From NCBI GenBank assembly GCA_050084515.1, contig CM114271.1, positions 32,612,001 through 32,676,000 on the forward strand: DNA of 64,000 bases, read 5' to 3'. The notes under the pieces were generated by a model. The model did no database searches and was not told where the DNA came from. It saw only the letters and a list, made by a program, of their open reading frames with translations. Positions within the stretch are counted from its first letter, which is position 1, and each line of letters begins with the position of its first letter. Origin of the DNA: Blasia pusilla (lineage: Eukaryota). Positions 1 to 64,000 of the stretch are shown piece by piece. Made by a program: the position numbers and the translations under genes.

Positions 1-14
1 GGGGGCGTCCTTTC

Positions 15-2094
15 GTGGTGCACACAAATTGGAGCATGTTGGGGCTTGGAGCGGTGCTCACCCAGCATAATGATGAGGGAAGAGAGTTCATGGTGGCTTA
101 CGCTAGCTGCTCGAACAACGCTGCAGAGGCGAAGTATAGCTCGTATGAAGGTGAGTGCTTGGCTGCAGTGTGGGCTGTCGCGCATTTCAGGTGTTACTTA
201 TTTGGCAACCCTTTTACCATCATGATTGATCATCAACCACTTAAGTGATTGATGGAGTCCGACAAGCTTACAAGGAAGCTTACGAGATGGGCTCTGTTGT
301 TGCAGGAGTATGATTTTCAGGTGGTACATAGATCTGGGACGCTCAACCAGGATGCATATAGGTTGAATCATAACCCAAGTCCGAGTCAGCGAGATGCGAT
401 TGGAGCTCGATAGCATGGAGAGAGTGATGAGGAGTTAGTGCCTGGATAGCACCAGTCAACCTATTTAGGCATGTTGGTTATGGAGAGCCAGAGTGTGGAG
501 ACTTCGATGGCGAGGTCTAGTGGAGAGTCCTTGGATCATGAGGCCACTGAGGAGATGACAGATGACGGAGATATTCATGATGATGGAATAGTCTTGAAGT
601 ACCTTTGTACTGGCAACGTTGCGAGCACCGTGGGTGCTAGAGAGTAGGATCGGATCCTACAACGGGCCAAACGGTTCCGTTTGGAGGGGACACATGTTTT
701 GAGGTTTGGGAGGATGGTAGAGTATGCGTAGTGCCGCGTCCTTTGTAGAGAGCATAACTAGTGCAGCATGCCCACGAGGAGTTGGGTCACTTTGGGGTGA
801 AGCGGACATACAGCTTGCTCCAGATTTAGTATTGGTGGCGAGGCATGGAGACTGACGTTCAGTAGTTTGTTGCCAGGTGCATGGTGTGTGATCGGGTCCG
901 AGCATTGTTCAATGCTCCAACTCCACGGTTGCATCCATTACCTTTCATGGGCTTAGGGTATAGATGGAGTTTGGATTTTGTAGGACCTTTGCCTTTGACG
1001 AAGCATCACAATCCTTATCTGTTGGTGATGGTCGAGCACTTCTCGAAGTGGAATGAGTTGGTTGAATTGCCTGACAAAGTGAGTGAGGGAGTAGCTTATG
1101 CCTTCCTTGACAGAGTGTTGAGTCATTATGACGCACCGACTGAAGTGTTGACAAACTAGGGTACCGACTCTCGCGGTGAGCTCCAGGCCTTGTGTGATCA
1201 GACGTTGATCGACCACCGCACAAAACTTCGCGAGATCATCCCGAGGCGGATGGATTAGCGGAGAGAGTTGTGCAGACATTGAAGAGGGGTTTACGCAAGT
1301 ACGGCTTGCAGAGAGGTCACCTAAGAGATTGGCACCTCTAGTTGCCATGGTTGGCAATGGGATATAGATTCAGCATGCAGGCATCCTTAGCATCTTTTTC
1401 ACCGTACTTCCTACTTTATGGCCGAGAGCGAGATTCATCTGCAGCCATTCGTCGAGATGCTGGTGAGGTGCTGGACCTTGATGACCTAGATGTATGGATG
1501 CGAGCATGTTCTCAGAGGGTTGAGTTGTTTCGGAGAGTGATGCCCATGACGTTCGAGAACTTGGCGATTGCGCAACATCGGGATAAGTTGAGGTATGCGA
1601 CTATTCGAGGTGGTGGTTATCAACCAACTATCCGGAGGTTTCATCAAGGAGATTATGTCTACTTGCAGTAGATGGTACCGACGACGTTGGATGTGACTGC
1701 AAGGCGTACTACCCTGAGAGTGCATGACATTTTGCCATCCCGTGTTCTCTTGTTGGAGGGACGCGATGGTATGGTATGGAAGGACCATGTGCGTAATTGT
1801 GCGCCATGTCACCTTCCTAACATTGATGGTACCATAGATCCGAGCTCAGGAGTAGTTCCCGCAGGCTTGCGTTGTATGTTGTGTGGTTCTGCTCATGGTG
1901 CGGCCACGATGCTAGTATGTGATGGATGTTCGAGAGGTTGGCATATGGCATGTGTGACGCCACCTCTCACTAAGGTTCCTCGGGGACGATGGATGTGTCC
2001 TAGATGTACACAGAGGAGATATTGGGTAGGTTTCAATTCCAACTTTTTCTATGAGATGGATGATAGGAAGGCGACTAACGATGGGGCCACATGA
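15..2094 (+). pseudogene. Degenerate pol of element A (RNase H, integrase, C-terminal PHD finger 1873-2007)
   Basis: ORF fragments 15-248, 881-1159, 1342-1671 and 1672-2094. C4HC3 motif CMLC...CDGC...WHMAC...WMCPRC. Several in-frame stops. Confidence 0.9.
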
Positions 2095-2329
2095 GCCCCC
2101 GACCTTTATGCTCTTAGCGTCGTAGAGATGTATGTCGTGGTAGGTAGGGATAGATGGCTATCTGGAGTTAGAGGGACCTAACCACCAGCTAGGGTGGCGA
2201 TTGGAGATATTTTGGTACTTCTCACCTCTGTATATGGATGCCATTAGTTAGCATGGGATCGTGTATGTTTGTGTGTGTGTTGGATGACAGCGATGTATGA
2301 TGTGTAGCGATGTGTATGCGCACGACAAC

Positions 2330-2945
2330 TGTCACGATTGTTAGGATAGATCGGTGGGATCTAGCAGAGCATCTGCACAAGTAGTGGAGGATATGCCCAA
2401 GAGGTCGAGGATGAACTGTTGAGGCCTAAAGAAACCTGAGAGAGCATATTTTCCCTTCGTTTCGGCTCATTTGGAGCCATATTGAGGAACTTACTATTTT
2501 AGGTAAGTACCATTCTGTGTATATGATCGACTTTCTATTTTTTGTAAGTGACCCTTGACCTCCTACATCAGGTCAAGAGCCAAGGAGGTGACTTGGGAGA
2601 ATAGGTTACCATGGAGAGAGCTTGGGAGAGAGCTTGAGAGCTCATTCTCTCTTTGTTGAATTTCTTGGCATGAGGCGGCGGAGCTATGGTCCCTTGCCTT
2701 GTGAGTGTAACCCAAATCTCTCATTAGGAGAGTGGGTTTGGTTTGACATGAGAGAGAGTGCACACCGTTGAGAGCTATGGTGTAAGATGGTGTAGAGAGA
2801 GATTGGATCTTACTTTAATTGGAGATATTTTGGTACTTCTCGCCTCTATGTTTGGATGTCATGAGTTAGCATAGGATCATGCGTATTTGTGTGTGTGTTC
2901 TGTGATTGCGATGTATGTTATGTAATGATGTGTATATGCACGACA
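2330..2945 (+). repeat. 3' LTR of element A (family 1)
   Basis: Starts tgtcacg, ends gcacgaca. Homologous to 17243-17869 and to the solo LTR at 39046-39643, whose TSD defines the boundaries. Confidence 0.85.
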
Positions 2946-4520
2946 AGCTCTTCCTCGACGTGGTGGTAGAGTACCACCACCAGCCAGAGGAGATGCAGCA
3001 GGAGCTCCAAAGCCAACACTTCTCTCACGCATCGATCAGTTGGAGCAGAGGATTGCTGCCATGACAATGATGCAACTCAAAGAAGGCAAAGAGCCGCGAG
3101 CAGCTAGTATGGCTCCAACTTCTACCTCTTACCGTGACCCGGGTGAGGATTTCGCTAGTATGGGGTTTATGTGTAGTGCAGCTAAGGTTGAGGTGGATGC
3201 AGTGGTGACTCGGGGTGCTACGAGAGGCACCGAGCCATCGAGAGGTGGAGTTGAGATTGACCCATTGGAGGGGACCGTGGGCGGCAGGCCACGGTTCCAT
3301 AGTCATTCACATTTTCGGAGGCACTACACACACCATCGATGGTGCCTCGACGACCAGCGGTGCCTACAGCTCACAAAGGTACGTCGAGCGTCATGAGGAG
3401 TTGGAGTGACAACTCCTATGTCGGCGCGAGTGGAGTCAATGTCAACCATAGTGGTGGAGGTGGCCACCAGAGTGAGTGAGACTCCACTATTTTCTGCCAT
3501 AGAGTTGGCGATGTTGGGAGTTGGACCATATGAGTTGTTCCGGCTGGCCGCCACATTGTGTGAGCGTGAAGAGGTGATTGCTTCTTGTTCAGAGGTAGTT
3601 GAGGAGGTGGTGGACTTGCCCTCAGAGCTGGTGCTAGGGACGCCCCCCACAAAGTCATGGCATGCGGCAACGGCGAAGTTGGTAGATATGCCAGCTCAAC
3701 CGGCCATAGAGCAAGGTGTGGTGACACATGGAGTAGTGTTACTGGAGTATTTCACTTGGTTAGTCCGACGGGGATAGTATACCATCCGCACCGTGTCCTA
3801 CTTGATTCGAGAGCGCACACCTTGATGTTAGGGAAGGTGGCGTGTTTAGCGTTGGGGTTACGGAAGGCCAATATTGAGACTTGTCCCTTCCAGATACAGA
3901 CCACGATTGGGGGCGTGTCACTCACGCAGTATATGACTCGATAGGAGATAGTTGTCAGAGTCCAACAAGAGCATGCGACGCATAGTGCTATGGTGCGCAC
4001 GTGTGCGATTACGATACCAGGTGATTCATACAATGTGTTGGTGGGAAGTATAGTGTTATATCCCCTAGGATTCATCCTTGACTTCTGGGAGGAGACCGTT
4101 GCTTATTGGCCTGGGTGGCGGTTAGGTGACGGGCGGATGAGTCATTTACTCGTGCAGTTTGCGGGACGAGGTGGTCGATCATCAGACGAGTCATTGACCA
4201 CGTTAACAGCTTTCACAAGTAGTGTTAGTTAGCCAGGAGAGTTGTTGGAGGGGAGCGCACATGCGGAGGATGTCCTTGTAGCGGATAGTCCCACGGAGAG
4301 ACAGGCCATGGCGGGTGTCTCTTCCCATGTTGGCGAGATCTCTTTACCATTGTGGGATACAACTCGAGAGCTATAGAGGAGTGTTGACGACCTCCTGAGG
4401 CAGGCGTGGACTCATGCCTTTATCTCGGAGCACTGAGAGTTAGGTGGTGATGGGGCTCCTGGAGTGGAGACGTTGATCCCACGAGATACCACACCCGTTG
4501 TGTGGCAGTGTCCAGAGGAG

Positions 4521-5435
4521 GGTGTTAGGGTGTTAGATCTCTTTGGAGGGATTTGCACCGGATTGGATGCAGTATTGCAGGCGGGCATACAGGTGCATCA
4601 ATACCTTTTAAGTGGCGAGTATCATTACGTCACGTGGCGAGATTGGTCCTGAGGTATCGTGAGTTGTTGCCGGTATCTGCAGTACGGGGATATCGGCATA
4701 CACTACCCGCCGACATTTCTTTGGTGGGGGCGCAGGATCTGGATAGAGTTGACACCATTCATTTGGTGATTGCTGGATGGCCATGTCAGGGTCATTCATC
4801 AGCTGGCCGAGGATTTGGATTGCAGGATCCAAGGTCAGGGATGTTTTGGGAGATACTACGAGTAGTACGACACTTGCATGAGAGTCGAACATATTCTCTA
4901 GCATACACTTTGGAGAACGTGCCATTGTTCGGAGACACTCGTGCACGTGTGATGACGAGTGTGCATCAGGTGAGGTCCTAGTTGGGACCTGATGTGTTGC
5001 TAGATGCAGCGAGAGTTGGATCACGTGCCCATCATCCACGACTGTGGTGGACGAACCTGATACCATCAGAGATACTGAGTCGAGCATACAATGGAGTCCA
5101 GAGAGCACCATATCTCACAGTGGATGCTATTTTGGGCTCATGGCGTCGATCTCAGGTGGTGACGTGGGATGATAGACCACCGTTGGCGATGGCCAATAGG
5201 TTGGGGGAGTTGAAGGCAGCCTTACCTACGTTGGTGAGCTTCCTAGCATCCCATGCCTTTCGTCAGGGAGGGCCAAGCATGATTTGGGATGAGGTGATCA
5301 GAGCATTGGAGGAGCCTATAGCAGATGAGCGCAAGCGCACCATAGGGTTTGCTAGCTACGGGTACTATGGCAGTGCTAGGTATGACTTAGGCATCTCGGA
5401 GACAAGTGTTGGGGCAGGCAATGGACCTCAACTGT
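4521..5435 (+). pseudogene. DNMT3-like C5-cytosine DNA methyltransferase domain in element B polyprotein
   Basis: Motif I VRVLDLFGGICTG; motif IV IHLVIAGWPCQGHS (catalytic PC); motif VI YTLENVP; motif VIII DAARVGSRAHHPRLWWTN; motifs IX/X ERKRTIGF...VLGQAMD. Frameshifted, with one stop. Confidence 0.9.
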
Positions 5436-8400
5436 GTCACATGGATAGCCTGCCTAGGAATGGCTGAGCAGAGATGGATGCGAGTGTCATATCTGGTTGG
5501 AGGACAACGAGAAGATAGCATTTTGGGGGATTGCTTGTATCAGTGGCAGTTCTTACCATTTGGGTTGAAGAACGCGCTTGTGGAGTTTCAGAGAGTGATG
5601 GATAGGATTTTGGCTGGCTTGGAGTTTGTACGATGTTACATAGATGATATTCTTATCTTCAGTTCCATGGTTGAGAAGCATGAGCGATACCTAGAGGAGG
5701 TTTATCATCGATTGCAGTTAGATGGATTGAAGTTACATCCAGGCAAGTGCATATTCTTTCAGGAGCAAATTGAGTACTTGGGACACACCATATACTCGAG
5801 TTGGTTAGGCGTTCAACAGACAAAGGTAGAGGCTATTGCATAGATTCCACGTCCTACAGATGTGAGTCGAGTCCGAGCGTTTCTTATATTGGAAAACTTC
5901 TATCGATGGTATGTCAAGGATTTTAGTGCGATAGCAAAGTCTTTGACCTTGTTGACGAGACTTGATCAGGTTTGGTTCTAGGGAGATGATCAGGAGCGAG
6001 CATTCCAAGAGCTCAAGGACAGGTTGACATCCTCACCCATTTTACAGAGAGCGGTTAGGGGTCGCCCATTAGAGTTACATACGAATTGGAGCATGTTGGG
6101 TCTAGGAGCAGTGATTACTCAAAGAGATGACAAGGAAAGGGAGTTTGTTGTGGCTTATGGGAGCCGATCGAACAACATTGCAGAGGCGAAGAACATCTCC
6201 TACGAGGTAGAGTGCTTGGCTGCTGTGTGGGCCATAGCACAATTTAGGTGCTATTTATTTGGCAACCCTTTCACACTTCTCACTGATCATCAGGCGTTGA
6301 GGTGGTTGATGGAGTCCGAAAAGCTTACGGGAAAGCTTGCTAGGTGGGTTGTATTACTACAGGAGTATGAGTTTGAGGTGGTTCATAGGCCTGGCCGGCT
6401 CAACCAAGATGCGGATGGGTTGAGTCGTAACCCATGTCCGAGTCAGAGAAATGACATAGGAGCTTAATGGCACGGAGAGAGTGATGAGGAGATGGTGCCC
6501 GGTTGGCATGCATCTGCCTATCTTTGTTGGTTGACTATGATAGGTGAGTCACAGGTGATGACTCTAGTGGTGGGGTTGGATGATGAGTCTTTGGATCCGG
6601 AGGTCAGTGGGAAGGTGACATGTGGTCGTCATATCCATGACGACGTGGAGGTTGTGGAACTCTTGCGCATTGGCGTCATAGCGAGCACAATGAGTGCTAG
6701 GGAGCGGGATCGGATCCTACAGCGAGCCAGGAGGTTCAAGTGGGAGGGGACTCATATTTTACGGGTATGGGGAGATGGTAGGATACGAGTGGTATCTCAT
6801 CCTTCCCAAAGAGCACGTGTAGTGCGACATGCCCATGACGAGTTGGGACATTTTGGAGTGAAGCGTACTTACAACTTATTCCTGGTTGAGTATTGGTAGC
6901 GCGGCATGCATACTCGGGTACAGCAGTTTGTGGCCAGATGTATGGTATGTGACAGAGTGCGATCATCCTTCAATGCTCCCACTCCGTAGTTACATCCTTT
7001 GTCGATTATGGGTTTAGATTATTGATGGAGTTTAGACTTTGCGGGACCTTTTCCATTGACGGGGCGTCATCATAAGTTTGTGTTGGTCATCGTGGAGCAT
7101 TTCTCCAAGTGGATAGAGTTGGTGGCACTACCGGACAAGGCGAGCAAGGGAACAGCTTATGCATTTCTAGATCGTGTGCTTAGTCACTTTGTTGCACCGG
7201 CAAAGGTGTTGACTGACCTGGGTACCGAGTTCAGGGGAGAGTTTCATGCCTTGTGTGATTAGACACTAATAGATCACCGCACCACGTCCAGAGATCATCC
7301 TGAGGCGGATGGGTTGGCGGAGAGAGTAGTATAGACAGTGAAGATAGGATTGCGCAAGTTTAGGGTTTAGGATTTCTAGATTATGTGCTTAGTCACTTTG
7401 GTGCACCGGCGAAGGTGTTGACTGACCAGGGTACCGAGTTCAAGGGAGAGTTTCAGGTCTTGTGTGATCACACACTAATAGATCACCGCACCACGTCTAG
7501 AGATCATCCTGAGGCGGATGGGTTGGTGGAGAGAGTAGTACAGACGATGAAGAGAGGATTGCGCAAGTATGGCTTGCAACGGGGATAGTTGAGGGAGTGG
7601 GACCTACAGTTGGCATGGTTGGCTATGGGTTATCGCTTTAGCCGGCAGGCATCCTTGGCGTCATTTTCACCATACTTTTTGCTCCTTGGGAGAGAGCGAG
7701 ATTTACCTACAGCTATTCGACGTGACATGGCGGAGCTGTTAGATCTTGATGATCCAGATGTGTGGGTATAAGCGTGTTCTCAGAGGGCGGAGATTTTTCG
7801 TAGAGTTATGCCTATGGCCTTTGAGAACTTAGCTATTGCTCACCATAGAGATATACTGAGGTACACGACCATTCGTGGAGGAGGTTATCGTCCAGGAATT
7901 AGCAGGTTTTATCATGGAGATTACGTGTATTTATAGCAGACGGCACCTACGATGCTAGATGTCACTGCAAGGCGCACGATCCTACATATTCACGAGGTAT
8001 TATGGACCGGAGTCCTCATGTTGGAGGGACGGGATGGTATGGTTTGGAAGGATCATATGCGCAATTGTGCACCATGTCATCTTTTGAACGTAGATGAGAC
8101 AGTGGATCTGCGAGGGGTACAACCACCATGTTGGTATGTGATGGTTATTCTTGAGGGTGGCATATATCATGTCTGACCCCCCCTCTTGATGTAGTTCCCA
8201 CAAGATAATGGATGTGTCCGAGATGTGTATAGGATAGTATGACATGTCAGAGAGATGTGATATTTTCTATCTAGAGTAGGGGGGATCCAACTGCCAGCTA
8301 GGGGGGCGGTTGTGTGATCTCAATGTATATGTACGAGTTAATTTCTGTACATGTGTGGATCTACCCGTGTGTGGGGAAGATCAATGTTGTGTGGTGTAGA

Positions 8401-8448
8401 TGTGACTAGCAATGTATGTTGTGTAGCAATATGTATGCGTACGACAGT

Positions 8449-9066
8449 TGTCACATCTGAGTAGCCGATAGGCCAAGATCTATCGTGGATAGGGCGAATT
8501 AGCCAGCGGACTATCTTGAGTCTAACTTTCTCCCATGGTGTCAAATGAGGTTGAAGATAGGTCCATTATGTCAGGAACGTTGTTTCTAACAACTTTCCTA
8601 TTGAGGTCTTTCACAACCGGGTGACTTATTGACCATGTCACCCGCCCCTGATAACCTATGCGCGCAGGTTACCAAGGGGATGGCTATTTTTAGGGGAAGA
8701 GCCTTTTAGCTCTTTCCCACCCTATATAAGAGAGGAAGATGGCTTTCCTAAGCCATCTTTCTCATGTTGGGCCATTGGAGCACGTGTCTTGTATGTGTCT
8801 GAGATAAGACTAGGGTGCTAGCGTCCGGATTCCTTGATAGCATAGGGTGGACGAGGCTCAATATGCCGATGTAGATTGAGGAGTGGAGTTTTAGGCCAGG
8901 TGTGCCATTTTTACTACTCTTTATTTTTGTTGTGTGATCTCCATTTATATGTACGAGTTGATTTTTTTACATGTGTGGATCTACCCGTGTGTGGGGAAGA
9001 TCGATGTTGTGTAGTGTAGATATGACTAGCGATGTATGTTGTGCAGCGATATGGATGCGCACGACA
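8449..9066 (+). repeat. 3' LTR of element B (family 2)
   Basis: tgtcaca...gcacgaca; TATA-like cctatataag near 8721; its last 138 bp are duplicated at 8309-8446. Confidence 0.8.
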
Positions 9067-12000
9067 CATTCAATTTGCAGACCTGTCAAAAGGGGGGCTA
9101 TCAAGTAGGGATAGATAGTGGAGATCCAATTTTCTCTGGGAGTTATTCTAGTTAAAAAATAAAAATTAAATTTGGTTGGGGAGGGGACAATGTCTATCCT
9201 ACCATGTCCTAGCTGATTGTCCGGGAGACGCGCAAACTGGATGTGGACTTGCTACCGCCGTTGTATGTTGTGTGGTTCGTCGACGCTTCAAGGCCCCTAC
9301 CCGATTTTTGAACTTGCCAAGAAAATACTGAGCCGCCATACAACCGTGTGCTGCTCCCTCTGACCCTACGTTACTACTGCCCGTAGAGCCAGACGTCTGA
9401 ATCTTTATCCTAGACCGCCGTGGCTGCATGTGTTCGCGGCTGGTCATTTGCATTTTTGGATTGATGGGGTCGCTTTGTTCCGTCCGCTTTGTTATGGTGT
9501 GATTTGTAGCCGCTTAAGGAAGATCGAGTACCACGCCGTGATGTTCGTAGGTGCAACGCGCCGCTAATTGGCGCGCCGTGCCGCTTGTGGCCGTACCGCA
9601 CAGTCTCGATCGTCAAGCCGCACCATCACTGGAGAGCATAGCGTGTATTGTTGTTGACAAGGGTATGCTGCTGAGTGACGCACCCTATTATCGAGTGTCG
9701 TGTTGTTCATAGCCGTTCTGTGCCGCGAGTGCCGCACTGTACCGCTCAACCCGCGCCGCACATCGAGGAGATTTGAGCATCGACTGTACCAGAGCAGTAC
9801 GACTTGCTACTTGAAGAGTTATCTTTACGGTCGAGTTGGGGTCGAGTTTCTTTAGTTGCTGAGGTGCGACATCGATACTTGTTGTCAGGCTACCCATTTT
9901 GGTTTTTTGCCTTGCACGTGTTAGGGATTTCCGAGTATTGTGCACTTATTTGGGGATATTGGGTTTCGTATTGATGTTGAGAGCATCATTGATGTATGGG
10001 TTTAGGGGACATAGGCCTGTGTGGGATCGATGAGATGATATGACAATAGACGATTTGCCACACGTGCCGCTTGTTCCGCACAACACACATCTCACTGAGA
10101 GAGTGTAGATTTAGTGCAGCATGTTGGATTGAGTGATTACTCACGAGATTGAGAGTGATCGTGTGAGAGGGACAGGAGGGTCATTACGGTGTCCTTTCAG
10201 GACTTTGAGAGGCAAGCTGGTGGACCTGAGAGTAGCTCTAGAGGGTTTACCCGGAGTGGTGCGAGGTTTCGAGAATCTTCACGTGAGAGATCACCTCGAT
10301 CTCCTTTTGTGTCGTCGTTAGACAAGGGGGAGAGTGTAGAGGAGTGTGCTAGTGATCCACGGCATACATTGAAAGGTCCTACAAGTTGGGCATACGAGAT
10401 GGACGATCGGGGTAGAGGACCGTGTAGGTTTTTGGGTGCTTTAGGCACTATAGAGCTACATGATTTCATGGCGGAGTTTAGGAGTTGGTGTGACTCATAG
10501 CGGGCTAGGAGCTCCAGAGAGTTCAACCTGTTTACAGCATGGGACGGAATGTTCCAACATTTAGAGGGGGCACCCATGGACGATTACCATGAGTTCTCGT
10601 AGAGATATGCCCATGAGATTGAGGCTTGGAGACTCTACTATGACCCACACTATGTCTCATGGACTGAATCATTTCCAAATGAGGAGGAGGAGTCATGAGA
10701 AGGTTCCTCCACCAGTGATGTTGTTGGAGGGGTGACTCGCACTAGAGCAATTGCATCATCCAGTCACTTCGTCCCAGGTTCAATCCCGTGGTTGATTTCT
10801 TCCCTGAGTTGAGGGCGAGGTACCTAGGGGTATGGATGGAGAAGTTGCGAAGCATCCAGGACTTCCAGCGGCGTCCGGATGAGAATTTGCGTGAGGCCTA
10901 TACACACTTGCGCCCGTTGATTAACGTCACTCAGGGGGTGACAGAGGCCTAGGCTATCCGTCATGGTACGCGATGCTCGATCGGACCCTGAGGACACGGG
11001 TGAGGGAGGGGATGCTTCTTATGAACACCTCCCCTACATTGAGAGATGTTTTTAGGACTGCCAAGAACATTGAGCGCAACATGGCAAAGGAGACCGTAGC
11101 CACCATGGGTTCTGGGCGAGAGCAGTCACAATTGCCTGCACCACCAGTGCAACAACGTGGATTCGGAGATAGGTCTCTGGCACCACGAGCTCAGGGAGGA
11201 TACCGGGAGGCCGTGCCACGAAGACTTGCGCCTTCATATGCGACTCAACATCAACCGCCTATGATTACTTGTTGGTTAGGTAATGGAGCCCATCATCAGT
11301 GCGATTGCACTCGTCACGATCATGGTCAGGTGCCTCGCCATGGAGGAGGAGATGGTGCTACACTAGGAGATTATCACTGTGACTATTTTCAAAGGTACGG
11401 TCACACACACGCGAGATGTTTCAGCTTGCACACTAAGTTACATTCGAACCGAGGGCCAGAGAGGGCACTAGAGCGAGTTGCAAGTCCGGGTGGGCCTAGA
11501 GGTCGTACACCATGTGGTCCCGTAGGGGGACGAGGAGTTGGATTTTCCCGAGGGGTTGGTGGAGTTTCTTGTGGAGGAGGTAGAGTCCCACCACCTAGAC
11601 ACATCGAGGGAGATGGCGGGCGTGAGGCTGGGATGGTTGATCAGATACAGTAGCTACAATAGTAGATTGCCGCTATGGCATTGAGGTTACCCGATGCCGG
11701 ATTCATGGCATCAACATCTTATGGAGCCGCAAGAGATATGGAGGATCCTCGTTGGATGTGCGGGGCTGCCCATATGGAGGATGCCGTAGTTGTTACGCGT
11801 CGAGCAGTCGGAGAGTTGGATCCACAGCGAGGGGAAGCCAACAAACAAACCTGGCTTCCTCAGTCCTTCGCGTTGTCCGAGGCGATGAGGACCCCATCGA
11901 TGGGTCTTGATCAGAATTCTCAGAGAGTTGGTGATGTTGTTGGTGTGCAAGCACGAAGAGCCATGGGATAAGCAAGTGCGATGACTTCTATTGCTGATGC

Positions 12001-13093
12001 TCAGGAGGAGCATGTGTCAAGCACGTTGTTGGGGGCGACCACTGTTGTGTATCGCGCTTCTTTATTTTTGCTTCCGATATTATGACGTTGGGAGGTATGC
12101 CCACCGAGGTTTTTTGGCTGGCCGCTACGCTATGTGAGCGTGGATTTGGAGTTCTTGCATCACGTTCAGAGGTGATTGCAGAGGAGGTGATGGACCTGCC
12201 CTTCGAGCTGATGCTCCAGCCGTCCACATCAGATTCTTGGCAGGTTTCCACTGCTAGGATGGCGGAGATGTCCGCTAGACCTACGATAGAGCGTGCCATG
12301 GCTTCTCCTGGTGTTGTTTTGCTAGATAACTGGGGAGAGGTCTTCCTCTTGCTGAGTCCAGGAGGTAGAGCATTTAAACCGTAGCGCGTCTTGTTGGATT
12401 CAAGAGCGCAACCCTTGATGTTGGGGAAAGCGGCATTTAGAGGTTTGGGCTTGACGAGGGTCGATATGGAGCGTTATTCATTTTGGATATAGACATCCTT
12501 GGGTGGAGCAAGTACCACATAGTATATCACCCGAAAAGAGGTCGTGGTGAGGATTTGCCTGGGACATCCTACACATGAGTCCGTGGTGCGAGACAAGGCA
12601 ATAGTGACTGATGCAGAGTCCTACGACATCTTGGTTGGTGGAGCAGTGTTGTACTAGATGGAGTTTTCCCTGGATTACTAGGAGGAGTCAGTGTTACACA
12701 AACCATGATGGTAGTCAGGTGATGGGCGCCTTAGCTCATTACGAGTTCAATTCTCAGATGCAGTGATCGAGCGCCGGCCAGGAGAGATGGCGACCTTAGT
12801 AGCGCCATCTCTTGGCCTAGTGATTTGATTGCGGAACATGTCCACACAGAGGATACTTATATTCCTGACATTTCTATGGAGAGGAGTGTCATGGTCGACG
12901 TATATTTCCGTGGAGGAGAGGTGCCGCTTTGGGGCTCAATTGAGGAGCTTTGACGCTTAGCCATTGAGCATGTGCAGATCGCGTGAAGCGAGACGTTTGC
13001 ACCATACCGTGACAGGTCAGAGGAACCCTAGGCGAGACTGCTATGATCACGCCCTTGGATACTACACCCATTGTATGGCGCATCCCAGAGGAG

Positions 13094-14020
13094 GGTATTC
13101 GGGTGTTGGATCTCTTTGGAGGGATCAACACTGGGTTAGTTGTTGTTTTGTACGCAAGAGTACGCGTGCAATAGTACATGTATGTGGAGATTGATGATGT
13201 CGCGAGGCGCACTTCACTTCACCATGTAGCTCAATTATGCCTCTCTTTTCCTGACTTGTTGTATGCGTCCGCTGTCCAGGGATACCAGAGTTTCCTACCG
13301 AGGGATATTTCATTTCTACGGGCGCAGGACTTGGATCGGGTAGGGACCATAGACTTGAACATTGTTGGTTGGCCGTGTCAGATCCAATTGAGTATTGGAC
13401 AAGATAGCGGGTTAGCTTACACGTGGTCCACGTTGTTTTGGGAGATGATAAAGATTCAGTGACATTTACATGAGCATCAGTCTCGTTCTCCAACATACAT
13501 TCTCGAGAATGTGCCAATTTTGGGTGATTCGAGGTACCGCGTGGTCACGAGTGCACATCAGGTGCGTGCATGGATCGGCACAGCAATGTTGTTAGATGTA
13601 GCGAGTGTAGGTTCTAGAGCACACCGCTCATGTCTTTGATAGACTAACTTGGTACCACACAAGGTATTGCAGAGGGCATATCCACGAGTGGAGTGCCCCT
13701 CCCAGTTATTGGGGGATTACATATTGGATCCGGACCATCAATCACAGGAAGTGAGATACGATGATCGACCGCCGTTGACTTGGGTCAACAAGATTGGCAT
13801 GCCACGGGCAGCCTTTCCCATATTTGTGAGTTTTCTCGCTTCCTATGTATTCAAGGAGGCCGGGCCTAACTTGGTTTGGGATGACCAAGTACAACGATTG
13901 ATGGAGCCCAATGCCGATGAGCGCGAGCGAGCGATGGGATTTCCCACATGAGTGACGGAAGTATCGTTACTGTTAGAGGCATCACGACTTCATGTCTTGG
14001 GTCAAAAGATGGACCTGAAC
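13094..14020 (+). pseudogene. DNMT3-like C5-cytosine methyltransferase domain in element C polyprotein
   Basis: IRVLDLFGGINTG (~13097-13135), IVGWPCQ (~13361-13381), YILENVP (~13496-13516), GSRAHR..L, ERERAMGFPT (13919-13948). Multiple disruptions. Confidence 0.88.
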
Positions 14021-17000
14021 TGCATGACATGGAATTTCAGCTGAGCAGTAGCGGAGTAGCGTCATTTGAGGATGCGACACATCTCAGCTGTTGCTTTGGT
14101 GAGCCCCATGCCTACCGAGACGGAAGAGGCAGTGGCTAGGGGCGAGACCTGAGGAGATCGACACACGATGGATGATCGGGAGAGACACCCTGGGACTTCT
14201 TGGGATGTTTTGCAGGTATGCCAAGAGATGATAGCCACAATATCGAGCATAGTTCCGAGTACTGCACGTGGAGATGAGAGTTTGCAGTTGGCTGTAGGAG
14301 AGCAGTCAAGTTCGATTGTACAAGACGGGGTTGCACCATAGCAGCCACCGACATCCGCGCTAGAGAGTGCTACTGTAGTCACGATGGAGGCTTGGGAGCC
14401 AAATATGGGCCCTAAGTTGACAAGAGGAGAGTGGCGCCGGATACACCAGTTCTTTAGGAGTTATAGGAGTTATTTTGCATTTAGTATGCAGGATTTGGGT
14501 ACGCTGAAGGGTCCATGGATCCGCATTGAGTTGTCGAGTGACACGCCGATCTTCCGAAGACCCTACAGATATAGTAACATAGAGAGGGCTTTGATTCAGA
14601 GTAGGAGCTAAGACTTGGTTGGAGCAGGATTAGTGGAGATGTTGCATGGAGAGTATACATCTGCCACTGTCATGCTCACCAAGAAGGATGTGTACGGCAA
14701 TTGGACGGATAGGTGGATGTGTGGAGATTACCGACCTATCAATCGGCAGAGGAAGTTCGATAGGTATGCCATTCCCACCCCTCAAGAGATCTTTGATGCT
14801 ATTGGGAATGCAAAGGTCTTCAGTTTGTTAGATCTTCAAGCTAGATACCATTAGTTGCCTATCAGATTGGAGGACAGGCAGAAGATGAAATTCCGGGGTA
14901 TCGATCCTCACAGGAAGGATTGCTTATACCAGTGGCGGTTCTTACCATTCGGGTTAAAGAACGCTCCAGTTGAGCTTCATAGGATCGTTGATAGGATCTC
15001 GGCACGTCTGGATTTTGCTAGGTGTTATATTGATGTTATCATAGTCCTTACCGCCATGGTTGAGGAGCATGCGCGACATCTAGAGGAGGTGTTTCGAAGA
15101 TTTCAATTATATGGGCTAAAGCTACATCCAGGCAAGTGCAAGTTCTTCTATGACCAGATTGAGTACTTGGGTCATACGATATATCGAGGTGGCCTTGGTA
15201 TGCAACAGATAAACATAGAGGCTATTCCATGCATTCCACGCCCTACAGATGTGAGTCGAGTTCGTGCATTCATGGGATTGGCGAATTTTTATCGAAGGTA
15301 CGTCAAGGGGTTCAGTTTGATTGATAAGCCGCTAACCTTTCTGACCAAGGTGAATCAGTAGTGGCATTGGGAGGATGAGCAAGAAAGAGCATTTCAGCTG
15401 CTCAAGGACATATTGACGTCCGTGCCCATATTAAGGAGAGCGATCAGGGGATGTCCATTCCAATTGCATACCGATTGGAGCATGTTGGGGCTTGGAGCCA
15501 TGCTCACCCAACATGAGGATGATGGTAGAGAGTTCGTGGTGGCTTACGCTAGTTGCTCAAGCAATGTTGTAAAGGCGGAGCATAGCTTGTGTGAGCGTGA
15601 GTGCTTGGCTGTGGTGTGGGTTGTTGCACATTTGAGGTATTATCTATTCGACAACCTCTTTACCATCATTACTGATAATCAGCCACTTAAGTGGTTGATG
15701 GAGTCCGACAAGCTTATAGGGAAGCTTGCAAGGTAGGCTCTTTTGTTGCAGGAGTATGACTTCCAAGTGGTGCATAGACCGAGCATGCTCAACTAGATGG
15801 TTTGAGCCGTAACCCATGCCTGAGTCAGCGAGATGCGACTAGAGCTTGTTGGTATGGTGAGAATGATGAGGAGTTGGTGCCAGGATAGCACGTGTCAGCC
15901 TAATTGGGCTTGTTGGTTATGGAGAGCCAAATTGACGAGACTTCGATGTCGAGGTCTGATGGAGAGTCCTTAGATCAAGAGGCCAATGAGGAGAAAACAC
16001 GTTGCCGAGACATTCACGATGATAGAGTGGTCTTGAAGTACCTATGTACTGGCAGCGTCGCAAGCACATTGGCTGCTAGAGAGCGGGATCGGATCCTATA
16101 GTGAGCTAGACGATTCCGGTGGGAGGGGACACATGTGTTGCAAGTTTGGGAAGATGATAGAGTGCGTGTAGTGCCTCATCCTTTGCACAAAACATATTTG
16201 GTGCGTCATGCCTACGAGGAGTTGGGTTATTTTGGAGTGAAGCGAACATATAGCTTGTTCCAGATACAATATTGATGGCGAGGTATGCAGAGTGACGTTC
16301 GGGAGTTTGTTGCCAGGTGCACGATGTGTGATCGAGTCTGAGCATTGTTCAATGCTCCAACTCCTTAATTGCATCCACTTCCAATCATGGATTTAGGGTC
16401 TTGGAGATGGAGTTTGGATCACGATGATGGAGCGGTCTTGAGTTTTTTCAGAGACTGATGCCCATGGCGTTTAATAACTTGGCAATTGTGCAACATTAGG
16501 ATACATTGAGGTATGCGACTATTGGGGGAGGTGGTTATCAACCTACTATCCAAAGGTTTCATCAGGGAGACTATGTTTACTTGTAGTAGACGGACACATA
16601 TGACGTTGGATATGACTGTAGGGCGCACCATCTTGAGAGTGCGTAAGATTTTGCAATATGATGTTCTCTTATTGGAGGGACGTGATGGTATGGTTTGGAA
16701 GGACCATGTGCGTAATTGTGCGCCATATCATCTTTCGAACATTGATGGTGCACTTGATCTGAGCTTAGTAGTAGTCCCTACAAGCTTGCAATGTATGTTG
16801 TATGGTTCTGCTCATGGTGCAGCCACTATGCTAGTCAATGATGGATGTTCGAGAGGATGGCATATGGCATGTCTGACGCCACCTCTCACAAGGGTTCCTC
16901 ATAGACGATGGATGTGTCCCAGATGTACATGGAGTAGGTAGTTCCACATTTCGACTTGTGTTTGTGACATGGATGACAAGAAGGCGACTAACGGTGGGGC

Positions 17001-17242
17001 CACATGAGCACCCTGCCTTCTTGCTCTTAGTGCCTGAGAGATGTATCTCATGGTAGGTAGGGATAGATGGCTATGTGGAGTTCGAGGGACCTAACCATCA
17101 TCTAGGGAGGCGATTGGAGATATTTTGGTACTTCTTGTCTCGTTTTTTTGATGCCATGAGTTAGCATGGGATGGTGCGTGTTTGCGTGTGTGTTCAGTGA
17201 GAGTGATGTATGTTGTGTAGCGATGTGTATACGCACGACAAC

Positions 17243-17869
17243 TATCATGTCTTTTAGGAAAGATCGGTGAGATCTAGTGAAGGGCTTTCTTGAGTAGTGG
17301 AGGACAGGCTCAATAAGTCGAGGATGACCCGTTGAGGCTTCGGGAAATCTGAGAGAGCAGGTTTTCCCTTCGTTGCGGCTCATTTGGAGCCATATAGATA
17401 AACTTACTATTTTGGGTAAGCTTCCATGTTATGTATAGTTGGATTTCTACTTTGGGAAGTGACCCTTGACCCGCTACATCAAGTCAAGAGTCAAGGAGGT
17501 GACCTGCAAACACAGGTTACCAAGGAGAGAGCTTGGGAGAGGGAAGGGGGTATACCTTCAAGAGGGAGAGCTTGAGAGCTCATTCTCTCTTTATTGAACC
17601 TCTTGGCACGAGGCGGCGGAGCTATAGTCCCTTGTCTTGTGAGTGTAATCCAAGCCTCTTATTTGGAGAGTGGATTTGGTTTGACATTAAGAGAGATATG
17701 TGAGAGTGCAAACATTTGAGAGCTATTGGATCGCATTTTAATTTGAGATATTTTGGTACTTTCTTGTCTCGTTGTTTGGATGCCATGAGTTAGCATGGGA
17801 TTGTGCGTGTTTGTGTGTATGTTTGTCAATACCGATGTATGTTGTGTAGCGATACGTATATGCACGACA
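17243..17869 (+). repeat. 3' LTR of element C (family 1)
   Basis: tatcatg (mutated TG start)...gcacgaca; homologous to 2330-2945 and to the reverse complement of 39046-39643. Confidence 0.85.
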
Positions 17870-17983
17870 TCGACCACCATAGACAATACCTCTCATTATA
17901 GTTTTAGCCCTCTGAACTTCTACTTGGATTTGAATCAAATGGTTATTAGAAATTATTAAACAAGCATAACAAATTAGATACGG

Positions 17984-17988
<5 letters not shown>

Positions 17989-18031
<43 letters not shown>
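17989..18031. repeat. (CT)n microsatellite
   Basis: Pure dinucleotide run. Confidence 0.97.
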
Positions 18032-18036
<5 letters not shown>

Positions 18037-18042
18037 CTACCA

Positions 18043-18300
18043 TGGAGGACAAAATTTTACAATAAGAAGATGAGTGGAGACTAGTCCCCTTCTCAATTAT
18101 ATAAGATATGGACAAACAACCCTAATCCTAATCCTAAACATAATCTTGAGTTATACTAATTATGGTTAACTAACCCTAGTTAAGATAATCATGGTTAACT
18201 TACTTATCATGATTAAGTTTTCATACTTCGTGTGAGTACCAAAATATTGCAATTCGTGTGTATGATGATCATGAGCTTGAATATAACTTATTCTTCAATA
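18043..18300 (-). repeat. Copia H 3' LTR
   Basis: Adjacent to the PPT; alignable with 32377-32622. Confidence 0.7.
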
Positions 18301-19377
18301 CTCCCCCTCAAGCTTATGTCAATATCTCTATTATCTAAATCATTTTAAAAATATCTCTAACTTATTTCCACACAATACCTTGGTAATTAAAATGTCAACA
18401 ATTTGTTGATCTGTACCTATATACATAAGAGAAATTTCTCATGCAAGCGTTTTCTCTTAGATAAAGTTGTAATGAACCTCAACGTGCTTTCTTCGAGCAT
18501 GAAACATAGGGTTATTAGCAAGGTTGATACTACTAATATTGTCTGCATATATTACACTAAGTACCAAGTTACTAACACCAATCTCAACAAGTAATCGATG
18601 GAGCCACACCACCTCATATGTTACCTTGGTTACTCCTAAGTACTCTGCCTCTGTAGAAGATAAAGCAACCTCGAAACCAACTATAGGTTGCTTCTTTAAA
18701 GCCCAAATTTATAACTACGCTTCCCAAGATGAAGGAATCACTAGATGTAGAGTGTCTCTCATACATATTTTCTACCCAAACAACATTTGTGAATCCTCCT
18801 TATTGTAAACTTGGAGAAGGTTCAAATTGAAGCCCAAACTAAACAGAGAATTTCACATGCCGCAAAATCCTCCTTATAATATAAAGATGAGGTTTTTTAC
18901 ATGTTTGCTTGAATTGGCTCACTAGGCCAAATGCGTAGCTCATGTTCAGCCTCGTTATACTCAGATAGATCAAACTTTCAACCATATACATATATATATT
19001 ATAGAATCTGAAAGCAACTCTCCTTTATATATTCTTAGGTTCACACTCTGGTCCAAATGTGAGGTTTCCGAGATGCTTGTATGAATTGGCACTCTAGGCC
19101 AACTATGTAGCTCAAGTTTGGCCTAGTTATAGTCAGATAGATCAAACTTCCAACCATACACGGTACATATTACAATATGAAAGCAACTCTCCTTCATCAA
19201 CTCTTACGTTCACACTCTGATCCAAAAGTGTAAAGATTGGCTTGCAAGTTGTCATACAATATTTTGAAAGCCTGTGAAGACCATATTTTCGGTGTAATAA
19301 CCACAAGCTCTGTCCAATCCTAATAAACTCAAGACCAAGGAAGTGTTTCAGTTCTTGTAAGTCCTTCATATCAAATT

Positions 19378-19808
19378 TGTCATGACCATACGGATTATGT
19401 CGTAGAGTATAGTGTGCTAGTAGAGGCCATACCTTATGTAGGGCCGCAGTGTCTAGGTAGAGATGCGATTTCATACATAGGGTTGGGGGTTACTCAGTTG
19501 AGGGAGCTTTCAGAGGGCCGCTCTCGAGGTTGGAGGATATAAGGTGGAGTGCACTCAAAGAAACGATCGATTCTTTGAGTTGAGCCTGTTGCGTTGGGAG
19601 TTAGCCTTGGTAGTGAGTAGAGCTCTTGGCTATGGTGTTTCCCGCAAGCTTTGACCTACATTCTCCCATCGTGGAGTGGGTTTGGCTCGATTGTATGTGA
19701 TTCTACACGTGTTTTATGACAGTAGGTCTTTCACGAATTTCAGTTCTTGTACACTTGTGTTTGTGGATGCTCTCGTCTATGTTATGTATGTATGTGAGTA
19801 TGGTATGT
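19378..19808 (+). repeat. 5' LTR of element D (lacks the last ~40 bp present in the 3' LTR)
   Basis: Starts tgtcatgacc; matches 28450 onward up to ...agtatggtatgt, then diverges. Confidence 0.88.
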
Positions 19809-21004
19809 TGCTGAGGTTCCTCTTGCTACTTATATTATGATCTCATGTGAAGCTATTTGCTCGAGTGTGTGGAGCGTTGCGGATTTTTGCGTGCATGAAA
19901 CTAGGCGGAAGCGCTGTCGGATTTGCGATTCTGGAGGTGTATGGACAACAAGTTTGTCTGATTTTTACTCAGAGTACAGATCTTGGTGGTAGCTGATTTT
20001 TTGTGGAGAGATAGCTATGGTGGTCAATTGAATTTTGGTCGAAATAGATTTGATTTTGGTCACGGATTTGTGAAGTAATTGCTGATCGAAATTTCGCAGA
20101 CTAACTCAAGGTCTGGCTATGGTGGACAGCGGATCGGAGGGGCTCGTTGGTTGGTGACTCACATTGTTGGAGATGCCTATCCTGTTTGGGGCGCCCTGGT
20201 TGGGCCTCTCTCCATGGCGAAGCTTGGCATGTCTCGGTGTTTTGAGGCTTCGAGGCAACTCGTGGTAGCTCGGGGCGAGTGGGCGTGAGGGGCGGAGTAA
20301 GGAGCAAGGAGCAAGGAGCAAGCAAGCAAGCTTGCTTGGGCGCAAGGAAATTTTTGTAGGATTTGTGATTTGAGTGTTGCATAACTGGTCACCCATCTTT
20401 GGGCTATTCTGCCTTGAAGACGCTTAACTGCTAAGTTCTTAACTATGCCAGTGTACACACTGTTGTAGCTCATTTGGTGCTCTTCAGAGATGTGTTAGGC
20501 GCTTTATGCATCTCAGGTTTTTGGTTGATGTACCTCTAGCGCATAGTACGGTGTAGCCTCTCCATGCAGGTGATATTTTCAGGTGTTGCGAGTTCGACTA
20601 GCACGTCATCGACCCGCGGCGGAGTAGCTATTGCGTTAGAATTGTGTGGTGGTTTTGTGGATTCAGGGGGCGCCACGTTTGTGGATTGTGTTACCTTGAT
20701 TTCCATTTGCAATTGGAGGGTTGTCGTTGGACTTCCTGTGTTTGGATCCCCTCCATCGTTGCTTCTTGCTTGCGCGCCCATTGTTAGGGTTGACGCTGAT
20801 TTCCAGAGTAGTGTCACTCCTGTGTGCTACCGATAGTGAGGCTGGAGTGATGACCAGTAGACCGTAGGTGGCTTCTTGTGGTGATGACAGGTTAGGTTGC
20901 CTACACCCATAGCTAGTAGAGCTAGAATAGTATAGTGACATCGACGTCACTTGGTTACTTAGTGGTGATAATTTGGTGGTGGTGCGGCATCGGCGTTGGT
21001 CATC

Positions 21005-22545
21005 ATGGAGTTGTCGGAAAGTCTGGTTGGGGACCGTGGTGCGGACAGTGGTGGTTTCACACGGAGTGGATTAAGGTATCGGCTACCTTTTCCACTTCCG
21101 ACGGTTGATGAAGAGGAGGACGAGGGTGTTACAAACACCGAGTCTTCTACGTTGTTATCGAGTGTTGCAGCTCCATTGATTTGGGACATAGACGAGATAT
21201 ATGGGGCCATGAAGGGCCCACGATGATACTCGGGTGCAGTGGGCACCATTGAGTTGGAGGACTTCATGCATGAGTTTGATACGTGGTGTGATATGCAGAT
21301 GTTACGGAACGCCACGTTGTTTACATCCTTCTTGGCTTGGAAGGGATTGTTTCAGCACTTGGAGGAACCACCCATGGATGCTTACCATGAGTTTAGGAAG
21401 GACCATGTTGCTGAGATTGAGGCATGGAGACAATATTGGTCTCCAAGCTATGTGTCTATCACCCATGGTGGTATTGGTAGTAGTGCTCCTACTATGCCAG
21501 CCAGCCCGACGTTGAGTGGTACGAGTACGAGCCGGAGTGGGAGTACCAGTGGAGGTACCCATGGAGGTACCAGTGGGGGTACTAGTGGAGGTACTAGTGC
21601 CCCACCATCGTTTAGCCGGGTTGCAGAGTTCTTCAAGAGGTTGAAGAAGAACTATCAGGGAGTGTAGACAGAGAAGTTGAGAAGTCTTCAAGAATTTGAG
21701 TGAAAAACTGGTGAGAGTCTTTGTGAGACATACACTCGTATGCGACGCTTGATTTCAGTTACCCAAGGTGTGACTGAGGCTCAGGAAATCCAGTTTTGGT
21801 ATGGGATCTTGGACAGAGAGTTGCGCCGCAGGGTACGTGATGCTACTCTTATGAGTGATGATTCACCCACATTGACCCATGTGTTTGCTCTTTCTGAGAA
21901 GATTGAGCTTAACATGGTAAAGGAGAGAGTGGGGACATCCGCATTCAATAGGGATACAACTACTACTTCTCGTGTTCAGCAGCCCACCTCACAGTCTCGT
22001 AGTAGTGTTGGTGGTAGTAGTAGTGGGAGTCGTGGGGGGTACACGCGACCTCAGTCAGGTCGTAGAGGGACACTTGCGCAGAGACCATTTCCTTCATTTC
22101 TGCTTGCAAAGAAGGACGATCATGTTGGACATGTGGAGGTGATCATGTTAGGAAGTTTTGTCCCCAAGAGGATGGAAGACGGACTTTGGAGGATGGACCT
22201 CAGTTGGCCCCAACTCAGTGTGATCATTGCGGGAGACCAGGTCATCCTCGAGAGCATTGCTTTGATCTTCATCCAGAGTTGAGATCAGGCCGCGACCGTG
22301 GTGGAGTAGCTCCGAGAGGCCGAGGTGGTAGAGGTGGTAGGGGTGGTAGAGGTGGACCAGTGGTTGGAGAGCCTATGGTGGCTACCCCTACCACTACGAA
22401 TGAGCCAGCTATGGTTGCCAAGATTGAGCAGTTGGAGCAGAAGTTGGCTACTATGGTGGTATCCAAAGATAGATCGGGTTCGGGAGCACGGGCTTCCACC
22501 TCTTATGGAGGGATGATCTCTCTTATATGGCGAAAGATAGGTTGA
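21005..22545 (+). pseudogene. Gag of element D
   Basis: GTIELEDFMHEFDTWCD, YTRMRRLISVTQGV, CCHC knuckle CDHCGRPGHPREHC, RGG repeats; homologous to the gag of C and E. Confidence 0.82.
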
Positions 22546-23133
22546 GGCATTGGGCTGCGATTCGAGAGGAGCCACGAGGCGTCGAGCCACGTGGTGCTCT
22601 TGTGGAGTTGGACCCATAGAGGGTCGAGGCGGGAGGCGAGCTAGGCTTCCCAGATCATTCTTGTTGTCTAAGGTGCTTAGGACTCCATCCATGGTTCCCG
22701 CGAGCCTATTGAGCCCGAGTGGGGATCGAGGCATCTACATTGCATGTAGTAGACACGGATGCAAAGACATCGGCGATATTGTGGATGGCAACTTCGGTGT
22801 TGGGATCCCCATTGTTTTCGGCCACGGAGCGATGGCTTTAGTCGTTGACTTAGCTCTGTGATTTCAGCTAGCGACCACGTTGTGTGAACGTGGGGGTATT
22901 ATTGCTACACGTCTTTGAGGTGGATGAGGGTGTTGCAAAGTGGGAGCGACCCTCTATGTCATGTGTAGCATTGAGTACCGGTGCTACTTGGCGGCGGCAA
23001 AGGCGGGAAGATGGATGCATTACGGCCGGCCGACCATTGATCGTGAGAGGCTTACACCTGGTGTATGTATGTTGGACAACCGGGTGGGATATTCGATTGG
23101 TGAGTCCTACAGACAGGTGTATAGACCAGATAG

Positions 23134-23430
23134 AGTCTTGTTAGACTCGGTGCCCAACCTTGATGTTGGGAAAGGCGGCATGTATTGGTTTGGGTATTCG
23201 GAGGTCAGAGTTTGAGCCTTCCCCATTCCAGATTCAAACATCACTTGGAGGAGCCAATGATAGGTCTCAATTCATGACAAGGGAGAAGTTTTCTGTACAG
23301 TTGAGACCAGATCATGCGACTGATAGCTCCCGGTTGGGAGTACCTGCAGTGGTCACATCAGCCGAGTCGTCTGATGTACTAGTTGGAGGAGCAATATTGT
23401 ACCCGATGGGTTTTCAGATGGATTACTAGA
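23134..23430 (+). pseudogene. Aspartic protease of element D
   Basis: VLLDS(G) active-site motif with a frameshift, flap-like IQTSLGG, and DVLVGGAIL. Confidence 0.75.
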
Positions 23431-23868
23431 CTGAGACAGCGTCTTATAGACCTGGTTGGCAGTCCGGGGATGGACGTATGAGCCAAGTTCCTGTGAGATT
23501 TATTTATGGGGCTCAACAAGGAGGGTCTTCCCCAACAGTGTTAGCATCTGTGGCTGGTTTTAGTGGAGTAGTCACTTGGCCATAAGACTTTTTGGAGGGT
23601 AATGTTTTTGCTATGGATTCTCCTGTGCATGAGCAGATAGAGGAGGTCCCTATTTTTGCAGTAGTGGCATCCTCATCGTTGGATGTGCCACTTTGGAGTT
23701 CAGGCGGTGCACTACGGCAGGAGGCTGATCGCCTAGTGCAGGAGGCTTGGTGTGAGGCTCTTATACCTCACGAGGAAGAGGAGGCCCCACGGCGGACTCT
23801 TACTTCTAGTCGATTAGGTTATCCCCTTTGGATACTACACCCATTGTATGCAAAAGATATCTGCGGAG

Positions 23869-24800
23869 GGCATTTGTGTGTTAGATCTCTTTGGTGGGAT
23901 TAGCACGAGTTTGGTCTGCAGATGTTGCAGCCGGTATTCTGTCTTGGAGATACGTGTATGTGGAGCGAGATGAGACGGCCCAGAGAGTCTCATCCCGACA
24001 TATTGGTCAGTTGATGCGGAGATATCCTGAGTTCTTGCCGCCATCAGCTATTCGTGGGTACCAGCGTGCTTTGCGGTCACGCATTGCATTGTTGGGGCGC
24101 AGGACCTTGAGAGGGTTGGTCCTGTGGATTGGGTGATTGCTGGATGGTCATGTCGGGATCATACACGTGCTCGTCGTGGTGAGGGATTACACGACCCTAG
24201 GTCTCGATTGTTTTGGGAGATGTTACGGGTGTTACGACATCTTCAGGTTCATCAGGCACGTGCTCTAGCTTACATTCTGGAGAATGTTCCATTGTTGGGT
24301 GACACTCGGACCCGGATGATGGCGAGTGTTCATGAGGTGCGCTCTTGGATTGGACCAGCGGTGTTGTTGGATGTAGCGCGAGTTGGCTCACGTGCACATC
24401 GTCCACGCTTGTGGTGGACAAACTTGTTGCCTATGGAGGTTCTACGTCGAGCATATGATGTAGTGCAGCGGGATCCTTGCCTTACAGTGGATAGTATCTT
24501 GGATACTGGGCGACTTTCTCAGGTGGTGAGGGTTATTGATCGGTCACCCATGGCAATGGTGAACCGTGTGGGCCAGCCTAGGATGGCACTACCCACATTT
24601 GTGAGTTTTCCCTCGTCACATGCATACAGGGAAGGTGGTCCCGGGCTTGTATGGGATTCTCATGCGCGACAGTTGGTGGAGCCTAAAGCTAATGAGAGAG
24701 AGCGTGCGATGGGATTTGCTACTGGTGTGACAGCGGTTGCTTCCATTTCTGAGGCTTCACGATGTTATGTGTTGGGTCTGGCCATGGACCTGAATTTTTT
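23869..24800 (+). pseudogene. DNMT3-like C5-cytosine methyltransferase domain in element D polyprotein
   Basis: ICVLDLFGGIST, YVYVERDE, VIAGWSCRDH, YILENVP, LLDVARVGSRAHRPRLWWTNLLP, ERERAMGF, VLGLAMDLN. Most of it lies in ORF 24124-25065, same frame as the RT ORF 25072-26220, separated by one TAG. Confidence 0.92.
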
Positions 24801-25071
24801 GACTTGGATTTTGAGTGTTGGTATGGCCAAGCAGCGTCGACTTCGAACTATGTCTGTGGGTCGTCCAGCCCTTGTAATGAGCTCGATGGCTACCGGGACG
24901 GTAGAGGCATCGCCTGGGGGCGATGAGAGTAGTATTTTGCATCCTTGGAGTAAATGGGATGTAATGGCTGGGCATGTGGAGCTGGTTGCTTATGCTGGTG
25001 GAGGAGTTATTTGCTCAGATGATGGTGTAGGTAAGGGTGTACCATCTTGTGAGGGGGTTGCGTAGCAGCCA

Positions 25072-26600
25072 ATGGCATCGTCCTCTCCCTCTAGTGTGCC
25101 AGTGGAGGAGACTTGGGAGCCATTACTTGGACCCAAGGGAGGTGAGAAACGACGCTTGACACAGTTTCTACGTGCTTATAGGAGTTGTTTAGCCTTTAGC
25201 ATGAAGGACTTGGGTTCTTTGGTTGGACCCGGTATACGGATTGATTTGGCTAGTGATACGCCAATCTTCCGTCGTCCCTACCAATATAGTGATATGGAGA
25301 GGGACCTGATTCAGAGTAGGACGTTGGACCTTTTGGAGGCTGGATTAGTGGAGTTGTCGCATGGAGAGTATGCATCAGCCACTGTCATGCCTGCTAAAAA
25401 GGACGTGCATGGCAACTACACAGATAGACGGATGTGTGGAGATTATCGTCCTATCAATCGGCAAACCAAGGCCGATAGGTATGCCACGCCTACACCTGAG
25501 GAGATCTTTGATGTGGTGGGACAGGCAAAGATTTTCAGTACTTTGGATCTTCGGGCAAGATACCATCAATTGCCAATTCGGGAGAGTGACAAGGCCAAGA
25601 CAGCATTTTGGGGTATCAACTCTCATGGCAAGGATTGTTTGTACGAGTGGAAATTATTACCCTTTGGGTTGAAGAATGCACCTGCCGAGTTTCAGAGAGT
25701 GATGGACAGGATCCTAGCAGGGTTGGATTTTGTTCGGTGTTACATTCATGATATCTTGGTGTGCAGTTACACGGTGGAGGAGCATCAGATACATTTGCAG
25801 ATGGTGTTTGAGCGGTTGAAAGTTCATGGTCTACGTTTGCATCCAGGAAAGGGTAAGTTCTTCCATGAGGATGTTGAGTACTTGGGTCATGTGATCTATC
25901 CAGGTGGTTTGGGAGATCAACAAGCAAAGGTGGAGGCTACTGCACTTATTCTGCGTCCGGTAGATGTGAGTAGAGTTCGGGCATTCATGGGATTGGCGAA
26001 CTACTATCGGAGGTATGTGAAGGGACTTAGTGCTATGGCAAAGCCTTTGAACCAATTGCTGAAATCAGATCAAGAGTGGCACTGGGGAGATGATCAGGAG
26101 AGAGCTTTTGTGGAGCTTAAGGCCCAGTTGGTGCCGGCGCCTATCTTGAGGAGACCTATCATAGGGTGCCCATTTCAGTTACACACCGATTGGAGTAGTT
26201 GGGATTTGGAGCGGTGTTGACACAACATGATGATGAGCACATGGAGTTTGTGGTGGCCTATGCAAGTCGTTCGAATAATGCAGCGGAGTCGCGCTATAAT
26301 TCATATGAGGGAGAGTGCTTGGCAGTAGTGTGGGCTGTGGCACACTTTAGGTGTTACTTTTTTGGCACACACTTTACCCTTGTTACTGATCATCAGCCAC
26401 TCAAGTGGTTGATAGAGTCTGACAAGCTTACAGGGAAGCTTGCACGGTGGGCTCTTATCTTACAAGAGTATGACTTCCTGGTGGTACATAGACCTGGAGT
26501 TGCCAACCTTGATGTTGATGGGTTGAGTAGGAACCCATGTACTAGCCAAGAGGATACAACTGGGGCTAGATGGCATGGCGAGGTTGATGAAGAGATGGTG
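25072..26600 (+). pseudogene. Reverse transcriptase and RNase H of element D
   Basis: RMCGDYRPIN, FSTLDLRARYHQ, LPFGLKNAPAEFQR, YIHD (YIDD mutated), FMGLANYYRR, LHTDWS, SYEGECLA, TDHQPL. Confidence 0.93.
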
Positions 26601-26849
26601 CCAAGTTGGCATGCATCCGCCTTTTTATGTTGGTTAGGGGTGGACTCTAGTATGGAGGACTACATGATATCTTACTCTAGTCAAAGGGTAGATGGCCAGC
26701 CTTCAATCCTAAGGTTGGAGATGGTGGTACGGATCAGCGTGATATTCATGATGATGCGTTGGTGTTGGAGTTCCTACGGACCAGTAGGGTGCCAAGCATA
26801 GTGAGTGCCAAGGAGCGAGACCGTGTTCTTCAAGGTGCTAAGAGGTATC

Positions 26850-28171
26850 GATTGGAGGGAACACATATTCTCCGTGTGTGGGAGGATGGTAGAGTACGAG
26901 TAGTGCCGCATTTGGCTTAGAGAGAGCGCATTGTGCGACATGCCCATGAGGAGTTGGGATATTTTGGGGTAAAGCGTACGTATAGCTTACTCCTTGGTGA
27001 GTATTGGTGGCGTGGCATGCATAGTCAGGTGCAGTAGTTGGTGTCACGGTGTATGGTTTGTGACCGGGTGAGGGCATGATTCAATGCCCCTACACCACAG
27101 TTACACCCCTTGCCTATTATGGGGTTGGGTTACCGTTGGAGTGTGGACTTTGCGGGACCGTTACCGTTGACTGTACGACATCATCGATATGTGTTGGTGA
27201 TGGTGGAGCACTTCTCCAAGTGGATTGAGTTGGTGGCATTACCTAACAAGGCAAGTGAGGGAACGGCGTATGCGTTTCTTGATAGAGTGCTTAGTCATTT
27301 TGGTGCACCAACCGGAAGTCTTCGACCGACCGGTCTGAGTTTGTGGTGAGTTTCAGGTCTTGTGTGACAAGGCGTTGATTGATCATCGGACCACGTCTCG
27401 AGATCATCCAGAGGCTGACGGTTTGGCTAAGCGTGTGGTTCAGACGGTGAAGAGGGCATTGCGCAAGTATGGCCTACAGAAGGGGCATCTTGGAGACAGG
27501 GATATTCATTTGCCATGGGGTATAGGTTCAATTGCCAAGCATCCTTGGCTTCCTTCTCACCTTATTTTTTGTTATACGACTGAGATCCAAACTTGCCAGC
27601 AACAATTCGTCGGGAGTCTAGTGAGGTGGTGAACCTTAATGACCCAGAGATGTGGATGAGAGTGTGTTATCAGTGGGCAGAGCTCTTTCGGAGAGTTATG
27701 CCAACAGCCTTTGAGAATCTTGCCATTGCTCAACACAGGGATACGTTGCGGTATGCAACCATTCGGGGTGGAGGTTATCGACCATCAATTTGTAGGTTCC
27801 ATGTGGGGGACTATGTCTATTTGCAGCAGATTGCACCGACAACGTTGGATGTGACGGCAGGCCGCACTATTTTACGAGTGTGCGAGGTGTTAGCTTTTGG
27901 AGTTCTCATGTTGGAGGGTCGTGATGGATTTGTTTGGAAGGACCATGTGCGTAATTGTGCACCATGTTATCTTCCAAATGTGGATGGTACTGTTGACCCA
28001 AGCTTAGCCATGATACGTGCTAGCTTGAGGTGCATGTTGTGTGGGTCTGCTGGTAACGCAACCCCTATGTTGATGTGTGATCGGTGTTCTAGGGGTTAGC
28101 ATATGATGTGTTTGACTCCACGTATGGATGTTGTTCCTACTGGAAGGTGGGTTTGTCCTCGATGTACTTAG
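26850..28171 (+). pseudogene. Integrase with C-terminal PHD finger (28031-28165) of element D
   Basis: HHCC (HAHEELG...CMVCD), WSVDFAGP, HPEADGLA, GDYVYL; CMLC...CDRC..H..C...WVCPRC. Confidence 0.9.
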
Positions 28172-28449
28172 GAGGGGTAGATGACTAGATCTTTGCATGA
28201 TATGGATTACAGATGTGCGACTAACGATGGGGCAACCTAGCACCCGGCCTTCTGATTTGTGCACCCAAGAAGGTGTATAGCATGTAGTAGATGTATAGGG
28301 CTACCTAGGAGTTAGAGGACCTAAACTTGATTAGGGGGCGAGTTGTGGTACACTTGTGTTTGTGGATGCTCTCGTCTATGTTATGTATGTATGTGAGTAT
28401 GGTATGTCAGCGATGTATGTTGTATGATGATGTGGATTCGCACGACAAC

Positions 28450-28922
28450 TATCATGACCATACGGATTATGTCGTAGAGTATAGTGTGCTAGTAGAGGCC
28501 ATACCTTATGTAGGGCCGCAGTGTCTAGGTAGAGATGCGATTTCATACATAGGGTTGGGGGTTACTCAGTTGAGGGGAGCTTTCCAGTAGGGCCCACTCT
28601 CAGGTTGGAGGATATAAGGTGGAGTGCACTCAAAGAACAGTCAATTCTTTGAGTTGAGCCTGTTGCGTTGGGAGTTAGCCTTGGTAGTGAGTAGAGCTCT
28701 TGGCTATGGTGTTTCCCGCAAGCTTTGACCTACATTCTCCCATCGTGGAGTGGGTTTGGCTCGATTGTATGTGATTCTACACATGTTTTATGACAATAGG
28801 TCTTTCACGGATTTCAGTTATGGTACACTTGTGTTTGTGGATGCTTTCGTCTATGTTATGTATGTATGTGAGTATGGTATGTCAGCGATGTATGTTGTAT
28901 GACGATGTGGATTCGCACGAAA
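28450..28922 (+). repeat. 3' LTR of element D
   Basis: Direct repeat of 19378-19808, plus the terminal segment ending gcacgaaa, followed by the TSD. Confidence 0.9.
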
Positions 28923-29327
28923 AATTCAACTTGTAACTTTAACTTGACTTGTTGTGCCATATCCTCAATACTCCCAATAATCAAGACGTCATCAATATAG
29001 AACGCAATAATAACCATATCACCTTGTCCTCTCAAGACATACAGCAAGGAATCAGAATCACAAACCCTAAATTCAAGCTCTTGTAGGATATGTTTAATCT
29101 TGCCATACCAAGCTCTTGGGGCTTGCTCGAGCCCATATAGAGCTTTCTATAACTTATATAGGAAAAATCAAAACTCTAGATGGTCATATCCAAGTAGTTA
29201 AGCCATTTATATCTCCTCATGGAGATCTCCATTCAAGAAGACATCCTTGACGTCCATGTGATGTAGTCTCCACTTCTTACTCATTGTAGTTTCAACCACT
29301 TTTATTATAATCGACATCTTTATAACA

Positions 29328-31600
29328 TGTTGGATTCTCAACATCCACTTTTGCCAACATCTTTAATCTGATCGATCCTCTTATATGAGGAGAAGCCTAG
29401 AGTGATGGTTCTGACATAGACGTCGAATGAGTCATAGTAATATGACGTAGGTGGTTTATGGAATAGCGTTACTAGGATTATCTAAACCTATATTGCATCT
29501 TGAGTAGTGATATAGTCGCAAGCCATGGCGGTAGCGCATGCTCGTATGTCGAGTTATGTCCATGTTTAGGTTCCATCAAAGCTCTTGTGTGAGGGCACGG
29601 ATGGACTAGGCCACTTTGTACCTTCAAGATTTGTAACAGATTTCACTGATTTTTGTCATATCCTGTTTTCTCATATAGTAGTAGAGCTATAGGTTTTCCA
29701 GTAATTTGTATCTAGCGATCTAGTATGTTTGCACAAATTCTTGAGAGACGACTTCTTCTTCGTCAATTCGTGCTCGCCCTCCTCACTGGGAGAAGGGAAG
29801 TTAGATGGGTCTAACTATACATTGTGGAAGTTCAAAATAAGAGATGTCCTCGAATCAATTGAGATCTGGGACATGACCACAATGATCGATTCGAATCCAC
29901 AAGCTTCTTTGAGTTCCGCTGTCCATCTTTATCTGGTGGTACCCATCATGTTGTATTGTTGGCATGGAAACACATAAGCGGCGATGATCTATATCCAATT
30001 GTCGCGAATGTGACAGATTCAGTTATGACTCTCATTCAACATACGACCATTGTTGCTGAAGCGTGGAACATTATGAAGAACCACTATGAAACCATGAATA
30101 AGACTCGGATTCAGAATGTGGAGAATTAGCTTACGTCCGAGAAATTTTTAGAAGGAGAAAGCACGGATCAATTTTGTACGAGGATCAAGAATCTTCAAAA
30201 TCACATGACATACGTAGGAATTTTCAAAGTCTAGCAAAGATTTGGCACATCGGTGCATAAGGACTTTTCCTCCGAGATATGATAGTTTGGTTATTGTTGA
30301 ATACTCAAGTAAGACACACACCGCTTACTTTTAAACAATTTCCTCTTCTTGCAATGTTGGTAGAAGAGGAAATGCGCTTCAAAGCAAGAGAGAGAAGTGA
30401 TGCAACATGTACTCTAGTACAAAGAGGTAGAAATCATGATTACAATTCAAATGCCAAAAAGAAATTTTCAAAATAAATCCTTCAAATTCTTTTATTGTGG
30501 TAAGCAAGATCATCTTATCAAAGATTATAGAAAGAGCAGCCATGATGAGAAGAATGGTTATTTTTAAGACCTAGGAAGGAGTCTTACAATTTTGTAGAAC
30601 TAGGAGAACATGAGATAGATGCTTGGGTAGCAATCGAAGAGTTTTGCACATAGGCAGAACATTCTACCAAGTCAAAGAGTGAAGATGCATGGATGCTCGA
30701 CAGTGGAGCTTCTAAGCACATCACCAATCATAAGGATTGGTCTAGCTCCTTATAGCCTCTATAGGAGCCCATCGTTGTTATAGTTGAAAATAATGCAAAG
30801 TGCCTTGTAGAAGGGAAAGGCATAATTTCTCAAGTCTCACAAAAAGGATATAAAAAGAAGTTAATTGGTGTCCTCAACATACAAGAGTAGAAGCGCAATT
30901 TGCTTTTAGTAGCAGTATTATTATATGATTGTAACTTAGAAGTTCATTTCGATAAATTTGGAGTAGTCATTGAGGATGCTAATGGGAAAGTAGTGGATGA
31001 AAGTATACGGAGAGGGAACATCTATGAGTTGTATGCTTTCACGACAAGTGTAGATACAAATTTTGGTAGCAGTAAGTTATGCTATGAAAGATTTGGTCAC
31101 ATAAGTTTTCCCTTCTTGAGTTAGATGCAGAAATCTGGCATATATGGTTGCTAATTAACCAATAATTTCTGGAGTGTTGAATACATATGAAGCTTTAATA
31201 TGGGCAAGAAATATCGAAGACCATTTCCACAAGAGTCCAACAATAGAGCAAAGGCTCCTCTAGAGCTGATATATGCTGACCTATGTGGTAAAATATGAAC
31301 AGTGGCATTAAGTGATTCTTCCTACTTTTTTTTAGTTGCCAACAATTGTAGTGGGAAGATGTGGATGTATTTCCTTCGTGATAAGGCAAGTGCTTTTGGA
31401 AAATTTAAAGTATGGCACAAGCTGGTAGAGAATGAGACAGGAAAGAAGGTAAAAAAAGCTTCACACCGATCGAGGAGGATAATTCTTATCAATAGAATTT
31501 CTACAAATATTTGGGGGAGCATTGAATCATACAATGATTAACTTCGGCGCATACACCACAATAAAATAGAGTTGTTAAGCGTTGAAACCGTAAGGTGATT
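29328..31600 (+). mobile_element. 3'-truncated Ty1/copia element G (same family as F)
   Basis: LTR 29328-29675 (tgttggattctc...ttttctcata), degenerate PBS tagtagtagagc, gag KLDGSNYTLWKFKI, protease WMLDSGASKH (~30690), integrase start; ends near 31600. Confidence 0.85.
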
Positions 31601-32376
31601 ATAGTGGAAACCACAACCTATCCGACCTTTATAAATGTCTAGAACAACTTTTCCAAAACATCCCATGTCTCCTCCGAAATATGAACATCTTGAATGTGCC
31701 CAATAATTGGTGAAGTGATCGTTATTAAAATATAGTGGATAACTTGTCTTGCACGTTCGTTCCAGGCACAAACATTCAAGTTTGTTGAGTCACCTTCTAG
31801 TTTGAACTCATTACATGTAACAAGCTCCCGTAGTTCTTGACCCATGAGAAACTACTTCTTGTGAATCTTTCAAACATTGTACTCTGCTTATCTAACTTCT
31901 TGCATGTGATTGTTACTCATGATCATTCTATGAAGAAATCTTTTTATTCAAAAATTATAATTTTAGGCTCTCCATTAGTCCAATTGAAGTATAGATCATT
32001 CCTATATAGAAGTTGATTTGAAATTTGCCAAAATTGACCGATTATATGGAAGAACTAATCAAAATTGGCATGTAGAGAGCAAACTGCACAACTTTCCTTT
32101 ACTAATTGCACTTTCTTACACTAAAATTGCTATTATAGGAGCTCACACTATTATAGTAGAATGATTTTAGATGTATTGGAAAGCTCTTGATGAACTCTAC
32201 TAGATATTCGAAACAAGTCTTTGGCCTCCTTTTTTATTTTCCTTGATGCATATTTTTGAATCGACCGAGAAAGCCCTAAAAAATTTCCTCTAAATTAAGT
32301 TTTATCATCGTCATAATTGCATCGGAAATCTTCCACCTCTGAGTTATGACTCAAATTTCACACACACCAACTATAG

Positions 32377-32622
32377 TGAAGAGTGAAATTTTATAATGAG
32401 AGAATGAGTGAAGGTTAGTTTCCTTCTCAATTATATAGAGTATGTACAAGTAACCCTAATCCTAACCATAATCTCAAGTTAAACTAACTATGAGTAACTA
32501 ACCCTTGTTAAGATAATCAAGCTTAAACTAACTAACCAAAATTAAGACTTCCTACTTTATGTGAATACTAGATGTAACGATTCGTGTATCTAATCATCTT
32601 GACTATAACTCTGTCTTCAATA
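32377..32622 (-). repeat. Copia H-family 5' LTR
   Basis: Alignable with 18043-18300; lies upstream of the minus-strand gag remnant. Confidence 0.65.
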
Positions 32623-35600
32623 GTCTCCACTACTAATAATTACTTCAAGTATTGCAACAATTAGACTTTATAACGATGCCATTATAATCGAGTTAGCATT
32701 TGCAATACCTCTAAGAGGCCATCTACCATGTTTGCATGTTGCTTCTCATAATTACTTGAGATTAAAATTAGCTCAAGTCATATTTGAAGGTGAATGGTCT
32801 ATGCTTATCCTTGACCTATTCTAGATTATCAATTAACTAATTGGATGAGGTACTTTGACGATGTAGAGTATCTCAAATTCCTCAAGTCTATTAGATGTGA
32901 GAAGCCAACTCAATTATGGAAACAAAACTACTAATCCAAATGTTTTATTCTAGGAACAAAGCAAATGATTTCATTAACTTTGATACAACAATAGTCTGCA
33001 TACATTGTGAGGATATAACCATTTTCAACGTCTTAGCCTTGAGAAGTCTATTTGGAGATGCCTCAATTGTAAGAGTATTAGTAAAGTCATATGCTCCATT
33101 TACGCTTTAATTCACTTCTTGGTTACAAGATGGCATCTTCCATCAATTATCAATTTTGTGCACTTCATTTTATTGTTATCCTTACTTCAAATATCAATTT
33201 AGAAGCTCAGGATGTAAACGAATGTTTAAAAAAAGTCATATATCTGATTTATAATGTTCAAGACCTCGTAAGTATTATCGTAAAAATTCTGTCTAGAAAT
33301 ACGTACATACTTATTACTAGATCAAAATTTGCAACTCGAAGGTATGGATCACATCAGAAATATATTATGGGAACCTTCCCGCTTATTCTTGGATATGCAA
33401 CATAGGCTATAACATCTCATAAGAGCCAATTTTCTTCTGTTTGTGGTTCTTATCTATTAGTTATTCGATCAATCTTTGTTATTGGTCTAGTGTATGTCAT
33501 GCTCTCCTGTACGAAGACAAGGAAGCAACTTATAATATTTGGAACACTAAAACTTGCAAAGTTCTAGGCATTTGGGCATAATCTATTGGATGAGCATAAT
33601 CAACTTTTTTTTTATAGTGGATCTTAAGAAAGCATGGCATCTTGCAAAAAATCTATGTATGGATAGGCAACAAAGTCTATAAGCCACACTCATCATCTAG
33701 TTCATATTTCTTAGATTGGCCAGTTTGTATCACTACATGATCATGAGGTAGCTCCTTCAAAGTTCATTGTGGAACGTCATTCCACAACAATTTAGCAATG
33801 TTACCAAGCTTCCCCCAGAGGTTTGTTCCTTGTAATGCTACATATCCTCTATCACCAACTTCTTTTCTTTTGATGTCCTCTAATATTACCGTATCAAGTT
33901 CTTGAGAATCACTTTGCTTTCGCCAGCATGATTCTAAACAACATAAACACTCACCAAGAAGATACTAGACCTCGATGCACAACACGGAGAATAAGATGAA
34001 ATACTTAGAAAATCTAGGTATAATGCCAAATTTTTGGAAGCATTTAATTATTGGTTGAAAGATCCAAAGTTTTTTTATTCCAAGTCAAATATGGGACTCA
34101 AAGTTCCAACATATCCATAAACATGGGCCAGCTTTGAAAGCTATTTTCTACTCAAATATGCTTTACTAAAGCAATATTTAATTGAAAATTTGGTGTTCTT
34201 GAAGTAAGCTTGGCTATGTCTCTAGCTTAATTTTGCATAGATTCTACATGAATTTATAAAAAGCTTCGAGGTTCAAGAATACGGACTTTAAAGAAGCATC
34301 TCTCACTAGGAAAGATATGACCCGTCTATTCAACCAATCAATAGCCTTGTATATTAAAATATCCCAACTTAGACCCAAAATCCTTTATTGGCAACACAAA
34401 AAAATGACTCTTATGAATCAAAACTCCTTGTAACTTCACCAAACAAACGCAAGTATGCATAGATATTCTTCCGAACACTTGTTAGGTGAGCATCTACACT
34501 ACCTTTTATGGATTCTTTGCATACTTTTATCCATTTTTACATGTAAGAGGACACATTCTTGAAAATTTTATTTTCCCCTATTCATTGCATAACCATGGAC
34601 AAATCTGGAATTACGTAGCACTGGTGAAATTTTTGAAGCAAGAAGGGCGGGTGTTCTAGAAATTTACTATCTGCAGGCTTTATCCGAGACCAACAGGAGA
34701 GGCCTTTTGGACCCTTACAAGCCAAAGAGGCCTCCTTCGCACCCTTCGGGACCTACAACCTTTGTAAACAAGCTTTAAGGAAGAAATTGAAAGAGGATAA
34801 ACAAGAAGCTATTGATTTTGCAAAGAATTTGCAACCTCGAATACAACAGAGCCCTAGGCTTTCACTTCAGTTGGAAATTATTTACTTTAGACTATGTTGA
34901 GAGAGTTAGAGGATGATTTGCGTTTTCCTTCATTGGCTAAAACCTTGTTTTAGATGTAGGTCATGCTTCTGTATTAAACACCTATTTTATTACATGAAGC
35001 TAAATGCATACTATATATGTGACGTGTTCATGTTGGCCAAGCTTGGAGATCACAATTTTAATTCCTTGAATAGTGTTATTTTCTACTATTGGATCAACGT
35101 GTTGCTTCTATTGTCTTAAATTGCATTGTTTGTTGTTTACCAATATGCATACATTACTTTCAACACTACTTCATTATAGTCCCGTATTGTTGTGTTACTC
35201 ATTTATACCATTTTTTGGTTGCTTTCCATCCTTTTTTCTTTTGCATGTGTATAAGGCTACATTAGATCAATTAGTGAGAACTTTCCCTTATAACATTCAT
35301 TCTATTTTATAAAAATCATTGCAAGTTTTGCTCTTTATCACATCCCCATCATAACCTTGATCATAATAAAGAACAGTGTAAACTCGTGCGATGCATTGGT
35401 TTATATCATCTCCCGTAATTAATTCTTATAGTTCTCAAATACCATTGCGAGTTGTTTAGAAGGGGAACGATTCCATTGATTTAAAAAGAAAACGATCCCA
35501 TGGGCTAAAAATGCCAAAGTCAAAAGGAGAGGAATTTGTAAAATGAAGGGGCACTCTCTAATAATAATATTGATTTCAAACAAATCACCTAATTTAGCTC

Positions 35601-37243
35601 TGTGCTATTTTACCATGCTCTATTTATGTTCCACATAAAAAATCACTCTTGCTTGTATTTCAATATATATTTGCTAAATGATTAAGCTATGCTCGGTGCA
35701 ATATTGCAATAGTGGGAGTTTCCATAACTCTTAATGCAATCTCCCACTATTGAACTGTTTTCTTACCTTTTCATATTTACTATATCCAACCCTACATAAA
35801 GTAGGCTTTGCCATACGCATTAGATACTCTCTTAGGCTATGTTACCACCATTACACAAATAGGAAGAATGGAATTCATTGCTTTTAGGGTTGTTGTCACC
35901 TGACATTTGCTTCACCTTGATTGTATTTCACATATCCATGTGTGACACCCGTCCTATATCTTTTCAAATAAATTACAACAACATTATCCTAATTGATTAC
36001 CTGTATTTTTCCACGAGTAATCAAGCTGAATAGGCGAAATACTTGTGAGGATCAACTAGTGTAGATAGACTATTCTAAAATTATAATTTAAAGATCAACA
36101 ACCATCTAAGCATTGAAAACTTAGTTGAACCTTAAAACAAATGAGAAAAATAAACACATATGATTTTTGAAAATAAAGCCAAAAGGAAAAAGTGTTGGAA
36201 ACCCTAGTTTGTTTGAAATCTTCAATGAAATCAATTCCTACTATTTTCACACTTTCTTAAATTTTTCCAACACACTTTCATAAGAAAAAAAATTCTTTGG
36301 ATCCTTTCGCTTGAGCAATTTTGTCTCTTTAGCCTCTCAAGTTGGTCATCCTTTTATGTAGATCTCTTTTTTACCCACTTTTGGACCACCCCAAAAATAT
36401 TTTAAAATTTCTTTATATTCATAGGATCTCATGATACCAAAGTGCATTGCACACACATTTTTACTAGTTTGCTTGAATCAATGAAAAGAGGAAGGAAGAA
36501 AACAAGAAGGAAAAGAATTTGTTCATTCTTTAAGAAGAAAAGTTAAAAGAGAAATAAATGGTGGATACTATCATACAACAACTTATTCAAGTATCTAATT
36601 TTGAACTTAACAAAATCTCGGTAGTTAGTGCATTTGACATTTAAATTCATATTTAAAAATAAGAGAATTAATTGAAAATTGAAAATAGAGATTATAAAAA
36701 AAAATTTTTTATATAATATATACTATTGAAAAGGTCAAAATTTTAAACTCGTCATATCCTTGTTTAAAAAATAAAAAAGACTTACTTATATAGAATATTT
36801 CTCAAATATGAAACGATGCTTTTATTTTTATATATAAAGAAATTATGAGTGAATCATATTTAGCAATTTTAATATTTTCTTCTCTATTTTCAAGTATGTA
36901 TTTTAATCTCAGGTAAATATGTTTTTTTTTATATTACAAGAGAGAAGAAGAAAACACATTGTAATATTTCATAAATGGTGTTATAGAGAGCCATGGTTTT
37001 GACAATCTTTAGGTTAATATCTGGTTGAGTATTATTCCACAATGATAACCATTTTGCATTTATCCTAACATGCCATTTAAGTTGTCTTATCAATCTTCCC
37101 TCATGATACCTCTTATTTGTATAATCCATTTTGAAATGAAGAAGTTGTGTGTATGTGTCCAACCATGCTCTTGGATTTTGTTGATAAGAGATTATGGAAT
37201 ACACAAGTATTTGTGAGATGCTAATTTTTATATATTTACCTAG

Positions 37244-37246
<3 letters not shown>

Positions 37247-37310
<64 letters not shown>
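37247..37310. repeat. (TC)n microsatellite
   Basis: Pure dinucleotide run. Confidence 0.97.
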
Positions 37311-37313
<3 letters not shown>

Positions 37314-37532
37314 AAAGTAGATGGTGTGGTGAAGAGTTTCTTGGTTGACGCTTGGAAGCTCCGCACAAACACATTGTTTGGTCAACACTCACACTATATG
37401 AGAGTGGCTCCCTCCTCTCATATGATACCTTATTCACTTGCTTCTCTTTCTACACCCATCCCCGTCTCAAGCACCGTCCAATCAGGGCACGGCGTCTATG
37501 GTCGCAAGGCTACGACATGCACTACTTAATGA

Positions 37533-37633
<101 letters not shown>

Positions 37634-38459
37634 GAAAATTGATCATGAAATTTTAAGGGTTTAGGGTTTTGAGACCATTTTGATAGAAATCCAATGGTCA
37701 TTAATGTAGTGTTGTGAATAAATATTTTTACAAAATTTTGAAAATTTTAAGTTATTGATTGATTGATTGATTGATTTACCTAAATTATATAAGTGATTTT
37801 GTTTCTAAATTTATACTCGAAGTTGAGACGATTTCTTTATATAAATTTTAATCAGAAAATTACAATAAGAATCATGAAGTCTTACAATCGATACAAGGAG
37901 TGGTAAATCTAATATTCTTAGGTACTATTAATTGGTTTTGTTTCAAACTCTACGATGAATCAATACATGCAAATTCATGGTTGCTTTAATGTGTCATTGT
38001 AGTTTTCTCATCTTTTATTAGGGATATTTGACTTACAATTTAAGCCTTGCAACATATTGCATTCCTTATCTCAAATTTAATTAATGACTAGCTCATAGAT
38101 TTAAATAAATGGAATAAACCTATATAATCCTTCTATTCTTCTTAATTTATCTTTTTTCAAACAAAGGGTGGAAAACGTGAAGAAGTTTGTGTAAAAGTAA
38201 CATAGTATCAATGGCCGACTTAAACTTGTGAGGAAAAATTTCCTTTTTGTAATACATGGAAAAATGGATTCTAAATGGAAAGATGGTATTAAAGGATGCT
38301 AGTAGCTTTGGTAGAGAAGAAAAAGACTCCAAAGTATGAGGTTAGATGATTTCTTTCCAAACGTATTAACATGATGTTATTGGGAATAAAATACTAGTAA
38401 AATAGATTATGGAGATTCATGATGGAATTTTTGATGGGAAGTGTGAGAATATGTCCACA

Positions 38460-40560
38460 TGGTCTGGTCCAGCATTGCGTACCATGACTGGATGGCCTGA
38501 GCCTCCAACACCCCTTGAGTGACGTTGATCAATCGGCGCAAGCGAGTGTAAGCCTCACGCAAACTCTCACCCAGGCGCCTCTGGAAGTTGTGGATGCTCC
38601 ACAACTTTTCCGTCTGTACCCCCTGGTAGCTCGCCCTTAACTCAACGAAGAACTCAACCACTGGGTTCAACCTGAGTCGAACCCAACTAGATGATGCAAC
38701 AGCTCCATTGCGAGTGACCCCTCCTAAAATATCACTAGTGGAAGAGGAAGTAGCCTCTCTTGACTCCTCCTCCTCATCTGGGAACGGCTCCCTCCATGAC
38801 ACATAGTGTGGGTCCTAGTAGAGTCGCCATGCCTCAATCTCCTAGGCATATGTGTGGGAGAACTCATGGTAATCGTCCATGGGCGCCCCTCTAAATGCAG
38901 GAACATACTGTTCCATGCTGTAAATGAGTTGAACTCTCTAGAGTTCCTAGCCCATTGTGAGTCACACCAACTCCTAAACTCCACAATGAAGTCGTGTAGC
39001 TCTATAGTGCCTACAGCACCCAAAAATCTACACGGTCCTCTTCCCTGTCGTGCGCATACACATCGCTACACAACATACATCGCTGTCACCGAACACACAC
39101 ATAAACACGCATGATCCCATGCTAACTCATGGCATCCAAACAACGAGACAAGAAGTACCAAAATATCTCCAATAAAGTAAGCTCCAATCTCTCTCTACAC
39201 CATCTCACACCATAGCTCTCAAAGGTGTGCACTCTCTCTCATGTCAAACCAAACCCACTCTCCTAATGAGAGGCTCGGGTTACACTCACAAGGCAAGGGA
39301 CCATAGCTCCGCCGCCTCATGCCAAGAGGTTCAACAAAGAGAGAATGAGCTCTCAAGCTCTCTCTCCTTGAGGTATACCCCTCCCCTCTCCCAAGCTCTC
39401 TCCATGGTAACCTATTCTCCCAAGTCACCTCCTTGGCTCTTGACCTGATGTAGGAGGTCAAGGGCCACTTACCAAAAATAGTAAGTCGATCATATACTCA
39501 AAATGGTACTTACCGAAAATAGTAAGTTCCTCAATATGGCTCCAAGGGCCTCAGCAAGTCACCCTCGACCTAATGGGTGTGTCCTCCACTACTCATGAAG
39601 GCGATCTATTAGATCTCATCGATCTATCCTAAAAGACATGACATCCCCGTCGTCCATCTCATACGCCTGCCAAGTAGGACCACTCAATGTGTACGGTGGA
39701 TCACTAACACACTCCTCTATACGCTCCCCCTTGTCTGAAGACAACACAAAAGGAGATTGAGGTGGTCTCTCACGTGGAGACCCTCGAAATCTTGCCCCAC
39801 TCCGAGTAAACCCTCTAGAGCTACTCTTAGGTCCACTACCTCGCCTCTCAAAATCCCAAAAGGACCTCGTGATGGCCCTTGTGCCCCTCTCACACGATCA
39901 CTCTTAATCTCATGAGTAATCCCTCAATCACTCAAACTAAACATGCGGCACTCAATCTACACTCACTCATTGAGACGTGTGTTGTGCGGCAACAAGCAGC
40001 GTGGTGCGGCAAATCAACCAATCTATCGTCTCATCGATAAACCATCATCAACTTTGGACATCCCACACAGGTCTATGTCCCCTAAACCCATACATCATCG
40101 ATGCTCCTAGCATCAACACGAAATCCAATATCCCAAATAACTTCCCAATATTGGGAAATCCCTCACACGTGCAGGGTAAGAGACCAGAATGGGTAACATG
40201 ATAATAATGTTGATATCGCTCCTCGGCAACTGCAAATCTCGACCCTAATTCAGTCGTGAAGACAATTCCTTCAATCAGCAAGTCATACTCCTCTCGTACA
40301 GACGTTGCTCAAACCTCCTCGATGTGCGGTGCAGGTCCTGCGGTCCGGTCCGGCACAAGTGGCACGAAACCGCTACAAACGACATGGCACTCGGCGGCAT
40401 ACCCTCCTCAATCAGAAATTCACACGCTCTACTCCTTAGTGAAGCAGCGGCTCCACGATGGAGATGGTGCGGTGCGGCCACAAGGCGTATAGGGAGAAAA
40501 TCGGCGGCGTGTTGCAACTACCAACGTCACGGCATGGTACTCGATCGTCGTCGAGAGGCT
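38460..40560 (-). mobile_element. Ty3/gypsy fragment E (leader and gag, homologous to element C), interrupted by a solo LTR
   Basis: GTIELHDFIVEFRSWCDSQ and LREAYTRLRRLINVTQGV; the leader matches ~9520-10190 in reverse complement. Boundaries approximate. Confidence 0.85.
39046..39643 (-). mobile_element. Solo LTR, family 1
   Basis: Reverse complement of the A/C LTR (tgtcatg...gcacgaca); 4-bp TSD tccc at 39042-39045 and 39644-39647; removing it restores gag sequence like 10395-10440. Confidence 0.92.
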
Positions 40561-43500
40561 ACCAATCACAACATAGCAGCATGAAATGAAAAGTCAAACA
40601 TCATAATCCGCTGTTACCTGCCATTACTCGGTGATGACGAAACTGCGATGATGATGGTGGCCAAACCAAGGTACGTGGTGGCGGTGCAAGTCAGAGAATC
40701 AACGGTGGTCGTGGAAGACCCTCCACCGTAATGGCGGCAATGGCAACCAAAAGGGGAAAACGCCAAATGCGGCTCGAGCAAAGACTAGGCAACGGCAACG
40801 CCGACGGTGGGACGGTGGGCGATGGGATGGACCGTTGACGGTGCGGATCGCGGACGATTGACCGTTGATGATGACGGTGACGATTGATCGTTGACTGTTG
40901 ATCGATGATGATGATTGTTGATCCCGTTGATAGTGACTATGATGGCGGCGGCTGGTTTGGGGTTTGAACAATTTAACCCTAAAAATCACCTAACAATTGG
41001 CAGTTTTCCAAGATTGACCATGTGTGCAGATCACGGGGATCTGCACACATGGGAAGTGTGCAGATCCCCGTGACGCATCATAGGGTTAGATAATCCTAGT
41101 AACGCTACTCCATAAACCACCTTTGTCATATTACTATGACTCCTTCGACGTATAAGTTGGAACCATCAATCTAGGTTTCTCCTCATACAAGGGGGCCGAT
41201 CATATTAATGGTGTTGGGAGAAGTGGATCTTGAGAATCCAACACCCTCCCTCAATATCCACTTTCATGTGGACCGTTGTCTTGGACCGATGCCAAGACCC
41301 TTCAGATGCCGTTGAAGCTGATCTCCGCTCATGGCTTTGGTGAAGATGTCTATACGGTTATCCTCTCTTGGACAATAGACTAACTTCAAAACCTCTCTCG
41401 ATCAACTCATGAACAAAATGATACTAGATCTCTACATGCTTCATACGAGCATGAAACAGATGATTATGTGCTATGGCAATGCAACTCTAATTTTCACACC
41501 ACACTACAATAGCACTTTCTGGGGCTTCTCCTATGTTCTCCAATATCCATCTCAACCATACTTCTTCACAAGAAGCATAACAAGCCGCCTTGTACTCTAC
41601 TTTGGTAGAAGAAAGAGCCACTGTAGGTTGCTTCTTGCTGACTCATGACACCACACCTGATCCTACCAAGAAATAATAACCCGAAAGTGATCTCCAAGAC
41701 TCTGAGTCTCTTGCCCAATCCGAGTCACAAAAGGCTTTCATTTCCATCCCTGCTCATAGGTGATGCCGTACTCGATAGTGCCTTTGAAGTACTTTAACAC
41801 ACGCATCCGTGCCTTCCAATGATTCTTACGAGGCTTAGTTAAGAACCTACTAAACTCTCCCACAACGAAGCTAATGTCTGGTATTGTGTTGCACAAAAAT
41901 ATCAAACTACCCACAAGCTTTCTGTACAACTTTTCATCTAGCAATGGTGAAATATCATCCTTTGAGAGTTTCAACTCTACCTTCATTGGCGAGACCATTG
42001 CCTTACACTCGGTCATCCCGAATGCCTTCAAGATTTCTCTAACATACTTTTGCTGAGAGAGAAAAATAGAATCTGATTGTTGCCAAATTTCCGGCCCTAT
42101 AAAGTAGTGCAAAAGACCTAAATATGACATTTCAAACTCAGATTTCAACACTTCCTTCATTTCCTCTACGTTCTTATTGTGGTCTTCTGTGATGATTAGA
42201 TCATCCATATACAATACTATCAACATATAGATCCCATCTTTGCAAAATACATAAAAAATTTGCTTCTGAAGGACTCTTTATAAGACCCCTCTTTCAGAAA
42301 AATGTATCTATTCGTTGATACCATACACTTGGGGCTTGCTTCAACCCATACAATGCTCAATGAAGCAAATACACTTTCTCTTGTGATCCGGTTGTCTCAA
42401 AACCTAGTGGTTGAGATATATACATCTCCACCTTGAGACTCCCATTCAGAATTGCACATTTCAGATCGTTTTGGTATACTGGCCAACGTCTTGTTCTTGC
42501 CACCGCTAGAATAATTTGAATGGTTGTCATCCTTGTAGTAGATGAAAACGTCTCACAGTAATCAAAACCTTCGATCTGTGAACATCCTTGTGCAACCAAC
42601 TTCGCTTTGAGTTTATCCAATGTACCCTCCTACTTGTACTTGGTCTTGTACACCCACTTGGTGCGTATTATCTTGGTGTCCTTTGGCTTCTCAACCAAAG
42701 TCCAAGTTTCATTTATTTGAATAGCGTCCATCAAAATCTTCATGGCCTCTCTCCATTGAGGATGAGCAAGGGCCACATGCAAGCATGATGGCTCTTCCAC
42801 CTTCAAGACCTTTGTCATCAAGGTCATGTTGACAAGATGTATGGAAGCTCTATTATGCTCCTCTAGTCTCTTGGATCTCCTTAGATGTGTAACAACTTCG
42901 TCGGTTGCTATTGGATCCTTAGCATCCAAGAGCTACTTTACCTACTTAGGGTATGACGACCATAGTGGAAGAGCATACTGCTTTTTGTAATCATCATCTC
43001 ATTCTTCTTCTTGATGATTGGGTGTAAGCATTGATGGTGTGCTCTGGTGGGTTATCTCTTCGTTTGATGATAATGTGGACGGACCACTAATATCCCTCAC
43101 TTGACGAGTTTGTTCTTGGAATACCACATCACAACTCACAAGCATCTTCTTTGCCTCATGACACTATAGGCAATAAACTTTAGACTCATCACTGTATCCC
43201 ATTAAGATGGACTTCCTGCTCTTGGACTCTAGCTTGGTCCTTGATGCCTCAGGAATATGTACAAATCACTCACTACCAAAAGTCATGAAGTGTTGGACTT
43301 ATGGTATCTTACCTGAGTATGCTTGATGAGGAGTCATGCCTTGCACTGACTTGGTAACACTTCTATTTAGAATGTAAACGACAATATTAACAGCTTTAGC
43401 CTAAAATCCTTTTATCAAACCTTTTGCTTTCATCATACATATTGCCATCTCCACCATTTTTTGGTTTCGATGCTCAACAACTCCATTTTGTTGTGGTGTA

Positions 43501-45281
43501 TGTGGCGTGGTTAACTATCGCTTAATTCCATGCTCCCCAAAAGATTTGTTGAATTCTGTTGATAAGAATTCTCCTCCTCGATTGGTATGAAGTTTCTCTA
43601 CCTTCTTTCCTGTCTCATTCTCAACCAGCTTGTGCCATACTTTAAAATTTTCCAAAAGCACTTGCCTTATCATGAAGGAAATACATCCACATCTTCCAAC
43701 TAAAAAGAAGTAGGAAGAACCATCTAATGCCATTGTTATCATTTTACCACATAGGTCAACATGTATCAGTTCTAGAGGAGCCTTTGCTCTATTGTTGGAC
43801 TTTGTGGAAATGGTTTTTGGTGTTGCTTTCCCATCATACAACCTTCATATGTATCTGACACTCAAAAAATTGTTGATAAATCAACAACAATGCCAGATTT
43901 CTGCATCTGACTCAATAAGGGAAAGCTTAGGTGACCAAATATTTCATGCCACAACTTACTGCTTCCAAGATCTGTACCTACAATTTTCATGAAAGCATAC
44001 AACCACTACTTTCCCATTGGCATCCTCAATGACTGCTTCAGATTTCTTGAAACGAACTTCTTAGTCGCAATCACATAATACTGCTACTGAAAGCAAATTG
44101 CGCTTGAACTCTGGTACATAAAGTACATTAGTTAACTTATTTTCATCTCCTTTTTGTGAGACTAAAGAAATTGTGCCTTTCCCTTCTACATGGCACTTTG
44201 CATTATTCCCAACAGTAAGAACGATAGGCTCTTGCAGAGGCTGTAAAGAGCTATACCAATCCTTATGATTGGTCATATGCCTAGATGGTCCACTATCAAG
44301 CATCCATGCATTTTATTTCTTTGACTTAGTGGAATGTTTAGCCTGTATGCAAAACTCTTCGATTGCTATCCAAACAGTTACCTCATGTTCTCCTAGTTCT
44401 ACAGAATTTCTAGACTCCTTCTTAGGTCTTAAACAACCATTCTTCTCATCATGACTCCTCTTTCTACAATCTTTGATAAGATGACCTAGCTTACCACAAT
44501 AAAATCATTTGAAGAGTTTCCTTGGAAATTTCCTCTTGACATTTGAACCGTAATCCTAATTTCTACCTCTCTGTACGTTGGAAATAAAGGCTACATCACT
44601 TCCCTCTCTTGTCAACATTGCACTAAATTGTTCAAAAGTAAGCGGCGTGGGTCTTACTTGAGTATTTAATGCATTGACCAAACTGTCATACCTCGAAGGC
44701 AAAATCCTTATGCATCGACGTGCCAAATCTTTGCTAGACTTTGAAATTCCTACGGATGCCATATGATCTTGAAGATTCTTGATCCTCGTAAAAAATTGCT
44801 CCACGCTTTCTCCTTCTAAACATTTCTCGGACGTTAGCTGATTCTCTAGATTATGAATGTGAGTCTCATTCGTGGTTTCATACTGATTCTTCAAAATGTT
44901 CTACGTCTAAGCAGCAGTAGTCGTATGTTGAATGAGAGTCATGAGAGAATTAGTTACATTCGTGACAATAGCATATACAACATCAGCGATTCTGGGTTTC
45001 CACGCTAGCAATACAACAAGATCGATATCACCAGATGAAGATGAACATGCAGAACTCAAAGTAGCTTGTGGATTCGAATCGAGCCTTGTGGCCGTCTCCC
45101 AGATCTCAAATGATTCGAGGACGATTATTATTTTGAACTTCCATAATGTATAGTTAGACCCATCTAACTTCCCTTCATCTAGCGGAGGAGGACGAGCACG
45201 AACTGACGAAGAAGTAGCCATCTCTCAAGAATTTGTGCAAACACACTAGATCGCCATATACAAAATACTAGAAAACCTATA

Positions 45282-45293
45282 GCTCTGATACCA
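45282..45293 (-). other. Primer-binding site (tRNA-iMet type) of copia F
   Basis: + strand gctctgatacca reads TGGTATCAGAGC on the minus strand, directly next to the LTR. Confidence 0.9.
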
Positions 45294-45729
45294 TGTGAGA
45301 AAACAGAATGTGACGAAATCATTGAACTGTATTAGAAATCTTGGAGATACAAAGTGGGCTAGTCCGTCCGTGCGTTCACAGAAGAGCTTCGATGGAACTT
45401 GAACATGGAGATAACTCCACATAAGAGAATGCGCTACCGCTGCGGCTCTTGGCTATTTCACTAATCGGGAATCTAGGGTTTTTAACCTATTTTTCTTTGT
45501 TTCTATTTATAGAAATTTTTGCAGATCCCCGCGTTGTATAAGGATGTCTCGCACCCTGATGCAATATAGGGTAAGATAATCGTAATAACGCTACTCTGTA
45601 AACCACCTACGTCATATTACTATGACTCCTCCGACGTCTAAGTCGGAACCATCAATCTAGACTTCTCTTCATACAAGGGGACAGATGAGATTAATGGCGC
45701 TGAGAGAAGTGGATGTTGAAAATCCAACA
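45294..45729 (-). repeat. 5' LTR of copia F
   Basis: TG...CA termini; homologous to 41072-41243 and to the reverse complement of 29328-29675. Confidence 0.85.
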
Positions 45730-48700
45730 AGAAGTTCGAAAATAATCGAACTCGTAAATGTAATAATATATAATATTGACTATGTGATATGATTGTGCTA
45801 AAAAATTTAGATATGAATGTCTTGAAAATTTTCAAAGAATAACGCAAAAAAGGTTGAAGCTTGTAAAAATAGTGATGATATTCATAATTGAGTTATAATA
45901 TTTGATAACTCTTAGAAAATATCCTTAACTTGAAAATCCAGAATGGAAGAGAGTTAAGAAATTAGAAGACTACTAGTTTCGAAAGAGTGATATCGATAAC
46001 TCTAAATTAACACCTTTTCTTAATAGTATGGATTATTACCACATGGGATTGTAAACTCTTTTGGAGGAATGTCGATTGGGTAGAGGAGTGTTAATACGAG
46101 AATATATAACGAATAATAGTAACAATGGAGCAATTAAAAAATCTTCAAGGAGAGAACCATCTTGGGAGACTACATGAGGACTAGAGGAATATCCTCAAGG
46201 TGGATCCAACAAAGAATCCCTCTACGAACAAAATTCTGAAACCATGAAAGTGGCATGACATACCGCGAATAAAACAGAAATGCTCACCCAGTCTTGTTCC
46301 AAAAGAACATCTTTTAACGCCTCAATAATCCATTCTTCGACACGTGATAAAACAAGTCTTACACGCCACTATGAAAAAGTGATCGCACTTGGTCTACATA
46401 CGAGTCCGCTCAAATTCTGGTTGTGGATCTTTGTGCTCCCCTTTTGATCCCGAGTTTACCATCTTCCCCACTCACAAAAATGCAGTACAATAATCGTCCC
46501 TTCCCTAATAGAATATTTCCCATTTCACAAGGAAGCGCATTTTTTTAAAACGAATGGTTGTGGATTGGAATTGGAACCCCACATGCGTGAAAAGAGTTTC
46601 CCACTCTAGATACATCGATTTGATTCTATCTGGACCACGACTCCGAGAAGGAATCTTAATCCAAAACGCAAACGGAAATAGGAATATGTAGAAATGAGAA
46701 GCTGGAAAACATTTTGTACTTTCGTCACATTAATCGACGAGAAAAGGCGGAAAGAAAAGGAGAAGGCCGTAGCGCTGAGCGCAAGCGCCGGGAGATGCGA
46801 CAAACATCGCCCGTAAATAGGCTTTCTTAGCTGGCCAGTTCAGGCGCTTGTCTGCAGCAGCAGTTGTAGATCCCGGCGCTGCAAGCGGACAAATGTCCTT
46901 TATGGCGGTGGCTTCTGCGACTCGTGGAGATGGTTTCGTCTCTCCATCGCAGATAGATAGATAGCAGCGATAGGGTTCTCAGATGGGAAGCGCTGCCTCG
47001 AAGCTTTTGGACCCTGAATGCACCGAACGTGTGTGGAGCGGATTAGGCACGCCGTAGGCTCCGTGCACGAGATGACACAGAGAGAGAGAGAGAGAAATCA
47101 GGAACGGATGTCATTTCACGTGTACGTTTCATCTCGCGGAATCATCTCCATTTGGTTCGAATTTGGAGAGAGTTCATCCTTCTAGATCCCCAGTAATAGC
47201 CCCGGCCGCAAAATAGAGAATAGGGAAAGCCTACACGCTCGAAGTGTATATCATATGATGATACTAGGAAATGCGAAGGAGGAGGTATGATGGGATGGAA
47301 GAGCCAAGAAAAGGAGCCTGGCATGGAGAATCCGACACGTTTGGACTATACGGTTACATGGCAGTGACAGGAATCGAAATGTTGGCCAAATCGGGTTTCA
47401 GAGGAGACCTAAGCCTACGAAAGTGCTGAAAGTCATGGCAGTTCAGACCGTCTAGCGATCCATTTGCACCATCTCTTCTTCGAATCGGCTTGTTGTCTCC
47501 GTGAGCTCGGAGTTCCGACGCGCCTGCGAAAGCAACTAAACGAAGACAGTGATCGGATGGGGCTCGTTACACTCCAACATTCCCATGGACAATAATTTTG
47601 CATGAACATAATGGAACCGCATGAACATGAATCTCGTCTACCAGCGACCCTGAACTCTAGATCGACGGATAGGCCCGTCCGTAGGGTGCTAGCGTCCAAC
47701 GGTCCAAGATGAGATCATGAGAGAGAGAGAGGCAGAAGGTCCAAACACATGGAGATCCCCACTTGCAGCCTTCCCACGGACCCACATTCTCACCCGAACG
47801 GGCACTCTCACGGCAGTTGTGGTTCGGATTAACTCACATCGTCCAGGAAACTTTTATGTGTAAGTTGACATTTGTGCTTTAAACTCGGAGCTTCCTACTA
47901 ATTAAGAAACAATCTGCTTGACGACGGATCCACAGCCTTGAATAACGATCATAAAGAAGCCTCTCCGTACCGAGTTAGCAAACCTCAGGACCATGCCATT
48001 ACTCCTCATATCCGAACTTCATAACCGAATCACCGAATAGGAAGAATGGTTGCAACAATCACCGCAATGACCGCACCGAAGGGTTGGGAGGCCGGAGTCC
48101 GGGTTCTACTCGCCTCGGCTCCACACGGCAGGGCGGGGCTGGTTCATTCAACTTGGTTCGGCTCCGCTCGGCTCGGCTCGGCTCGGCTCGGCTCGGCAGC
48201 GCAGGGCAGGGCGGGTCAGGGCAGCCATGGCCGTCACCCGCTTTAGCCAGCCCCGGCATAGCTCTCTCTTTGCTAGTAGGGCATGTAAAAGGTGGTTGCG
48301 CATGCTCGAACGCCGGCCAAAGGCGACCGATCGTAAAAAGGGTTTCAACTGCTACAAAGAGAAGTCGATCATGAGGGTGAGTTGGCCGGGGGATCCATAT
48401 GCATAACGTGACATAGCTCAGGTCGGGGGGCCACGGGATGGGCGTACACAGAGGAGTCTACAACCAGCGACAGCAGGTGGCTATGGAATGGAGAAGGGGA
48501 TCGTGAAATAAGGAAACCAACTGAATTTCAAATCTCGCAGGCCATCTTCCTACTGGAGACAGAGACATCAACTACCTTCGCTGCTAATTTTGATAGGTCA
48601 AAGTAGTGAACTACCATTAGGCCTGGGCAGGGTGGACGACATTGCTCGCAACGCCTATAATGACATGTATGGTATCTTTTTACACGAGTGCAACAGTATA

Positions 48701-51700
48701 CTAAAGCTGGCGAGGGTAGTAGCTTCCCAGGGTTGTATAGTTGCTTCGCATCCCGCCTCCTGGTAATTGGGCGGGGCTGTAGTCTAATCTGATCTGTTTA
48801 GCTCACATGAGGTCAAAGTTGGAAGTCTGCTCCTGCTCAATTTCATCCTGCCTACGACTGCATTTTTATTAGGGACAGATTTCCCATAATTGGTTCTCCT
48901 CTGATGGGGAACATGATGCTACTGGCACTACATGCAGCAATTCGTTGACAGCTGCTGCAACCAGATTGCGAATACAACGAAGGACCCGTTTCAAATTTTG
49001 TACATAATGCGCCAACTGCATGTCACCTTTCCCCTATAGGACCTTGTTACGCGCCTTCTTCGCATCGCGTTTGGATGATGCTATCTATCTATCTATCGCT
49101 ACCTGGAGCGCTTAACATGGTGTTAGGCTAGGCCGGGGCCCCGGCTGTGGCAAGGCTGGACTCCGAGAGAGAGAGAGAGAGAGAGGAAGGGAGGAAGGGA
49201 GGGTACTTAGCGAGAATGTACGCTACGGTAGCGATCGCGGTCGAGTAATCTATACGACTTGTACAGTTTTGAAGTAGAAGTATGAGCTTGGTGAGAATGG
49301 CATGTCTTCCCACTTCGTATACGATTCTCACGCCCACTTGTGGTGGCTGTGCGGTGTGGACCAGAAGATTGGTCGGTGTGGGTGCTTTTTGGTTATAATC
49401 TCATACAAGAGACAAAGCGAGAGGTGCGAAAGGGAAAAGATGGCGGATGGATTCCATTGGGTCCTGTGAAGATTGTGGGTCACAATAGAGACAGACACAA
49501 ACAAGAGTAGGCAGGCCGAAGAAAGGAACGGGCGCTCGGCTATGTTGTCCTCACATTGGCCGGAGTGGAGGAGCAGCGACGGTCTAGGCCGGGATTGGAT
49601 TGGATTGGTCGTTCGGTTCTAGAGGCGGCAGAGGCGGAGGGGTTGGGATGAGGCAAGATACAAGTTCCGGAGGAAAATGCAGGGCCAATGACCATGGGCG
49701 ATTGCCTGTTCGCTCCCATCGCGTTTGACCGGGTGTAGGATAGGTTCCCATGATGACCACGAATCGAGTGTGGGCTACGCCTGAAATTTGAAACACATAT
49801 TCCACAAATAGCGCGGAAAAGTTTACGAAATCCGATCACGACCCAACCCAATCGTTCGGGTCAGGTTCCGTGTTACTTGGTTAAGTAATTGATCCGCTGT
49901 TGGAAGATCTCGTCGCCTCTCTCTCTCTCTCTCTCTCTTGATGTCACCATCTAATGAGAGCCGGATTTAAACCGTTACGAGTACCGCACGCTGGGAGTTG
50001 TCGATTTTACCCGGTAATCGTTGCAGTCGCGATGGGTCTGCCACCTAGAGGCTCGAGATCCTCCTCTTGACTCGCAGTCGATCGATGGGCCTACTGACAG
50101 TACCGTAGCGATCCTAGCTACGCGATGGCTACTCGTTCTTCGTCATAGAGGCAGCATCATATAGCTCTTGCAAAGGTGCAAGCGATTGAGTCCAAGGTGA
50201 CGCCGCCCCGCTGCAGATTTCGATCCTGTCCCGTTCGAGTCCAGTCCAGTGCAAGGGTCAGGGGATCGCGAGCTTTCTCTCTTTCTCTTGCGAGCAGGCA
50301 GGCAGAAGGTTGCAGCCGCTGCGCATGGCCCGGCCCCGGCCCATACAAAGGACAGACACAAAGCAAAGAACACAGGAAGACTCAGAAGGCAGAACGGAAT
50401 GCCGCTCTGACGGTACGCCTGGCGTGAGAGCAGCTGTGAAAAGCAGAGCTGTGCGGGTCCGGTCGGGCATGAGCATCGGAGAGAGGAAGTTCCGAGGACG
50501 GTCACGGGGTCATCTCTCTAAATAAACCATGGCGAGAGAGATATGGCGGGACAAAGTTACAAAGTGCCGACAAACGGGATATGCTTACTTAGCGGGGTAG
50601 AGTTGGACAGCACTGAGAAGCGGGCAGCACGGGTCCGGGCAGCTGGGGTGCGTACGATTTCCAATGATGAAGAGACGGGGGAAAACCGGGCGGGCAGCGC
50701 CGGACAGGGAAGGGGCGGCCTGGCCCATCCGTAGCCGTAGCCTAGTAAAGCACGGACAGAGAATGGGCCCACAATGATGATGTGGACACCTTCTCCGCTA
50801 CGTGCGCTGCCCCACCTACTTCCATGTCTAGGTGAGCATCAGCGGAGCTTCATCCGGAGCTGAGCCGAGCCTGAAGCGTCTGAGTTTGCAGCGTCTCTCT
50901 TCTGGGATACCTTTTTCTGGTCGGACGGTCCGACGGTGCCGAGCCGTTCTCAGCTAGGCTAGTCTGCTGTGGTTATGCATGGGCATGGGCATGGGTCAGA
51001 GGAGTGCCATGCATGCACGCCATTCACTACCTACGTGGCCGGGAGTTAAGGGTCGGCAAATTTCGGGATCAACCGCTACGGGGCTCCGTGCGGGCCCACC
51101 GTTTCCTCCTTAGAGCTCGTCCAAAGCCCGGCCCGATTGTTCGTACTTCCTCTGCTTCGTTTCAAGTCTTTATATTCCTACGATTGCGCTTCCCGACAAG
51201 GCACGTCGCAGCGTAGTGCTTGAGAATTTGGGTGCCTCCAGGAGAGCAAGCTTCCAGAGGAGAGCAGAGCAGAGGCCTGACTCGCGCCTGCGATGCTACA
51301 ACTATCCTCACACAGTAGAGTCCAGTATGACAAACACTGCTACCGGGTAGGGACTACAGTACCTACAGTACTCTCGGGGACGTCTCCCTGGTGCCTCCTT
51401 CGGGACGGTTGGGCTCTGCATGCATGCAGTCGGAACTTGGCACAGCCACTAACCCTGTCCTGCTGCGCTCTCTTCTGCTTGCGAGAGACTCAATGACCGT
51501 GATGAGTGGGTACACAGTGGTAGTGCTTGCTGTTCCAGGGAAGAAGAAGAAAAAAAGGAGCCAAGACCATGCTTGGAGTGGGCGATAACGGATAGGGAAG
51601 TCCCTTCTGTTTGTGAAGACGGTGCGTCCGTCCGTCCGTCCGTCCATTACCGTCGTCACTCCTTGTTGACTTGCTCCCTGTCCACTGCGGCGTAGGACTT

Positions 51701-52997
51701 ATCGCTTCTGTGTCTGTACCCAATGCTGGCGACGGAAGGAGGAGCGCCGCCGCAGAATGAGGCAGTGGGGGGTCCCGCCGTCGCGCACTCCACCATGCTC
51801 TGCTGGCAGGCAGGCAGGCAGGCAGGAAGATCGGGGATGGATCCGCCGTGACAAATATCGGAGGGCCTCGGGGTGGGAAAAGGAAAGGGCCCTCCGTTCC
51901 CCCCGCCTCATGGAGACCGGCGGCGGCTCGAGCCTAGAAAGTATCAAATGGGCAGAAGGCAGGGCCAGGGAATTATGAGGGGGTCTATACTACAAGCGGA
52001 CTAATAATAGTGGACCAAAAAACCTCTCTATACGACGCTTTGCCTTTGGGACTGCAAAAATAAAGAGGGCGCGCGCGGGACGGAGGCCAGCCGGCGGCGG
52101 AAAACCGTTTGAATAATTGCAGTGGATGTCATAAGTAGTAATATTTTGCCCAAGGATCCCAACAGTGCCCTGGTCGGATGGCGCTGCGCCGTTTCGCGCG
52201 CGTGTTTGCCGGAATTCGCACAAATACGCTTATAGGGTAGAAGCCATCCCTCGAATTGGCGATGCCTCCAGTTCCGCCCACTAACTGACTGCTCCGGACA
52301 CCGTGGGAGAGCTAACGTAATTTTAGTACGCATATGATGGGATGGCTACGGGTACCACTGTACGCTACACTAGTACCTAGCAACTAACGTAGGAGTAGGG
52401 CGTGTGGATAATTGCTTTGCCTCCCGTAAAGGCGTAGTTAGCCCTTCGCCTTCACACGCGTGGGATGGAGGTCCGTCATCCCTGACGCCAGCAGAGGTTT
52501 TGCGGGGGAGGGGCACTACGTTATCTTTACCCTCGCGCTCTCCCGTTCGGTTCAGCTTTGCCTTGGATTCAGGTCAGGGCGGGGCTCTGAACCCAGGCTG
52601 GCTGCTGGAGCTGCTGGAGTTCTTCGGCCGGGTGGGCCTCCCGCAATGAATGGAAGGGTGTGCTTCTGCGCAGCCGAGCCCAGACCAAGTCAAAGGTCGG
52701 CATCCCTTTCTTCTTCTGGCCGATCCTGATCAGCCTCGGGTCGGGTGCTACTGTAGTAGATGGGATGGGATCTCCTTATGGCATAATCGTATACTAGTCA
52801 TTGCCTGCAAACGGAGATTTCCGGTTGTGCGGTGAAGCAAGCTTGTCTGGGACATCTACCCCCTTGCGAATCGTCCGCCCCGTTCTCGCTCTCTTCGCTA
52901 CCTGTGCCTCCGAGCGCTTTCCCCGAGCACATCCTCTCATCCTTTGGAGCCTCTCGTTGCCCAGCTCTCGTAAGCCTGTCGGTGCACCCGAGACCCC

Positions 52998-53024
52998 GAG
53001 AGAGAGAGAGAGAGAGAGAGAGAG
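52998..53024. promoter_or_regulatory. (GA)n tract upstream of the SHI gene; possible GAGA/BPC-type element
   Basis: GA run ~0.5 kb upstream of the long ORF. Function is inferred only. Confidence 0.35.
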
Positions 53025-53560
53025 CTATGAGTGTGAGGGAGAACGAGCGAATGAAGAACTGAGGGAAGACTCAGTCGAGAGTGCGACGTGACTGCAATCG
53101 AGAGTGCGACGTGATTGATTGACTCGAAGACGAGAGAGTTGGAGAGCGCAAGACAGCGATCGAGGACGAAGACATAGAGCACACATACGGAGGACACTCG
53201 ACCGGCCACACGCGCACACACACACATACACACGCAGACCGACACCAGCCACTGGCACAATCACGCACTCGCTATCTGTCTCTCACTCTCTCGCGCACAA
53301 ACAGCAAATCCGACTCGGGGCGCGCGCGAAAGAGAGGGAGGAGCAGGCGAGAGACAGGAGAGTTCGGAGAGTCGCTTCGGATGTCTTTCTAACATCTGCC
53401 AAGGCAATACGTCTCCCAAGGTTTCCTGATTCACCCTCCACCTCTCCTCAACACTCCTTTATGCGCGCCTCCGTCTGCGTCCAATCGTCCACTCTTCCTT
53501 CGCCTAAACACTCCTCGCCTTCTCTGTGTCTACCTGCTGGCTGCTCTTCTCACTCCCGAC

Positions 53561-54926
53561 TTGGCTCCCCTCGCTCTTCCCAAACTGTTTCTGACCTCCG
53601 CACCTCCTGTCGCTGCACCACAGTCCGTCCCCCGTCCTCCTCCCCACTCCCACCCGGAGTATTCGTCATCCTGGGATTCTTTGCTCTCTCCGATTCCGAC
53701 GTCTGCTCTAGCGAGCGAGTTCCGCCAATCGGTCCCCATTGCTCATCTTCCCAACACCCCTTCAACTATCGGCATTGCGTCCAACGCTGCTCCGTCGATC
53801 TTGACCTGGAGAATTCCTCGACAAGAAAAGTTCTTCGTGGGTTCCCACGCTGAAGCTAGAGAAGCAGCTGTGGCGCCGGCAGTGGCAGGCGGGGGAGGGG
53901 TGTCTGGGGGGGCGGGGAGGGTGGACTCGGCCCCCGACTGGACCGTGTCCTCCCCTCTGAGCGATAGACCTTTGAAAGAGCGCGATCTGTCTCTGGGCTT
54001 CGGCACCAGCAGTGCCCACAGACCGCAGGAAGGCAATGGATTATGGAGAAACGCGGGATACGGATATGTGGGTTCTGCCGAGGGAGGTGGGACGGGAATC
54101 CCTGGTGGATTAGGTACGACGCAGCGAGACATTTTTAGAGAGATTGTGGGAAGAGCAGGTGAGGAGTTTGGAGTAGGGGCGCCCTACGGTGTTGGTGTTC
54201 GGAGGGATGAAAGAGGGGCAGAGGAGGGTCGGGGAGGAAGTTTTGTAGCGTATGTAGGCGGAGAAGGACGGGTCCATGTTGGTCCAAATCGTGAAGAGAG
54301 TGGAAGTGGAAGTACCGGACCCGTTGGGACCAAAAGAAAAGGCCCGGAAGAAGAAGGGGCGACGGTGGATGGTGGGATATGGGGCAATCCGGTGCTGAGA
54401 GAGGGTCCGGACGCGGTATTCAAAAGACGCAGATTGGAAGTCTCCACTTCCATGCGGGGCATGGACATTCAGCCTCTTGGCGAAGTGAGACCTGGCGATT
54501 CTCGCGTCAACGAGAACAAAGACAATGAAAATCACGCCTTACAGCTCCACGACTCCCAACGGGCTAAGACAGCTCCGCAACCCCCACCAGGTTCTGCAGT
54601 GGGTGCTGGGACTCAGGGCGGGACCGCGTGTCTCGAATGTGGAAATCAAGCCAAGAAGGACTGTCTTCACCAGAGGTGCCGGACTTGCTGCAAAAGCCGA
54701 GGGTTGCAGTGTCCCACACACATCAAAAGTACGTGGGTACCCGCTGCCAAGCGACGAGAAAGGCAGGCAGCGGAAGCAGCTGCCGCAGCAGCTGGTCAGC
54801 CGAGGCCCAAGTCGAAACGAGCTCGTTCTCTAGCCCTCTCAGCGCCCGCGAATCCAACTACCTCCCTTACCAACACCTCTGCCGGGACATCTCCACGCGG
54901 CTCTGACATCAATTCGGGTCAAGCAG
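53561..54926 (+). CDS. SHI: SHI/STY (SRS, LRP1-like) transcription factor, exon with RING-like zinc finger; start uncertain (first in-frame ATG at 54452)
   Basis: [46 protein letters not shown] is the family signature. Donor AG|GTGGGC at 54927 gives a phase-1 intron in frame with the next exon. Confidence 0.88.
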
Positions 54927-55695
54927 GTGGGCTTCTACCCGACAATCTGTGAAGGGCGTACGTTTGCAATTGTCTTGTTGCAGTACGTCAGATCGTTCTC
55001 AACATCCAGAATTCCACTGAATTATCGTGCTCCAGCCTCAGTGTCAGCTGCACATTCGCGATGAACCCAGCCTGATGCTTTTTTAATGTGCCATTTCGAC
55101 TATTCTCTGGCTCGCCGTGATATCGTCCTCGGATGAACGTAGCTCTCTTGGCCTTCATGAGACAAGTCTAGCCATGCACGCGGGCGTACTGTGACACGTC
55201 TAGTGAAGAGTGGCAGGGATTTTCCGTAGAATTCTCTTAGGTCATTGCTGTCCCTCAAGCGTTGATTGTAGATCCTGGTGGGTTATTCGCGCAGTCTTTC
55301 GATCTACGTCCATCGCCAAGATGGCACGGTAGCCTCTGCCCTTCATCGAGTGCTTTGAAATTGCACCCTTTCCTATGTAGATCCTTGGAAGTGGATGCCT
55401 TACGAAGTCGTCCTCATGAGGTCACTTTCCGTGAGCGACCTTCGCTGCAGCTATCGCAAGATCGCGCTTGCGAATTCCTGAATATCGTCTGAGTCCGTCT
55501 GTAGTCGAGAGCAGATTAGATGGGGTGTAGATGTCAGACTACGTCATCTGTGGCAAGGTGTGGCTCATGTCGCCTGTCGTCGTGTCCGTATGATGTTTGA
55601 TCATCCTCGAACTGCCCCATGCAGCTGGAGGACGCGGAATTCCCGTAGAAAGACGAAGCATGACATGTTCTGAACCCAGTGTGTCTGTTGTGCAG

Positions 55696-55977
55696 TGAAA
55701 GGATCTCTCCCTGCAGAGGTAAGGGCACAAGCGCTTTTCAAGTGCGTACGGGTGACGGGAGTAGACGACGGGGAGAATGAATTCGCCTATCAAACAACCG
55801 TCAAGATTGGGGGCCATATATTCAAAGGGGTTCTCCATGATAAGGGTTTGGACAATGGAAGCACCAGTGCACCTAATGTGGCAGATTTGCAGCTCGGTGG
55901 AAGAAGCATGCCCACCAGTTCGGCCCTTATCGATCCAACAGGACTCTACGGGAATCCGGGCAGCGCTCTCCTGGGAG
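55696..55977 (+). CDS. SHI: SHI/STY transcription factor, exon with IGGH domain
   Basis: Acceptor ttgtgcag ends at 55695; [17 protein letters not shown]...[20 protein letters not shown]. Probable donor AG|GTGAGA at 55978; otherwise the frame reads on to a stop at 56045. Confidence 0.88.
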
Positions 55978-57082
55978 GTGAGAATCTTAGAACCCTTGGA
56001 GGATCGTCGAATCTGTGGTGGGAGTCAGCAAGGATAGAGCAGTAATTTGGATCCTTCGAAATAACTCTGGAGGGTTAAAATTGAGGTCTAATGTGCGTGA
56101 GTTTCCTTGCTCTCGTGTCGTCGAGCTCTTAGAGGATGGCCCGTGCAAGTGGGCACGTTTGGACGGTAGCTCTTGTTCACTACGATTCTGCTATATTCAT
56201 GGGACGCTGAGGTTCAAGATTTCTCCAAGCCTCTGCTTCACTCACCTTGATTGGTGGTCGAAATAGCTGGACTGATGATCTCATACCAGTGGTTTCCGGG
56301 GTCTTGAAATGGACCAATTTCTGATGTTTATCTGTTGCCGGTAAGGTGGCATTTTGCCTTCGCACTTGAAGCCTCTGACGAGTAGTCCGTGTCATGCGTA
56401 ATGTGCGTGATGTACACAAATGGGCTGGTGAGGGACAGACGGAGCCTTCTCTCAGTGGAGGGATGATCTTTGGAGGTACATCAAATAGTATAATGACTGC
56501 CGGAGACTAAGTATGTCGCTTGGCGCTGTGTGCCGATGGAAGCAGTTGATTTTGTGGTGACGAGACTTCTCAATGCCTTACACGGTACCTATGGTCTCAT
56601 CCTTTCACAGCACCTGCTAGGTTTACTCGTGTTGGGTAGCCCATGAAAATGCGTCCTGTAATACCAAAGGGCGAAAGTCTCAAATCTGCGCCAGAATCTC
56701 AGTTGGATGCAGGAATTCAACTCTCAACTATCTACGAACGACAGATTGTAGGCGTTCATTTCATAATTCCTGTAAGCAGCAACTAAGAGAAGAACGAGAA
56801 CTCAGCTCACCATTTGCACAGGCCTTGCCCTTACAAGGCGCCGGGAGAGCGTGTATCTAGTAGGAGGAGCAGGATTCGTCCGAAGATCTGACTATCGCCG
56901 GAGTTGAACTTCACCCGATTGTCACCGTAGAGTCCGAAGGTGTCTTTGGCCTGAGCCACTAGGAGCGTCGTTTTCAGACCAGCGGTACCCTCCGCTGCTA
57001 GGCTGTTCAGAAGTAGACTGATGTTTAGAGACTCTTAAAGAGGTCAATGCTTCCTTGCTGGGCAGGTCGGGAGTTGTGTGCC

Positions 57083-57115
<33 letters not shown>

Positions 57116-60100
57116 CAGAGCATAATCCCGCTAGGACCACTTTCTTTCGAGGAGGTGAGTTTCAGCTAGCCGATTCTGTTAGGAGGCATCCATCTCGAGA
57201 TGCCTTTCACGGATGGCACCGTTCCATGTGATGGTGTGCAAGGTTTCCAATGGTGCCCTCCCCTTTCCCGAATTCGTTCGTGCTCTTCTTTACTAGGTTA
57301 GATTGGTAGAAGAAAACAACTTTGGGCTGATGGAGAGGTCAATTAAGTGATGGCATTCATGACTTCTGCAATGCAATGCAACGCTGAGCGCTGACCAGAT
57401 GGTCCTTTGCATTGTCTTTGCAGCGCTCCGATAGGCCGAGAGTCCACCCAGACCGACATCGGAGGCTCAATGTTTTGTAGGACCTCTTGTTGATACACGA
57501 TTCTTGCAGCTTCAGTCTTTTAGGGAAAACAGTCTCTTTCCTCTGTCCTTTTTGCTGGGCGCTTCATTAGCAGCACACTTCATGATGAGTAGAGGTCGAG
57601 TCCTTTCTGGACCCAACCATATTGTGTAGTAACCTGGCGAAATCTGCCAACTGGTCTGGGCAACCGATTGTATGTATGATGTGAGTTGAAGTCTATGTAG
57701 TTTGGTAGCCTTCTGTATTTATATTCATGAGTATTCGAACTCGAAGAGATGCCATTACAACAATTTGTCTCCTCGAATACTCGGGGAGAGATTACACTTT
57801 TTGTGTAGATGCATGCAGCCAATGTAATACATGAGAAAGTAACATCATTTTCAATCCGCTACGAGCTCAAGTGCCATCTGTTGCGTCTTTAGGTCATGGA
57901 TTTCAAGGTCCCGAAGCGCGATCCTTTTGCATCGATCGTTGAGCGCATGGCCTGGATCAGGCAAAAGGCCGATACGTCGTCCACATCCGGAAGAGTCCTG
58001 TACACTTACATGGATGATAAACGCAGCCAAGCTCCACGACCAGTTTCCTTCGTCCACTTTTTTTAAAGTTGGTTCCCACGGAGCGCAATTCCTGTGTACT
58101 GAAGATGGTCAATAATGTCTGGCAATCAATAACTTCGAACAAATGACAAACCGGAGCATGACAAAGCCCGACACAGAACACAAGGGAATCGAGAGTTCAC
58201 CACGTCGGTCGTAGACCGCGAACAGATCCGGCACATGGAAAACGTTGGCATCGCCCGGTTCACAAGAAAGAAAAGAAAGGAAGTCCTAACGTTTTCCAGC
58301 ACAAGCGCCGTCTGTAAAGCAAAGTCGATCTTCCCCAGTGGTTGGACTGTCTTTAACTCCCCTCCGCTCACCCGGCCGTGAGGGATGCGACTCCGTAAGC
58401 CGGTAAGGAAGGGAACGACGCAGCTGTGGCTCGGAACGATCCGTAAACATGCGAGCATCGAAGCGCGGGCCCACAGATAGTACGTAGCGGTTGTCCGTGA
58501 CGCCGAAGCGGAGGGGTGCACCCACCATCTAAACAGCCTTCCAAAAGTAAATATGGTGGACCTGACCGAGTAACCACCGTCGAGGCGATAAGACTTGCGG
58601 GTCAGGGCAGGTCATCTCATTCGGGTTTACGGTTCAATGAGGTCGGTAGTGCGTTCCCGGCAAGCACTGAAAAGGAGAGGTCATAGGGGCGAGGGCACCA
58701 ATGAGAAGGAAAGCGCTGCAGGCTTTTACTGGAGCTGGACCTGTCAGAGGCGTACGTTTCATCACGGAGGAACCTGGTCTCAAGCGAAGAATTTTTCTAT
58801 AATAACACGCACAATTCAGCGCGGAGCGCCTGTGAAGATAACCCCCGCACCTGAGGCTGCCTCGGTCGCTCTGCAGCCCGAGAGCGCCTGCGCGGCCATT
58901 GGACAGCGGCTACAGTGGCATCCATCCGTCGAGCAATCCACAGCTCGGAGGCGGGGGAGACGCCTCTTTCCTGGAAAAGCAGTGGACATCAATCGAAGTC
59001 CGGTCAAATCAACCGCGCTTGTTGTTGTTGTTATTCTTAGCTCCGTTGAAGCAATCATGACTCATGAGATAACCTACAGATGGTATCTAAAAGTCTGTCA
59101 TGGTTTTCACAACATGCACTTGCATTCAAAGGCCTGGCTCTGCCGTACAACATACTCTCTTACTAGGAGCACATGACATCACACAATGATGCCATGGATC
59201 CCACCACAATGACCAATTGCTCCAAAAGCTTCAGAATATTCATTTCTCGCAGAGACTTTTCATCCTTGTACGATGTTGGATTCCCGTCCAACTTCTAACC
59301 CTACAATTCCTATTCTGTTTAATCTCTTAACCCCTTAGAATCAGGTTCTCTCCTCCCCTCCGGGTAGGTAGAGCTTGCGTGGGTCCCATTATTCCGACTG
59401 CATTGTACACTGGCCCTGCTCCCTCCTTTATGTGCAATGATGGTTACCTGGGTAACTCTCCCTCTCGTTCGTATGCTATGAACATTTTCCCTTTCCCCAC
59501 GGAGTTTATCACATCTTTTCACTGTCCTCCTCCCTTTGGAAGTGGTGGCGGTGGTTTTTTGGTAGTTAGCACAACAATCGCGCAGCGCTCAAGAAACCGT
59601 TTCTGCCTCGCTTTTGACGGTCCAAGTGCATCCACTAGATTTGTCATTCCTACGAGCTCCTACCATCTGTCAGCTGCACGCGCTTCTCATCAGTTCGTCC
59701 CGACTAAGTTCCATGTTCTGTCAGCTGCACTTGACCACCACCACTACCAGCGACACACTATCGCATCGCATGGGACTAAGTCGGGCGATAAGACACGGAA
59801 TGTAAGAACACCTGCTCCATCCCGATTTTGTTTGGACGATTGCATCTTGTGAGGAGAGGGGACGAACTTGACCTTCTTTTTTCCCCTTCCTCGAGGGAAA
59901 GGTTCACTACTCGCTACCAATAAGTACTCGTTCAGTCCATTTAAATATTTCCGTGATGCTTTACTTCCAAAGTCTCCCCTCTTCATAGCGGATACGCTTT
60001 TGGATGCCGGGAGCATCTTCCATGGGAAGAGTAAGAGAAAAAAAGAAAAAAGATATAGCAAAACTCGCGTGAAAGCTCTACCCGCGAGTAACTATCGAGG

Positions 60101-63100
60101 GGTTAACCCGCAAGTCAACCTTCATTTTATTTCGCATCCGGATCACGCTTCCATCCGGTCAACACCCGGACTAAATAGCAGCTTCTAAATAAATGTGGAA
60201 TGGGATTATTGCGCCCCTCAATATTCTTGGAGGAAGTTCTCAAAGGAATTTGCATGAAGTGGGGTTTTTCTTCCGTGGCTTCTTATCTACAATATTTCAA
60301 GGCCCGTCTTGTAGTGCTCGAAATTGATTGCGAGTATTTTCCATTCCTCTCCCCGTAGATAAGGTGTAGGGCAAGATAAGATCTCCCGGTGTCCCGGGTA
60401 GTAGCCAGGACCACCGGATTAAATAAGCACATGATAGTACCCCCCATTTAAAACAAGGTAGACTCCGTGGATGGTAAAAAAAGATGCCATGATGGGGTCC
60501 CGATTCATAAACCAAGACTTCGGACATGTGGAGAAGGAATAGCAGGATAGATTCTTCCTTTTTGATCGATTTGATGGGCTCACTTTGGATGTTCCAATGT
60601 GTGTGTGTGCATGAGTGAGTGAGAGGCGCAAAAAGGAAGGGAGGAAAAAGGGTAAAAGAGGAGGAGGACTCGCGAGATGCCCTTCCGTGGGATGGACGGA
60701 CGGATACACAAATGCGGGAGTGTAACAAGAAACGAAGCGTCTCACTACGCCAAAATGATTGAAAAAATTTGGGAGGAGATCGAATTCAGGGGACTCGACA
60801 GCTCGCGACTATCTTCGGTCTGCATGTCCTCGAGGGTTGCCTTTTCTTTTCTTCATCCCCGGCCGGGTGTGGCCGGGTCCCCCCGCCTTGTACTTTATTC
60901 ATATCCCTTATTTCCCATGTGAGAGGAAACTCCACCAAGAAGTCAACAACAGCTATGGGGGGGCGGGGGACGTTTTATTGTGAGGGAATCGGCACTCCCG
61001 GTCACCCGCTTTTGACCAGGGATCTATAGATGAAGGACTTAGTCTAGTCCAAATCCCGTAGAATGATGGTGTTTAGAAGGGCGAGCAAAAGCAGCATACT
61101 GTTCAACGGCTCAAGAGTATTCAATTCCGTGCAAAGCGGCTGCAGCATCCCAAAAAGCGGACTCGTGGAGATATTTTCTTGGAGCCCATGCCATAATCAA
61201 CCTATCCCACCGAAACCTGCTGCTCTTTTCATAGATGCCCATTTCAAATTTCCTCTTCCCCAAATGCGCTTTAAGGCTCCAAGGCTTCTTTTCGTCCCTC
61301 AATCAACCACCTCTTGCTTTCTAACCTAGCGACCTAACGTCGGCGTCTTCCTCCGTAGCCGTCTACTGCTGTACTATCACTCAAATTAGTCGTTCGGACA
61401 AACATACCTGTCTCAAAAACGTCGCAGTCAATGTCCATACGACCACGTACGTAGACTAGAGTAGGTTAGGCCTGGTCAGGTTGGGTTGGGTTGGGTTGGG
61501 TTGGGCGAGAGGGTAGGGAACGGAAAGGGCATGACGAGACAATCATGCCAGATTACAGGCCAAAAATACTCTTCAAGAAGTCATGAACAGGAGGGAAGTG
61601 GCATGCCGCACTGAGTGGTACTTCTGATTACGTACTTACCTTAAACAGCGCATCATTGACAGGTCTAATGGGATCACGCCCACGCTGGATTGGCAGAAGG
61701 AGTGATGAGTAGGGAATATAATAATGATAACAATGAAAATATACGATTCTTATATACTGTACATATACCGTGCTCTTATAACTGACTGATTCGGATAGCA
61801 AGGGCCGTGACCACGTGAGCTACGGTCGGCCTTCCCTGCCCGACTCAGTCATCTCGCGTTGACTCTGAGTACTTTGCCGGTGCCCGTCAATATACATCTG
61901 TCCCGCCTCTGCGGGGAGGCCGGTAACGCCGGTTTTCCTGCGGGCAAAAGCTACCGCTCATTAAACATTCCTCCTCAGAAAGACTCTCAGTCTTCTCCGT
62001 CCGGTGGACTCGTCTGCCTACGAGCCTCCCTTGTACCGTCCAGCCCGACTACCGCGATTTCGGCACTGTCTGCTAATTAGTCCCGAGCCTAGTCCTGGAG
62101 GCTTGTGCCTACGAAACTAAGCATAGATTCCCCCCCACTCTACGCTATTGTACTCTACCCTAGCTACTCTACTCTACTCTTCCTGGCCGTGACTGCTGTC
62201 CCCGTTTTGGCTCCTCCCAAATCTGGCGAACCTTCTTTTGGTAGGGTGCTGTCCACAGCTTTAATATCTTGGCTTTTCTCAGTCAGAACTGAATTGAATT
62301 GAGGAAGGTCATTGAGTGTACACTTTTTACGGTGATGTGGTATCGTACTTCCAGATCTCCTCTCACGAGCCAAACCCCCGCGGTGTAGGCCCTCTGCTGT
62401 TTCGTCGGGTTTTGTTGGTTCCAATCTCCGGCCCGAGATCAATCGGACCGGTTCAACTCCGCTTCACGTCAAAGGAATCACAAGCGTATCACGAACCCGG
62501 CTGAGCCCTCGGCGAGAGCCGAGGTTTCGCTCAATGGGGATTTACGGTATGTCCAGTCTCCGTAGCCCGTACTCTTGTTTTCGGTAAGAAGATGAAATAA
62601 AATGTTGAGTGGAACGCGGTGAAACGGCAGAGTATTTGAACTCATGCTCTTGCCGCGGAAGTTCAGAGGAAGTATGGGACATCAGAAAATAAGATGAGGA
62701 ACTTAAGGAGGCAGAGCTCACGGTTTGGGAAAGTCTTTTTTATGCCCGTGATTTGATGCGAGGGGGTTTAGGCACTGAGCGATGTCCCGGCAACCAGGCA
62801 TCTTTGTTGTTTGTCCTCACTCGAGGCGAGGCCAAAACGAAAAGAAGAACACGCATGTGAGGTTCGTAGCCTTATCATTAGTCCTACTCCTATCTTTATA
62901 AACCTACAGCGGCCGGGCAAGGATACTGTTGAGGTTGGAATGGAAGCGGCCTCGAAATAGTTGCAAGCGTTCTCCAGGTGTGGGCTAAATGCAGGTGACA
63001 TCAAGATTGAAGACTTTCCTGGGACTTGCACCAAAGCATAGTGCCGCCTGCAGGAGCAGCAGCAGCTGCAGCACACGGTCTCGCTCCTCGCAGAGTAGTA

Positions 63101-64000
63101 ATGTAGGAACGCCGTAGGAGGAGGACGAGGAGGAGGAAGGGAAGAGTAAGGACAAGCGGACATAAATAAAGAAGGGCTCGAACGCGAAGGAATGTGTAGG
63201 TACAATATTCAGACTTCATGGCACCTCCTGCTCGAGTTAATCTAGGCTTGTGCGCCTTACGGAAGGAACGGATGTCGTGGAATACTGTTGAATCGGAAGC
63301 GCTCCATTCGGTGAGGCCGAGAAAGAAACGGATGGAGAGTCCTCCATTGATTCCCCTTTTTCTTCTCAGGCGTCTAAAGAGGGACACGACAGCGTTGTCA
63401 GGTGCGAGAGGCCTTCACGGAACGGGCCCAGCTTGGTCCGGCCCGCACTACCTACGAACGAATGAATGAACCAGGCGTAGCGCAGAGGAGTGGAGGGGCG
63501 GGTATGAACGAGTGCCGTTCCGTCCATCCCGTCCCGTCCCAACGATGTCCTGGCGTGGGCCGCGGCCAGGAGCTTCACTTACAGGCTACAGCGCTATCAA
63601 CACAATCACTGGTTTTCTGTGCCACTCCTGCCCCCAAATCTTTGCTTGGTGTCCTTCCGCTGCCGCGCTCCTCCGAGTTCATCATCATGATCTTCCCGAC
63701 TACGTTGCATTGCGGCCCATATTTACAGTCAGCAGTACCACGGCATCCTTCACGGAAAGAAAAAGAGACGAGGCTACCCTTTAATTATAGTCCACCTTCT
63801 TTTCAAGAGCTTCTCCTGGACTCTCCACTCCGTCCGTCCTTAGTAGTTTCGGGTCTCGTGTCCAATTCCCAAATTGATAACTCCTAGAACGTGTAGCTGT
63901 TCGCCAGTATGTCATCATACGCCATCGCTAGTCCTATCGCTTTCGTTCGACCATGTTCCTCGCTCTCTCTCTCTCGTTCCTTCCTTCGTCCCGCTCTCAC

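Follow-up and report, generated by a model that had tools for sequence, protein, structure and literature searches.

A probable gypsy-borne relic of a DNMT3-type methyltransferase in the bryophyte Blasia pusilla

A stretch of Blasia pusilla DNA (GenBank assembly GCA_050084515.1, contig CM114271.1, positions 32,612,001 to 32,676,000 of the forward strand; 64,000 nucleotides, referred to below as the window) contains a region that resembles C5 cytosine methyltransferases (DNMTs). This raises the question of whether the region belongs to a host gene or to a mobile element, and from which class of methyltransferases it comes. A sequence-only reading had placed a non-permuted, DNMT3-type enzyme at 4521–5435. 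According to our analysis, 4461–5498 is very probably the decayed methyltransferase domain of an old, 5'-truncated element, here called copy B, from a bryophyte family of Ty3/gypsy LTR retrotransposons.

The domain was mapped by tblastn with the DNMT domain of the intact Marchantia homolog P0090 as the query, which gave three forward-strand pieces with a joint E of 1.3e-111. The N-terminal piece (4461–4607, frame 3, 63% identity to P0090) carries motif I 'LDLFGG' and the start of motif II. The main piece (4616–5350, frame 2, 65% identity, 245 aa) holds motif IV PCQ within LVIAGWPCQ (4763–4789), motif VI ENV (4913–4921), motif VIII 'AHHPR' after 4997 and motif IX 'ERKRTIGF' (5327–5350), and the C-terminal piece (5358–5498, frame 3, 62% identity) comprises motif X 'VLGQAMDLN' (5406–5429) and the following helix. 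The domain overshoots the originally proposed span at both ends. All four strings on which that proposal was built occur in the window, but the first, VRVLDLFGG from 4524 onward, lies in a different frame from LVIAGWPCQ, ENV and LLDAARVG (from 4997 onward). With an E of 2.5e-9 for Pfam PF00145 on the middle fragment alone (37.4 bits, cut-off 22), the match of copy B to C5 methyltransferases is far above chance; the open reading frame of a further copy, D, reaches 21.9 bits, slightly below the same cut-off.

Since the three pieces lie in alternating frames, the domain contains two frameshifts, and an in-frame TAG is found at 4979–4981. The Cys and Gln of PCQ and the whole of ENV are retained, and the suggestion that copy B keeps its catalytic residues holds for the Cys of PCQ and the Glu of ENV. 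It fails at motif VIII, where in the string 'SRAHHPRLWWTN' a His replaces the first arginine, a position occupied by Arg in 72 of the 75 rows of the family. A Cys-Glu-Arg-x-Arg set in an open frame is consequently absent. Two frameshifts, the TAG and the Arg to His exchange together make copy B a pseudogene, unable to produce an enzyme. As a dead copy, it performs no function itself.

The surroundings of the domain were assigned from open reading frames, translations and Pfam. Three gypsy-DNMT copies (B, C and D) and the 3' end of a fourth element (A) are present in the window, all on the forward strand. In this family the polyprotein runs in the order gag, protease, DNMT, reverse transcriptase (RT), RNase H, integrase and PHD finger, which places the DNMT between protease and RT of a Ty3/gypsy pol that also includes RNase H and a DDE integrase. 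Element A (1–2946) retains RNase H, integrase and a PHD finger (Pfam E 9.4e-12, in the open reading frame 1672–2094), followed by a repeat pair at 2200–2328 and 2818–2946. Copy B begins with a truncated gag end and an aspartic protease region (2947–4232, also by comparison with P0090), in which the motif has decayed to 'LLDSRAH' compared to 'LLDSGAQ' of intact homologs. Downstream of its DNMT follow RT with 'YIDD' (5391–5843), RNase H (5982–6467), the zinc-binding domain and core of the integrase (from 6468) and, seen in translation, a degraded PHD finger (about 8140–8250), with matches to PF17917, PF17919 and PF17921 across 5391–8250. Its 3' terminal repeat region (8309–9066) contains a 138-nt repeat at 8309–8446 and 8929–9066 with 91% identity.

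The DNMT of copy C (13040–14071, 55% identity to P0090) lies in a single frame with many stops. Element D (19380–28923) is the youngest and most complete copy, with gag, protease, DNMT, RT (25066–26220), RNase H, integrase and PHD finger. Its DNMT (23819–24846) is interrupted as well, the N-terminal part (23819–24097) being in another frame than the longest open frame (24031–25065), and motif IV has decayed from PCQ to SCR. The 5' repeat of element D (19380–19808) recurs at 28452–28882 with 96% identity, and in the 3' region (28341–28923) a 108-nt repeat is found on each side of 28452–28882 (28341–28448 and 28816–28923), which gives the DIRS-like arrangement A-coding-B-A-B. A paired 3' repeat is present in all four copies.

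Beyond the window the family is large, with 391 clusters at E<=1e-30; the best 150 representatives are all family members with at least 206 bits. All 17 organism-named rows among 89 matches come from liverworts or Sphagnum, and the name Klebsormidium is on none of the family matches. Longer forms were found 14 times in Marchantia polymorpha and once in Sphagnum fallax; apart from element polyproteins, the family profile retrieved among longer forms just one DIRS-like protein and a Leishmania protein (E 1). The motif IV Cys is conserved in 71 of 72 rows, the Glu of ENV in 75 of 77 and the two motif VIII arginines in 72 and 71 of 75. Ratios of dN/dS (0.20–0.22 for DNMT, 0.09–0.18 for RT, 0.13–0.14 for RNase H) indicate purifying selection on the family.

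Two pol layouts have to be explained. The bryophyte elements described here show protease-DNMT-RT, whereas the commoner relatives in public data show RT-RNase H-DNMT-integrase. Separate gains of the DNMT by the two kinds of element would agree with the tree, in which 33 of 33 RT-DNMT or DNMT-integrase rows fall in one clade of 36 (SH-aLRT 95) and 8 of 8 DNMT-RT rows in the opposite group of 30, and with a between-group DNMT identity of only 33–38%. The rows were sampled at 25 of 47, 8 of 30 and 10 of 83 in three classes, and the group of 30 has a support of only 86% and draws in two long-branch rows. Against separate gains, the backbone is common to both layouts: in each, a PHD finger follows the integrase, and the C-terminal sequences of the integrases resemble each other. 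Both DNMT groups also keep A-H-R-x-R-x-x-W-T-N and G-x-A-M-D and are together split from phage rows. Because of this shared backbone and these motifs, one capture plus one relocation within pol is the simpler account, and we consider two independent gains unlikely.

The methyltransferase is of the non-permuted C5 kind, and among solved proteins the animal enzymes DNMT3A, 3B and 3C (2qrv, 6w89, 6u8p, 8tci) stand closest to it both by sequence and by fold. They are the best solved-structure matches of the single open reading frame, the family profiles and the predicted fold, in agreement with the assignment made from the letters of the window. The copy D frame matches DNMT3A with E 1.1e-7 (M.HaeIII 0.09); for the homolog P0003 the scores are 44.8 bits for DNMT3A, 20.9 for DRM and 17.7 for HhaI, and for an 18-sequence family profile 56, 28.7 and 28.5 bits, respectively. 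With a 78-sequence profile, DNMT3A (98 bits), DNMT3C (89) and DNMT3B (88) are followed by tobacco DRM (59), Arabidopsis DRM2 (51.5), HhaI (40), HaeIII (31) and DNMT2 (29). In the PDB lists of the 18- and 78-sequence profile searches, no match to DNMT1, CMT (ZMET2), MET1 or DNMT5 was obtained at E<=10.

Profile stretches 68–112, 145–270 and 355–396 align in the same order with DNMT3A residues 8–52, 68–185 and 245–286, confirming the non-permuted course from motif I to X, and the DNMT3 motifs that the sequence-only reading had cited appear in the tool alignment of the family profile with DNMT3A. Shared features are A-H-R-x-R-x-x-W-x-N-L in motif VIII (His in 70 of 75 rows), E-R-x-x-G-F-P in motif IX and a short target-recognition region, at an overall identity of only 19–25%. 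Motif IV counts against the DNMT3 assignment, with PCQ in 40 and ECQ in 28 of 72 rows compared to PCN in DNMT3, and motif X reads G-x-A-M-D instead of G-R-S-W-S. Plant DRM enzymes (Arabidopsis DRM2, tobacco DRM), at 51–59 bits the second-best eukaryotic class by profile, fit the element domain locally (rmsd 1.5 over 115 residues, 24% identity). They are, however, circularly permuted (motifs VI–X before I–V), so that family motifs I–IV match the C-terminal end of DRM chains, while the element domain is not permuted.

A comparison of a predicted structure with DNMT3A, proposed as a check on the original assignment, was made with the homolog P0003, which shares 64% identity with D and about 50% with B and was folded in place of the broken sequences of the window. 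A first AlphaFold model from a shallow alignment of 53 rows (pLDDT 55.8) was not used; the final model shows a pLDDT >90 over residues 1–330. In Foldseek, the listed rows in ranks 1–50 are all DNMT3A/B/C (best E 9.3e-20, target-normalised TM 0.80–0.82), compared to E 2.3e-16 and TM 0.54 for the best viral model. VIA-align gave Z 27.9 for DNMT3B (rmsd 2.7, 269 aligned) and 26.5 for DNMT3A, followed by M.MpeI (24.5), HhaI (21.9), DNMT1 (18.3), ZMET2 (17.6) and MET1 (17.4); the class separation by fold is thus modest, with 27.9 versus 24.5 for a bacterial CpG methylase. Both by sequence and by fold, the domain is closer to DNMT3A/3B than to any other solved class of C5 methyltransferases. Membership in the DNMT3-type class is supported by these score rankings and by the published tree, in which the Klebsormidium element DNMTs group with Dnmt3 (de Mendoza et al. 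2018, Nat Commun 9:1341, PMC5890265).

In its domain context the element enzyme differs from DNMT3 genes. By Pfam, no PWWP or ADD domain is found beside the DNMT in family polyproteins; the domains recognized around it are limited to the zinc knuckle of gag, RT, RNase H, integrase and the PHD finger. The expectation that host regulatory domains are absent therefore stands for the neighborhood of the DNMT and has to be corrected for the polyprotein as a whole, which carries the PHD finger after the integrase. Animal DNMT3 genes encode PWWP and ADD as N-terminal reader domains, as the solved full-length chains show, and plant host DNMT3 has a plant-specific N-terminal domain. Instead of forming a stand-alone gene with N-terminal reader domains, the element domain sits in the pol frame as part of a retrotransposon polyprotein, unlike animal DNMT3A/3B/3C.

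The likeness to DNMT3 could also reflect common descent of three groups, if the source of the element's enzyme was a 'DNMT3-like' C5 methyltransferase of phages or bacteria and not a host DNMT3. A tblastn search with P0003 at E<=10 retrieved 851 phage records, of which the best reach 76–85 bits and 26–32% identity. Five short phage enzymes (from Pseudomonas phage Epa40, Roseobacter phage CRP-9, Cellulophaga phage phi18:3, Vibrio phage 1.148.O and Enterobacteria phage ECGD1) reach 70–83 bits with the 78-sequence profile and 45–52 bits with the 18-sequence profile, compared to 98 and 56 for DNMT3A. Their own best solved match is DNMT3A/B, too (137 bits). In the longer-form search with a profile of these five enzymes, the best 120 of 3002 matches were all phage-like fused methyltransferases. 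They share with the element a 'VLSLFDG' motif I, the motif IV PCQ with D-P-R-S-x-L-F after it, R-x-R-x-Y-W-T-N and the short target-recognition region. The ESM Atlas clusters nearest by features, two mostly viral and one from Streptophyta (all 0.96), serve as a lead only.

Several observations speak against such a donor. Both family profiles score DNMT3A/B/C above every phage enzyme tested. In the reverse direction, a phage profile gives the element domains only 25–88 bits, below HaeIII (106), HhaI (103) and DRM (86–91), and phage and element groups are therefore not specially close; moreover, DRM exceeds HhaI in the element profile, while HhaI exceeds DRM in the phage profile. In motif VIII the element family carries Ala-His (A-H-R-x-R) like DNMT3A, whereas the phage enzymes, which are stand-alone genes, carry Gln-Asn (Q-N-R-x-R). 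In a tree confined to element, phage and plasmid rows, the five phage sequences are set apart from every element row by a branch with 100% SH-aLRT. No close relatives turned up when viral contigs were scanned with a single protein. Together with the published position of the Klebsormidium element DNMTs beside Dnmt3 (PMC5890265), this makes a phage or bacterial source improbable; capture from the DNMT3 lineage of non-flowering plants, as suggested by the sequence-only reading, is a possible origin.

Expression was examined in three RNA runs, of which 6–12% each was read and reads were counted at >=97% likeness. Under these conditions the copy B DNMT has an RNA depth of 0 in all three runs. The element D region shows a DNA depth of about 25–50 per orientation in most bins, compared to about 0.1–5 over copies B and C, and an RNA depth of up to about 10, nearly all in one mate orientation. 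Since the RNA reads over D bear fixed differences from D, they derive from sister copies. The organism also contains a younger, transcribed subfamily present in multiple copies. In the sequencing-run index no RNA run was listed, and the DNA runs listed had small shares of <=0.20. That the region could be a functional gene of the host or a methyltransferase that has been domesticated, as purifying selection on the domain family and the relatives annotated as Marchantia gene models might suggest, can practically be dismissed in favor of retrotransposon debris in view of the two frameshifts and the stop in copy B, the gypsy protease and RT flanking its DNMT in the same orientation, its lack of RNA reads in the three runs and the equally broken DNMTs of copies C and D.

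A DNMT-bearing gypsy element is already known from a green alga, and the bryophyte case is an extension of it. By its published description, KnitGypsy-Dnmt3 of Klebsormidium nitens is the closest precedent: a non-rearranged, Dnmt3-related DNMT within a gypsy LTR Pol with key catalytic residues kept, Ka/Ks < 0.2 (0.20–0.22 for the bryophyte family DNMT) and, as in element D, DIRS-like terminal repeats of the form A-coding-B-A-B (PMC5890265). The hosts differ, a charophyte alga there and a land plant here, and the survey table of that paper includes no liverwort and no Sphagnum (PMC5890265). SymbioDIRS-Dnmt3 of Symbiodinium likewise has a DNMT3-type domain in a retrotransposon pol; it is, however, a DIRS element with a tyrosine recombinase (PMC5890265), whereas the bryophyte family has a DDE integrase. 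A protein with DNMT, RT and tyrosine recombinase, P0130, which we assume to be the Symbiodinium element, matches the family profile with E 2.7e-7 and 27% identity.

In intact members of the family, the protease would cut the DNMT domain free of the polyprotein. The enzyme would then bind SAM via motifs I–III, and the PCQ Cys would attack C6 of a flipped-out cytosine, which may be held in place by the Glu of ENV together with the arginines of motif VIII. The outcome could be de novo methylation, with newly made cDNA of the element or the surroundings of the insertion site as the most likely target. It would probably occur at CG, a step that we propose from what the DIRS-borne DNMT3 of a dinoflagellate did in yeast; for the enzyme of Klebsormidium, the yeast assay had no clear outcome (PMC5890265). 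Integration would probably be steered by the PHD finger at the integrase tail, through its reading of a histone H3 tail.

In a full-text literature search we found no paper describing DNMT-bearing gypsy elements in bryophytes and none citing the Marchantia gene models Mp4g09160, Mp8g17980, Mp6g11220, Mp2g26090 and Mp8g15430. To our knowledge, DNMT-carrying retrotransposons have so far been documented in dinoflagellates and one charophyte alga. A 2026 preprint mentions 'streptophytes (Gypsy-DNMT3)' in passing. Tentatively, and with slightly less than even confidence, we propose that liverworts and Sphagnum carry a large, still transcribed gypsy lineage with its own DNMT3-type enzyme between protease and RT (in most public relatives between RNase H and integrase), that this module either moved within pol or was captured twice, and that it could add to de novo methylation in bryophytes. 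DNMT-carrying retrotransposons put a silencing tool of the host to their own use; should their wide distribution, diversity and expression in bryophytes hold true, such elements would be placed inside the land plants. Counts of 'DNMT3 genes' in bryophyte annotations would then have to be treated with caution, as they would include transposon copies, and tractable hosts such as Marchantia would become available for probing what the enzyme does for the element.

The first 29 kb of the window, a stretch of eukaryotic DNA, consist of stacked, related Ty3/gypsy elements on the + strand, designated A to D. Their pol order is gag, protease, C5 cytosine methyltransferase (DNMT), reverse transcriptase (RT), RNase H, integrase and PHD finger. 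In copy B, the end of gag and a protease region with a degraded active-site motif lie upstream of the DNMT; downstream come RT (5391-5843) and RNase H (5982-6467), both +, then the integrase and a PHD finger that is degraded (about 8140-8250, +). The DNMT of copy C (13040-14071, +) contains many stops, and that of copy D (23819-24846, +) carries one frameshift and SCR in place of PCQ. Element D is the youngest copy in the window. Of element A, at the window start, the 3' part alone is visible, with a PHD finger at 1672-2094 (+; Pfam PF00628, E 9.4e-12) that looks intact; those of C and D are found at 16510-16941 and about 28030-28170 (both +). The PHD finger after the integrase occupies the position of the chromodomain in chromoviruses. 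Most of the long family members in public data have it too, and one of them carries a Tudor domain in addition.

A sequence-only reading had described the copy B domain as a non-permuted DNMT3-type enzyme with retained catalytic residues. All four peptide strings named there were found in the + strand translation: VRVLDLFGG... from 4524, LVIAGWPCQ at 4763-4789, ENV at 4913-4921 and LLDAARVG... from 4997, the first in a different frame from the other three. As reference we used the DNMT domain of intact P0090 (Marchantia polymorpha Mp_4g09160), a protein of 1278 aa with gag, protease and DNMT. Copy B matches it in three pieces on the + strand, at 4461-4607 (frame 3, 63% identity), 4616-5350 (frame 2, 65%, 245 aa) and 5358-5498 (frame 3, 62%), with a joint E of 1.3e-111. 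The domain, with its alternating frames 3/2/3, therefore contains two frameshifts, and an in-frame TAG is present at 4979-4981. Pfam PF00145 matched the middle fragment with E 2.5e-9. The claim on catalytic residues holds in part: in the 78-row alignment of the family, copy B retains the whole of ENV and, in PCQ, both Cys and Gln, but it reads His at the first motif VIII arginine, a column occupied by Arg in 72 of 75 rows. The copy B DNMT is thus a pseudogene, though the original observation is real.

Profile comparisons and structure prediction identify the element domain as having the C5 methyltransferase fold and motifs like those of DNMT3. DNMT3A, 3B and 3C topped all searches of element DNMT queries against solved structures. 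The copy D ORF matched DNMT3A with E 1.1e-7 and M.HaeIII with E 0.09; the public homolog P0003 gave 44.8 bits for DNMT3A, 20.9 for DRM and 17.7 for M.HhaI, and a profile of 18 family rows gave 56, 28.7 and 28.5 bits, respectively. With the 78-row profile, DNMT3A (98 bits), 3C (89) and 3B (88) were followed by DRM (tobacco 59, DRM2 51.5), M.HhaI (40), M.HaeIII (31) and DNMT2 (29). This profile aligns with DNMT3A in three collinear stretches, corresponding to motifs I-II, III-VIII and IX-X, whereas in DRM the C-terminal end of the chain matches the N-terminal motifs of the profile. The domain is therefore not permuted, as had been proposed. The motif VIII pattern A-H-R-x-R-x-x-W-x-N is common to the element family and DNMT3A, with the His present in 70 of 75 family rows.

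Structure prediction, suggested earlier as a check, leads to the same class. An AlphaFold model was computed for P0003, a homolog from outside the window, from the 78-row alignment, with pLDDT > 90 for residues 1-330. In Foldseek, all matches listed among ranks 1-50 were DNMT3A, 3B or 3C chains (best E 9.3e-20, target-normalised TM 0.80-0.82); the best viral model was weaker (E 2.3e-16, TM 0.54). Against 48,161 representative chains, VIA-align ranked DNMT3B (Z 27.9) and DNMT3A (26.5) ahead of M.MpeI (24.5), M.HhaI (21.9) and DNMT2 (about 20-21), with lower values for DNMT1 (18.3), DNMT5 (17.8), ZMET2 (17.6) and MET1 (17.4). In the published tree, Klebsormidium element DNMTs form a divergent clade related to Dnmt3 (PMC5890265).

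A special link to short phage C5 methyltransferases was also considered. A tblastn search of phage genomes with P0003 returned 851 records at E<=10; its top matches had 76-85 bits and 26-32% identity. Five phage enzymes reached 70-83 bits on the 78-row profile (DNMT3A 98) and 45-52 on the 18-row profile (DNMT3A 56), and a phage-enzyme profile likewise found DNMT3A/B as its top solved match (137 bits). That profile, however, scored only 25-88 bits on the element domains, below M.HaeIII (106) and M.HhaI (103), with DRM at 86-91, and it placed M.HhaI above DRM where the element profile has the reverse. Moreover, the phage enzymes carry Gln-Asn at the position of Ala-His in the elements and DNMT3A, and a branch with SH-aLRT 100% separates the five phage rows from all element rows in a 73-row maximum-likelihood tree. 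These points argue against such a link. The phage enzymes concerned (L001-L005) are short and show the DNMT3-like motifs VLSLFDG, Y-x-A-S-E-I-D, R-x-R-x-Y-W-T-N and L-G-N-G-W-T-V; some metagenome annotations name such proteins 'DNMT3A'.

Inside the pol polyprotein, the DNMT domain is kept by selection: among the three copies of the window dN/dS was 0.20-0.22 in the DNMT, 0.09-0.18 in RT and 0.13-0.14 in RNase H, with dS saturated at 1.4-2.3. For the organism to which the stretch belongs, raw reads were mapped to 4300-24299 at a likeness of at least 97%, drawing on 6-12% of each of three RNA runs and on about 1% of one DNA run. Over the copy B DNMT (4300-5633), DNA depth was about 2-4 per orientation and RNA depth was 0 in these portions of the three RNA runs; the remainder of B and C showed DNA depths of about 0.1-5 per orientation and RNA near 0. 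Element D (18974-24299) was covered by DNA at about 25-50 per orientation in most bins (lowest about 4-5), and by RNA to about 10. At this likeness, the DNA depth of the D-type subfamily is roughly ten to forty times that of copies B and C. Nearly all RNA reads over D have one mate orientation, which means sense transcripts if the libraries are stranded as usual. The reads show fixed differences from D and share a loose end at 23946, translating to the usual family motif where D has diverged; upstream of this point the other copies differ from D, whose motif I-II region is scrambled. The fixed differences and the loose end therefore assign the reads to sister copies within an expressed multi-copy subfamily.

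Scanning 1.84 billion representatives yielded 7373 proteins at E<=0.001, of which 1296 reached E<=1e-10 and 391 reached E<=1e-30. Among 89 near-length matches, all 17 organism-named rows came from liverworts (Marchantia, Riccia, Calypogeia) or Sphagnum; longer forms comprised 14 Marchantia polymorpha gene models and one from Sphagnum fallax. Across the family, the DNMT occupies one of two places in pol, either between RNase H and integrase or, as in the window and the Marchantia models, between protease and RT. Of 25 long representatives examined by Pfam, 22 show the order RT-RNase H-DNMT-integrase, in most cases with a PHD finger behind it; two share the window's order (zinc knuckle-DNMT-RT), and one is unplaced. 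A local seed search sorted all 281 DNMT-bearing proteins collected into 41 RT-DNMT-integrase, 32 DNMT-integrase, 6 RT-DNMT, 8 DNMT-RT and 6 DNMT-RT-integrase forms, and in the other 188 it recognised the DNMT alone. P0124, P0122 and P0136 are among the public relatives bearing on the two positions.

For the quick 73-row tree, element rows with enough domain coverage were used: all seven covered DNMT-RT rows, 14 hand picks, among them rows from named organisms, and random draws from the other three classes (25 of 47, 8 of 30 and 10 of 83). Copies B, C and D of the window, the DIRS-like protein P0130 (DNMT-RT-tyrosine recombinase) and six outgroup rows from phages or plasmids were added. All 33 RT-DNMT or DNMT-integrase rows fall in one 36-row clade (SH-aLRT 95%), and all eight DNMT-RT rows in the other group (n=30, 86%). 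Window copies B, C and D group with rows from Marchantia, Sphagnum and Calypogeia in a clade of 14 (99%). Two long branches, those of the DIRS-like protein and of an enzyme from a cyanobacterial plasmid, fall inside the 30-row group, a placement flagged as unreliable.

The 5' repeat of element D (429 nt, 19380-19808) has a second copy, 96% identical, at 28452-28882, and a 108-nt repeat stands on both sides of this 3' copy (28341-28448 and 28816-28923). Such a paired short 3' repeat (108-138 nt, spacing 475-629 nt) is present in all four elements, whose 3' repeat regions are 2200-2946, 8309-9066, 17113-17870 and 28341-28923 (all +). In D, the stretch from the first to the second short repeat inclusive matches the 429-nt 5' repeat. 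A G-rich tract directly precedes the first short repeat of D. The arrangement equals the A-coding-B-A-B order given for KnitGypsy-Dnmt3, gypsy elements of Klebsormidium (PMC5890265). The layout of element D is DIRS-like, though its integrase is of the DDE type.

All four elements (1-28900) show a strong coding-strand skew (G about 30%, C about 19%, T > A) and a CpG observed/expected ratio of 0.65-0.70; the ratio in the window's genic part is 0.87. Related fragments lie on the - strand at 38407-40578: a tail 76-89% identical to that of element A (39046-39643), an adjoining gag-like ORF (38407-38814) and a nearby leader-like stretch (39896-40578). Candidate copia-type RT fragments (41738-42277 and 19142-19489, both -) were recognised by eye from translations; the DNA near them includes AT-rich stretches (30-38 kb, GC 30-36%) as well as GA-type simple repeats translating as 'RE' runs. 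A host gene fragment at 53393-54952 (+) encodes a zinc finger of the SHI/STY type (Pfam DUF702, E 1.2e-28), a domain characteristic of land plants and in keeping with a bryophyte host.

In intact copies, the protease may release the DNMT domain from the polyprotein, and the released enzyme would perform de novo cytosine methylation. Its likeliest target would be the new cDNA of the element or the insertion site, most likely at CG. For a DIRS-borne DNMT3, de novo CG methylation in yeast is described in PMC5890265, where the result for the Klebsormidium enzyme in yeast is given as inconclusive. By analogy to chromodomains, the integrase-tail PHD finger probably steers integration via histone tails; PHD fingers in retrotransposons have been noted (PMC6673714). 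Copy B performs none of these steps.

The kind of element is already known, as KnitGypsy-Dnmt3 was described in 2018. The survey table of that paper (PMC5890265) includes Physcomitrella and Selaginella and lists no liverwort and no Sphagnum, and a 2026 preprint mentions 'streptophytes (Gypsy-DNMT3)' merely in passing. Full-text literature searches turned up no description of DNMT-bearing gypsy elements in bryophytes. What is modestly new is that land plants harbour and express these elements, and that the elements come in two pol layouts.

Follow-up and report, generated by a model that had tools for sequence, protein, structure and literature searches.

Retroelements known to carry a DNMT3 domain

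KnitGypsy-Dnmt3 of the alga Klebsormidium nitens is a Gypsy element with a DNMT3 domain in which the catalytic residues are conserved and Ka/Ks is below 0.2 (PMC5890265, de Mendoza et al. 2018). The main text of that study describes its repeats as 'the same as that of a DIRS retrotransposon', with an A-coding-B-A-B arrangement, and places the DNMT in the 'Pol polyprotein ORF'. When expressed in yeast the Klebsormidium domain gave no detectable methylation, and the verdict of the authors was inconclusive. To our knowledge this is the only plant-lineage case that has been worked up so far. SymbioDIRS-Dnmt3 of Symbiodinium is a retroelement whose polyprotein includes a DNMT3-type domain and whose direct repeats are split, and its domains methylate CG de novo in yeast (PMC5890265). 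Self-methylation by an element-borne DNMT has been proposed for both the algal and the dinoflagellate elements. The 2018 survey spanned 96 genomes, among which Physcomitrella is included and Marchantia and Sphagnum are absent (PMC5890265), and later texts name 'streptophytes (Gypsy-DNMT3)' in general terms (10.64898/2026.05.21.726589; PMC12344493).

The window analysed here is a stretch of 64,000 nucleotides from Blasia pusilla (assembly GCA_050084515.1, contig CM114271.1, positions 32,612,001 to 32,676,000 of the forward strand). Positions 13094-14020 of the window very probably represent an inactivated DNMT3-type C5 methyltransferase (MTase) that was a standard, ancestral module of a bryophyte lineage of the Gypsy-DNMT3 kind, that diverged together with the RT, that was kept by selection and that is a candidate for a self-methylating role. 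Compared by description, the element resembles KnitGypsy-Dnmt3 in being a Ty3/gypsy-type streptophyte element with a non-rearranged DNMT3-like domain in its coding region and with evidence of purifying selection. The DIRS-like repeat layout is also shared and is found here in copies A to D of the window and in the moss loci L025 and L057. Unlike KnitGypsy-Dnmt3, the elements described here reside in bryophytes and not in an alga, and their MTase lies at the end of ORF1 before an in-frame stop and not in the Pol polyprotein ORF (PMC5890265). SymbioDIRS-Dnmt3 is similar in its domain and its split repeats but belongs to the DIRS elements and has a tyrosine recombinase, whereas the present element has a DDE integrase (rve, H2C2), TG...CA termini and 4-bp target duplications. 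It is therefore a known kind of element in a new host group, and what is new is the ORF1-terminal MTase, the context of the stop and the PHD-finger integrase in bryophytes. The running text and part of the supplements of the literature searched contain no explicit account of bryophyte Gypsy-DNMT3 elements, of a stop following the DNMT or of an integrase with a PHD finger, and the word PHD is absent from the main text of the 2018 study (PMC5890265).

Copies of the element in the window

The first 29 kb of the window consist of four copies (A-D) of one kind of Ty3/gypsy-like element, all on the + strand, which were delimited by self-BLAST, tblastn maps and Pfam. Copy A (1..2946) is truncated by the edge of the window and comprises only the 3' part of the element, namely RNaseH, integrase, a PHD finger (1873-2007) and the B1-LTR unit (2200-2946). 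Copy B (2947..9066) abuts the end of copy A, begins within gag at about residue 369 of the Marchantia reference P0090 and has suffered an internal deletion that removed the MTase/RT junction along with the N-terminal half of the RT. Its MTase pseudogene spans 4616..5498, with GWPCQ at 4781 and ENV at 4913. Copy C (9067..17870) is decayed but contains a leader, gag, protease, MTase, RT, RNaseH, integrase with PHD and B1-LTR; a 5' repeat of its own is not visible at its start, which abuts the 3' LTR of copy B. Its RT and RNaseH occupy 14393..16143. Copies A and C are approximately 80% identical.

Copy D (19378..28923) is the youngest and most complete, with repeats that are 96.3% identical and a flanking 4-bp duplication (AATT). 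It comprises a 5' repeat (19378..19808), an MTase (23854..25062), RT and RNaseH (25066..26875) with zero stops in the aligned codons, an integrase (26741..28195) with a broken C-terminal PHD finger, and a 3' end (28341..28923). RVT_1 and the RT-linked RNaseH are detected by Pfam in B, C and D. A fifth copy, E (38452..40578), is on the - strand and is a leader plus gag fragment of the A/C family, interrupted by a solo LTR (39046-39643). Copies A and E stop short of the MTase region, and B, C and D reach it. The observed/expected CpG ratio of the elements is 0.65-0.74 and does not distinguish them from the window's other repeats. Further downstream, at 53393-54952, an ORF of the window encodes the DUF702 (SHI/STY) domain, which is specific to plants and marks the host as a land plant.

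Terminal repeats and element ends

The repeats of these elements follow the layout A1...B1-A2-B2, that is, split direct repeats. In A, B, C, D, L025 and L057 the 3' LTR is immediately preceded by B1, which duplicates the final 108-138 bp of the LTR. The 5' repeat in turn is devoid of the end of the 3' LTR: in copy D it consists of A1 and the first 67 nt of B and is 41 bp short of the 3' repeat, and in L025 and L057 the entire B segment is absent. The 3' end of copy D comprises B1 (28341-28448), a few nt and the LTR, composed of A2 and B2 (28450-28923). The divergence between B1 and B2 is 3.7% in D, 9.4% in B and 14% in C. The two identical LTRs that are expected of a Ty3/gypsy element are thus not found, as the 5' repeat is incomplete, though the termini (TGTCA...GACA, hence TG...CA) and the 4-bp target duplications (AATT in D, CATA in L057 and GGGA around the solo LTR in E) are present.

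The repeats of A, C and E can be aligned with one another, and those of B and D match them only at the TGTCA start and over the last ~40 bp (...GCACGACA), which bears out the claim of an earlier note on this DNA that the LTRs of B, C and D cannot be aligned apart from the terminal motif. No primer-binding site was identified, and the leaders, which measure 1.2-1.3 kb in C, in D and in the moss family, gave no alignment among them. Copy C may either have lost its 5' repeat or have been cut when B inserted.

The MTase domain of copies B, C and D

The C5 MTases are characterised by a series of conserved motifs: I (FxGxG), IV (PCQ, which includes the catalytic Cys), VI (ENV), VIII (RxR), IX and X. 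The MTase pseudogene of copy C spans 13040..14338, a region that includes 13094-14020, and its motifs I, IV, VI, IX and X are legible. In a single frame it reads LDLFGGIN (motif I, 13115), GWPCQ (motif IV, 13373) and ENV (motif VI, 13505), and then ERERAMGF and GQKMDLN (IX and X). No ORF of more than 130 aa spans 13094-14020. The assignment of copy C was made by tblastn to relatives, the in-frame stops having broken the whole-domain Pfam scan: residues 381-693 of the Marchantia polyprotein P0097 match 13094-14032 with 54% identity, and residues 862-1243 of the Gag-protease-MTase protein P0090 match 13040-14209. The Pfam C5 MTase profile PF00145 scores 37.4 bits in copy B (E 2.5e-9), above the cut-off of 22, and 21.9 bits in an ORF fragment of copy D (E 1.4e-4), just below it; intact relatives score 29-41 bits.

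With seven in-frame stops in 327 aligned codons the MTase of copy C is a pseudogene, and with two in 322 codons for B and one in 331 for D the MTase copies are pseudogenes in all three, as the copies themselves are dead. The tblastn map places the MTase between the protease region and the RT in B, C and D alike, in agreement with the shared position that had been claimed for it. The accompanying claim that each copy has the same motifs stands for B and C, both of which contain LDLFGGI., GWPCQ and ENV, but has to be qualified for D, where motif IV is degenerate and reads GWSCR in place of GWPCQ, and for motif VIII of C, which carries two stops. Two intact relatives, L038 and L003, preserve all six motifs. 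When 27 relatives that share 32-85% identity are aligned, every column varies except those of G, W and C in motif IV and of E, N and V in motif VI. The nucleotide sequences have clearly diverged, as had been stated: the blastn identity of the MTase is 63.5% for B-C, 70.8% for B-D and 65.0% for C-D, and that of the RT-to-integrase region among the three copies is 70-72%.

By profile and by fold the MTase appears DNMT3-like, a label taken from solved structures only. A profile of nine relatives that was searched against all PDB sequences retrieves DNMT3A (8e-15), DNMT3B (2e-13) and DNMT3C (7e-13) ahead of weaker matches to plant DRM (2e-6), HaeIII and HhaI (~1e-4) and DNMT2 (3.5e-3). An AlphaFold model of the relative P0003, which is of moderate quality (mean pLDDT 65.3), yields the catalytic domains of DNMT3A/B/C as its top Foldseek matches (E 3e-15, target-normalised TM 0.65-0.70). 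Animal DNMT3 enzymes include the N-terminal reader domains PWWP and ADD. In the relatives Pfam recognises the catalytic domain alone between protease and RT, with neither PWWP nor ADD, and since many DNMT3s are without companion domains, as stated in the text of a later account (PMC12344493), this absence is not strictly disqualifying.

Domain architecture and relatives

The long relatives of the element contain, in order, a CCHC Gag, an aspartic protease, PF00145, RVT_1, RNaseH, an integrase (H2C2, rve) and a PHD finger, and the tblastn maps of B, C and D show the same order. Once the MTase is set aside, this is the protease-RT-RNaseH-integrase (DDE) order of Ty3/gypsy elements (Asp_protease_2, RVT_1, RT_RNaseH, Integrase_H2C2 and rve in the relatives). 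The PHD finger (PF00628) at the C-terminus of the integrase is found in copy A (E 9.4e-12) as well as in the relatives P0111 and P0112. It takes the place of a chromodomain, for which Pfam gave no match at the integrase C-terminus. The elements are in this respect reminiscent of the chromoviruses, in which a chromatin-reader module is also fused to the C-terminus of the integrase, but there the module is a chromodomain and not a PHD finger (Neumann et al. 2019, PMC6317226); the text of that survey mentions neither a methyltransferase nor a PHD.

When the MTase of copy D is used as a query it matches 89 proteins of comparable length and 23 that are longer. The named matches are all bryophyte and come from Marchantia polymorpha, M. 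paleacea, Riccia sorocarpa, Calypogeia fissa and Sphagnum sp. A scan of JGI metagenome contigs adds 80 loci, most of which belong to one large decayed moss family (M1); L038 and L080 form a young family that is stop-free in the aligned codons, and L075 is distant. A protein-cluster search returned only generic PF00145 clusters (one of Streptophyta and two of phage-type viruses), without an alignment. Klebsormidium sequences did not appear among the results of any of these searches.

The stop at the end of ORF1

In nearly all of the loci, and in copy D, there is a stop at the same codon downstream of motif X, after which the RT continues in frame. The MTase/RT junction could be recognised in 55 cases (54 of the 80 loci and copy D), and 54 of these contain the stop (39 TAG and 15 TAA, the remaining one being TAC). 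Copies C (14339..14347) and D (25063..25071) read TAG CAG CCA, between the MTase and an RT which in copy C follows in the same frame from 14393. L038 and L075 read TAG CAA CCA and L080 reads TAG CAA CTA. The six bases after the stop are CAACCC at 48 of the 55 junctions, and CAACCA, CAACTA, CAACTC, CAACCT or CAGCCA at the rest. When D, C, L038, L003 and L075 are aligned, the bases of the stop context are nearly the only invariant ones in an otherwise poorly conserved stretch.

In plant RNA viruses, type I readthrough is signalled by UAG followed by CARYYA (PMC5382211). This sequence is present in C, D, L038, L075 and L080, as UAG with CAG-CCA or CAA-CCA, or with CAA-CTA in L080. The 48 junctions with CAA CCC, all of which are moss-metagenome loci, differ from it at the last position of CARYYA. 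Unlike the viral signal (PMC5382211), the one described here would operate in a retrotransposon, its readthrough is predicted from the sequence, and the large moss family has CAA-CCC. The contiguous gene calls P0132, P0138 and P0108 (1329, 1331 and 1437 aa) comprise the CCHC, the protease motif and MTase motifs I to X, and terminate 90-145 aa past motif X. Together with the conserved stop, these Gag-to-MTase gene calls make the MTase the C-terminal domain of ORF1. RT, RNaseH, integrase and PHD would then be a readthrough extension of ORF1, the stop being presumed leaky from its conservation and context.

Selection on the MTase

The codons of each copy were mapped onto reference proteins by tblastn and compared pairwise by NG86, with 100 bootstraps and with stops dropped. 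The between-family dN/dS of the MTase is 0.24 (0.13-0.33) for B-C, 0.23 (0.14-0.34) for B-D and 0.25 (0.17-0.36) for C-D, values that are only rough because synonymous sites are saturated (dS 1.4-1.7, with dN 0.33-0.43). The YN00 estimator returned no value for most of the saturated pairs. The corresponding values for the same three pairs are 0.12, 0.13 and 0.18 for RT and 0.14, 0.13 and 0.22 for RNaseH. In the least saturated comparison, D against L003 (dS 0.78), MTase is at 0.31 (0.22-0.44), RT at 0.12 (0.08-0.16) and RNaseH at 0.23. When the MTase is read out of frame by 1 or 2 bases as a control, dN/dS rises to 0.78-1.02 and 1.48-2.34, with the B/C/D pairs at 0.8-1.9, so that neither composition nor saturation accounts for the low in-frame values. 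If B1 and B2 were identical at insertion, as is assumed, their divergence implies that part of dN is decay after insertion and that dN/dS during the active phase was lower still.

The MTase has accordingly been under long-run purifying selection that is clearly weaker than that on RT, its constraint being about that of RNaseH (0.13-0.22) or somewhat below. The earlier note had attributed the retention of the domain to purifying selection and had named a dN/dS near 1 as the contrary outcome; the upper bootstrap bounds of the B/C/D pairs are at most 0.36, and the attribution is supported.

Within families none of three tests (L003-L057, L038-L080 and a frequency test in M1) detects significant selection on the MTase. 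L003 and L057 differ with a dN/dS of 0.63 in the MTase and 0.60 in RT. Between L038 and L080, for which only 171 MTase codons can be compared, the MTase has 11 nonsynonymous and 5 synonymous changes (0.61), as against 9 and 16 in RT (0.14). The frequency test was applied to 33 of 39 M1 copies after removal of the near-duplicates L006, L029, L020, L023, L024 and L061, and is contaminated by 15 stop variants that occur in at least three copies, being either duplicated dead copies or recurrent mutations. The ratio of nonsynonymous and stop variants to synonymous ones in the MTase is 2.38 for private variants and 1.88 for those in at least three copies, which is not significant (p 0.23); for RT the ratios are 2.49 and 1.40 (p 0.001). 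In decayed copies, stops amount to 329 in 25718 MTase codons (1.28 per 100) as compared with 178 in 21435 RT codons (0.83). Variation within families is mostly decay.

Origin and role of the domain

Maximum-likelihood trees were built separately from the MTase and from RT plus RNaseH for 43 copies, made up of the 42 of 84 subjects that are well covered in both domains and copy B. Both trees give the topology ((B,C),L038),D, with support of 93, 100 and 100 for the MTase and of 78, 100 and 100 for RT plus RNaseH, and pairwise MTase and RT distances among 42 copies are correlated (Pearson 0.82). With the Gag-protease part of P0090 as sole query, 18 other proteins are found, of which 17 contain at least part of an MTase downstream; the lone exception, P0144 (35% identity), ends where the MTase would be expected to start. 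The congruent trees, the correlated distances, the 17 carriers and the conserved junction together support a single ancestral acquisition. The earlier note had proposed just this in place of a one-off capture, had suggested tree congruence as a check and had regarded a domain missing from most family members as evidence to the contrary; the matching topologies and the 17 of 18 proteins speak for its proposal.

Capture of DNMTs by retrotransposons has occurred repeatedly elsewhere, according to the texts of two accounts (PMC5890265; 10.64898/2026.05.21.726589), and families B, C and D could in principle each have captured a host DNMT3 independently, the shared position then being a matter of convergence. 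The flanking domains and the in-frame UAG-CAR-CCA junction are however alike in all families, and this, with two trees that agree at 78-100% support and the correlation of the distances, makes separate captures scarcely credible. Only slightly better placed, and still very improbable, is the idea that an MTase captured once was of no use to the element and has been slowly decaying as a neutral passenger. The within-family dN/dS of 0.61-0.63, the non-significant frequency test and the somewhat denser stops in the MTase than in RT are what such a passenger would show, but between families dN lies far below the saturated dS and dN/dS is only 0.23-0.25, the catalytic motifs provide the only invariant columns among the 27 relatives, and intact ORF1 products with a complete MTase persist in several diverged families.

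A domain that was kept by selection may still have served another purpose, such as RNA methylation, nucleic-acid binding in the particle or a spacer function in polyprotein processing. Such a role is unlikely, albeit less so than the two preceding alternatives. It draws on the fact that no Gypsy-DNMT3 has demonstrated DNA activity, the Klebsormidium domain being inactive in yeast according to the main text (PMC5890265), and on the location of the MTase in the Gag-protease ORF, apart from the DNA-handling enzymes and less constrained than RT. The conservation of the SAM-binding and catalytic motifs (I, IV Cys, VI ENV, VIII, IX and X), with GW.C and ENV invariant, argues instead for catalysis, and the nearest solved relatives, DNMT3A/B/C, are DNA enzymes, with the tRNA enzyme DNMT2 matched only at E 3.5e-3. 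The reading of the domain as an ancestral DNA MTase retained by selection is therefore preferred.

Proposed mechanism and implications

For this retained MTase it is proposed that readthrough of the ORF1 stop would occur at a low rate and would generate RT and integrase, and because these would be made only in this way, the MTase itself would be produced in Gag-like amounts. It may then travel with the particle and methylate the element's own new DNA de novo, either as cDNA or as a fresh insertion. Such self-methylation could make new copies resemble host-methylated DNA, or could moderate the activity of the element. The PHD finger of the integrase may in turn read histone tails to pick sites of insertion. 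If the MTase does methylate nascent cDNA in the particle, new copies would arrive pre-methylated. An MTase in the Gag-protease ORF, ahead of a stop that looks leaky, amounts to a concrete and testable model of expression.

Cytosine methylation is the main route by which plants silence their transposons, and it is therefore paradoxical that a lineage of transposons should have long kept a de novo methylase of its own. Elements of this kind also occur in liverworts and mosses, and one genome holds several diverged families of them; from this the module is likely to be old and widespread in early-diverging land plants, including the genetic model Marchantia. A more far-reaching view, tentative and on balance doubtful, is that of an old streptophyte lineage with its own epigenetic toolkit and an undescribed layout, in which a Gag-tail DNMT3 that is probably packaged, a tobamovirus-type UAG-CARYYA readthrough to RT and integrase, a PHD reader and split repeats would be combined despite the DDE integrase and the 4-bp duplications. 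For annotation, the MTases of these elements inflate the DNMT gene counts of bryophytes and should not be mistaken for host genes.

Expression of the element

Three stranded RNA-seq runs with the same species label, all from one study, were compared with region 9000-28950 of the window. Copy C attracts almost no reads. About 2000 reads per run fall on copy D, nearly all of them 95-99% alike, with only 27, 24 and 35 reads at 99% or above, and the former therefore derive from related copies and not from copy D itself. The reads are strongly biased in strand: their first mate maps to the - strand, as that of sense RNA does in most stranded libraries. The depth on D is 17-40 in the MTase bins (23652-24983) and 22-107 in the RT/integrase bins. 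Some relatives of copy D are thus transcribed through the MTase in the sense direction. These transcripts suggest that living members of the lineage exist, and if the MTase does methylate nascent cDNA, the transcribed relatives of D would offer a tractable system in which to ask why a transposon methylates itself.

Strand composition and arrangement of the copies

Copies A–D, decayed Ty3/gypsy-like elements of the lineage with a DNMT3-like MTase, are G-rich and C-poor on their sense strand (window 1–28923), with G at 0.29–0.31 vs C at 0.18–0.20, a GC skew of +0.17 to +0.25 and more T than A. Copy E, a leader and gag fragment of the A/C family lying on the opposite strand (38452–40578), has the mirror-image composition, and this strand asymmetry in base composition is common to the entire element family.

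Neighbouring copies abut head-to-tail, with boundaries at 2946/2947 and 9066/9067. B begins mid-gag, exactly at the end of the 3' LTR of A, and the 1.3-kb leader of C, a copy that lacks a 5' repeat of its own, begins exactly at the end of the 3' LTR of B. The abutting copies may reflect nested insertion, with the outer halves past the window edge, or else a chimeric tandem.

Terminal repeats, leaders and the integrase region

The B segment of the split terminal repeats comprises the last 108–138 bp of the LTR, and its second copy, B1, is located directly 5' of the 3' LTR. The 3' end reads B1, then 2–3 nt, A2 and B2, and the 5' repeat is without the B end of the LTR. Split 3' repeats occupy 2200–2946, 8309–9066, 17113–17870 and 28341–28923 in the window as well as 10489–11036 and 10490–11059 in the related metagenomic loci L025 and L057, respectively. 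Where B1 meets A2, the sequence resembles the joined LTR ends of an LTR-LTR circle, and the layout occurs in an element with a DDE integrase.

The leaders between the 5' repeat and the gag start are unusually long at 1.2–1.3 kb (window 9067–10390 and 19809–21187; L057 2193–3350), and comparison of leaders from different families revealed no alignable similarity between families. The leader/gag border of fragment E is the insertion site of an A/C-family solo LTR (39046–39643, minus strand) flanked by a 4-bp duplication, GGGA.

The integrase of copy A ends in a PHD finger (1873–2007), at the position where chromoviruses carry a chromodomain, with broken equivalents near 8130–8250, 16800–16935 and 28000–28195. 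The integrase region of copy B additionally contains a 197-bp tandem duplication (7163–7359 and 7372–7568; 92% identical, 209 bp apart).

Each of the three RNA-seq runs contains reads (14, 23 and 41, respectively) that connect window position 26703 with 27699, both within copy D. Nine other letters separate the two sides (shown for X23 and X24), and GT..AG ends are absent. The transcribed relatives of copy D seem to include a form without approximately 1 kb of the integrase region.

Remainder of the window

The stretch 28924–48000 is AT-rich and harbours other repeats, comprising minus-strand Ty1/copia-type RT fragments (RVT_2 at 41738–42277, YIDD near 28999), a 2-kb inverted pair (29502–31589 vs 43463–45466; 81%) and 176-bp repeats at 41068 and 45554. 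A plus-strand open frame of 519 codons (53393–54952), which contains a plant-specific DUF702 domain of the SHI/STY/LRP1 type and sits in a GC-rich stretch (0.54–0.58), is probably a host gene.

Follow-up and report, generated by a model that had tools for sequence, protein, structure and literature searches.

An inactivated Gypsy-DNMT3 LTR retrotransposon in Blasia pusilla encoding a DNMT3-type methyltransferase and an integrase-linked PHD finger

Introduction

Canonical gypsy pol lacks a methyltransferase domain, and animal DNMT3 proteins have PWWP and ADD domains on the same polypeptide. [quoted passage not shown]

DNMT-bearing retrotransposons were described in dinoflagellates and the charophyte Klebsormidium (de Mendoza et al. 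2018, PMC5890265), a precedent that the initial annotation of the locus studied here had named correctly. As characterized in sections of that paper, KnitGypsy-Dnmt3 of Klebsormidium nitens is an LTR gypsy element of a streptophyte host; its pol frame includes a non-rearranged methyltransferase of DNMT3 type, and its repeats are described in the legends, as for DIRS elements, as 'A-coding region-B-A-B'. Element D reported here, or its family, shares these features. The SymbioDIRS-Dnmt3 elements of Symbiodinium (same sections) resemble the family in their DNMT3-type methyltransferase within a retrotransposon polyprotein, A-coding-B-A-B repeats and two domain orders side by side, but are DIRS elements with a tyrosine recombinase, whereas those analysed here encode a DDE integrase and are flanked by target duplications. 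SymbioDIRS-Dnmt3 enzymes methylated CG in yeast, whereas the activity of the gypsy form is predicted; in the one published assay of the KnitGypsy-Dnmt3 domain, in yeast, de novo methylation was not observed, a result from which the authors draw no conclusion, and human DNMT3B failed there too (PMC5890265).

EpiLTRs of Cymbomonas and Euglena (bioRxiv 10.64898/2026.05.21.726589) also unite a DNA-methylating enzyme and a chromatin reader in one LTR unit. Unlike D, they are described in parts of that preprint as carrying an adenine methyltransferase, a DNMT4-related cytosine methyltransferase and a chromodomain, and their authors consider the capture distinct from streptophyte Gypsy-DNMT3. Chromoviruses share with D a histone-reading module on the Ty3/gypsy integrase C-terminus, taken to steer integration (PMC6673714, in part), the reader being a chromodomain there and a PHD finger in D. 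TE-PHD fusions were surveyed in bioRxiv 10.1101/2021.11.30.470311; portions of these two sources describe retrotransposon-encoded PHD fingers, as in D, and mention no accompanying methyltransferase. Host DNMT3 of animals and non-flowering plants, as presented in parts of Yaari et al. 2019 (PMC6453930), has the same catalytic domain type and linear motif order. These are, however, cellular genes, whereas the sole chromatin reader of D is a PHD finger on a separate cleavage product.

Results

The window analysed was a 64,000-nucleotide stretch of the Blasia pusilla genome. Positions 19378-28922 are occupied by a 9.5-kb Ty3/gypsy LTR retrotransposon (element D) nested in a copia reverse transcriptase (RT) gene, the reading frame of which runs on across both flanks (Pfam RVT_2 positions 193-240 on the left, 118-189 on the right). 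The element is delimited by the following features:

19374..19377, no strand: target-site duplication, left copy (AATT); the same 4 bases follow D at 28923-28926
19378..19808, plus strand: 5' terminal repeat ('A' and the first 67 nt of 'B'), starting TGTCATG, 97.7% identical to 28450-28882
28341..28448, plus strand: internal repeat 'B1', duplicating the final 108 nt of the 3' repeat; its end, ...CACGACA, lies two bases ahead of that repeat
28450..28922, plus strand: 3' terminal repeat ('A2' and 'B2'), from repeat comparison
28923..28926, no strand: target-site duplication, right copy (AATT), matching the left copy

The direct repeats (19378-19808 and 28450-28882) were identical in 417 of 427 ungapped columns, and the 5' repeat is without the last ~40 nt that close the 3' repeat. 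D was inserted by integrase, as a Ty3/gypsy element with a 4-bp target duplication; such duplications surrounded both checkable insertions, D and the solo repeat in copy E. Five family copies (A-E) were found inside the window, in a stretch of 40 kb. The junction of B1, 2 nt and A2 was also present in copies A, B and C, so that the B1-A2-B2 arrangement occurred in four of four copies, with A1 (the 5' repeat structure) visible in D only. The repeat arrangement of the family is A-coding-B-A-B.

D encodes, in this order, gag, protease (PR), a DNMT3-type C5-methyltransferase (MT), RT, RNase H (RH) and integrase (INT) with a terminal PHD finger. The PR-MT-RT-RH-INT-PHD architecture initially proposed thus proved real, with domain matches and motifs found in D far beyond chance. 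Apart from the methyltransferase and the integrase tail, treated below, the internal features are:

19809..21187, plus strand: leader, ~1.4 kb, without a long ORF (ORF listing)
21188..22545, plus strand: gag with two CCHC knuckles and broken frames (ORFs), colinear with the N-terminus of Marchantia P0002
22930..23429, plus strand: aspartic protease in two frames, 45-48% amino acid identity to copies B and C
25066..26220, plus strand: reverse transcriptase, open frame of 384 aa (RVT_1, E 4.2e-26)
26199..26801, plus strand: Ty3-type RNase H (RT_RNaseH, E 5e-32)
26783..27632, plus strand: integrase comprising an H2C2 zinc domain and a DDE core, interrupted by stops and by a frame break near 27310-27345 (Integrase_H2C2 2.1e-14, rve 1e-6; three-frame reading)

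At the nucleotide level the leader of D did not match those of copies C and E, whereas the latter two matched each other at 76%. For the gag of D, matches at 57% amino acid identity came from copies C and E. Pfam profile searches gave no match for the gag or the protease of D itself; the corresponding stretches of relatives matched zf-CCHC and Asp_protease_2. D is degenerate, with frameshifts in gag, protease and integrase, three in-frame stops in the methyltransferase, and SC in motif IV, where copies B and C have PC. Because of these lesions copy D is dead and itself incapable of function.

The methyltransferase comprises:

23803..25062, plus strand: DNMT3-type C5 cytosine methyltransferase domain and tail, three in-frame stops, motifs in linear order
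23884-23901, plus strand: motif I, DLFGGI
24139-24153, plus strand: motif IV, AGWSC
24280-24288, plus strand: motif VI, ENV
24394-24423, plus strand: motif VIII, AHRPRLWWTN
24700-24717, plus strand: motif IX, ERAMGF
24772-24789, plus strand: motif X, LGLAMD

All six motifs claimed to lie linearly between protease and RT were present in one frame and in that order. The profile scans proposed in the initial annotation gave matches in D for PHD (1.2e-10), RVT_1 (4.2e-26) and rve (1e-6). For DNA_methylase, with a curated cut-off of 22 bits, copies B (35.5 bits, E 9.5e-9) and C (22.9 bits) scored above it and D (21.4 bits, E 1.9e-4) 0.6 bit below. In a phmmer search of the PDB, the methyltransferase of D matched DNMT3A at 6.9e-8 and M.HaeIII at 0.11. 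A family profile built from 14 sequences matched DNMT3A (1.6e-20), DNMT3B (1.2e-18) and DNMT3C (1.8e-18), with M.HhaI (1.5e-9), DRM (1.5e-7) and DNMT2 (3e-6) lower. When an AF2 model of relative P0032 (pLDDT 85.5) was compared with the PDB by Foldseek, the 35 matches listed (ranks 1-50) were all DNMT3A/B/C, with target TM-scores of 0.40-0.80. These comparisons bear out the suspected DNMT3 likeness; the domain is a C5 enzyme of DNMT3 type, without rearrangement.

In the three window copies holding the region (B, C and D), the methyltransferase lies in frame at the same place between protease and RT, with 44-62% amino acid identity; the same location was found in annotated proteins of three bryophyte genera and in further single-ORF relatives. 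The domain is ancestral to the family and no secondary addition. Among the diverged window copies dN/dS was 0.14-0.27 for the methyltransferase and 0.12-0.18 for RT, values that are rough because dS was saturated (0.9-2.0). On these ratios the methyltransferase was kept under purifying selection during diversification of the family, as was KnitGypsy-Dnmt3 with its Ka/Ks <0.2 (PMC5890265, in part).

At the end of the methyltransferase the following site was found:

25063..25071, plus strand: in-frame stop with context TAG CAG CCA, between ORF1 and ORF2; nine bases identical at the homologous place in copy C

One conserved in-frame TAG divides ORF1 (gag-PR-MT) from ORF2 (RT-RH-INT-PHD). Five predicted relatives (Marchantia P0002, P0003 and P0011; Calypogeia P0004; and P0006) stop exactly at this site, and two others end 1-2 residues before it. 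Relative P0277 has a single 2358-aa ORF spanning PR-MT-RT-RH-INT-PHD. The notion of one polyprotein therefore holds for P0277, and for D only with readthrough of the conserved TAG. We take TAG-CAG-CCA to be a candidate readthrough motif; a conserved stop of this kind after a methyltransferase was not found described in the searched literature. The ORF1 product would be made in excess, with leaky readthrough giving ORF2, which would place protease and methyltransferase at Gag levels and RT and integrase lower.

The integrase tail contains:

27584..28030, plus strand: integrase C-terminal region and linker, resembling relative P0023 of the second domain layout (see below)
28031..28165, plus strand: PHD finger (C4HC3), one in-frame stop (PF00628, 41.7 bits, E 1.2e-10)

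The tail including the PHD finger was 37% identical to that of P0023 over 183 aa (E 5e-37). The best solved relatives of the PHD finger were CHD4, KMT2C/D, DPF2/3 and ATXR5. It was recognized in all four window copies with an integrase tail, intact in A, with a stop in D, with two ligands changed in C and partly deleted in B. The PHD finger is fused where chromoviruses have the chromodomain, and the Pfam scan revealed no chromodomain in D at E<=0.1. The two readers probably recognize different marks: chromodomains read H3K9me, and the PHD finger of D is predicted to read unmodified H3K4. A parallel named in the initial annotation, PHD-tailed gypsies of the lycophyte Selgy group, found no support in the main text of Neumann 2019, where the word 'PHD' is absent.

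Methyltransferase and PHD finger occurred together in one protein in 38 of 60 long representatives; across a large green-lineage clade the pairing is the norm, and it is no peculiarity of D. It was not found described in the searched literature. Since none of four single-ORF layout-1 polyproteins checked had a PHD finger, at least one loss or gain of the finger has taken place.

In public data, 1163 representative proteins matched the methyltransferase at E<=1e-3 and 135 at E<=1e-30. Public protein sets already include Marchantia copies, under the label 'hypothetical protein', and no description of liverwort and moss members (Marchantia, Calypogeia, Sphagnum) was found in the searched literature. 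The order PR-MT-RT (layout 1) was observed in all named streptophytes and RH-MT-INT (layout 2) in all named chlorophytes, a rule based on 4 + 4 named genera; this division, too, was not found described in the searched literature. D and layout-2 relatives shared 38% identity in RT, and the methyltransferase of D 32-49% with the listed relatives up to 49%, a set that also holds closer layout-1 kin. Together with the 37% of the integrase tail and PHD finger, these identities suggest common descent of the modules of both layouts. In the methyltransferase tree, midpoint-rooted, the branch separating the layouts had a support of 28.

Discussion

Element D is an inactivated copy from a Gypsy-DNMT3 LTR retrotransposon lineage of liverwort type; KnitGypsy-Dnmt3 was the first of this kind to be described. 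As protein searches returned no Klebsormidium sequence among their matches, this kinship is drawn from architecture and repeat layout only. By comparison with parts of that description (PMC5890265), the family differs in its land-plant hosts (liverworts, a moss), its abundance, and an ORF1 closing after the methyltransferase at a conserved TAG; it also has a PHD finger on the integrase, a word absent from the paper's main text. A kind known from one alga proves widespread in green algae and liverworts, and liverworts offer a place to test what a DNA-methylating enzyme does for a jumping gene.

A reader/writer function of the methyltransferase and PHD finger may be inferred. Once cleaved off, the methyltransferase would methylate the element's cDNA or the DNA at a new insertion. 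The PHD finger, presumably a reader of H3K4me0, would tether the integration complex to nucleosomes with the H3 tail unmethylated at K4, keeping it clear of active promoters and directing it to repeat-rich chromatin. Both domains may predate the split between the chlorophyte and streptophyte branches, with the methyltransferase later relocated within pol to give RH-MT-INT and PR-MT-RT. We have good confidence in this reading as a whole: a dead liverwort-type Gypsy-DNMT3 with a two-ORF design, predicted methylation and PHD tethering, and common ancestry of the two domains.

The methyltransferase could instead have been kept for a non-catalytic role (nucleic-acid binding, or host-factor recruitment or decoy like DNMT3L) or for an RNA substrate, and the 'writer' half would then fail. 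This is unlikely, yet it is the strongest competitor. Many relatives have EC in place of PC in motif IV, and placement in ORF1 would imply a Gag-like abundance unusual for an enzyme; however, motifs I, IV (Cys), VI (ENV), VIII, IX and X are retained in intact relatives, and dN/dS of the methyltransferase is near that of RT. The negative KnitGypsy-Dnmt3 result in yeast fits a non-catalytic role, but the same assay failed for a known enzyme, human DNMT3B, and SymbioDIRS-Dnmt3 enzymes did methylate CG (PMC5890265, in part).

Somewhat less probable is that bryophyte elements acquired their DNMT3 from a host in a capture separate from that of the Klebsormidium and chlorophyte elements and are convergent look-alikes, as DIRS and gypsy forms are. 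Recurrent DNMT capture is known, the protein searches returned no Klebsormidium sequence for comparison, the methyltransferase has two positions in pol and the branch joining the layouts is weak. Yet methyltransferases from the two layouts match one another far better (E 1e-30 to 1e-47, 32-49% identity) than that of D matches DNMT3A (6.9e-8), the RT, integrase tail with PHD finger, and methyltransferase have diverged similarly, and the rare A-coding-B-A-B layout is common to KnitGypsy-Dnmt3 (PMC5890265, in part). It is very improbable that the annotated methyltransferase-bearing ORFs of liverworts represent host genes that arose by domestication, with D as a pseudogene derived from a cluster of them: intact Marchantia gene models such as Mp_4g09160 and transcription of the family would suit this, but D is bounded by terminal repeats and a target duplication and cleanly interrupts a copia RT, a 40-kb stretch contains five copies, the summed depth in a DNA run was very high, and the ORFs start with gag and protease. 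A secondary insertion, one of the ways initially named for the claim to fail, or an assembly chimera confined to D has in its favour nothing beyond the lack of such a domain in canonical gypsy pol. It is refuted by B, C and D, where the domain is in frame at an identical position, and by its occurrence at the same place in annotated proteins of three bryophyte genera and in single ORFs.

The Gypsy-DNMT3 reading is accompanied by signs of expression. In three RNA-seq runs, 2033, 1931 and 2238 reads were found, nearly all 95-99% alike and spread over 29-30 of 30 bins; these show transcription of sister copies that share 95-99% identity with D. First mates were mostly on the minus strand, so under an assumed library strand rule transcription is apparently in sense, and such reads from sister copies were not found described in the searched literature. 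The reads could alternatively stem from readthrough or silencing-related transcription. All four insertions seen in the window sit inside other retrotransposons, a weak hint of targeting in a window that is itself repeat-rich.

Structure and Classification of Element D

The initial annotation had described the element at 19378–28922 (D) as a Ty3/gypsy retrotransposon carrying both a C5-methyltransferase domain (MT) and a PHD finger, and this was borne out by its terminal repeats, target duplication and domain matches. D was bounded by direct repeats at 19378–19808 and 28450–28882, which were 97.7% identical (417 matches in 427 ungapped columns; a further 6 columns contained gaps), and its 5' end started with TGTCATG. 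The 4-bp target duplication AATT was found on both sides of the element (19374–77 and 28923–26). A copia reverse transcriptase (RT) was cleanly split by the insertion, with Pfam RVT_2 positions 118–189 in the right flank and 193–240 in the left flank.

Coding parts of element D and related copies in the window
gag with two CCHC knuckles, first coding part of D; colinear with P0002 of Marchantia
Protease (PR), after gag in D; assigned via relatives
23803–25062, + strand, MT frame of D, 420 codons; six motifs in linear order
RT, after MT in D; RVT_1, E = 4.2e-26
RNase H (RH), after RT in D; E = 5e-32
Integrase (INT), after RNase H in D; H2C2 E = 2.1e-14, rve E = 1e-6
28031–28165, C4HC3 PHD finger of D; 41.7 bits, E = 1.2e-10
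1–2946, + strand, copy A, tail only
2947–9066, + strand, copy B
9067–17869, + strand, copy C
~38458–40578, – strand, copy E

No Pfam match was obtained for the gag and protease pieces of D, and these parts were therefore named via colinear relatives. The pol order was that of Ty3/gypsy elements (PR, RT, RNase H and a DDE integrase with H2C2), with the MT placed between PR and RT. The region 27584–28270 matched PHD-type families only (E ≤ 0.1), so that D had no chromodomain and did not belong to the chromoviruses. The DIRS elements, defined by a tyrosine recombinase and the lack of a target duplication, were likewise excluded by the DDE integrase (rve, H2C2) and the 4-bp duplications. The copy was damaged: three in-frame stops were present in the MT and one in the PHD finger, and the gag, protease and integrase frames were broken; its MT motif IV read SC, in place of PC in copies B and C. 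By its architecture and repeats, D is assigned as an inactivated copy to an already described kind of element, Gypsy-DNMT3.

All four parts of the repeat layout A-coding-B-A-B were present in D, a feature missing from the initial annotation. The B-A-B part was detected in all four copies A, B, C and D, in which B corresponded to the last 108–130 nt of the 3' repeat, with a second copy located just 5' of that repeat. This internal B copy, which duplicates the end of the repeat itself, finished with ...CACGACA, 2 bases ahead of the repeat start TGTCA, and occupied the place expected for a polypurine tract. The 5' repeat of D was devoid of the last ~40 nt. The A-coding-B-A-B layout is that of DIRS repeats, and the repeats of KnitGypsy-Dnmt3, the Klebsormidium element that was the first Gypsy-DNMT3 described, are stated to be the same (de Mendoza et al. 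2018, PMC5890265). The elements in the window resembled DIRS in this layout but differed by their DDE integrase and 4-bp target duplications, the latter being found at both checkable insertions (D and the solo repeat in E).

The Methyltransferase Domain Is DNMT3-Like and Shared by the Family

The six MT motifs (I, IV, VI, VIII, IX and X) were located in linear order, at the positions originally assigned to them, in the single frame 23803–25062. A match to Pfam DNA_methylase (PF00145), named in the initial annotation as a check on the domain, was obtained above the cut-off of 22 bits for copies B (35.5) and C (22.9), D itself scoring just below it (21.4). Compared with solved structures, the MT of D alone matched DNMT3A best (6.9e-8), ahead of DNMT3B and DNMT3C; M.HaeIII scored 0.11. 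A family profile built from 14 members and run against solved structures gave DNMT3A (1.6e-20), DNMT3B (1.2e-18) and DNMT3C (1.8e-18), followed by M.HhaI (1.5e-9), DRM (1.5e-7) and DNMT2 (3e-6), with a score of 76.5 bits for DNMT3A versus 40.4 for the next family. The AlphaFold model of the relative P0032 (pLDDT 85.5, pTM 0.86) was compared with the PDB using Foldseek, and all 35 matches listed (ranks 1–50) were DNMT3 entries, with a target TM-score of 0.40–0.80. Judged from its sequence, the MT is a real, DNMT3-like domain, closest to DNMT3 among the solved enzymes. In many relatives motif IV had EC instead of PC (GGWECQD or GGFECQD), the catalytic Cys being kept and the preceding Pro not.

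The possibility of a secondary insertion out of frame with pol, considered in the initial annotation, was dismissed, as the MT held the same in-frame gag-pol position, 3' of protease and 5' of RT, in each of the three window copies with that region (B, C and D; 44–62% amino acid identity). The comparison of copies marks the MT as ancestral to the family. Among B, C and D, dN/dS (Nei–Gojobori) was 0.14–0.27 for the MT and 0.12–0.18 for RT, both rough estimates with dS saturated at 0.9–2.0, and pN was about half of pS or lower. These values point to purifying selection on the MT among the three copies.

The PHD Finger

The PHD finger at the end of the integrase, as initially annotated, was confirmed in D by its score against PF00628 (41.7 bits versus the cut-off of 24), and all eight C4HC3 zinc ligands were present in copies A and D. 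The four copies that retained the tail each had a PHD finger 3' of the integrase, intact in A, with one stop in D, with two ligands changed in C and partly deleted in B. The closest solved PHDs were those of CHD4 (1.4e-16), KMT2C/D, DPF2/3, ATXR5, KDM5A/B PHD1, PHF21A, BAZ2A/B, UHRF1 and AIRE, which we take to be readers of the unmodified H3 N-terminus. No H3K4me3 reader of the ING, BPTF or TAF3 type was present among the 60 solved PHD matches listed.

Relatives Occur in Two Layouts

A word-indexed protein search revealed named relatives in Marchantia polymorpha, Calypogeia fissa and Sphagnum fallax, among them Mp_4g09160 (P0002), a protein of Marchantia polymorpha encoded by an intact 1278-aa ORF with the order gag-PR-MT. 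An exhaustive HMMER search with the MT ORF of D matched 1163 representatives (E ≤ 1e-3), of which 566 had E ≤ 1e-10 and 135 had E ≤ 1e-30. Domain order was read in the 60 representatives of at least 900 aa from the best 150 matches, and was confirmed by Pfam in five of five checked. In 53 of the 60 the MT was located after RNase H and/or directly ahead of the integrase, 22 of them having the complete form RT-RH-MT-INT-PHD. The layout of D, PR-MT-RT, was found in six, and in one the MT alone was visible. MT and PHD were combined in one protein in 38 of these 60 representatives. The named hosts of the RH-MT-INT layout were chlorophytes (Haematococcus, Monoraphidium, Chromochloris and Cymbomonas), and those of PR-MT-RT were streptophytes (Marchantia, Calypogeia, Sphagnum and Closterium). 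The relative P0277 consisted of a single 2358-aa ORF with the order PR-MT-RT-RH-INT-PHD; the PHD was absent from four other single-ORF PR-MT-RT-RH-INT proteins.

The MT tree was built from 85 rows of 207 eligible (all PR-MT-RT, all named and 45 random others) and rooted at the midpoint. The 33 PR-MT-RT rows were completely separated from the 38 RH-MT-INT rows, with a support of only 28 for the dividing branch under this midpoint root. D was located within a Marchantia group (support 95) and C within a liverwort group (support 100). D shared 38% identity with RH-MT-INT relatives in RT and 37% in the integrase tail with the PHD; the MT of D was 32–49% identical to all listed relatives of up to 49% identity, a range that includes the closer PR-MT-RT kin. 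Such similar divergence per module between D and the RH-MT-INT relatives fits one ancestral element that would already have carried MT and PHD. No protein named as Klebsormidium was among the relatives found by the protein searches, and the likeness of D to KnitGypsy-Dnmt3 is one of architecture and repeats.

The source label of one relative, P0226, a 1974-aa RT-RH-MT-INT-PHD polyprotein, was a metagenome-assembled genome of a 'Minisyncoccia bacterium'. Most likely, its contig is eukaryotic (green-algal) and was assigned to a bacterial genome during binning.

A Conserved Stop Codon Follows the Methyltransferase

The MT frame of D closed at a TAG codon (25063–25065), with RT following in the same frame, which had not been recorded in the initial annotation. 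Copy C had the same nine bases, TAG CAG CCA, at the corresponding position, despite the otherwise saturated silent sites between C and D. Five of 23 proteins from the word-indexed search ended exactly at the TAG, namely P0002, P0003 and P0011 (Marchantia), P0004 (Calypogeia) and P0006, and two ended 1–2 residues before the site; the remaining ones were cut short or were spliced models stepping over it. The conservation of the TAG in D and C and the protein ends at this site therefore indicate that in the liverwort lineage the element is divided into ORF1 (gag-PR-MT) and ORF2 (RT-RH-INT-PHD). The sequence TAG CAG CCA fits UAG-CAR-YYA, which we take to be the leaky-stop motif of plant viruses, and by analogy we infer that ORF2 may be reached by readthrough of the TAG. 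In copy B the end of the MT tail and the first ~190 RT residues were lost (5352–5549), and due to this deletion the MT–RT junction with the stop was absent from that copy.

The Family Is Transcribed

None of the datasets listed as containing the stretch was registered as RNA, and the evidence of transcription comes from three RNA-seq runs of raw reads, with the same species label as the best DNA dataset, which were compared with D. The region 19300–29000 was matched by 2033, 1931 and 2238 reads, respectively, which spanned 29–30 of its 30 bins. Nearly all of them were 95–99% alike to D, and only 29, 24 and 35 reads per run reached at least 99%. The first mate was on the minus strand in more than nine-tenths of the reads, corresponding to sense RNA if the libraries were of the usual stranded design. 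At the integrase frame break of D (27310/27345) the reads diverged from it, and the RNA was thus ascribed to sister copies and not to D. A very high summed depth in a DNA run indicated that the family is abundant.

In all three RNA runs some reads (14, 23 and 41) linked position 26703 directly with 27699 via 9 extra letters, and the ends were not GT..AG. No DNA contig with this join was seen in X1. The join is more likely to stem from a transcribed deletion derivative, in which the greater part of the integrase is missing, than from splicing.

Comparison with Described Elements and Possible Function

The Selgy and Phygy lineages of REXdb are non-chromovirus gypsy lineages of Selaginella and Physcomitrella, respectively. 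Neither PHD nor methyltransferase is mentioned for them in the main text of Neumann 2019. KnitGypsy-Dnmt3 was described in Klebsormidium, and no methylation by its enzyme was observed in yeast, a result considered inconclusive by the authors, in the same study in which SymbioDIRS enzymes methylated CG; the term 'PHD' is absent from the main text (de Mendoza et al. 2018, PMC5890265). The Klebsormidium case is cited as 'streptophytes' in a 2025 MBE paper and likewise in a 2026 preprint (bioRxiv 10.64898/2026.05.21.726589), the latter also presenting other writer-plus-reader elements, in which a chromodomain is combined with an adenine methyltransferase and a DNMT4-like enzyme. Retrotransposons with PHD fingers were already known (citations in PMC6673714; survey preprint bioRxiv 10.1101/2021.11.30.470311). 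A full-text literature search, covering main texts, revealed no description of a bryophyte or chlorophyte gypsy element with DNMT3 and PHD; the initial annotation had likewise named no description of the combination in a land-plant element. Apparently new are the occurrence in land plants, the regular pairing of MT with integrase-PHD, the existence of two layouts, the division into ORF1 and ORF2 after the MT and the evidence of transcription.

As for function, the element might methylate its cDNA or the site in which it lands, and its PHD finger could tether it to H3K4-unmethylated chromatin. The observations may be joined into the picture of a green-lineage epigenetic module, which, with all its parts taken together, we regard as tentative and rather doubtful. 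It would comprise an ancient Ty3/gypsy clade spread across the green lineage, with a DNMT3-type writer and an integrase PHD reader of H3K4-unmethylated chromatin. This writer–reader module would be older than the chlorophyte/streptophyte split, and the writer would have been relocated within pol on one branch. With the putatively leaky stop of the liverwort elements placed after the writer, the latter could be produced at Gag levels. Members of the family are numerous in a liverwort and are still transcribed there, and intact ORF1 copies are present in Marchantia polymorpha.

Transposon silencing in plants is mainly achieved by cytosine methylation, and a transposon encoding a de novo methyltransferase is therefore a paradox. 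If the enzyme is active, the elements could mark their own cDNA or landing sites and may be responsible for some of the repeat methylation laid down de novo in bryophytes; the old problem of a transposon encoding a silencing enzyme would then become testable in a tractable plant. The only described case from the plant lineage, Klebsormidium, has few copies and a poorly tractable host, and the yeast test of its enzyme was without result. The kind is now represented by elements abundant and transcribed in a liverwort, with intact frames in Marchantia polymorpha, the usual integrase-PHD pairing and two layouts over green algae and land plants, so that what had been an oddity is now a family suited to comparison and to experiment. 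For annotation, hundreds of 'DNA methylase' or 'PHD' models in algal, bryophyte and metagenome sets are transposon polyproteins, which would swell the counts of host epigenetic genes.

Other Copies and Surroundings in the Window

Copies A, B and C were arranged head to tail, with the 3' end of A adjoining the truncated gag of B and the 3' end of B adjoining the leader of C. This arrangement was read, from the junctions, as probable nested insertions of A into B and of B into C. A tandem array of B and C with a shared LTR was ruled out, as their repeats were unlike except for the last 60 nt. No 5' repeat of C was found within the window, and its 5' end was read as lying beyond it. Copy E contained a solo terminal repeat (39046–39641) with a GGGA duplication, located between leader and gag. 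The leaders of C and E (9490–10412 and 39645–40578) were 76% identical over 958 nt; the ~1.4-kb leader of D (19809–21187, between the 5' repeat and gag) had no detectable nucleotide similarity to them. All four visible insertions in the window were inside other retrotransposons, a weak hint of insertion targeting in this repeat-rich region.

A G-over-C skew of +0.17 to +0.25 (2-kb windows) was observed on the coding strand of all family copies within 1–29000, accompanied by an excess of T over A, and the G/C skew was absent in the surrounding DNA. It could reflect either the composition of the family or strand-biased C-to-T change. The only clear host gene seen in the window was a 519-codon open frame at 53393–54952 (+ strand) encoding the plant-specific DUF702 (SHI/STY/LRP zinc-finger family, E = 1.2e-28), which marks the host as a plant. 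Another RT fragment of the copia type was detected at 41738–42277 (– strand; RVT_2, E = 1.6e-19), and direct repeats at 41068–41243 and 45554–45729, 85% identical, may be its LTRs. Long, mutually matching GA/CT dinucleotide runs were present at 17985–18036, 37246–37310 and 37536–37614, as simple repeats edging the retrotransposon cluster.

Follow-up and report, generated by a model that had tools for sequence, protein, structure and literature searches.

How an integrase-type retrotransposon can come to carry split direct repeats is the question raised by the locus described here. In the textbook pairing, split direct repeats go with tyrosine-recombinase elements and equal long terminal repeats (LTRs) with integrase elements. 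The window, that is the whole stretch of 64,000 nucleotides that was analysed, holds four related elements in the same orientation (elements A to D, ending at positions 2945, 9066, 17869 and 28922), and all four share the 3' end polypurine tract (PPT), B1, 2 nt, A2, B2, where B1 and B2 are two copies of the 3' terminal segment. A preliminary description of this DNA had stated that the PPT does not adjoin the LTR as delimited by its target-site duplications (TSDs), and that a copy of the LTR tail lies between the two. Both statements hold, since B1 and 2 nt intervene in four of four elements and the two B copies are 83–97% identical.

Element A (1..2945, plus strand) lacks its 5' part at the window start and ends in PPT 2190-2200, B1 2200-2327, an AC spacer at 2328-2329, A2 2330-2818 and B2 2818-2945. 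Element B (2946..9066, plus strand) begins in gag straight after the end of element A, an assignment with a partly weak basis, and ends in PPT 8299-8309, B1 8309-8446, a GT spacer at 8447-8448, A2 8449-8928 and B2 8929-9066. Element C (9067..17869, plus strand) ends in PPT 17103-17113, B1 17113-17240, an AC spacer at 17241-17242, A2 17243-17740 and B2 17741-17869. Self-BLAST of the window pairs the B copies at 82.9% over 129 nt in element A (2200-2328 with 2818-2946), 90.6% over 138 nt in element B (8309-8446 with 8929-9066), 86.9% over 130 nt in element C (17113-17240 with 17741-17869) and 97.1% over 105 nt in element D (28341-28445 with 28816-28920), and an independent repeat search agrees with these pairs. 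A conserved G-rich tract lies immediately 5' of every B1 (TAGGGTGGCGA, TAGGGGGGCGG, TAGGGAGGCGA, TAGGGGGCGAG), and the last ~60 nt of B are conserved across families. The junctions between B1 and A2 read ...GCACGACA AC TGTCACG in element A, ...TACGACA GT TGTCACA in element B and ...GCACGACA AC TATCATG in both C and D, which is the form CGACA, AC or GT, T[G/A]TCA given previously for all four. Reading frames are broken in all window copies.

Self-BLAST finds a 5' repeat in the window for element D only; element A is truncated by the window start, and neither B nor C has one here. The whole of element D (19378-28922, plus strand) is flanked by the 4-bp duplication AATT at 19374..19377 and 28923..28926. 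Its 5' repeat (19378..19808) consists of A1 (19378-19743) and the first 65-67 nt of B (19742-19808), with a TATA-like box and hairpin at ~19536-19585, and is followed by an internal region (19809..28331) with broken frames and a leader in which no primer-binding site (PBS) is recognisable. The 3' end comprises the G-rich PPT TAGGGGGCGAG (28332..28342), directly followed by B1 (28341..28447, an internal copy of the 3' terminal segment that ends in CGACA), the 2-nt spacer AC between B end and A start (28448..28449), A2 (28450..28817, starting with TATCA from TGTCA and bearing a TATA-like box and hairpin at ~28610-28660) and B2 (28816..28922, ending in CGAAA from CGACA). The 5' repeat matches 28450-28882 at 96.3%, a match that stops 39 nt before the B end, so that the two LTRs are not equal. 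The 67 nt of B make the 5' repeat of D a partial exception to the rule, set out below, that 5' repeats consist of A only; together with the missing PBS, they lie outside the scheme proposed below. A comparison of the D leader (19809-21000) with 80 related loci gave no relative, only chance-level matches of 24 and 31 nt. A solo A-B repeat of the A/C family lies on the minus strand at 39046..39643; it starts with TGTCA, ends with CGACA and is flanked by the 4-bp duplication GGGA. It sits in a C-like internal region (38452-40575, minus strand) in the same orientation as this host region, and an uninterrupted paralogue of its target site is present at ~10385-10430.

Judged by their predicted domains, the elements are Ty3/gypsy-order retrotransposons with the order protease, DNA methyltransferase (DNMT), reverse transcriptase (RT), RNaseH, integrase and PHD finger. 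Pfam searches of the window elements detected RT, RNaseH, an integrase zinc finger, the DDE core and a C-terminal PHD finger (PF00628), the last in the place where Tf1/sushi-type elements have a chromodomain, as well as a C5-DNA-methyltransferase-like stretch upstream of RT. All on the plus strand, these matches comprise RNaseH 3-245, rve 866-1156 and PHD 1672-2091 in element A; DNMT-like 4529-4978, RT 5391-5840, RNaseH 5982-6464, H2C2 6468-6896 and rve 7026-7585 in element B; DNMT-like 13175-13459, RT 14855-15358, RNaseH 15362-15733 and PHD 16510-16938 in element C, which also has a gag zinc-knuckle region on a weak basis at ~10925-11650; and DNMT-like 24031-25065, RT 25066-26220, RNaseH 26199-26801 and rve 27080-27346 in element D. 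The methyltransferase profile PF00145 is matched with E 2.5e-9 in element B (4529-4978), E 1.4e-4 in element D (21.9 bits against a cut-off of 22) and E 9e-4 in element C, and all of these matches span only profile positions 2-120 of 324, as does that of the most intact relative, L029 (E 1.8e-13). Two frames of L029, 1369 and 1047 aa long, carry Asp_protease_2, DNA_methylase, RVT_1, RT_RNaseH, Integrase_H2C2, rve and PHD; a tyrosine recombinase (Phage_integrase, PF00589) is absent from all 19 ORFs of at least 80 aa in L029, and apart from gag its ORFs show no coat or movement genes. The named relatives of the RT come from the liverworts Calypogeia fissa (mostly 73-81%, with one more at 46%) and Marchantia (60-78%), as well as in Closterium (43-48%) and in a Klebsormidium nitens protein (46%).

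With an alignment of RT relatives as the query, 80 related loci (L numbers) were retrieved from metagenome contigs. The 3' ends were surveyed in the 36 of 80 loci that continue for 3.9 kb or more past the RT start, the other 44 being too short, and duplicate insertions were merged (L007 with L010, which has the same flanks; L027 with L028; L064 with L061 and L063; L011 with L006). The count of 5' ends leaves out L008, the same insertion as L002, and L004 and L005, which have a partial A at the contig start. The GT-rich B pairs of L002, L022 and L030 appeared only when the low-complexity filter of self-BLAST was switched off, the filtered run having missed them; matching the junction motif by regular expression, with 2 mismatches allowed, gave too much noise to be of use. 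The complete order A1, internal region, B1, A2, B2 is present in seven independent full-length copies (element D, L002, L007, L027, L043, L044 and L064), and B1-NN-A2(-B2) is present at 20 independent 3' ends, from 16 loci and the 4 window elements; RT identity to element D among the split-repeat copies ranges from 43% to 83%.

At the other end of the elements, all 18 independent 5' ends, taken from the window and the 80 loci, have unrelated flank before A and in no case B, and no B turned up upstream of A at any of them in BLAST runs whose query included B. Since the 5' repeat thus lacks an upstream B throughout, the direct repeat is genuinely split, with the order A1–internal–B1–A2–B2, and the likeness to PAT/Ngaro split repeats that had been remarked on from the window extends to the seven full-length copies and 20 3' ends. 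Ten independent copies (L011, L012, L016, L023, L026, L031, L051, L062, L068 and L075) instead have the form A-internal-B, in which PPT and B run directly into flank without A2-B2; their TSDs are exact in L011, L031 and L068 and match at 3/4 positions in L016. These ten copies fit either recombination between B1 and B2 or the direct integration of a once-cut form with a single B-NN-A repeat, and do not discriminate between the two. The 3' ends of L013 and L052 are rearranged, those of L045, L046, L047, L049 and L065 could not be classified, and L029 is an assembly running from A2 into the PBS. The aberrant joint of L013 consists of the A end, 10 nt of PBS, TTGCTAG and then B; it may be a circle-junction scar, and an internal deletion explains it equally well.

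The ends used in integration can be located through the duplications that flank the insertions. These lie directly before the A start (TGTCA) and directly after the B end (CGACA), measure 4 bp, a correction to the preliminary description, and are exact at 4/4 positions in nine of the 11 cases examined: element D (AATT), the solo repeat (GGGA), L002 (AAGG), L007 (CATA), L043 (CATA), L044 (AATA), L011 (TACA), L031 (TACA) and L068 (CCAA). In L016 and L064 the match is 3/4. The earlier proposal that integration starts at TGTCA agrees with this, GGGA and AATT standing directly before this motif in the solo repeat and at the 5' end of element D. The terminal sequences TGTCA...CGACA form an imperfect 7-bp inverted repeat, and the spacers observed in B1-NN-A2 are AC, GT, GC and TC. 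Since both the duplications and the inverted-repeat ends map to A start and B end, the internal B1-NN-A2 is, in terms of its sequence, a pair of putative integrase-type ends abutted across 2 nt.

The priming sites of reverse transcription lie elsewhere. B1 always starts immediately after the G-rich tract, as ...AGCTAGGGGGGCGA followed by GTTGTGG..., and a PBS candidate lies directly 3' of A1, where it is complementary to a stretch of A located 26-31 nt past a TATA-like box, wherever such a box was found. When this complementarity was compared with 1000 shuffles in 13 elements, the match was 16 nt and exact in L002, L008 and L029 (0/1000 shuffles), 13 nt in L011 (0/1000), 11 nt in L033 (3/1000) and L064 (1/1000) and 9-10 nt in L007, L016 and L017. 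L043 has a PBS-like match of 10 nt at the wrong place in A, and in L027, L031 and L044 the match is only 6-7 nt and is equalled by at least 345/1000 shuffles; complementarity is therefore weak or absent in four of the 13 elements, three of them old. Complementarity of 11-16 nt at the right places, with respect to a predicted transcript start, is present in four families. No TGG-type tRNA PBS was found after A1, and the leader of element D holds no complement of at least 9 nt. For the A/C and B families, of which the window contains no 5' end, a search of the window for sequences pairing with a PBS gave only trivial matches to the inverted solo LTR.

When the RNA is folded from its predicted start, the first 17-21 bases pair with the PBS in both the MFE and the centroid structures (z -4.8 and -2.7), a support that is partly circular, as the folded 5' end was itself chosen by complementarity. 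We conclude that the sequence after A1 is a predicted self-priming PBS of the Tf1 kind; a prediction of self-priming also exists for the Tcn1 clade in mosses and club-mosses (PMC6317226). Rather than a PBS beside one LTR and a PPT beside another of equal extent, PPT and PBS bracket B-NN-A, and with the PPT at B1 and the PBS at A1 both priming sites are canonical relative to this unit. Non-canonical priming, which had been suspected, need not be invoked as regards position; the primer itself is predicted to be the transcript and not a tRNA. An extended B RNA was also considered as the plus-strand primer and was rejected, given that the start of B2 coincides exactly with the point at which the PPT gives way to B1.

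Reads from three RNA runs carrying the same species label and from one DNA run were mapped to positions 17000-29000. RNA reads match the sense strand of the elements, at a depth of 10-175x, and are mostly 90-99% alike, which indicates that they come from related copies, and the bins are too coarse to reveal a transcript start or poly(A) site. Over element C the RNA depth falls from 24-37x (17401-17801) to <1x (17802-18202), which fits an RNA end near the A2/B2 boundary without proving one. The DNA read depth points to thousands of dispersed copies. The clade is transcribed today.

Altogether, these observations suggest that the split layout arises from an integrase that cuts inside the repeat built by reverse transcription and not at its ends. 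The priming sites define B-NN-A as the repeat unit, with the PPT adjoining the start of B1 and the predicted PBS adjoining the end of A1, and the integrase-type ends lie inside this unit, at the boundary between B and A, facing each other across 2 nt. Tf1-like reverse transcription with ordinary strand transfers would then yield a linear cDNA in which the internal region is flanked by two B-NN-A repeats, and its ends (A end and B start) would be joined, through an end-to-end template jump or in the manner of a 2-LTR circle. The integrase would subsequently nick both strands at one abutted-ends junction (CA/NN/TG) and insert the 3'-CA-OH ends, with their 2-nt 5' overhangs, using a stagger of 4 bp. 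A circle opened at the junction within what had been the 5' repeat would give exactly A-PBS-internal-PPT-B-NN-A-B, and the integrated form found is TSD-A1-PBS-internal-PPT-B1-NN-A2-B2-TSD. In each cycle both B copies would be rebuilt from the B1 of the RNA, and both A copies from A2 (the upstream part) and A1 (the R/U5 part). On balance we consider it probable that the integrated copy is a circular permutation of the cDNA, opened at the abutted-ends junction of an end-joined intermediate resembling a 2-LTR circle. More tentatively, the CA-NN-TG junction on end-joined or circular cDNA might be the regular substrate of integration, with the integrase acting like a transposase of the IS3/IS30 type.

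Several features of the copies fit this scheme. The A2/B2 joint corresponds to the predicted right end of the cDNA followed by its left end, with no bases gained or lost: it reads ...TTTTCA/GTTGTGG, compared with ...TTTTCA/CTCAAAG and ...GGGCGA/GTTGTGG, and is exact in element D and in every copy examined of the L002-like family. The preliminary description had suggested that the inserted segment matches the 3' end of its own family and is renewed, and that the divergence of the B copies be set against that of the 5' and 3' repeats; the two track each other copy by copy, with B1-B2 and A1-A2 identities of 97/96, 94/92, 93/91, 95/86, 86/84, 86/78 and 92/90%. Within one family the B1s and B2s branch in a star, neither of the two sets making up a lineage of its own, which argues that both copies are renewed at each transposition. 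L052 has the order PPT-B1-GC-A2-PBS, then an inverted A(1-163) ending in ...GGTCATGACA at the flank, and would be a snap-back of a plus-strand strong-stop DNA (B-NN-A-PBS), its right end having been cut at an internal A-start site. The earlier conjecture of integrase processing at an internal junction fits these findings, as the TSD-defined ends lie inside the B-NN-A bracketed by PPT and PBS. By established integrase chemistry, nicks at CA/NN on both strands would leave 3'-CA-OH ends with 2-nt 5' overhangs, which are the normal substrate for strand transfer. Cleavage of a palindromic LTR-LTR junction has been described for the integrases of spumavirus and HIV-1 (PMC1180852, PMC1905944).

A symmetric circle with two B-NN-A repeats has two identical junctions, and a random choice between them should also give the mirror-image form A-B-NN-A-internal-B, which was seen at none of the 18 independent 5' ends. 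The scheme consequently needs either a polarity, for which there is at present no explanation, or a fast collapse of the mirror-image copies by recombination between the A segments. The same polarity problem is shared by an alternative without any joining of cDNA ends, in which the integrase cuts the left repeat junction of linear cDNA and inserts both half-sites, and host end-joining then seals the cDNA termini within the chromosome break, or in which a template jump of the RT makes the A/B joint. Such a route would yield the same product with the same precise joint, and L052 illustrates that the internal site can be used as an end; it also demands that the broken chromosome be held together during repair, and we regard it as quite unlikely. 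Restoration as in DIRS/PAT elements is unlikely as well. There, the RNA would lack the outer parts of the element, B1-NN-A2 would serve as a template or bridge that completes the single-stranded cDNA ends into a circle, and the DDE integrase would insert this circle. The repeat layout is indeed that of PAT/Ngaro elements (PMC8969392, PMC4157794), B1-NN-A2 reproduces the joined termini exactly, and an internal complementary region has been shown to be essential in DIRS-1 (PMC7192593). However, the PPT at B1 and the self-priming PBS at A1 already account for the A and B boundaries via ordinary strand transfers, L052 resembles a by-product of plus-strand strong-stop DNA, the ORFs of L029 include no recombinase, and TSDs are present here, whereas DIRS elements have none.

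If the integrated A...B-A-B copies were greater-than-unit-length by-products of a pararetrovirus-like cycle, in which a circular DNA with a single B-NN-A repeat is the working genome and is transcribed over more than one full turn, so that the RNA is terminally redundant, the ten A-internal-B copies would be expected from a circle cut once, and an integrated copy would produce the same terminally redundant RNA as the circle. However, the A/B joint does not exist in a circle with a single repeat, genes for movement or coat other than gag were not found among the ORFs of L029, and the conserved integrase, the exact TSDs and the thousands of dispersed copies point to integration as the normal route, all of which renders this reading highly improbable. 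Least credible of all is an ordinary A-B LTR with an additional internal B that acts as a long plus-strand primer or second priming signal, the 5' loss of B being secondary damage. The four window 3' ends do look like this when read alone, as they did in the preliminary description, and the last ~60 nt of B are conserved between families; the reading is contradicted by the 18 of 18 5' ends without an upstream B and by the PBS directly after A1, and B2 starts exactly where the PPT ends at B1, which indicates plus-strand DNA starting at the B start. The preferred reading remains the opening of an end-joined cDNA inside its B-NN-A repeat.

The whole clade breaks the link between repeat type and enzyme, over an apparent range from streptophyte algae, where an element of this kind has been described (PMC5890265), to liverwort-like genomes. 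The repeat built by reverse transcription (from PPT to PBS) and the ends used by the integrase, which normally coincide, are here separated on the evidence of sequence, and it becomes testable in a plant system whether end-joined or circular cDNA can be a true precursor of integration. Should the more tentative reading, with the CA-NN-TG junction as the regular substrate of integration, be true, the "2-LTR circle" would be an obligate provirus precursor in a natural retroelement, and the elements would constitute a missing link between integrase-type and DIRS-type retrotransposons. There are also consequences for annotation: programs that look for a pair of LTRs of the same extent will misplace the boundaries of these elements or miss them, and A-internal-B copies and solo A-B repeats will be misclassified.

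Comparison with known systems places the elements between several groups. With the bacterial elements of the IS3/IS30 type they share a DDE enzyme that acts, in those systems, on abutted inverted ends 2-3 bp apart in a circular or tandem intermediate; IS3/IS30-type elements are DNA elements without reverse transcription. In retroviral 2-LTR circles the abutted U5/U3 ends likewise form a palindrome that integrase can nick on both strands (PMC1180852, PMC1905944, PMC4372172), but there the spacer measures 4 nt, and the circle for the most part leads nowhere or serves as a reserve, whereas here every copy permanently contains the abutted-ends site, with its 2-nt spacer, as an internal feature, and this site is apparently the regular substrate. 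Tf1/sushi elements and the plant Tcn1 also lack a tRNA-type PBS and have a sequence after the 5' repeat that complements the transcript start, which in our case is a predicted one; they differ in their equal LTRs and chromodomain, as opposed to the split repeats and PHD finger found here. The PAT/Ngaro/DIRS elements have the same split repeats, A1-internal-B1-A2-B2, with an internal B1-A2 that is the image of the joined termini, and some of them carry a methyltransferase, as the present elements do. Theirs is a tyrosine recombinase, with no integrase and no TSD, in contrast to the DDE integrase, the 4-bp TSDs, the TG...CA ends and the lack of a recombinase among the ORFs of L029 seen here.

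The closest likeness in print is KnitGypsy-Dnmt3 of the alga Klebsormidium nitens, for which the legend of Fig. 4c reports a DIRS-type repeat structure with Gypsy domains (de Mendoza et al., 2018; PMC5890265). A full-text literature search found no other description of split direct repeats in an integrase or Gypsy element beyond this one (PMC5890265), and the passages of that paper concerned with the element note the layout without explaining it and give no TSDs, PPT, PBS or mechanism. Both have a Gypsy-type Pol with a C5-DNA-methyltransferase domain inside and DIRS-like repeats, and the RT relatives include a K. nitens protein (46%); the host there is an alga and here a liverwort-like one. 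The window elements thus belong to a kind that is already published, as far as that account goes (PMC5890265), and are new members of it from a liverwort-like host. What is new here is that the repeat built by reverse transcription is told apart from the ends used in integration; the TSDs, the predicted self-priming PBS and the count of related copies are new as well.

All nested insertions found in the window share one orientation, and each sits within the 5' third of the copy that hosts it. The end of element A adjoins element B in the middle of gag (2945/2946) and the end of element B adjoins the leader of element C (9066/9067). That A lies in B, and B in C, is judged from weak matches at the protein level (E 0.06 and 0.013). 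The third case is the solo A-B, a lone repeat of the A/C family (39046-39643), which is located within a leader resembling that of C (38452-40575, on the minus strand). At 19742-21000, the 5' repeat of element D extends 67 nt into segment B and is then followed by a leader, in which a PBS-like complement was looked for and none was found. No relative of this leader occurs among the 80 related metagenome loci; the two matches there, of 24 and 31 nt, are no better than chance.

Over positions 1-28000 the elements are far richer in G than in C on their sense strand (GC skew 0.12-0.25), which also carries an excess of T over A; the rest of the window differs. A second repeat family, unrelated to the split-repeat elements, is present as inverted copies that are 83-87% alike (29328-31589 versus 43463-45729; 41067-41243 versus 45554-45729), and there are long microsatellites, of (CT)n and (TA)n, at 17990-18030 and 37240-37640.

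Two of the metagenome loci hold aberrant copies. In L052 (3246-3885), segment A2 is followed by the putative self-priming site (PBS) and then by the inverted first 163 nt of A, a piece that terminates at the inverted A start, adjoining the flank. L052 looks like an integrated snap-back reverse-transcription product. L013 is rearranged at 4920-5830, where it contains an inverted stretch of A plus internal sequence; its joint reads A end, 10 nt of the PBS, TTGCTAG and then B.

In each of the three RNA runs there are reads (16, 31 and 46) that jump over 995 nt of element D (26703-27699), the part with the zinc finger and core of the integrase, and carry 9 other letters at the break. This gap is the mark of an expressed, integrase-deleted variant of the family rather than of a GT..AG intron.

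Between protease and RT, Pol carries a C5-DNA-methyltransferase-like domain (PF00145), detected in elements B (4529-4978, E 2.5e-9), C (13175-13459, E 9e-4) and D (24031-25065, E 1.4e-4) and in L029, the most intact relative (976-5082, E 1.8e-13), the match being confined to profile positions 2-120 of 324. Together with the liverwort-named RT relatives, this domain would widen the range of DNMT-bearing Gypsy elements past Klebsormidium. The integrase C-terminus carries a PHD finger (PF00628; 1672-2091 and 16510-16938 in the window, 5086-8226 in L029), whereas chromoviruses have a chromodomain in that place.
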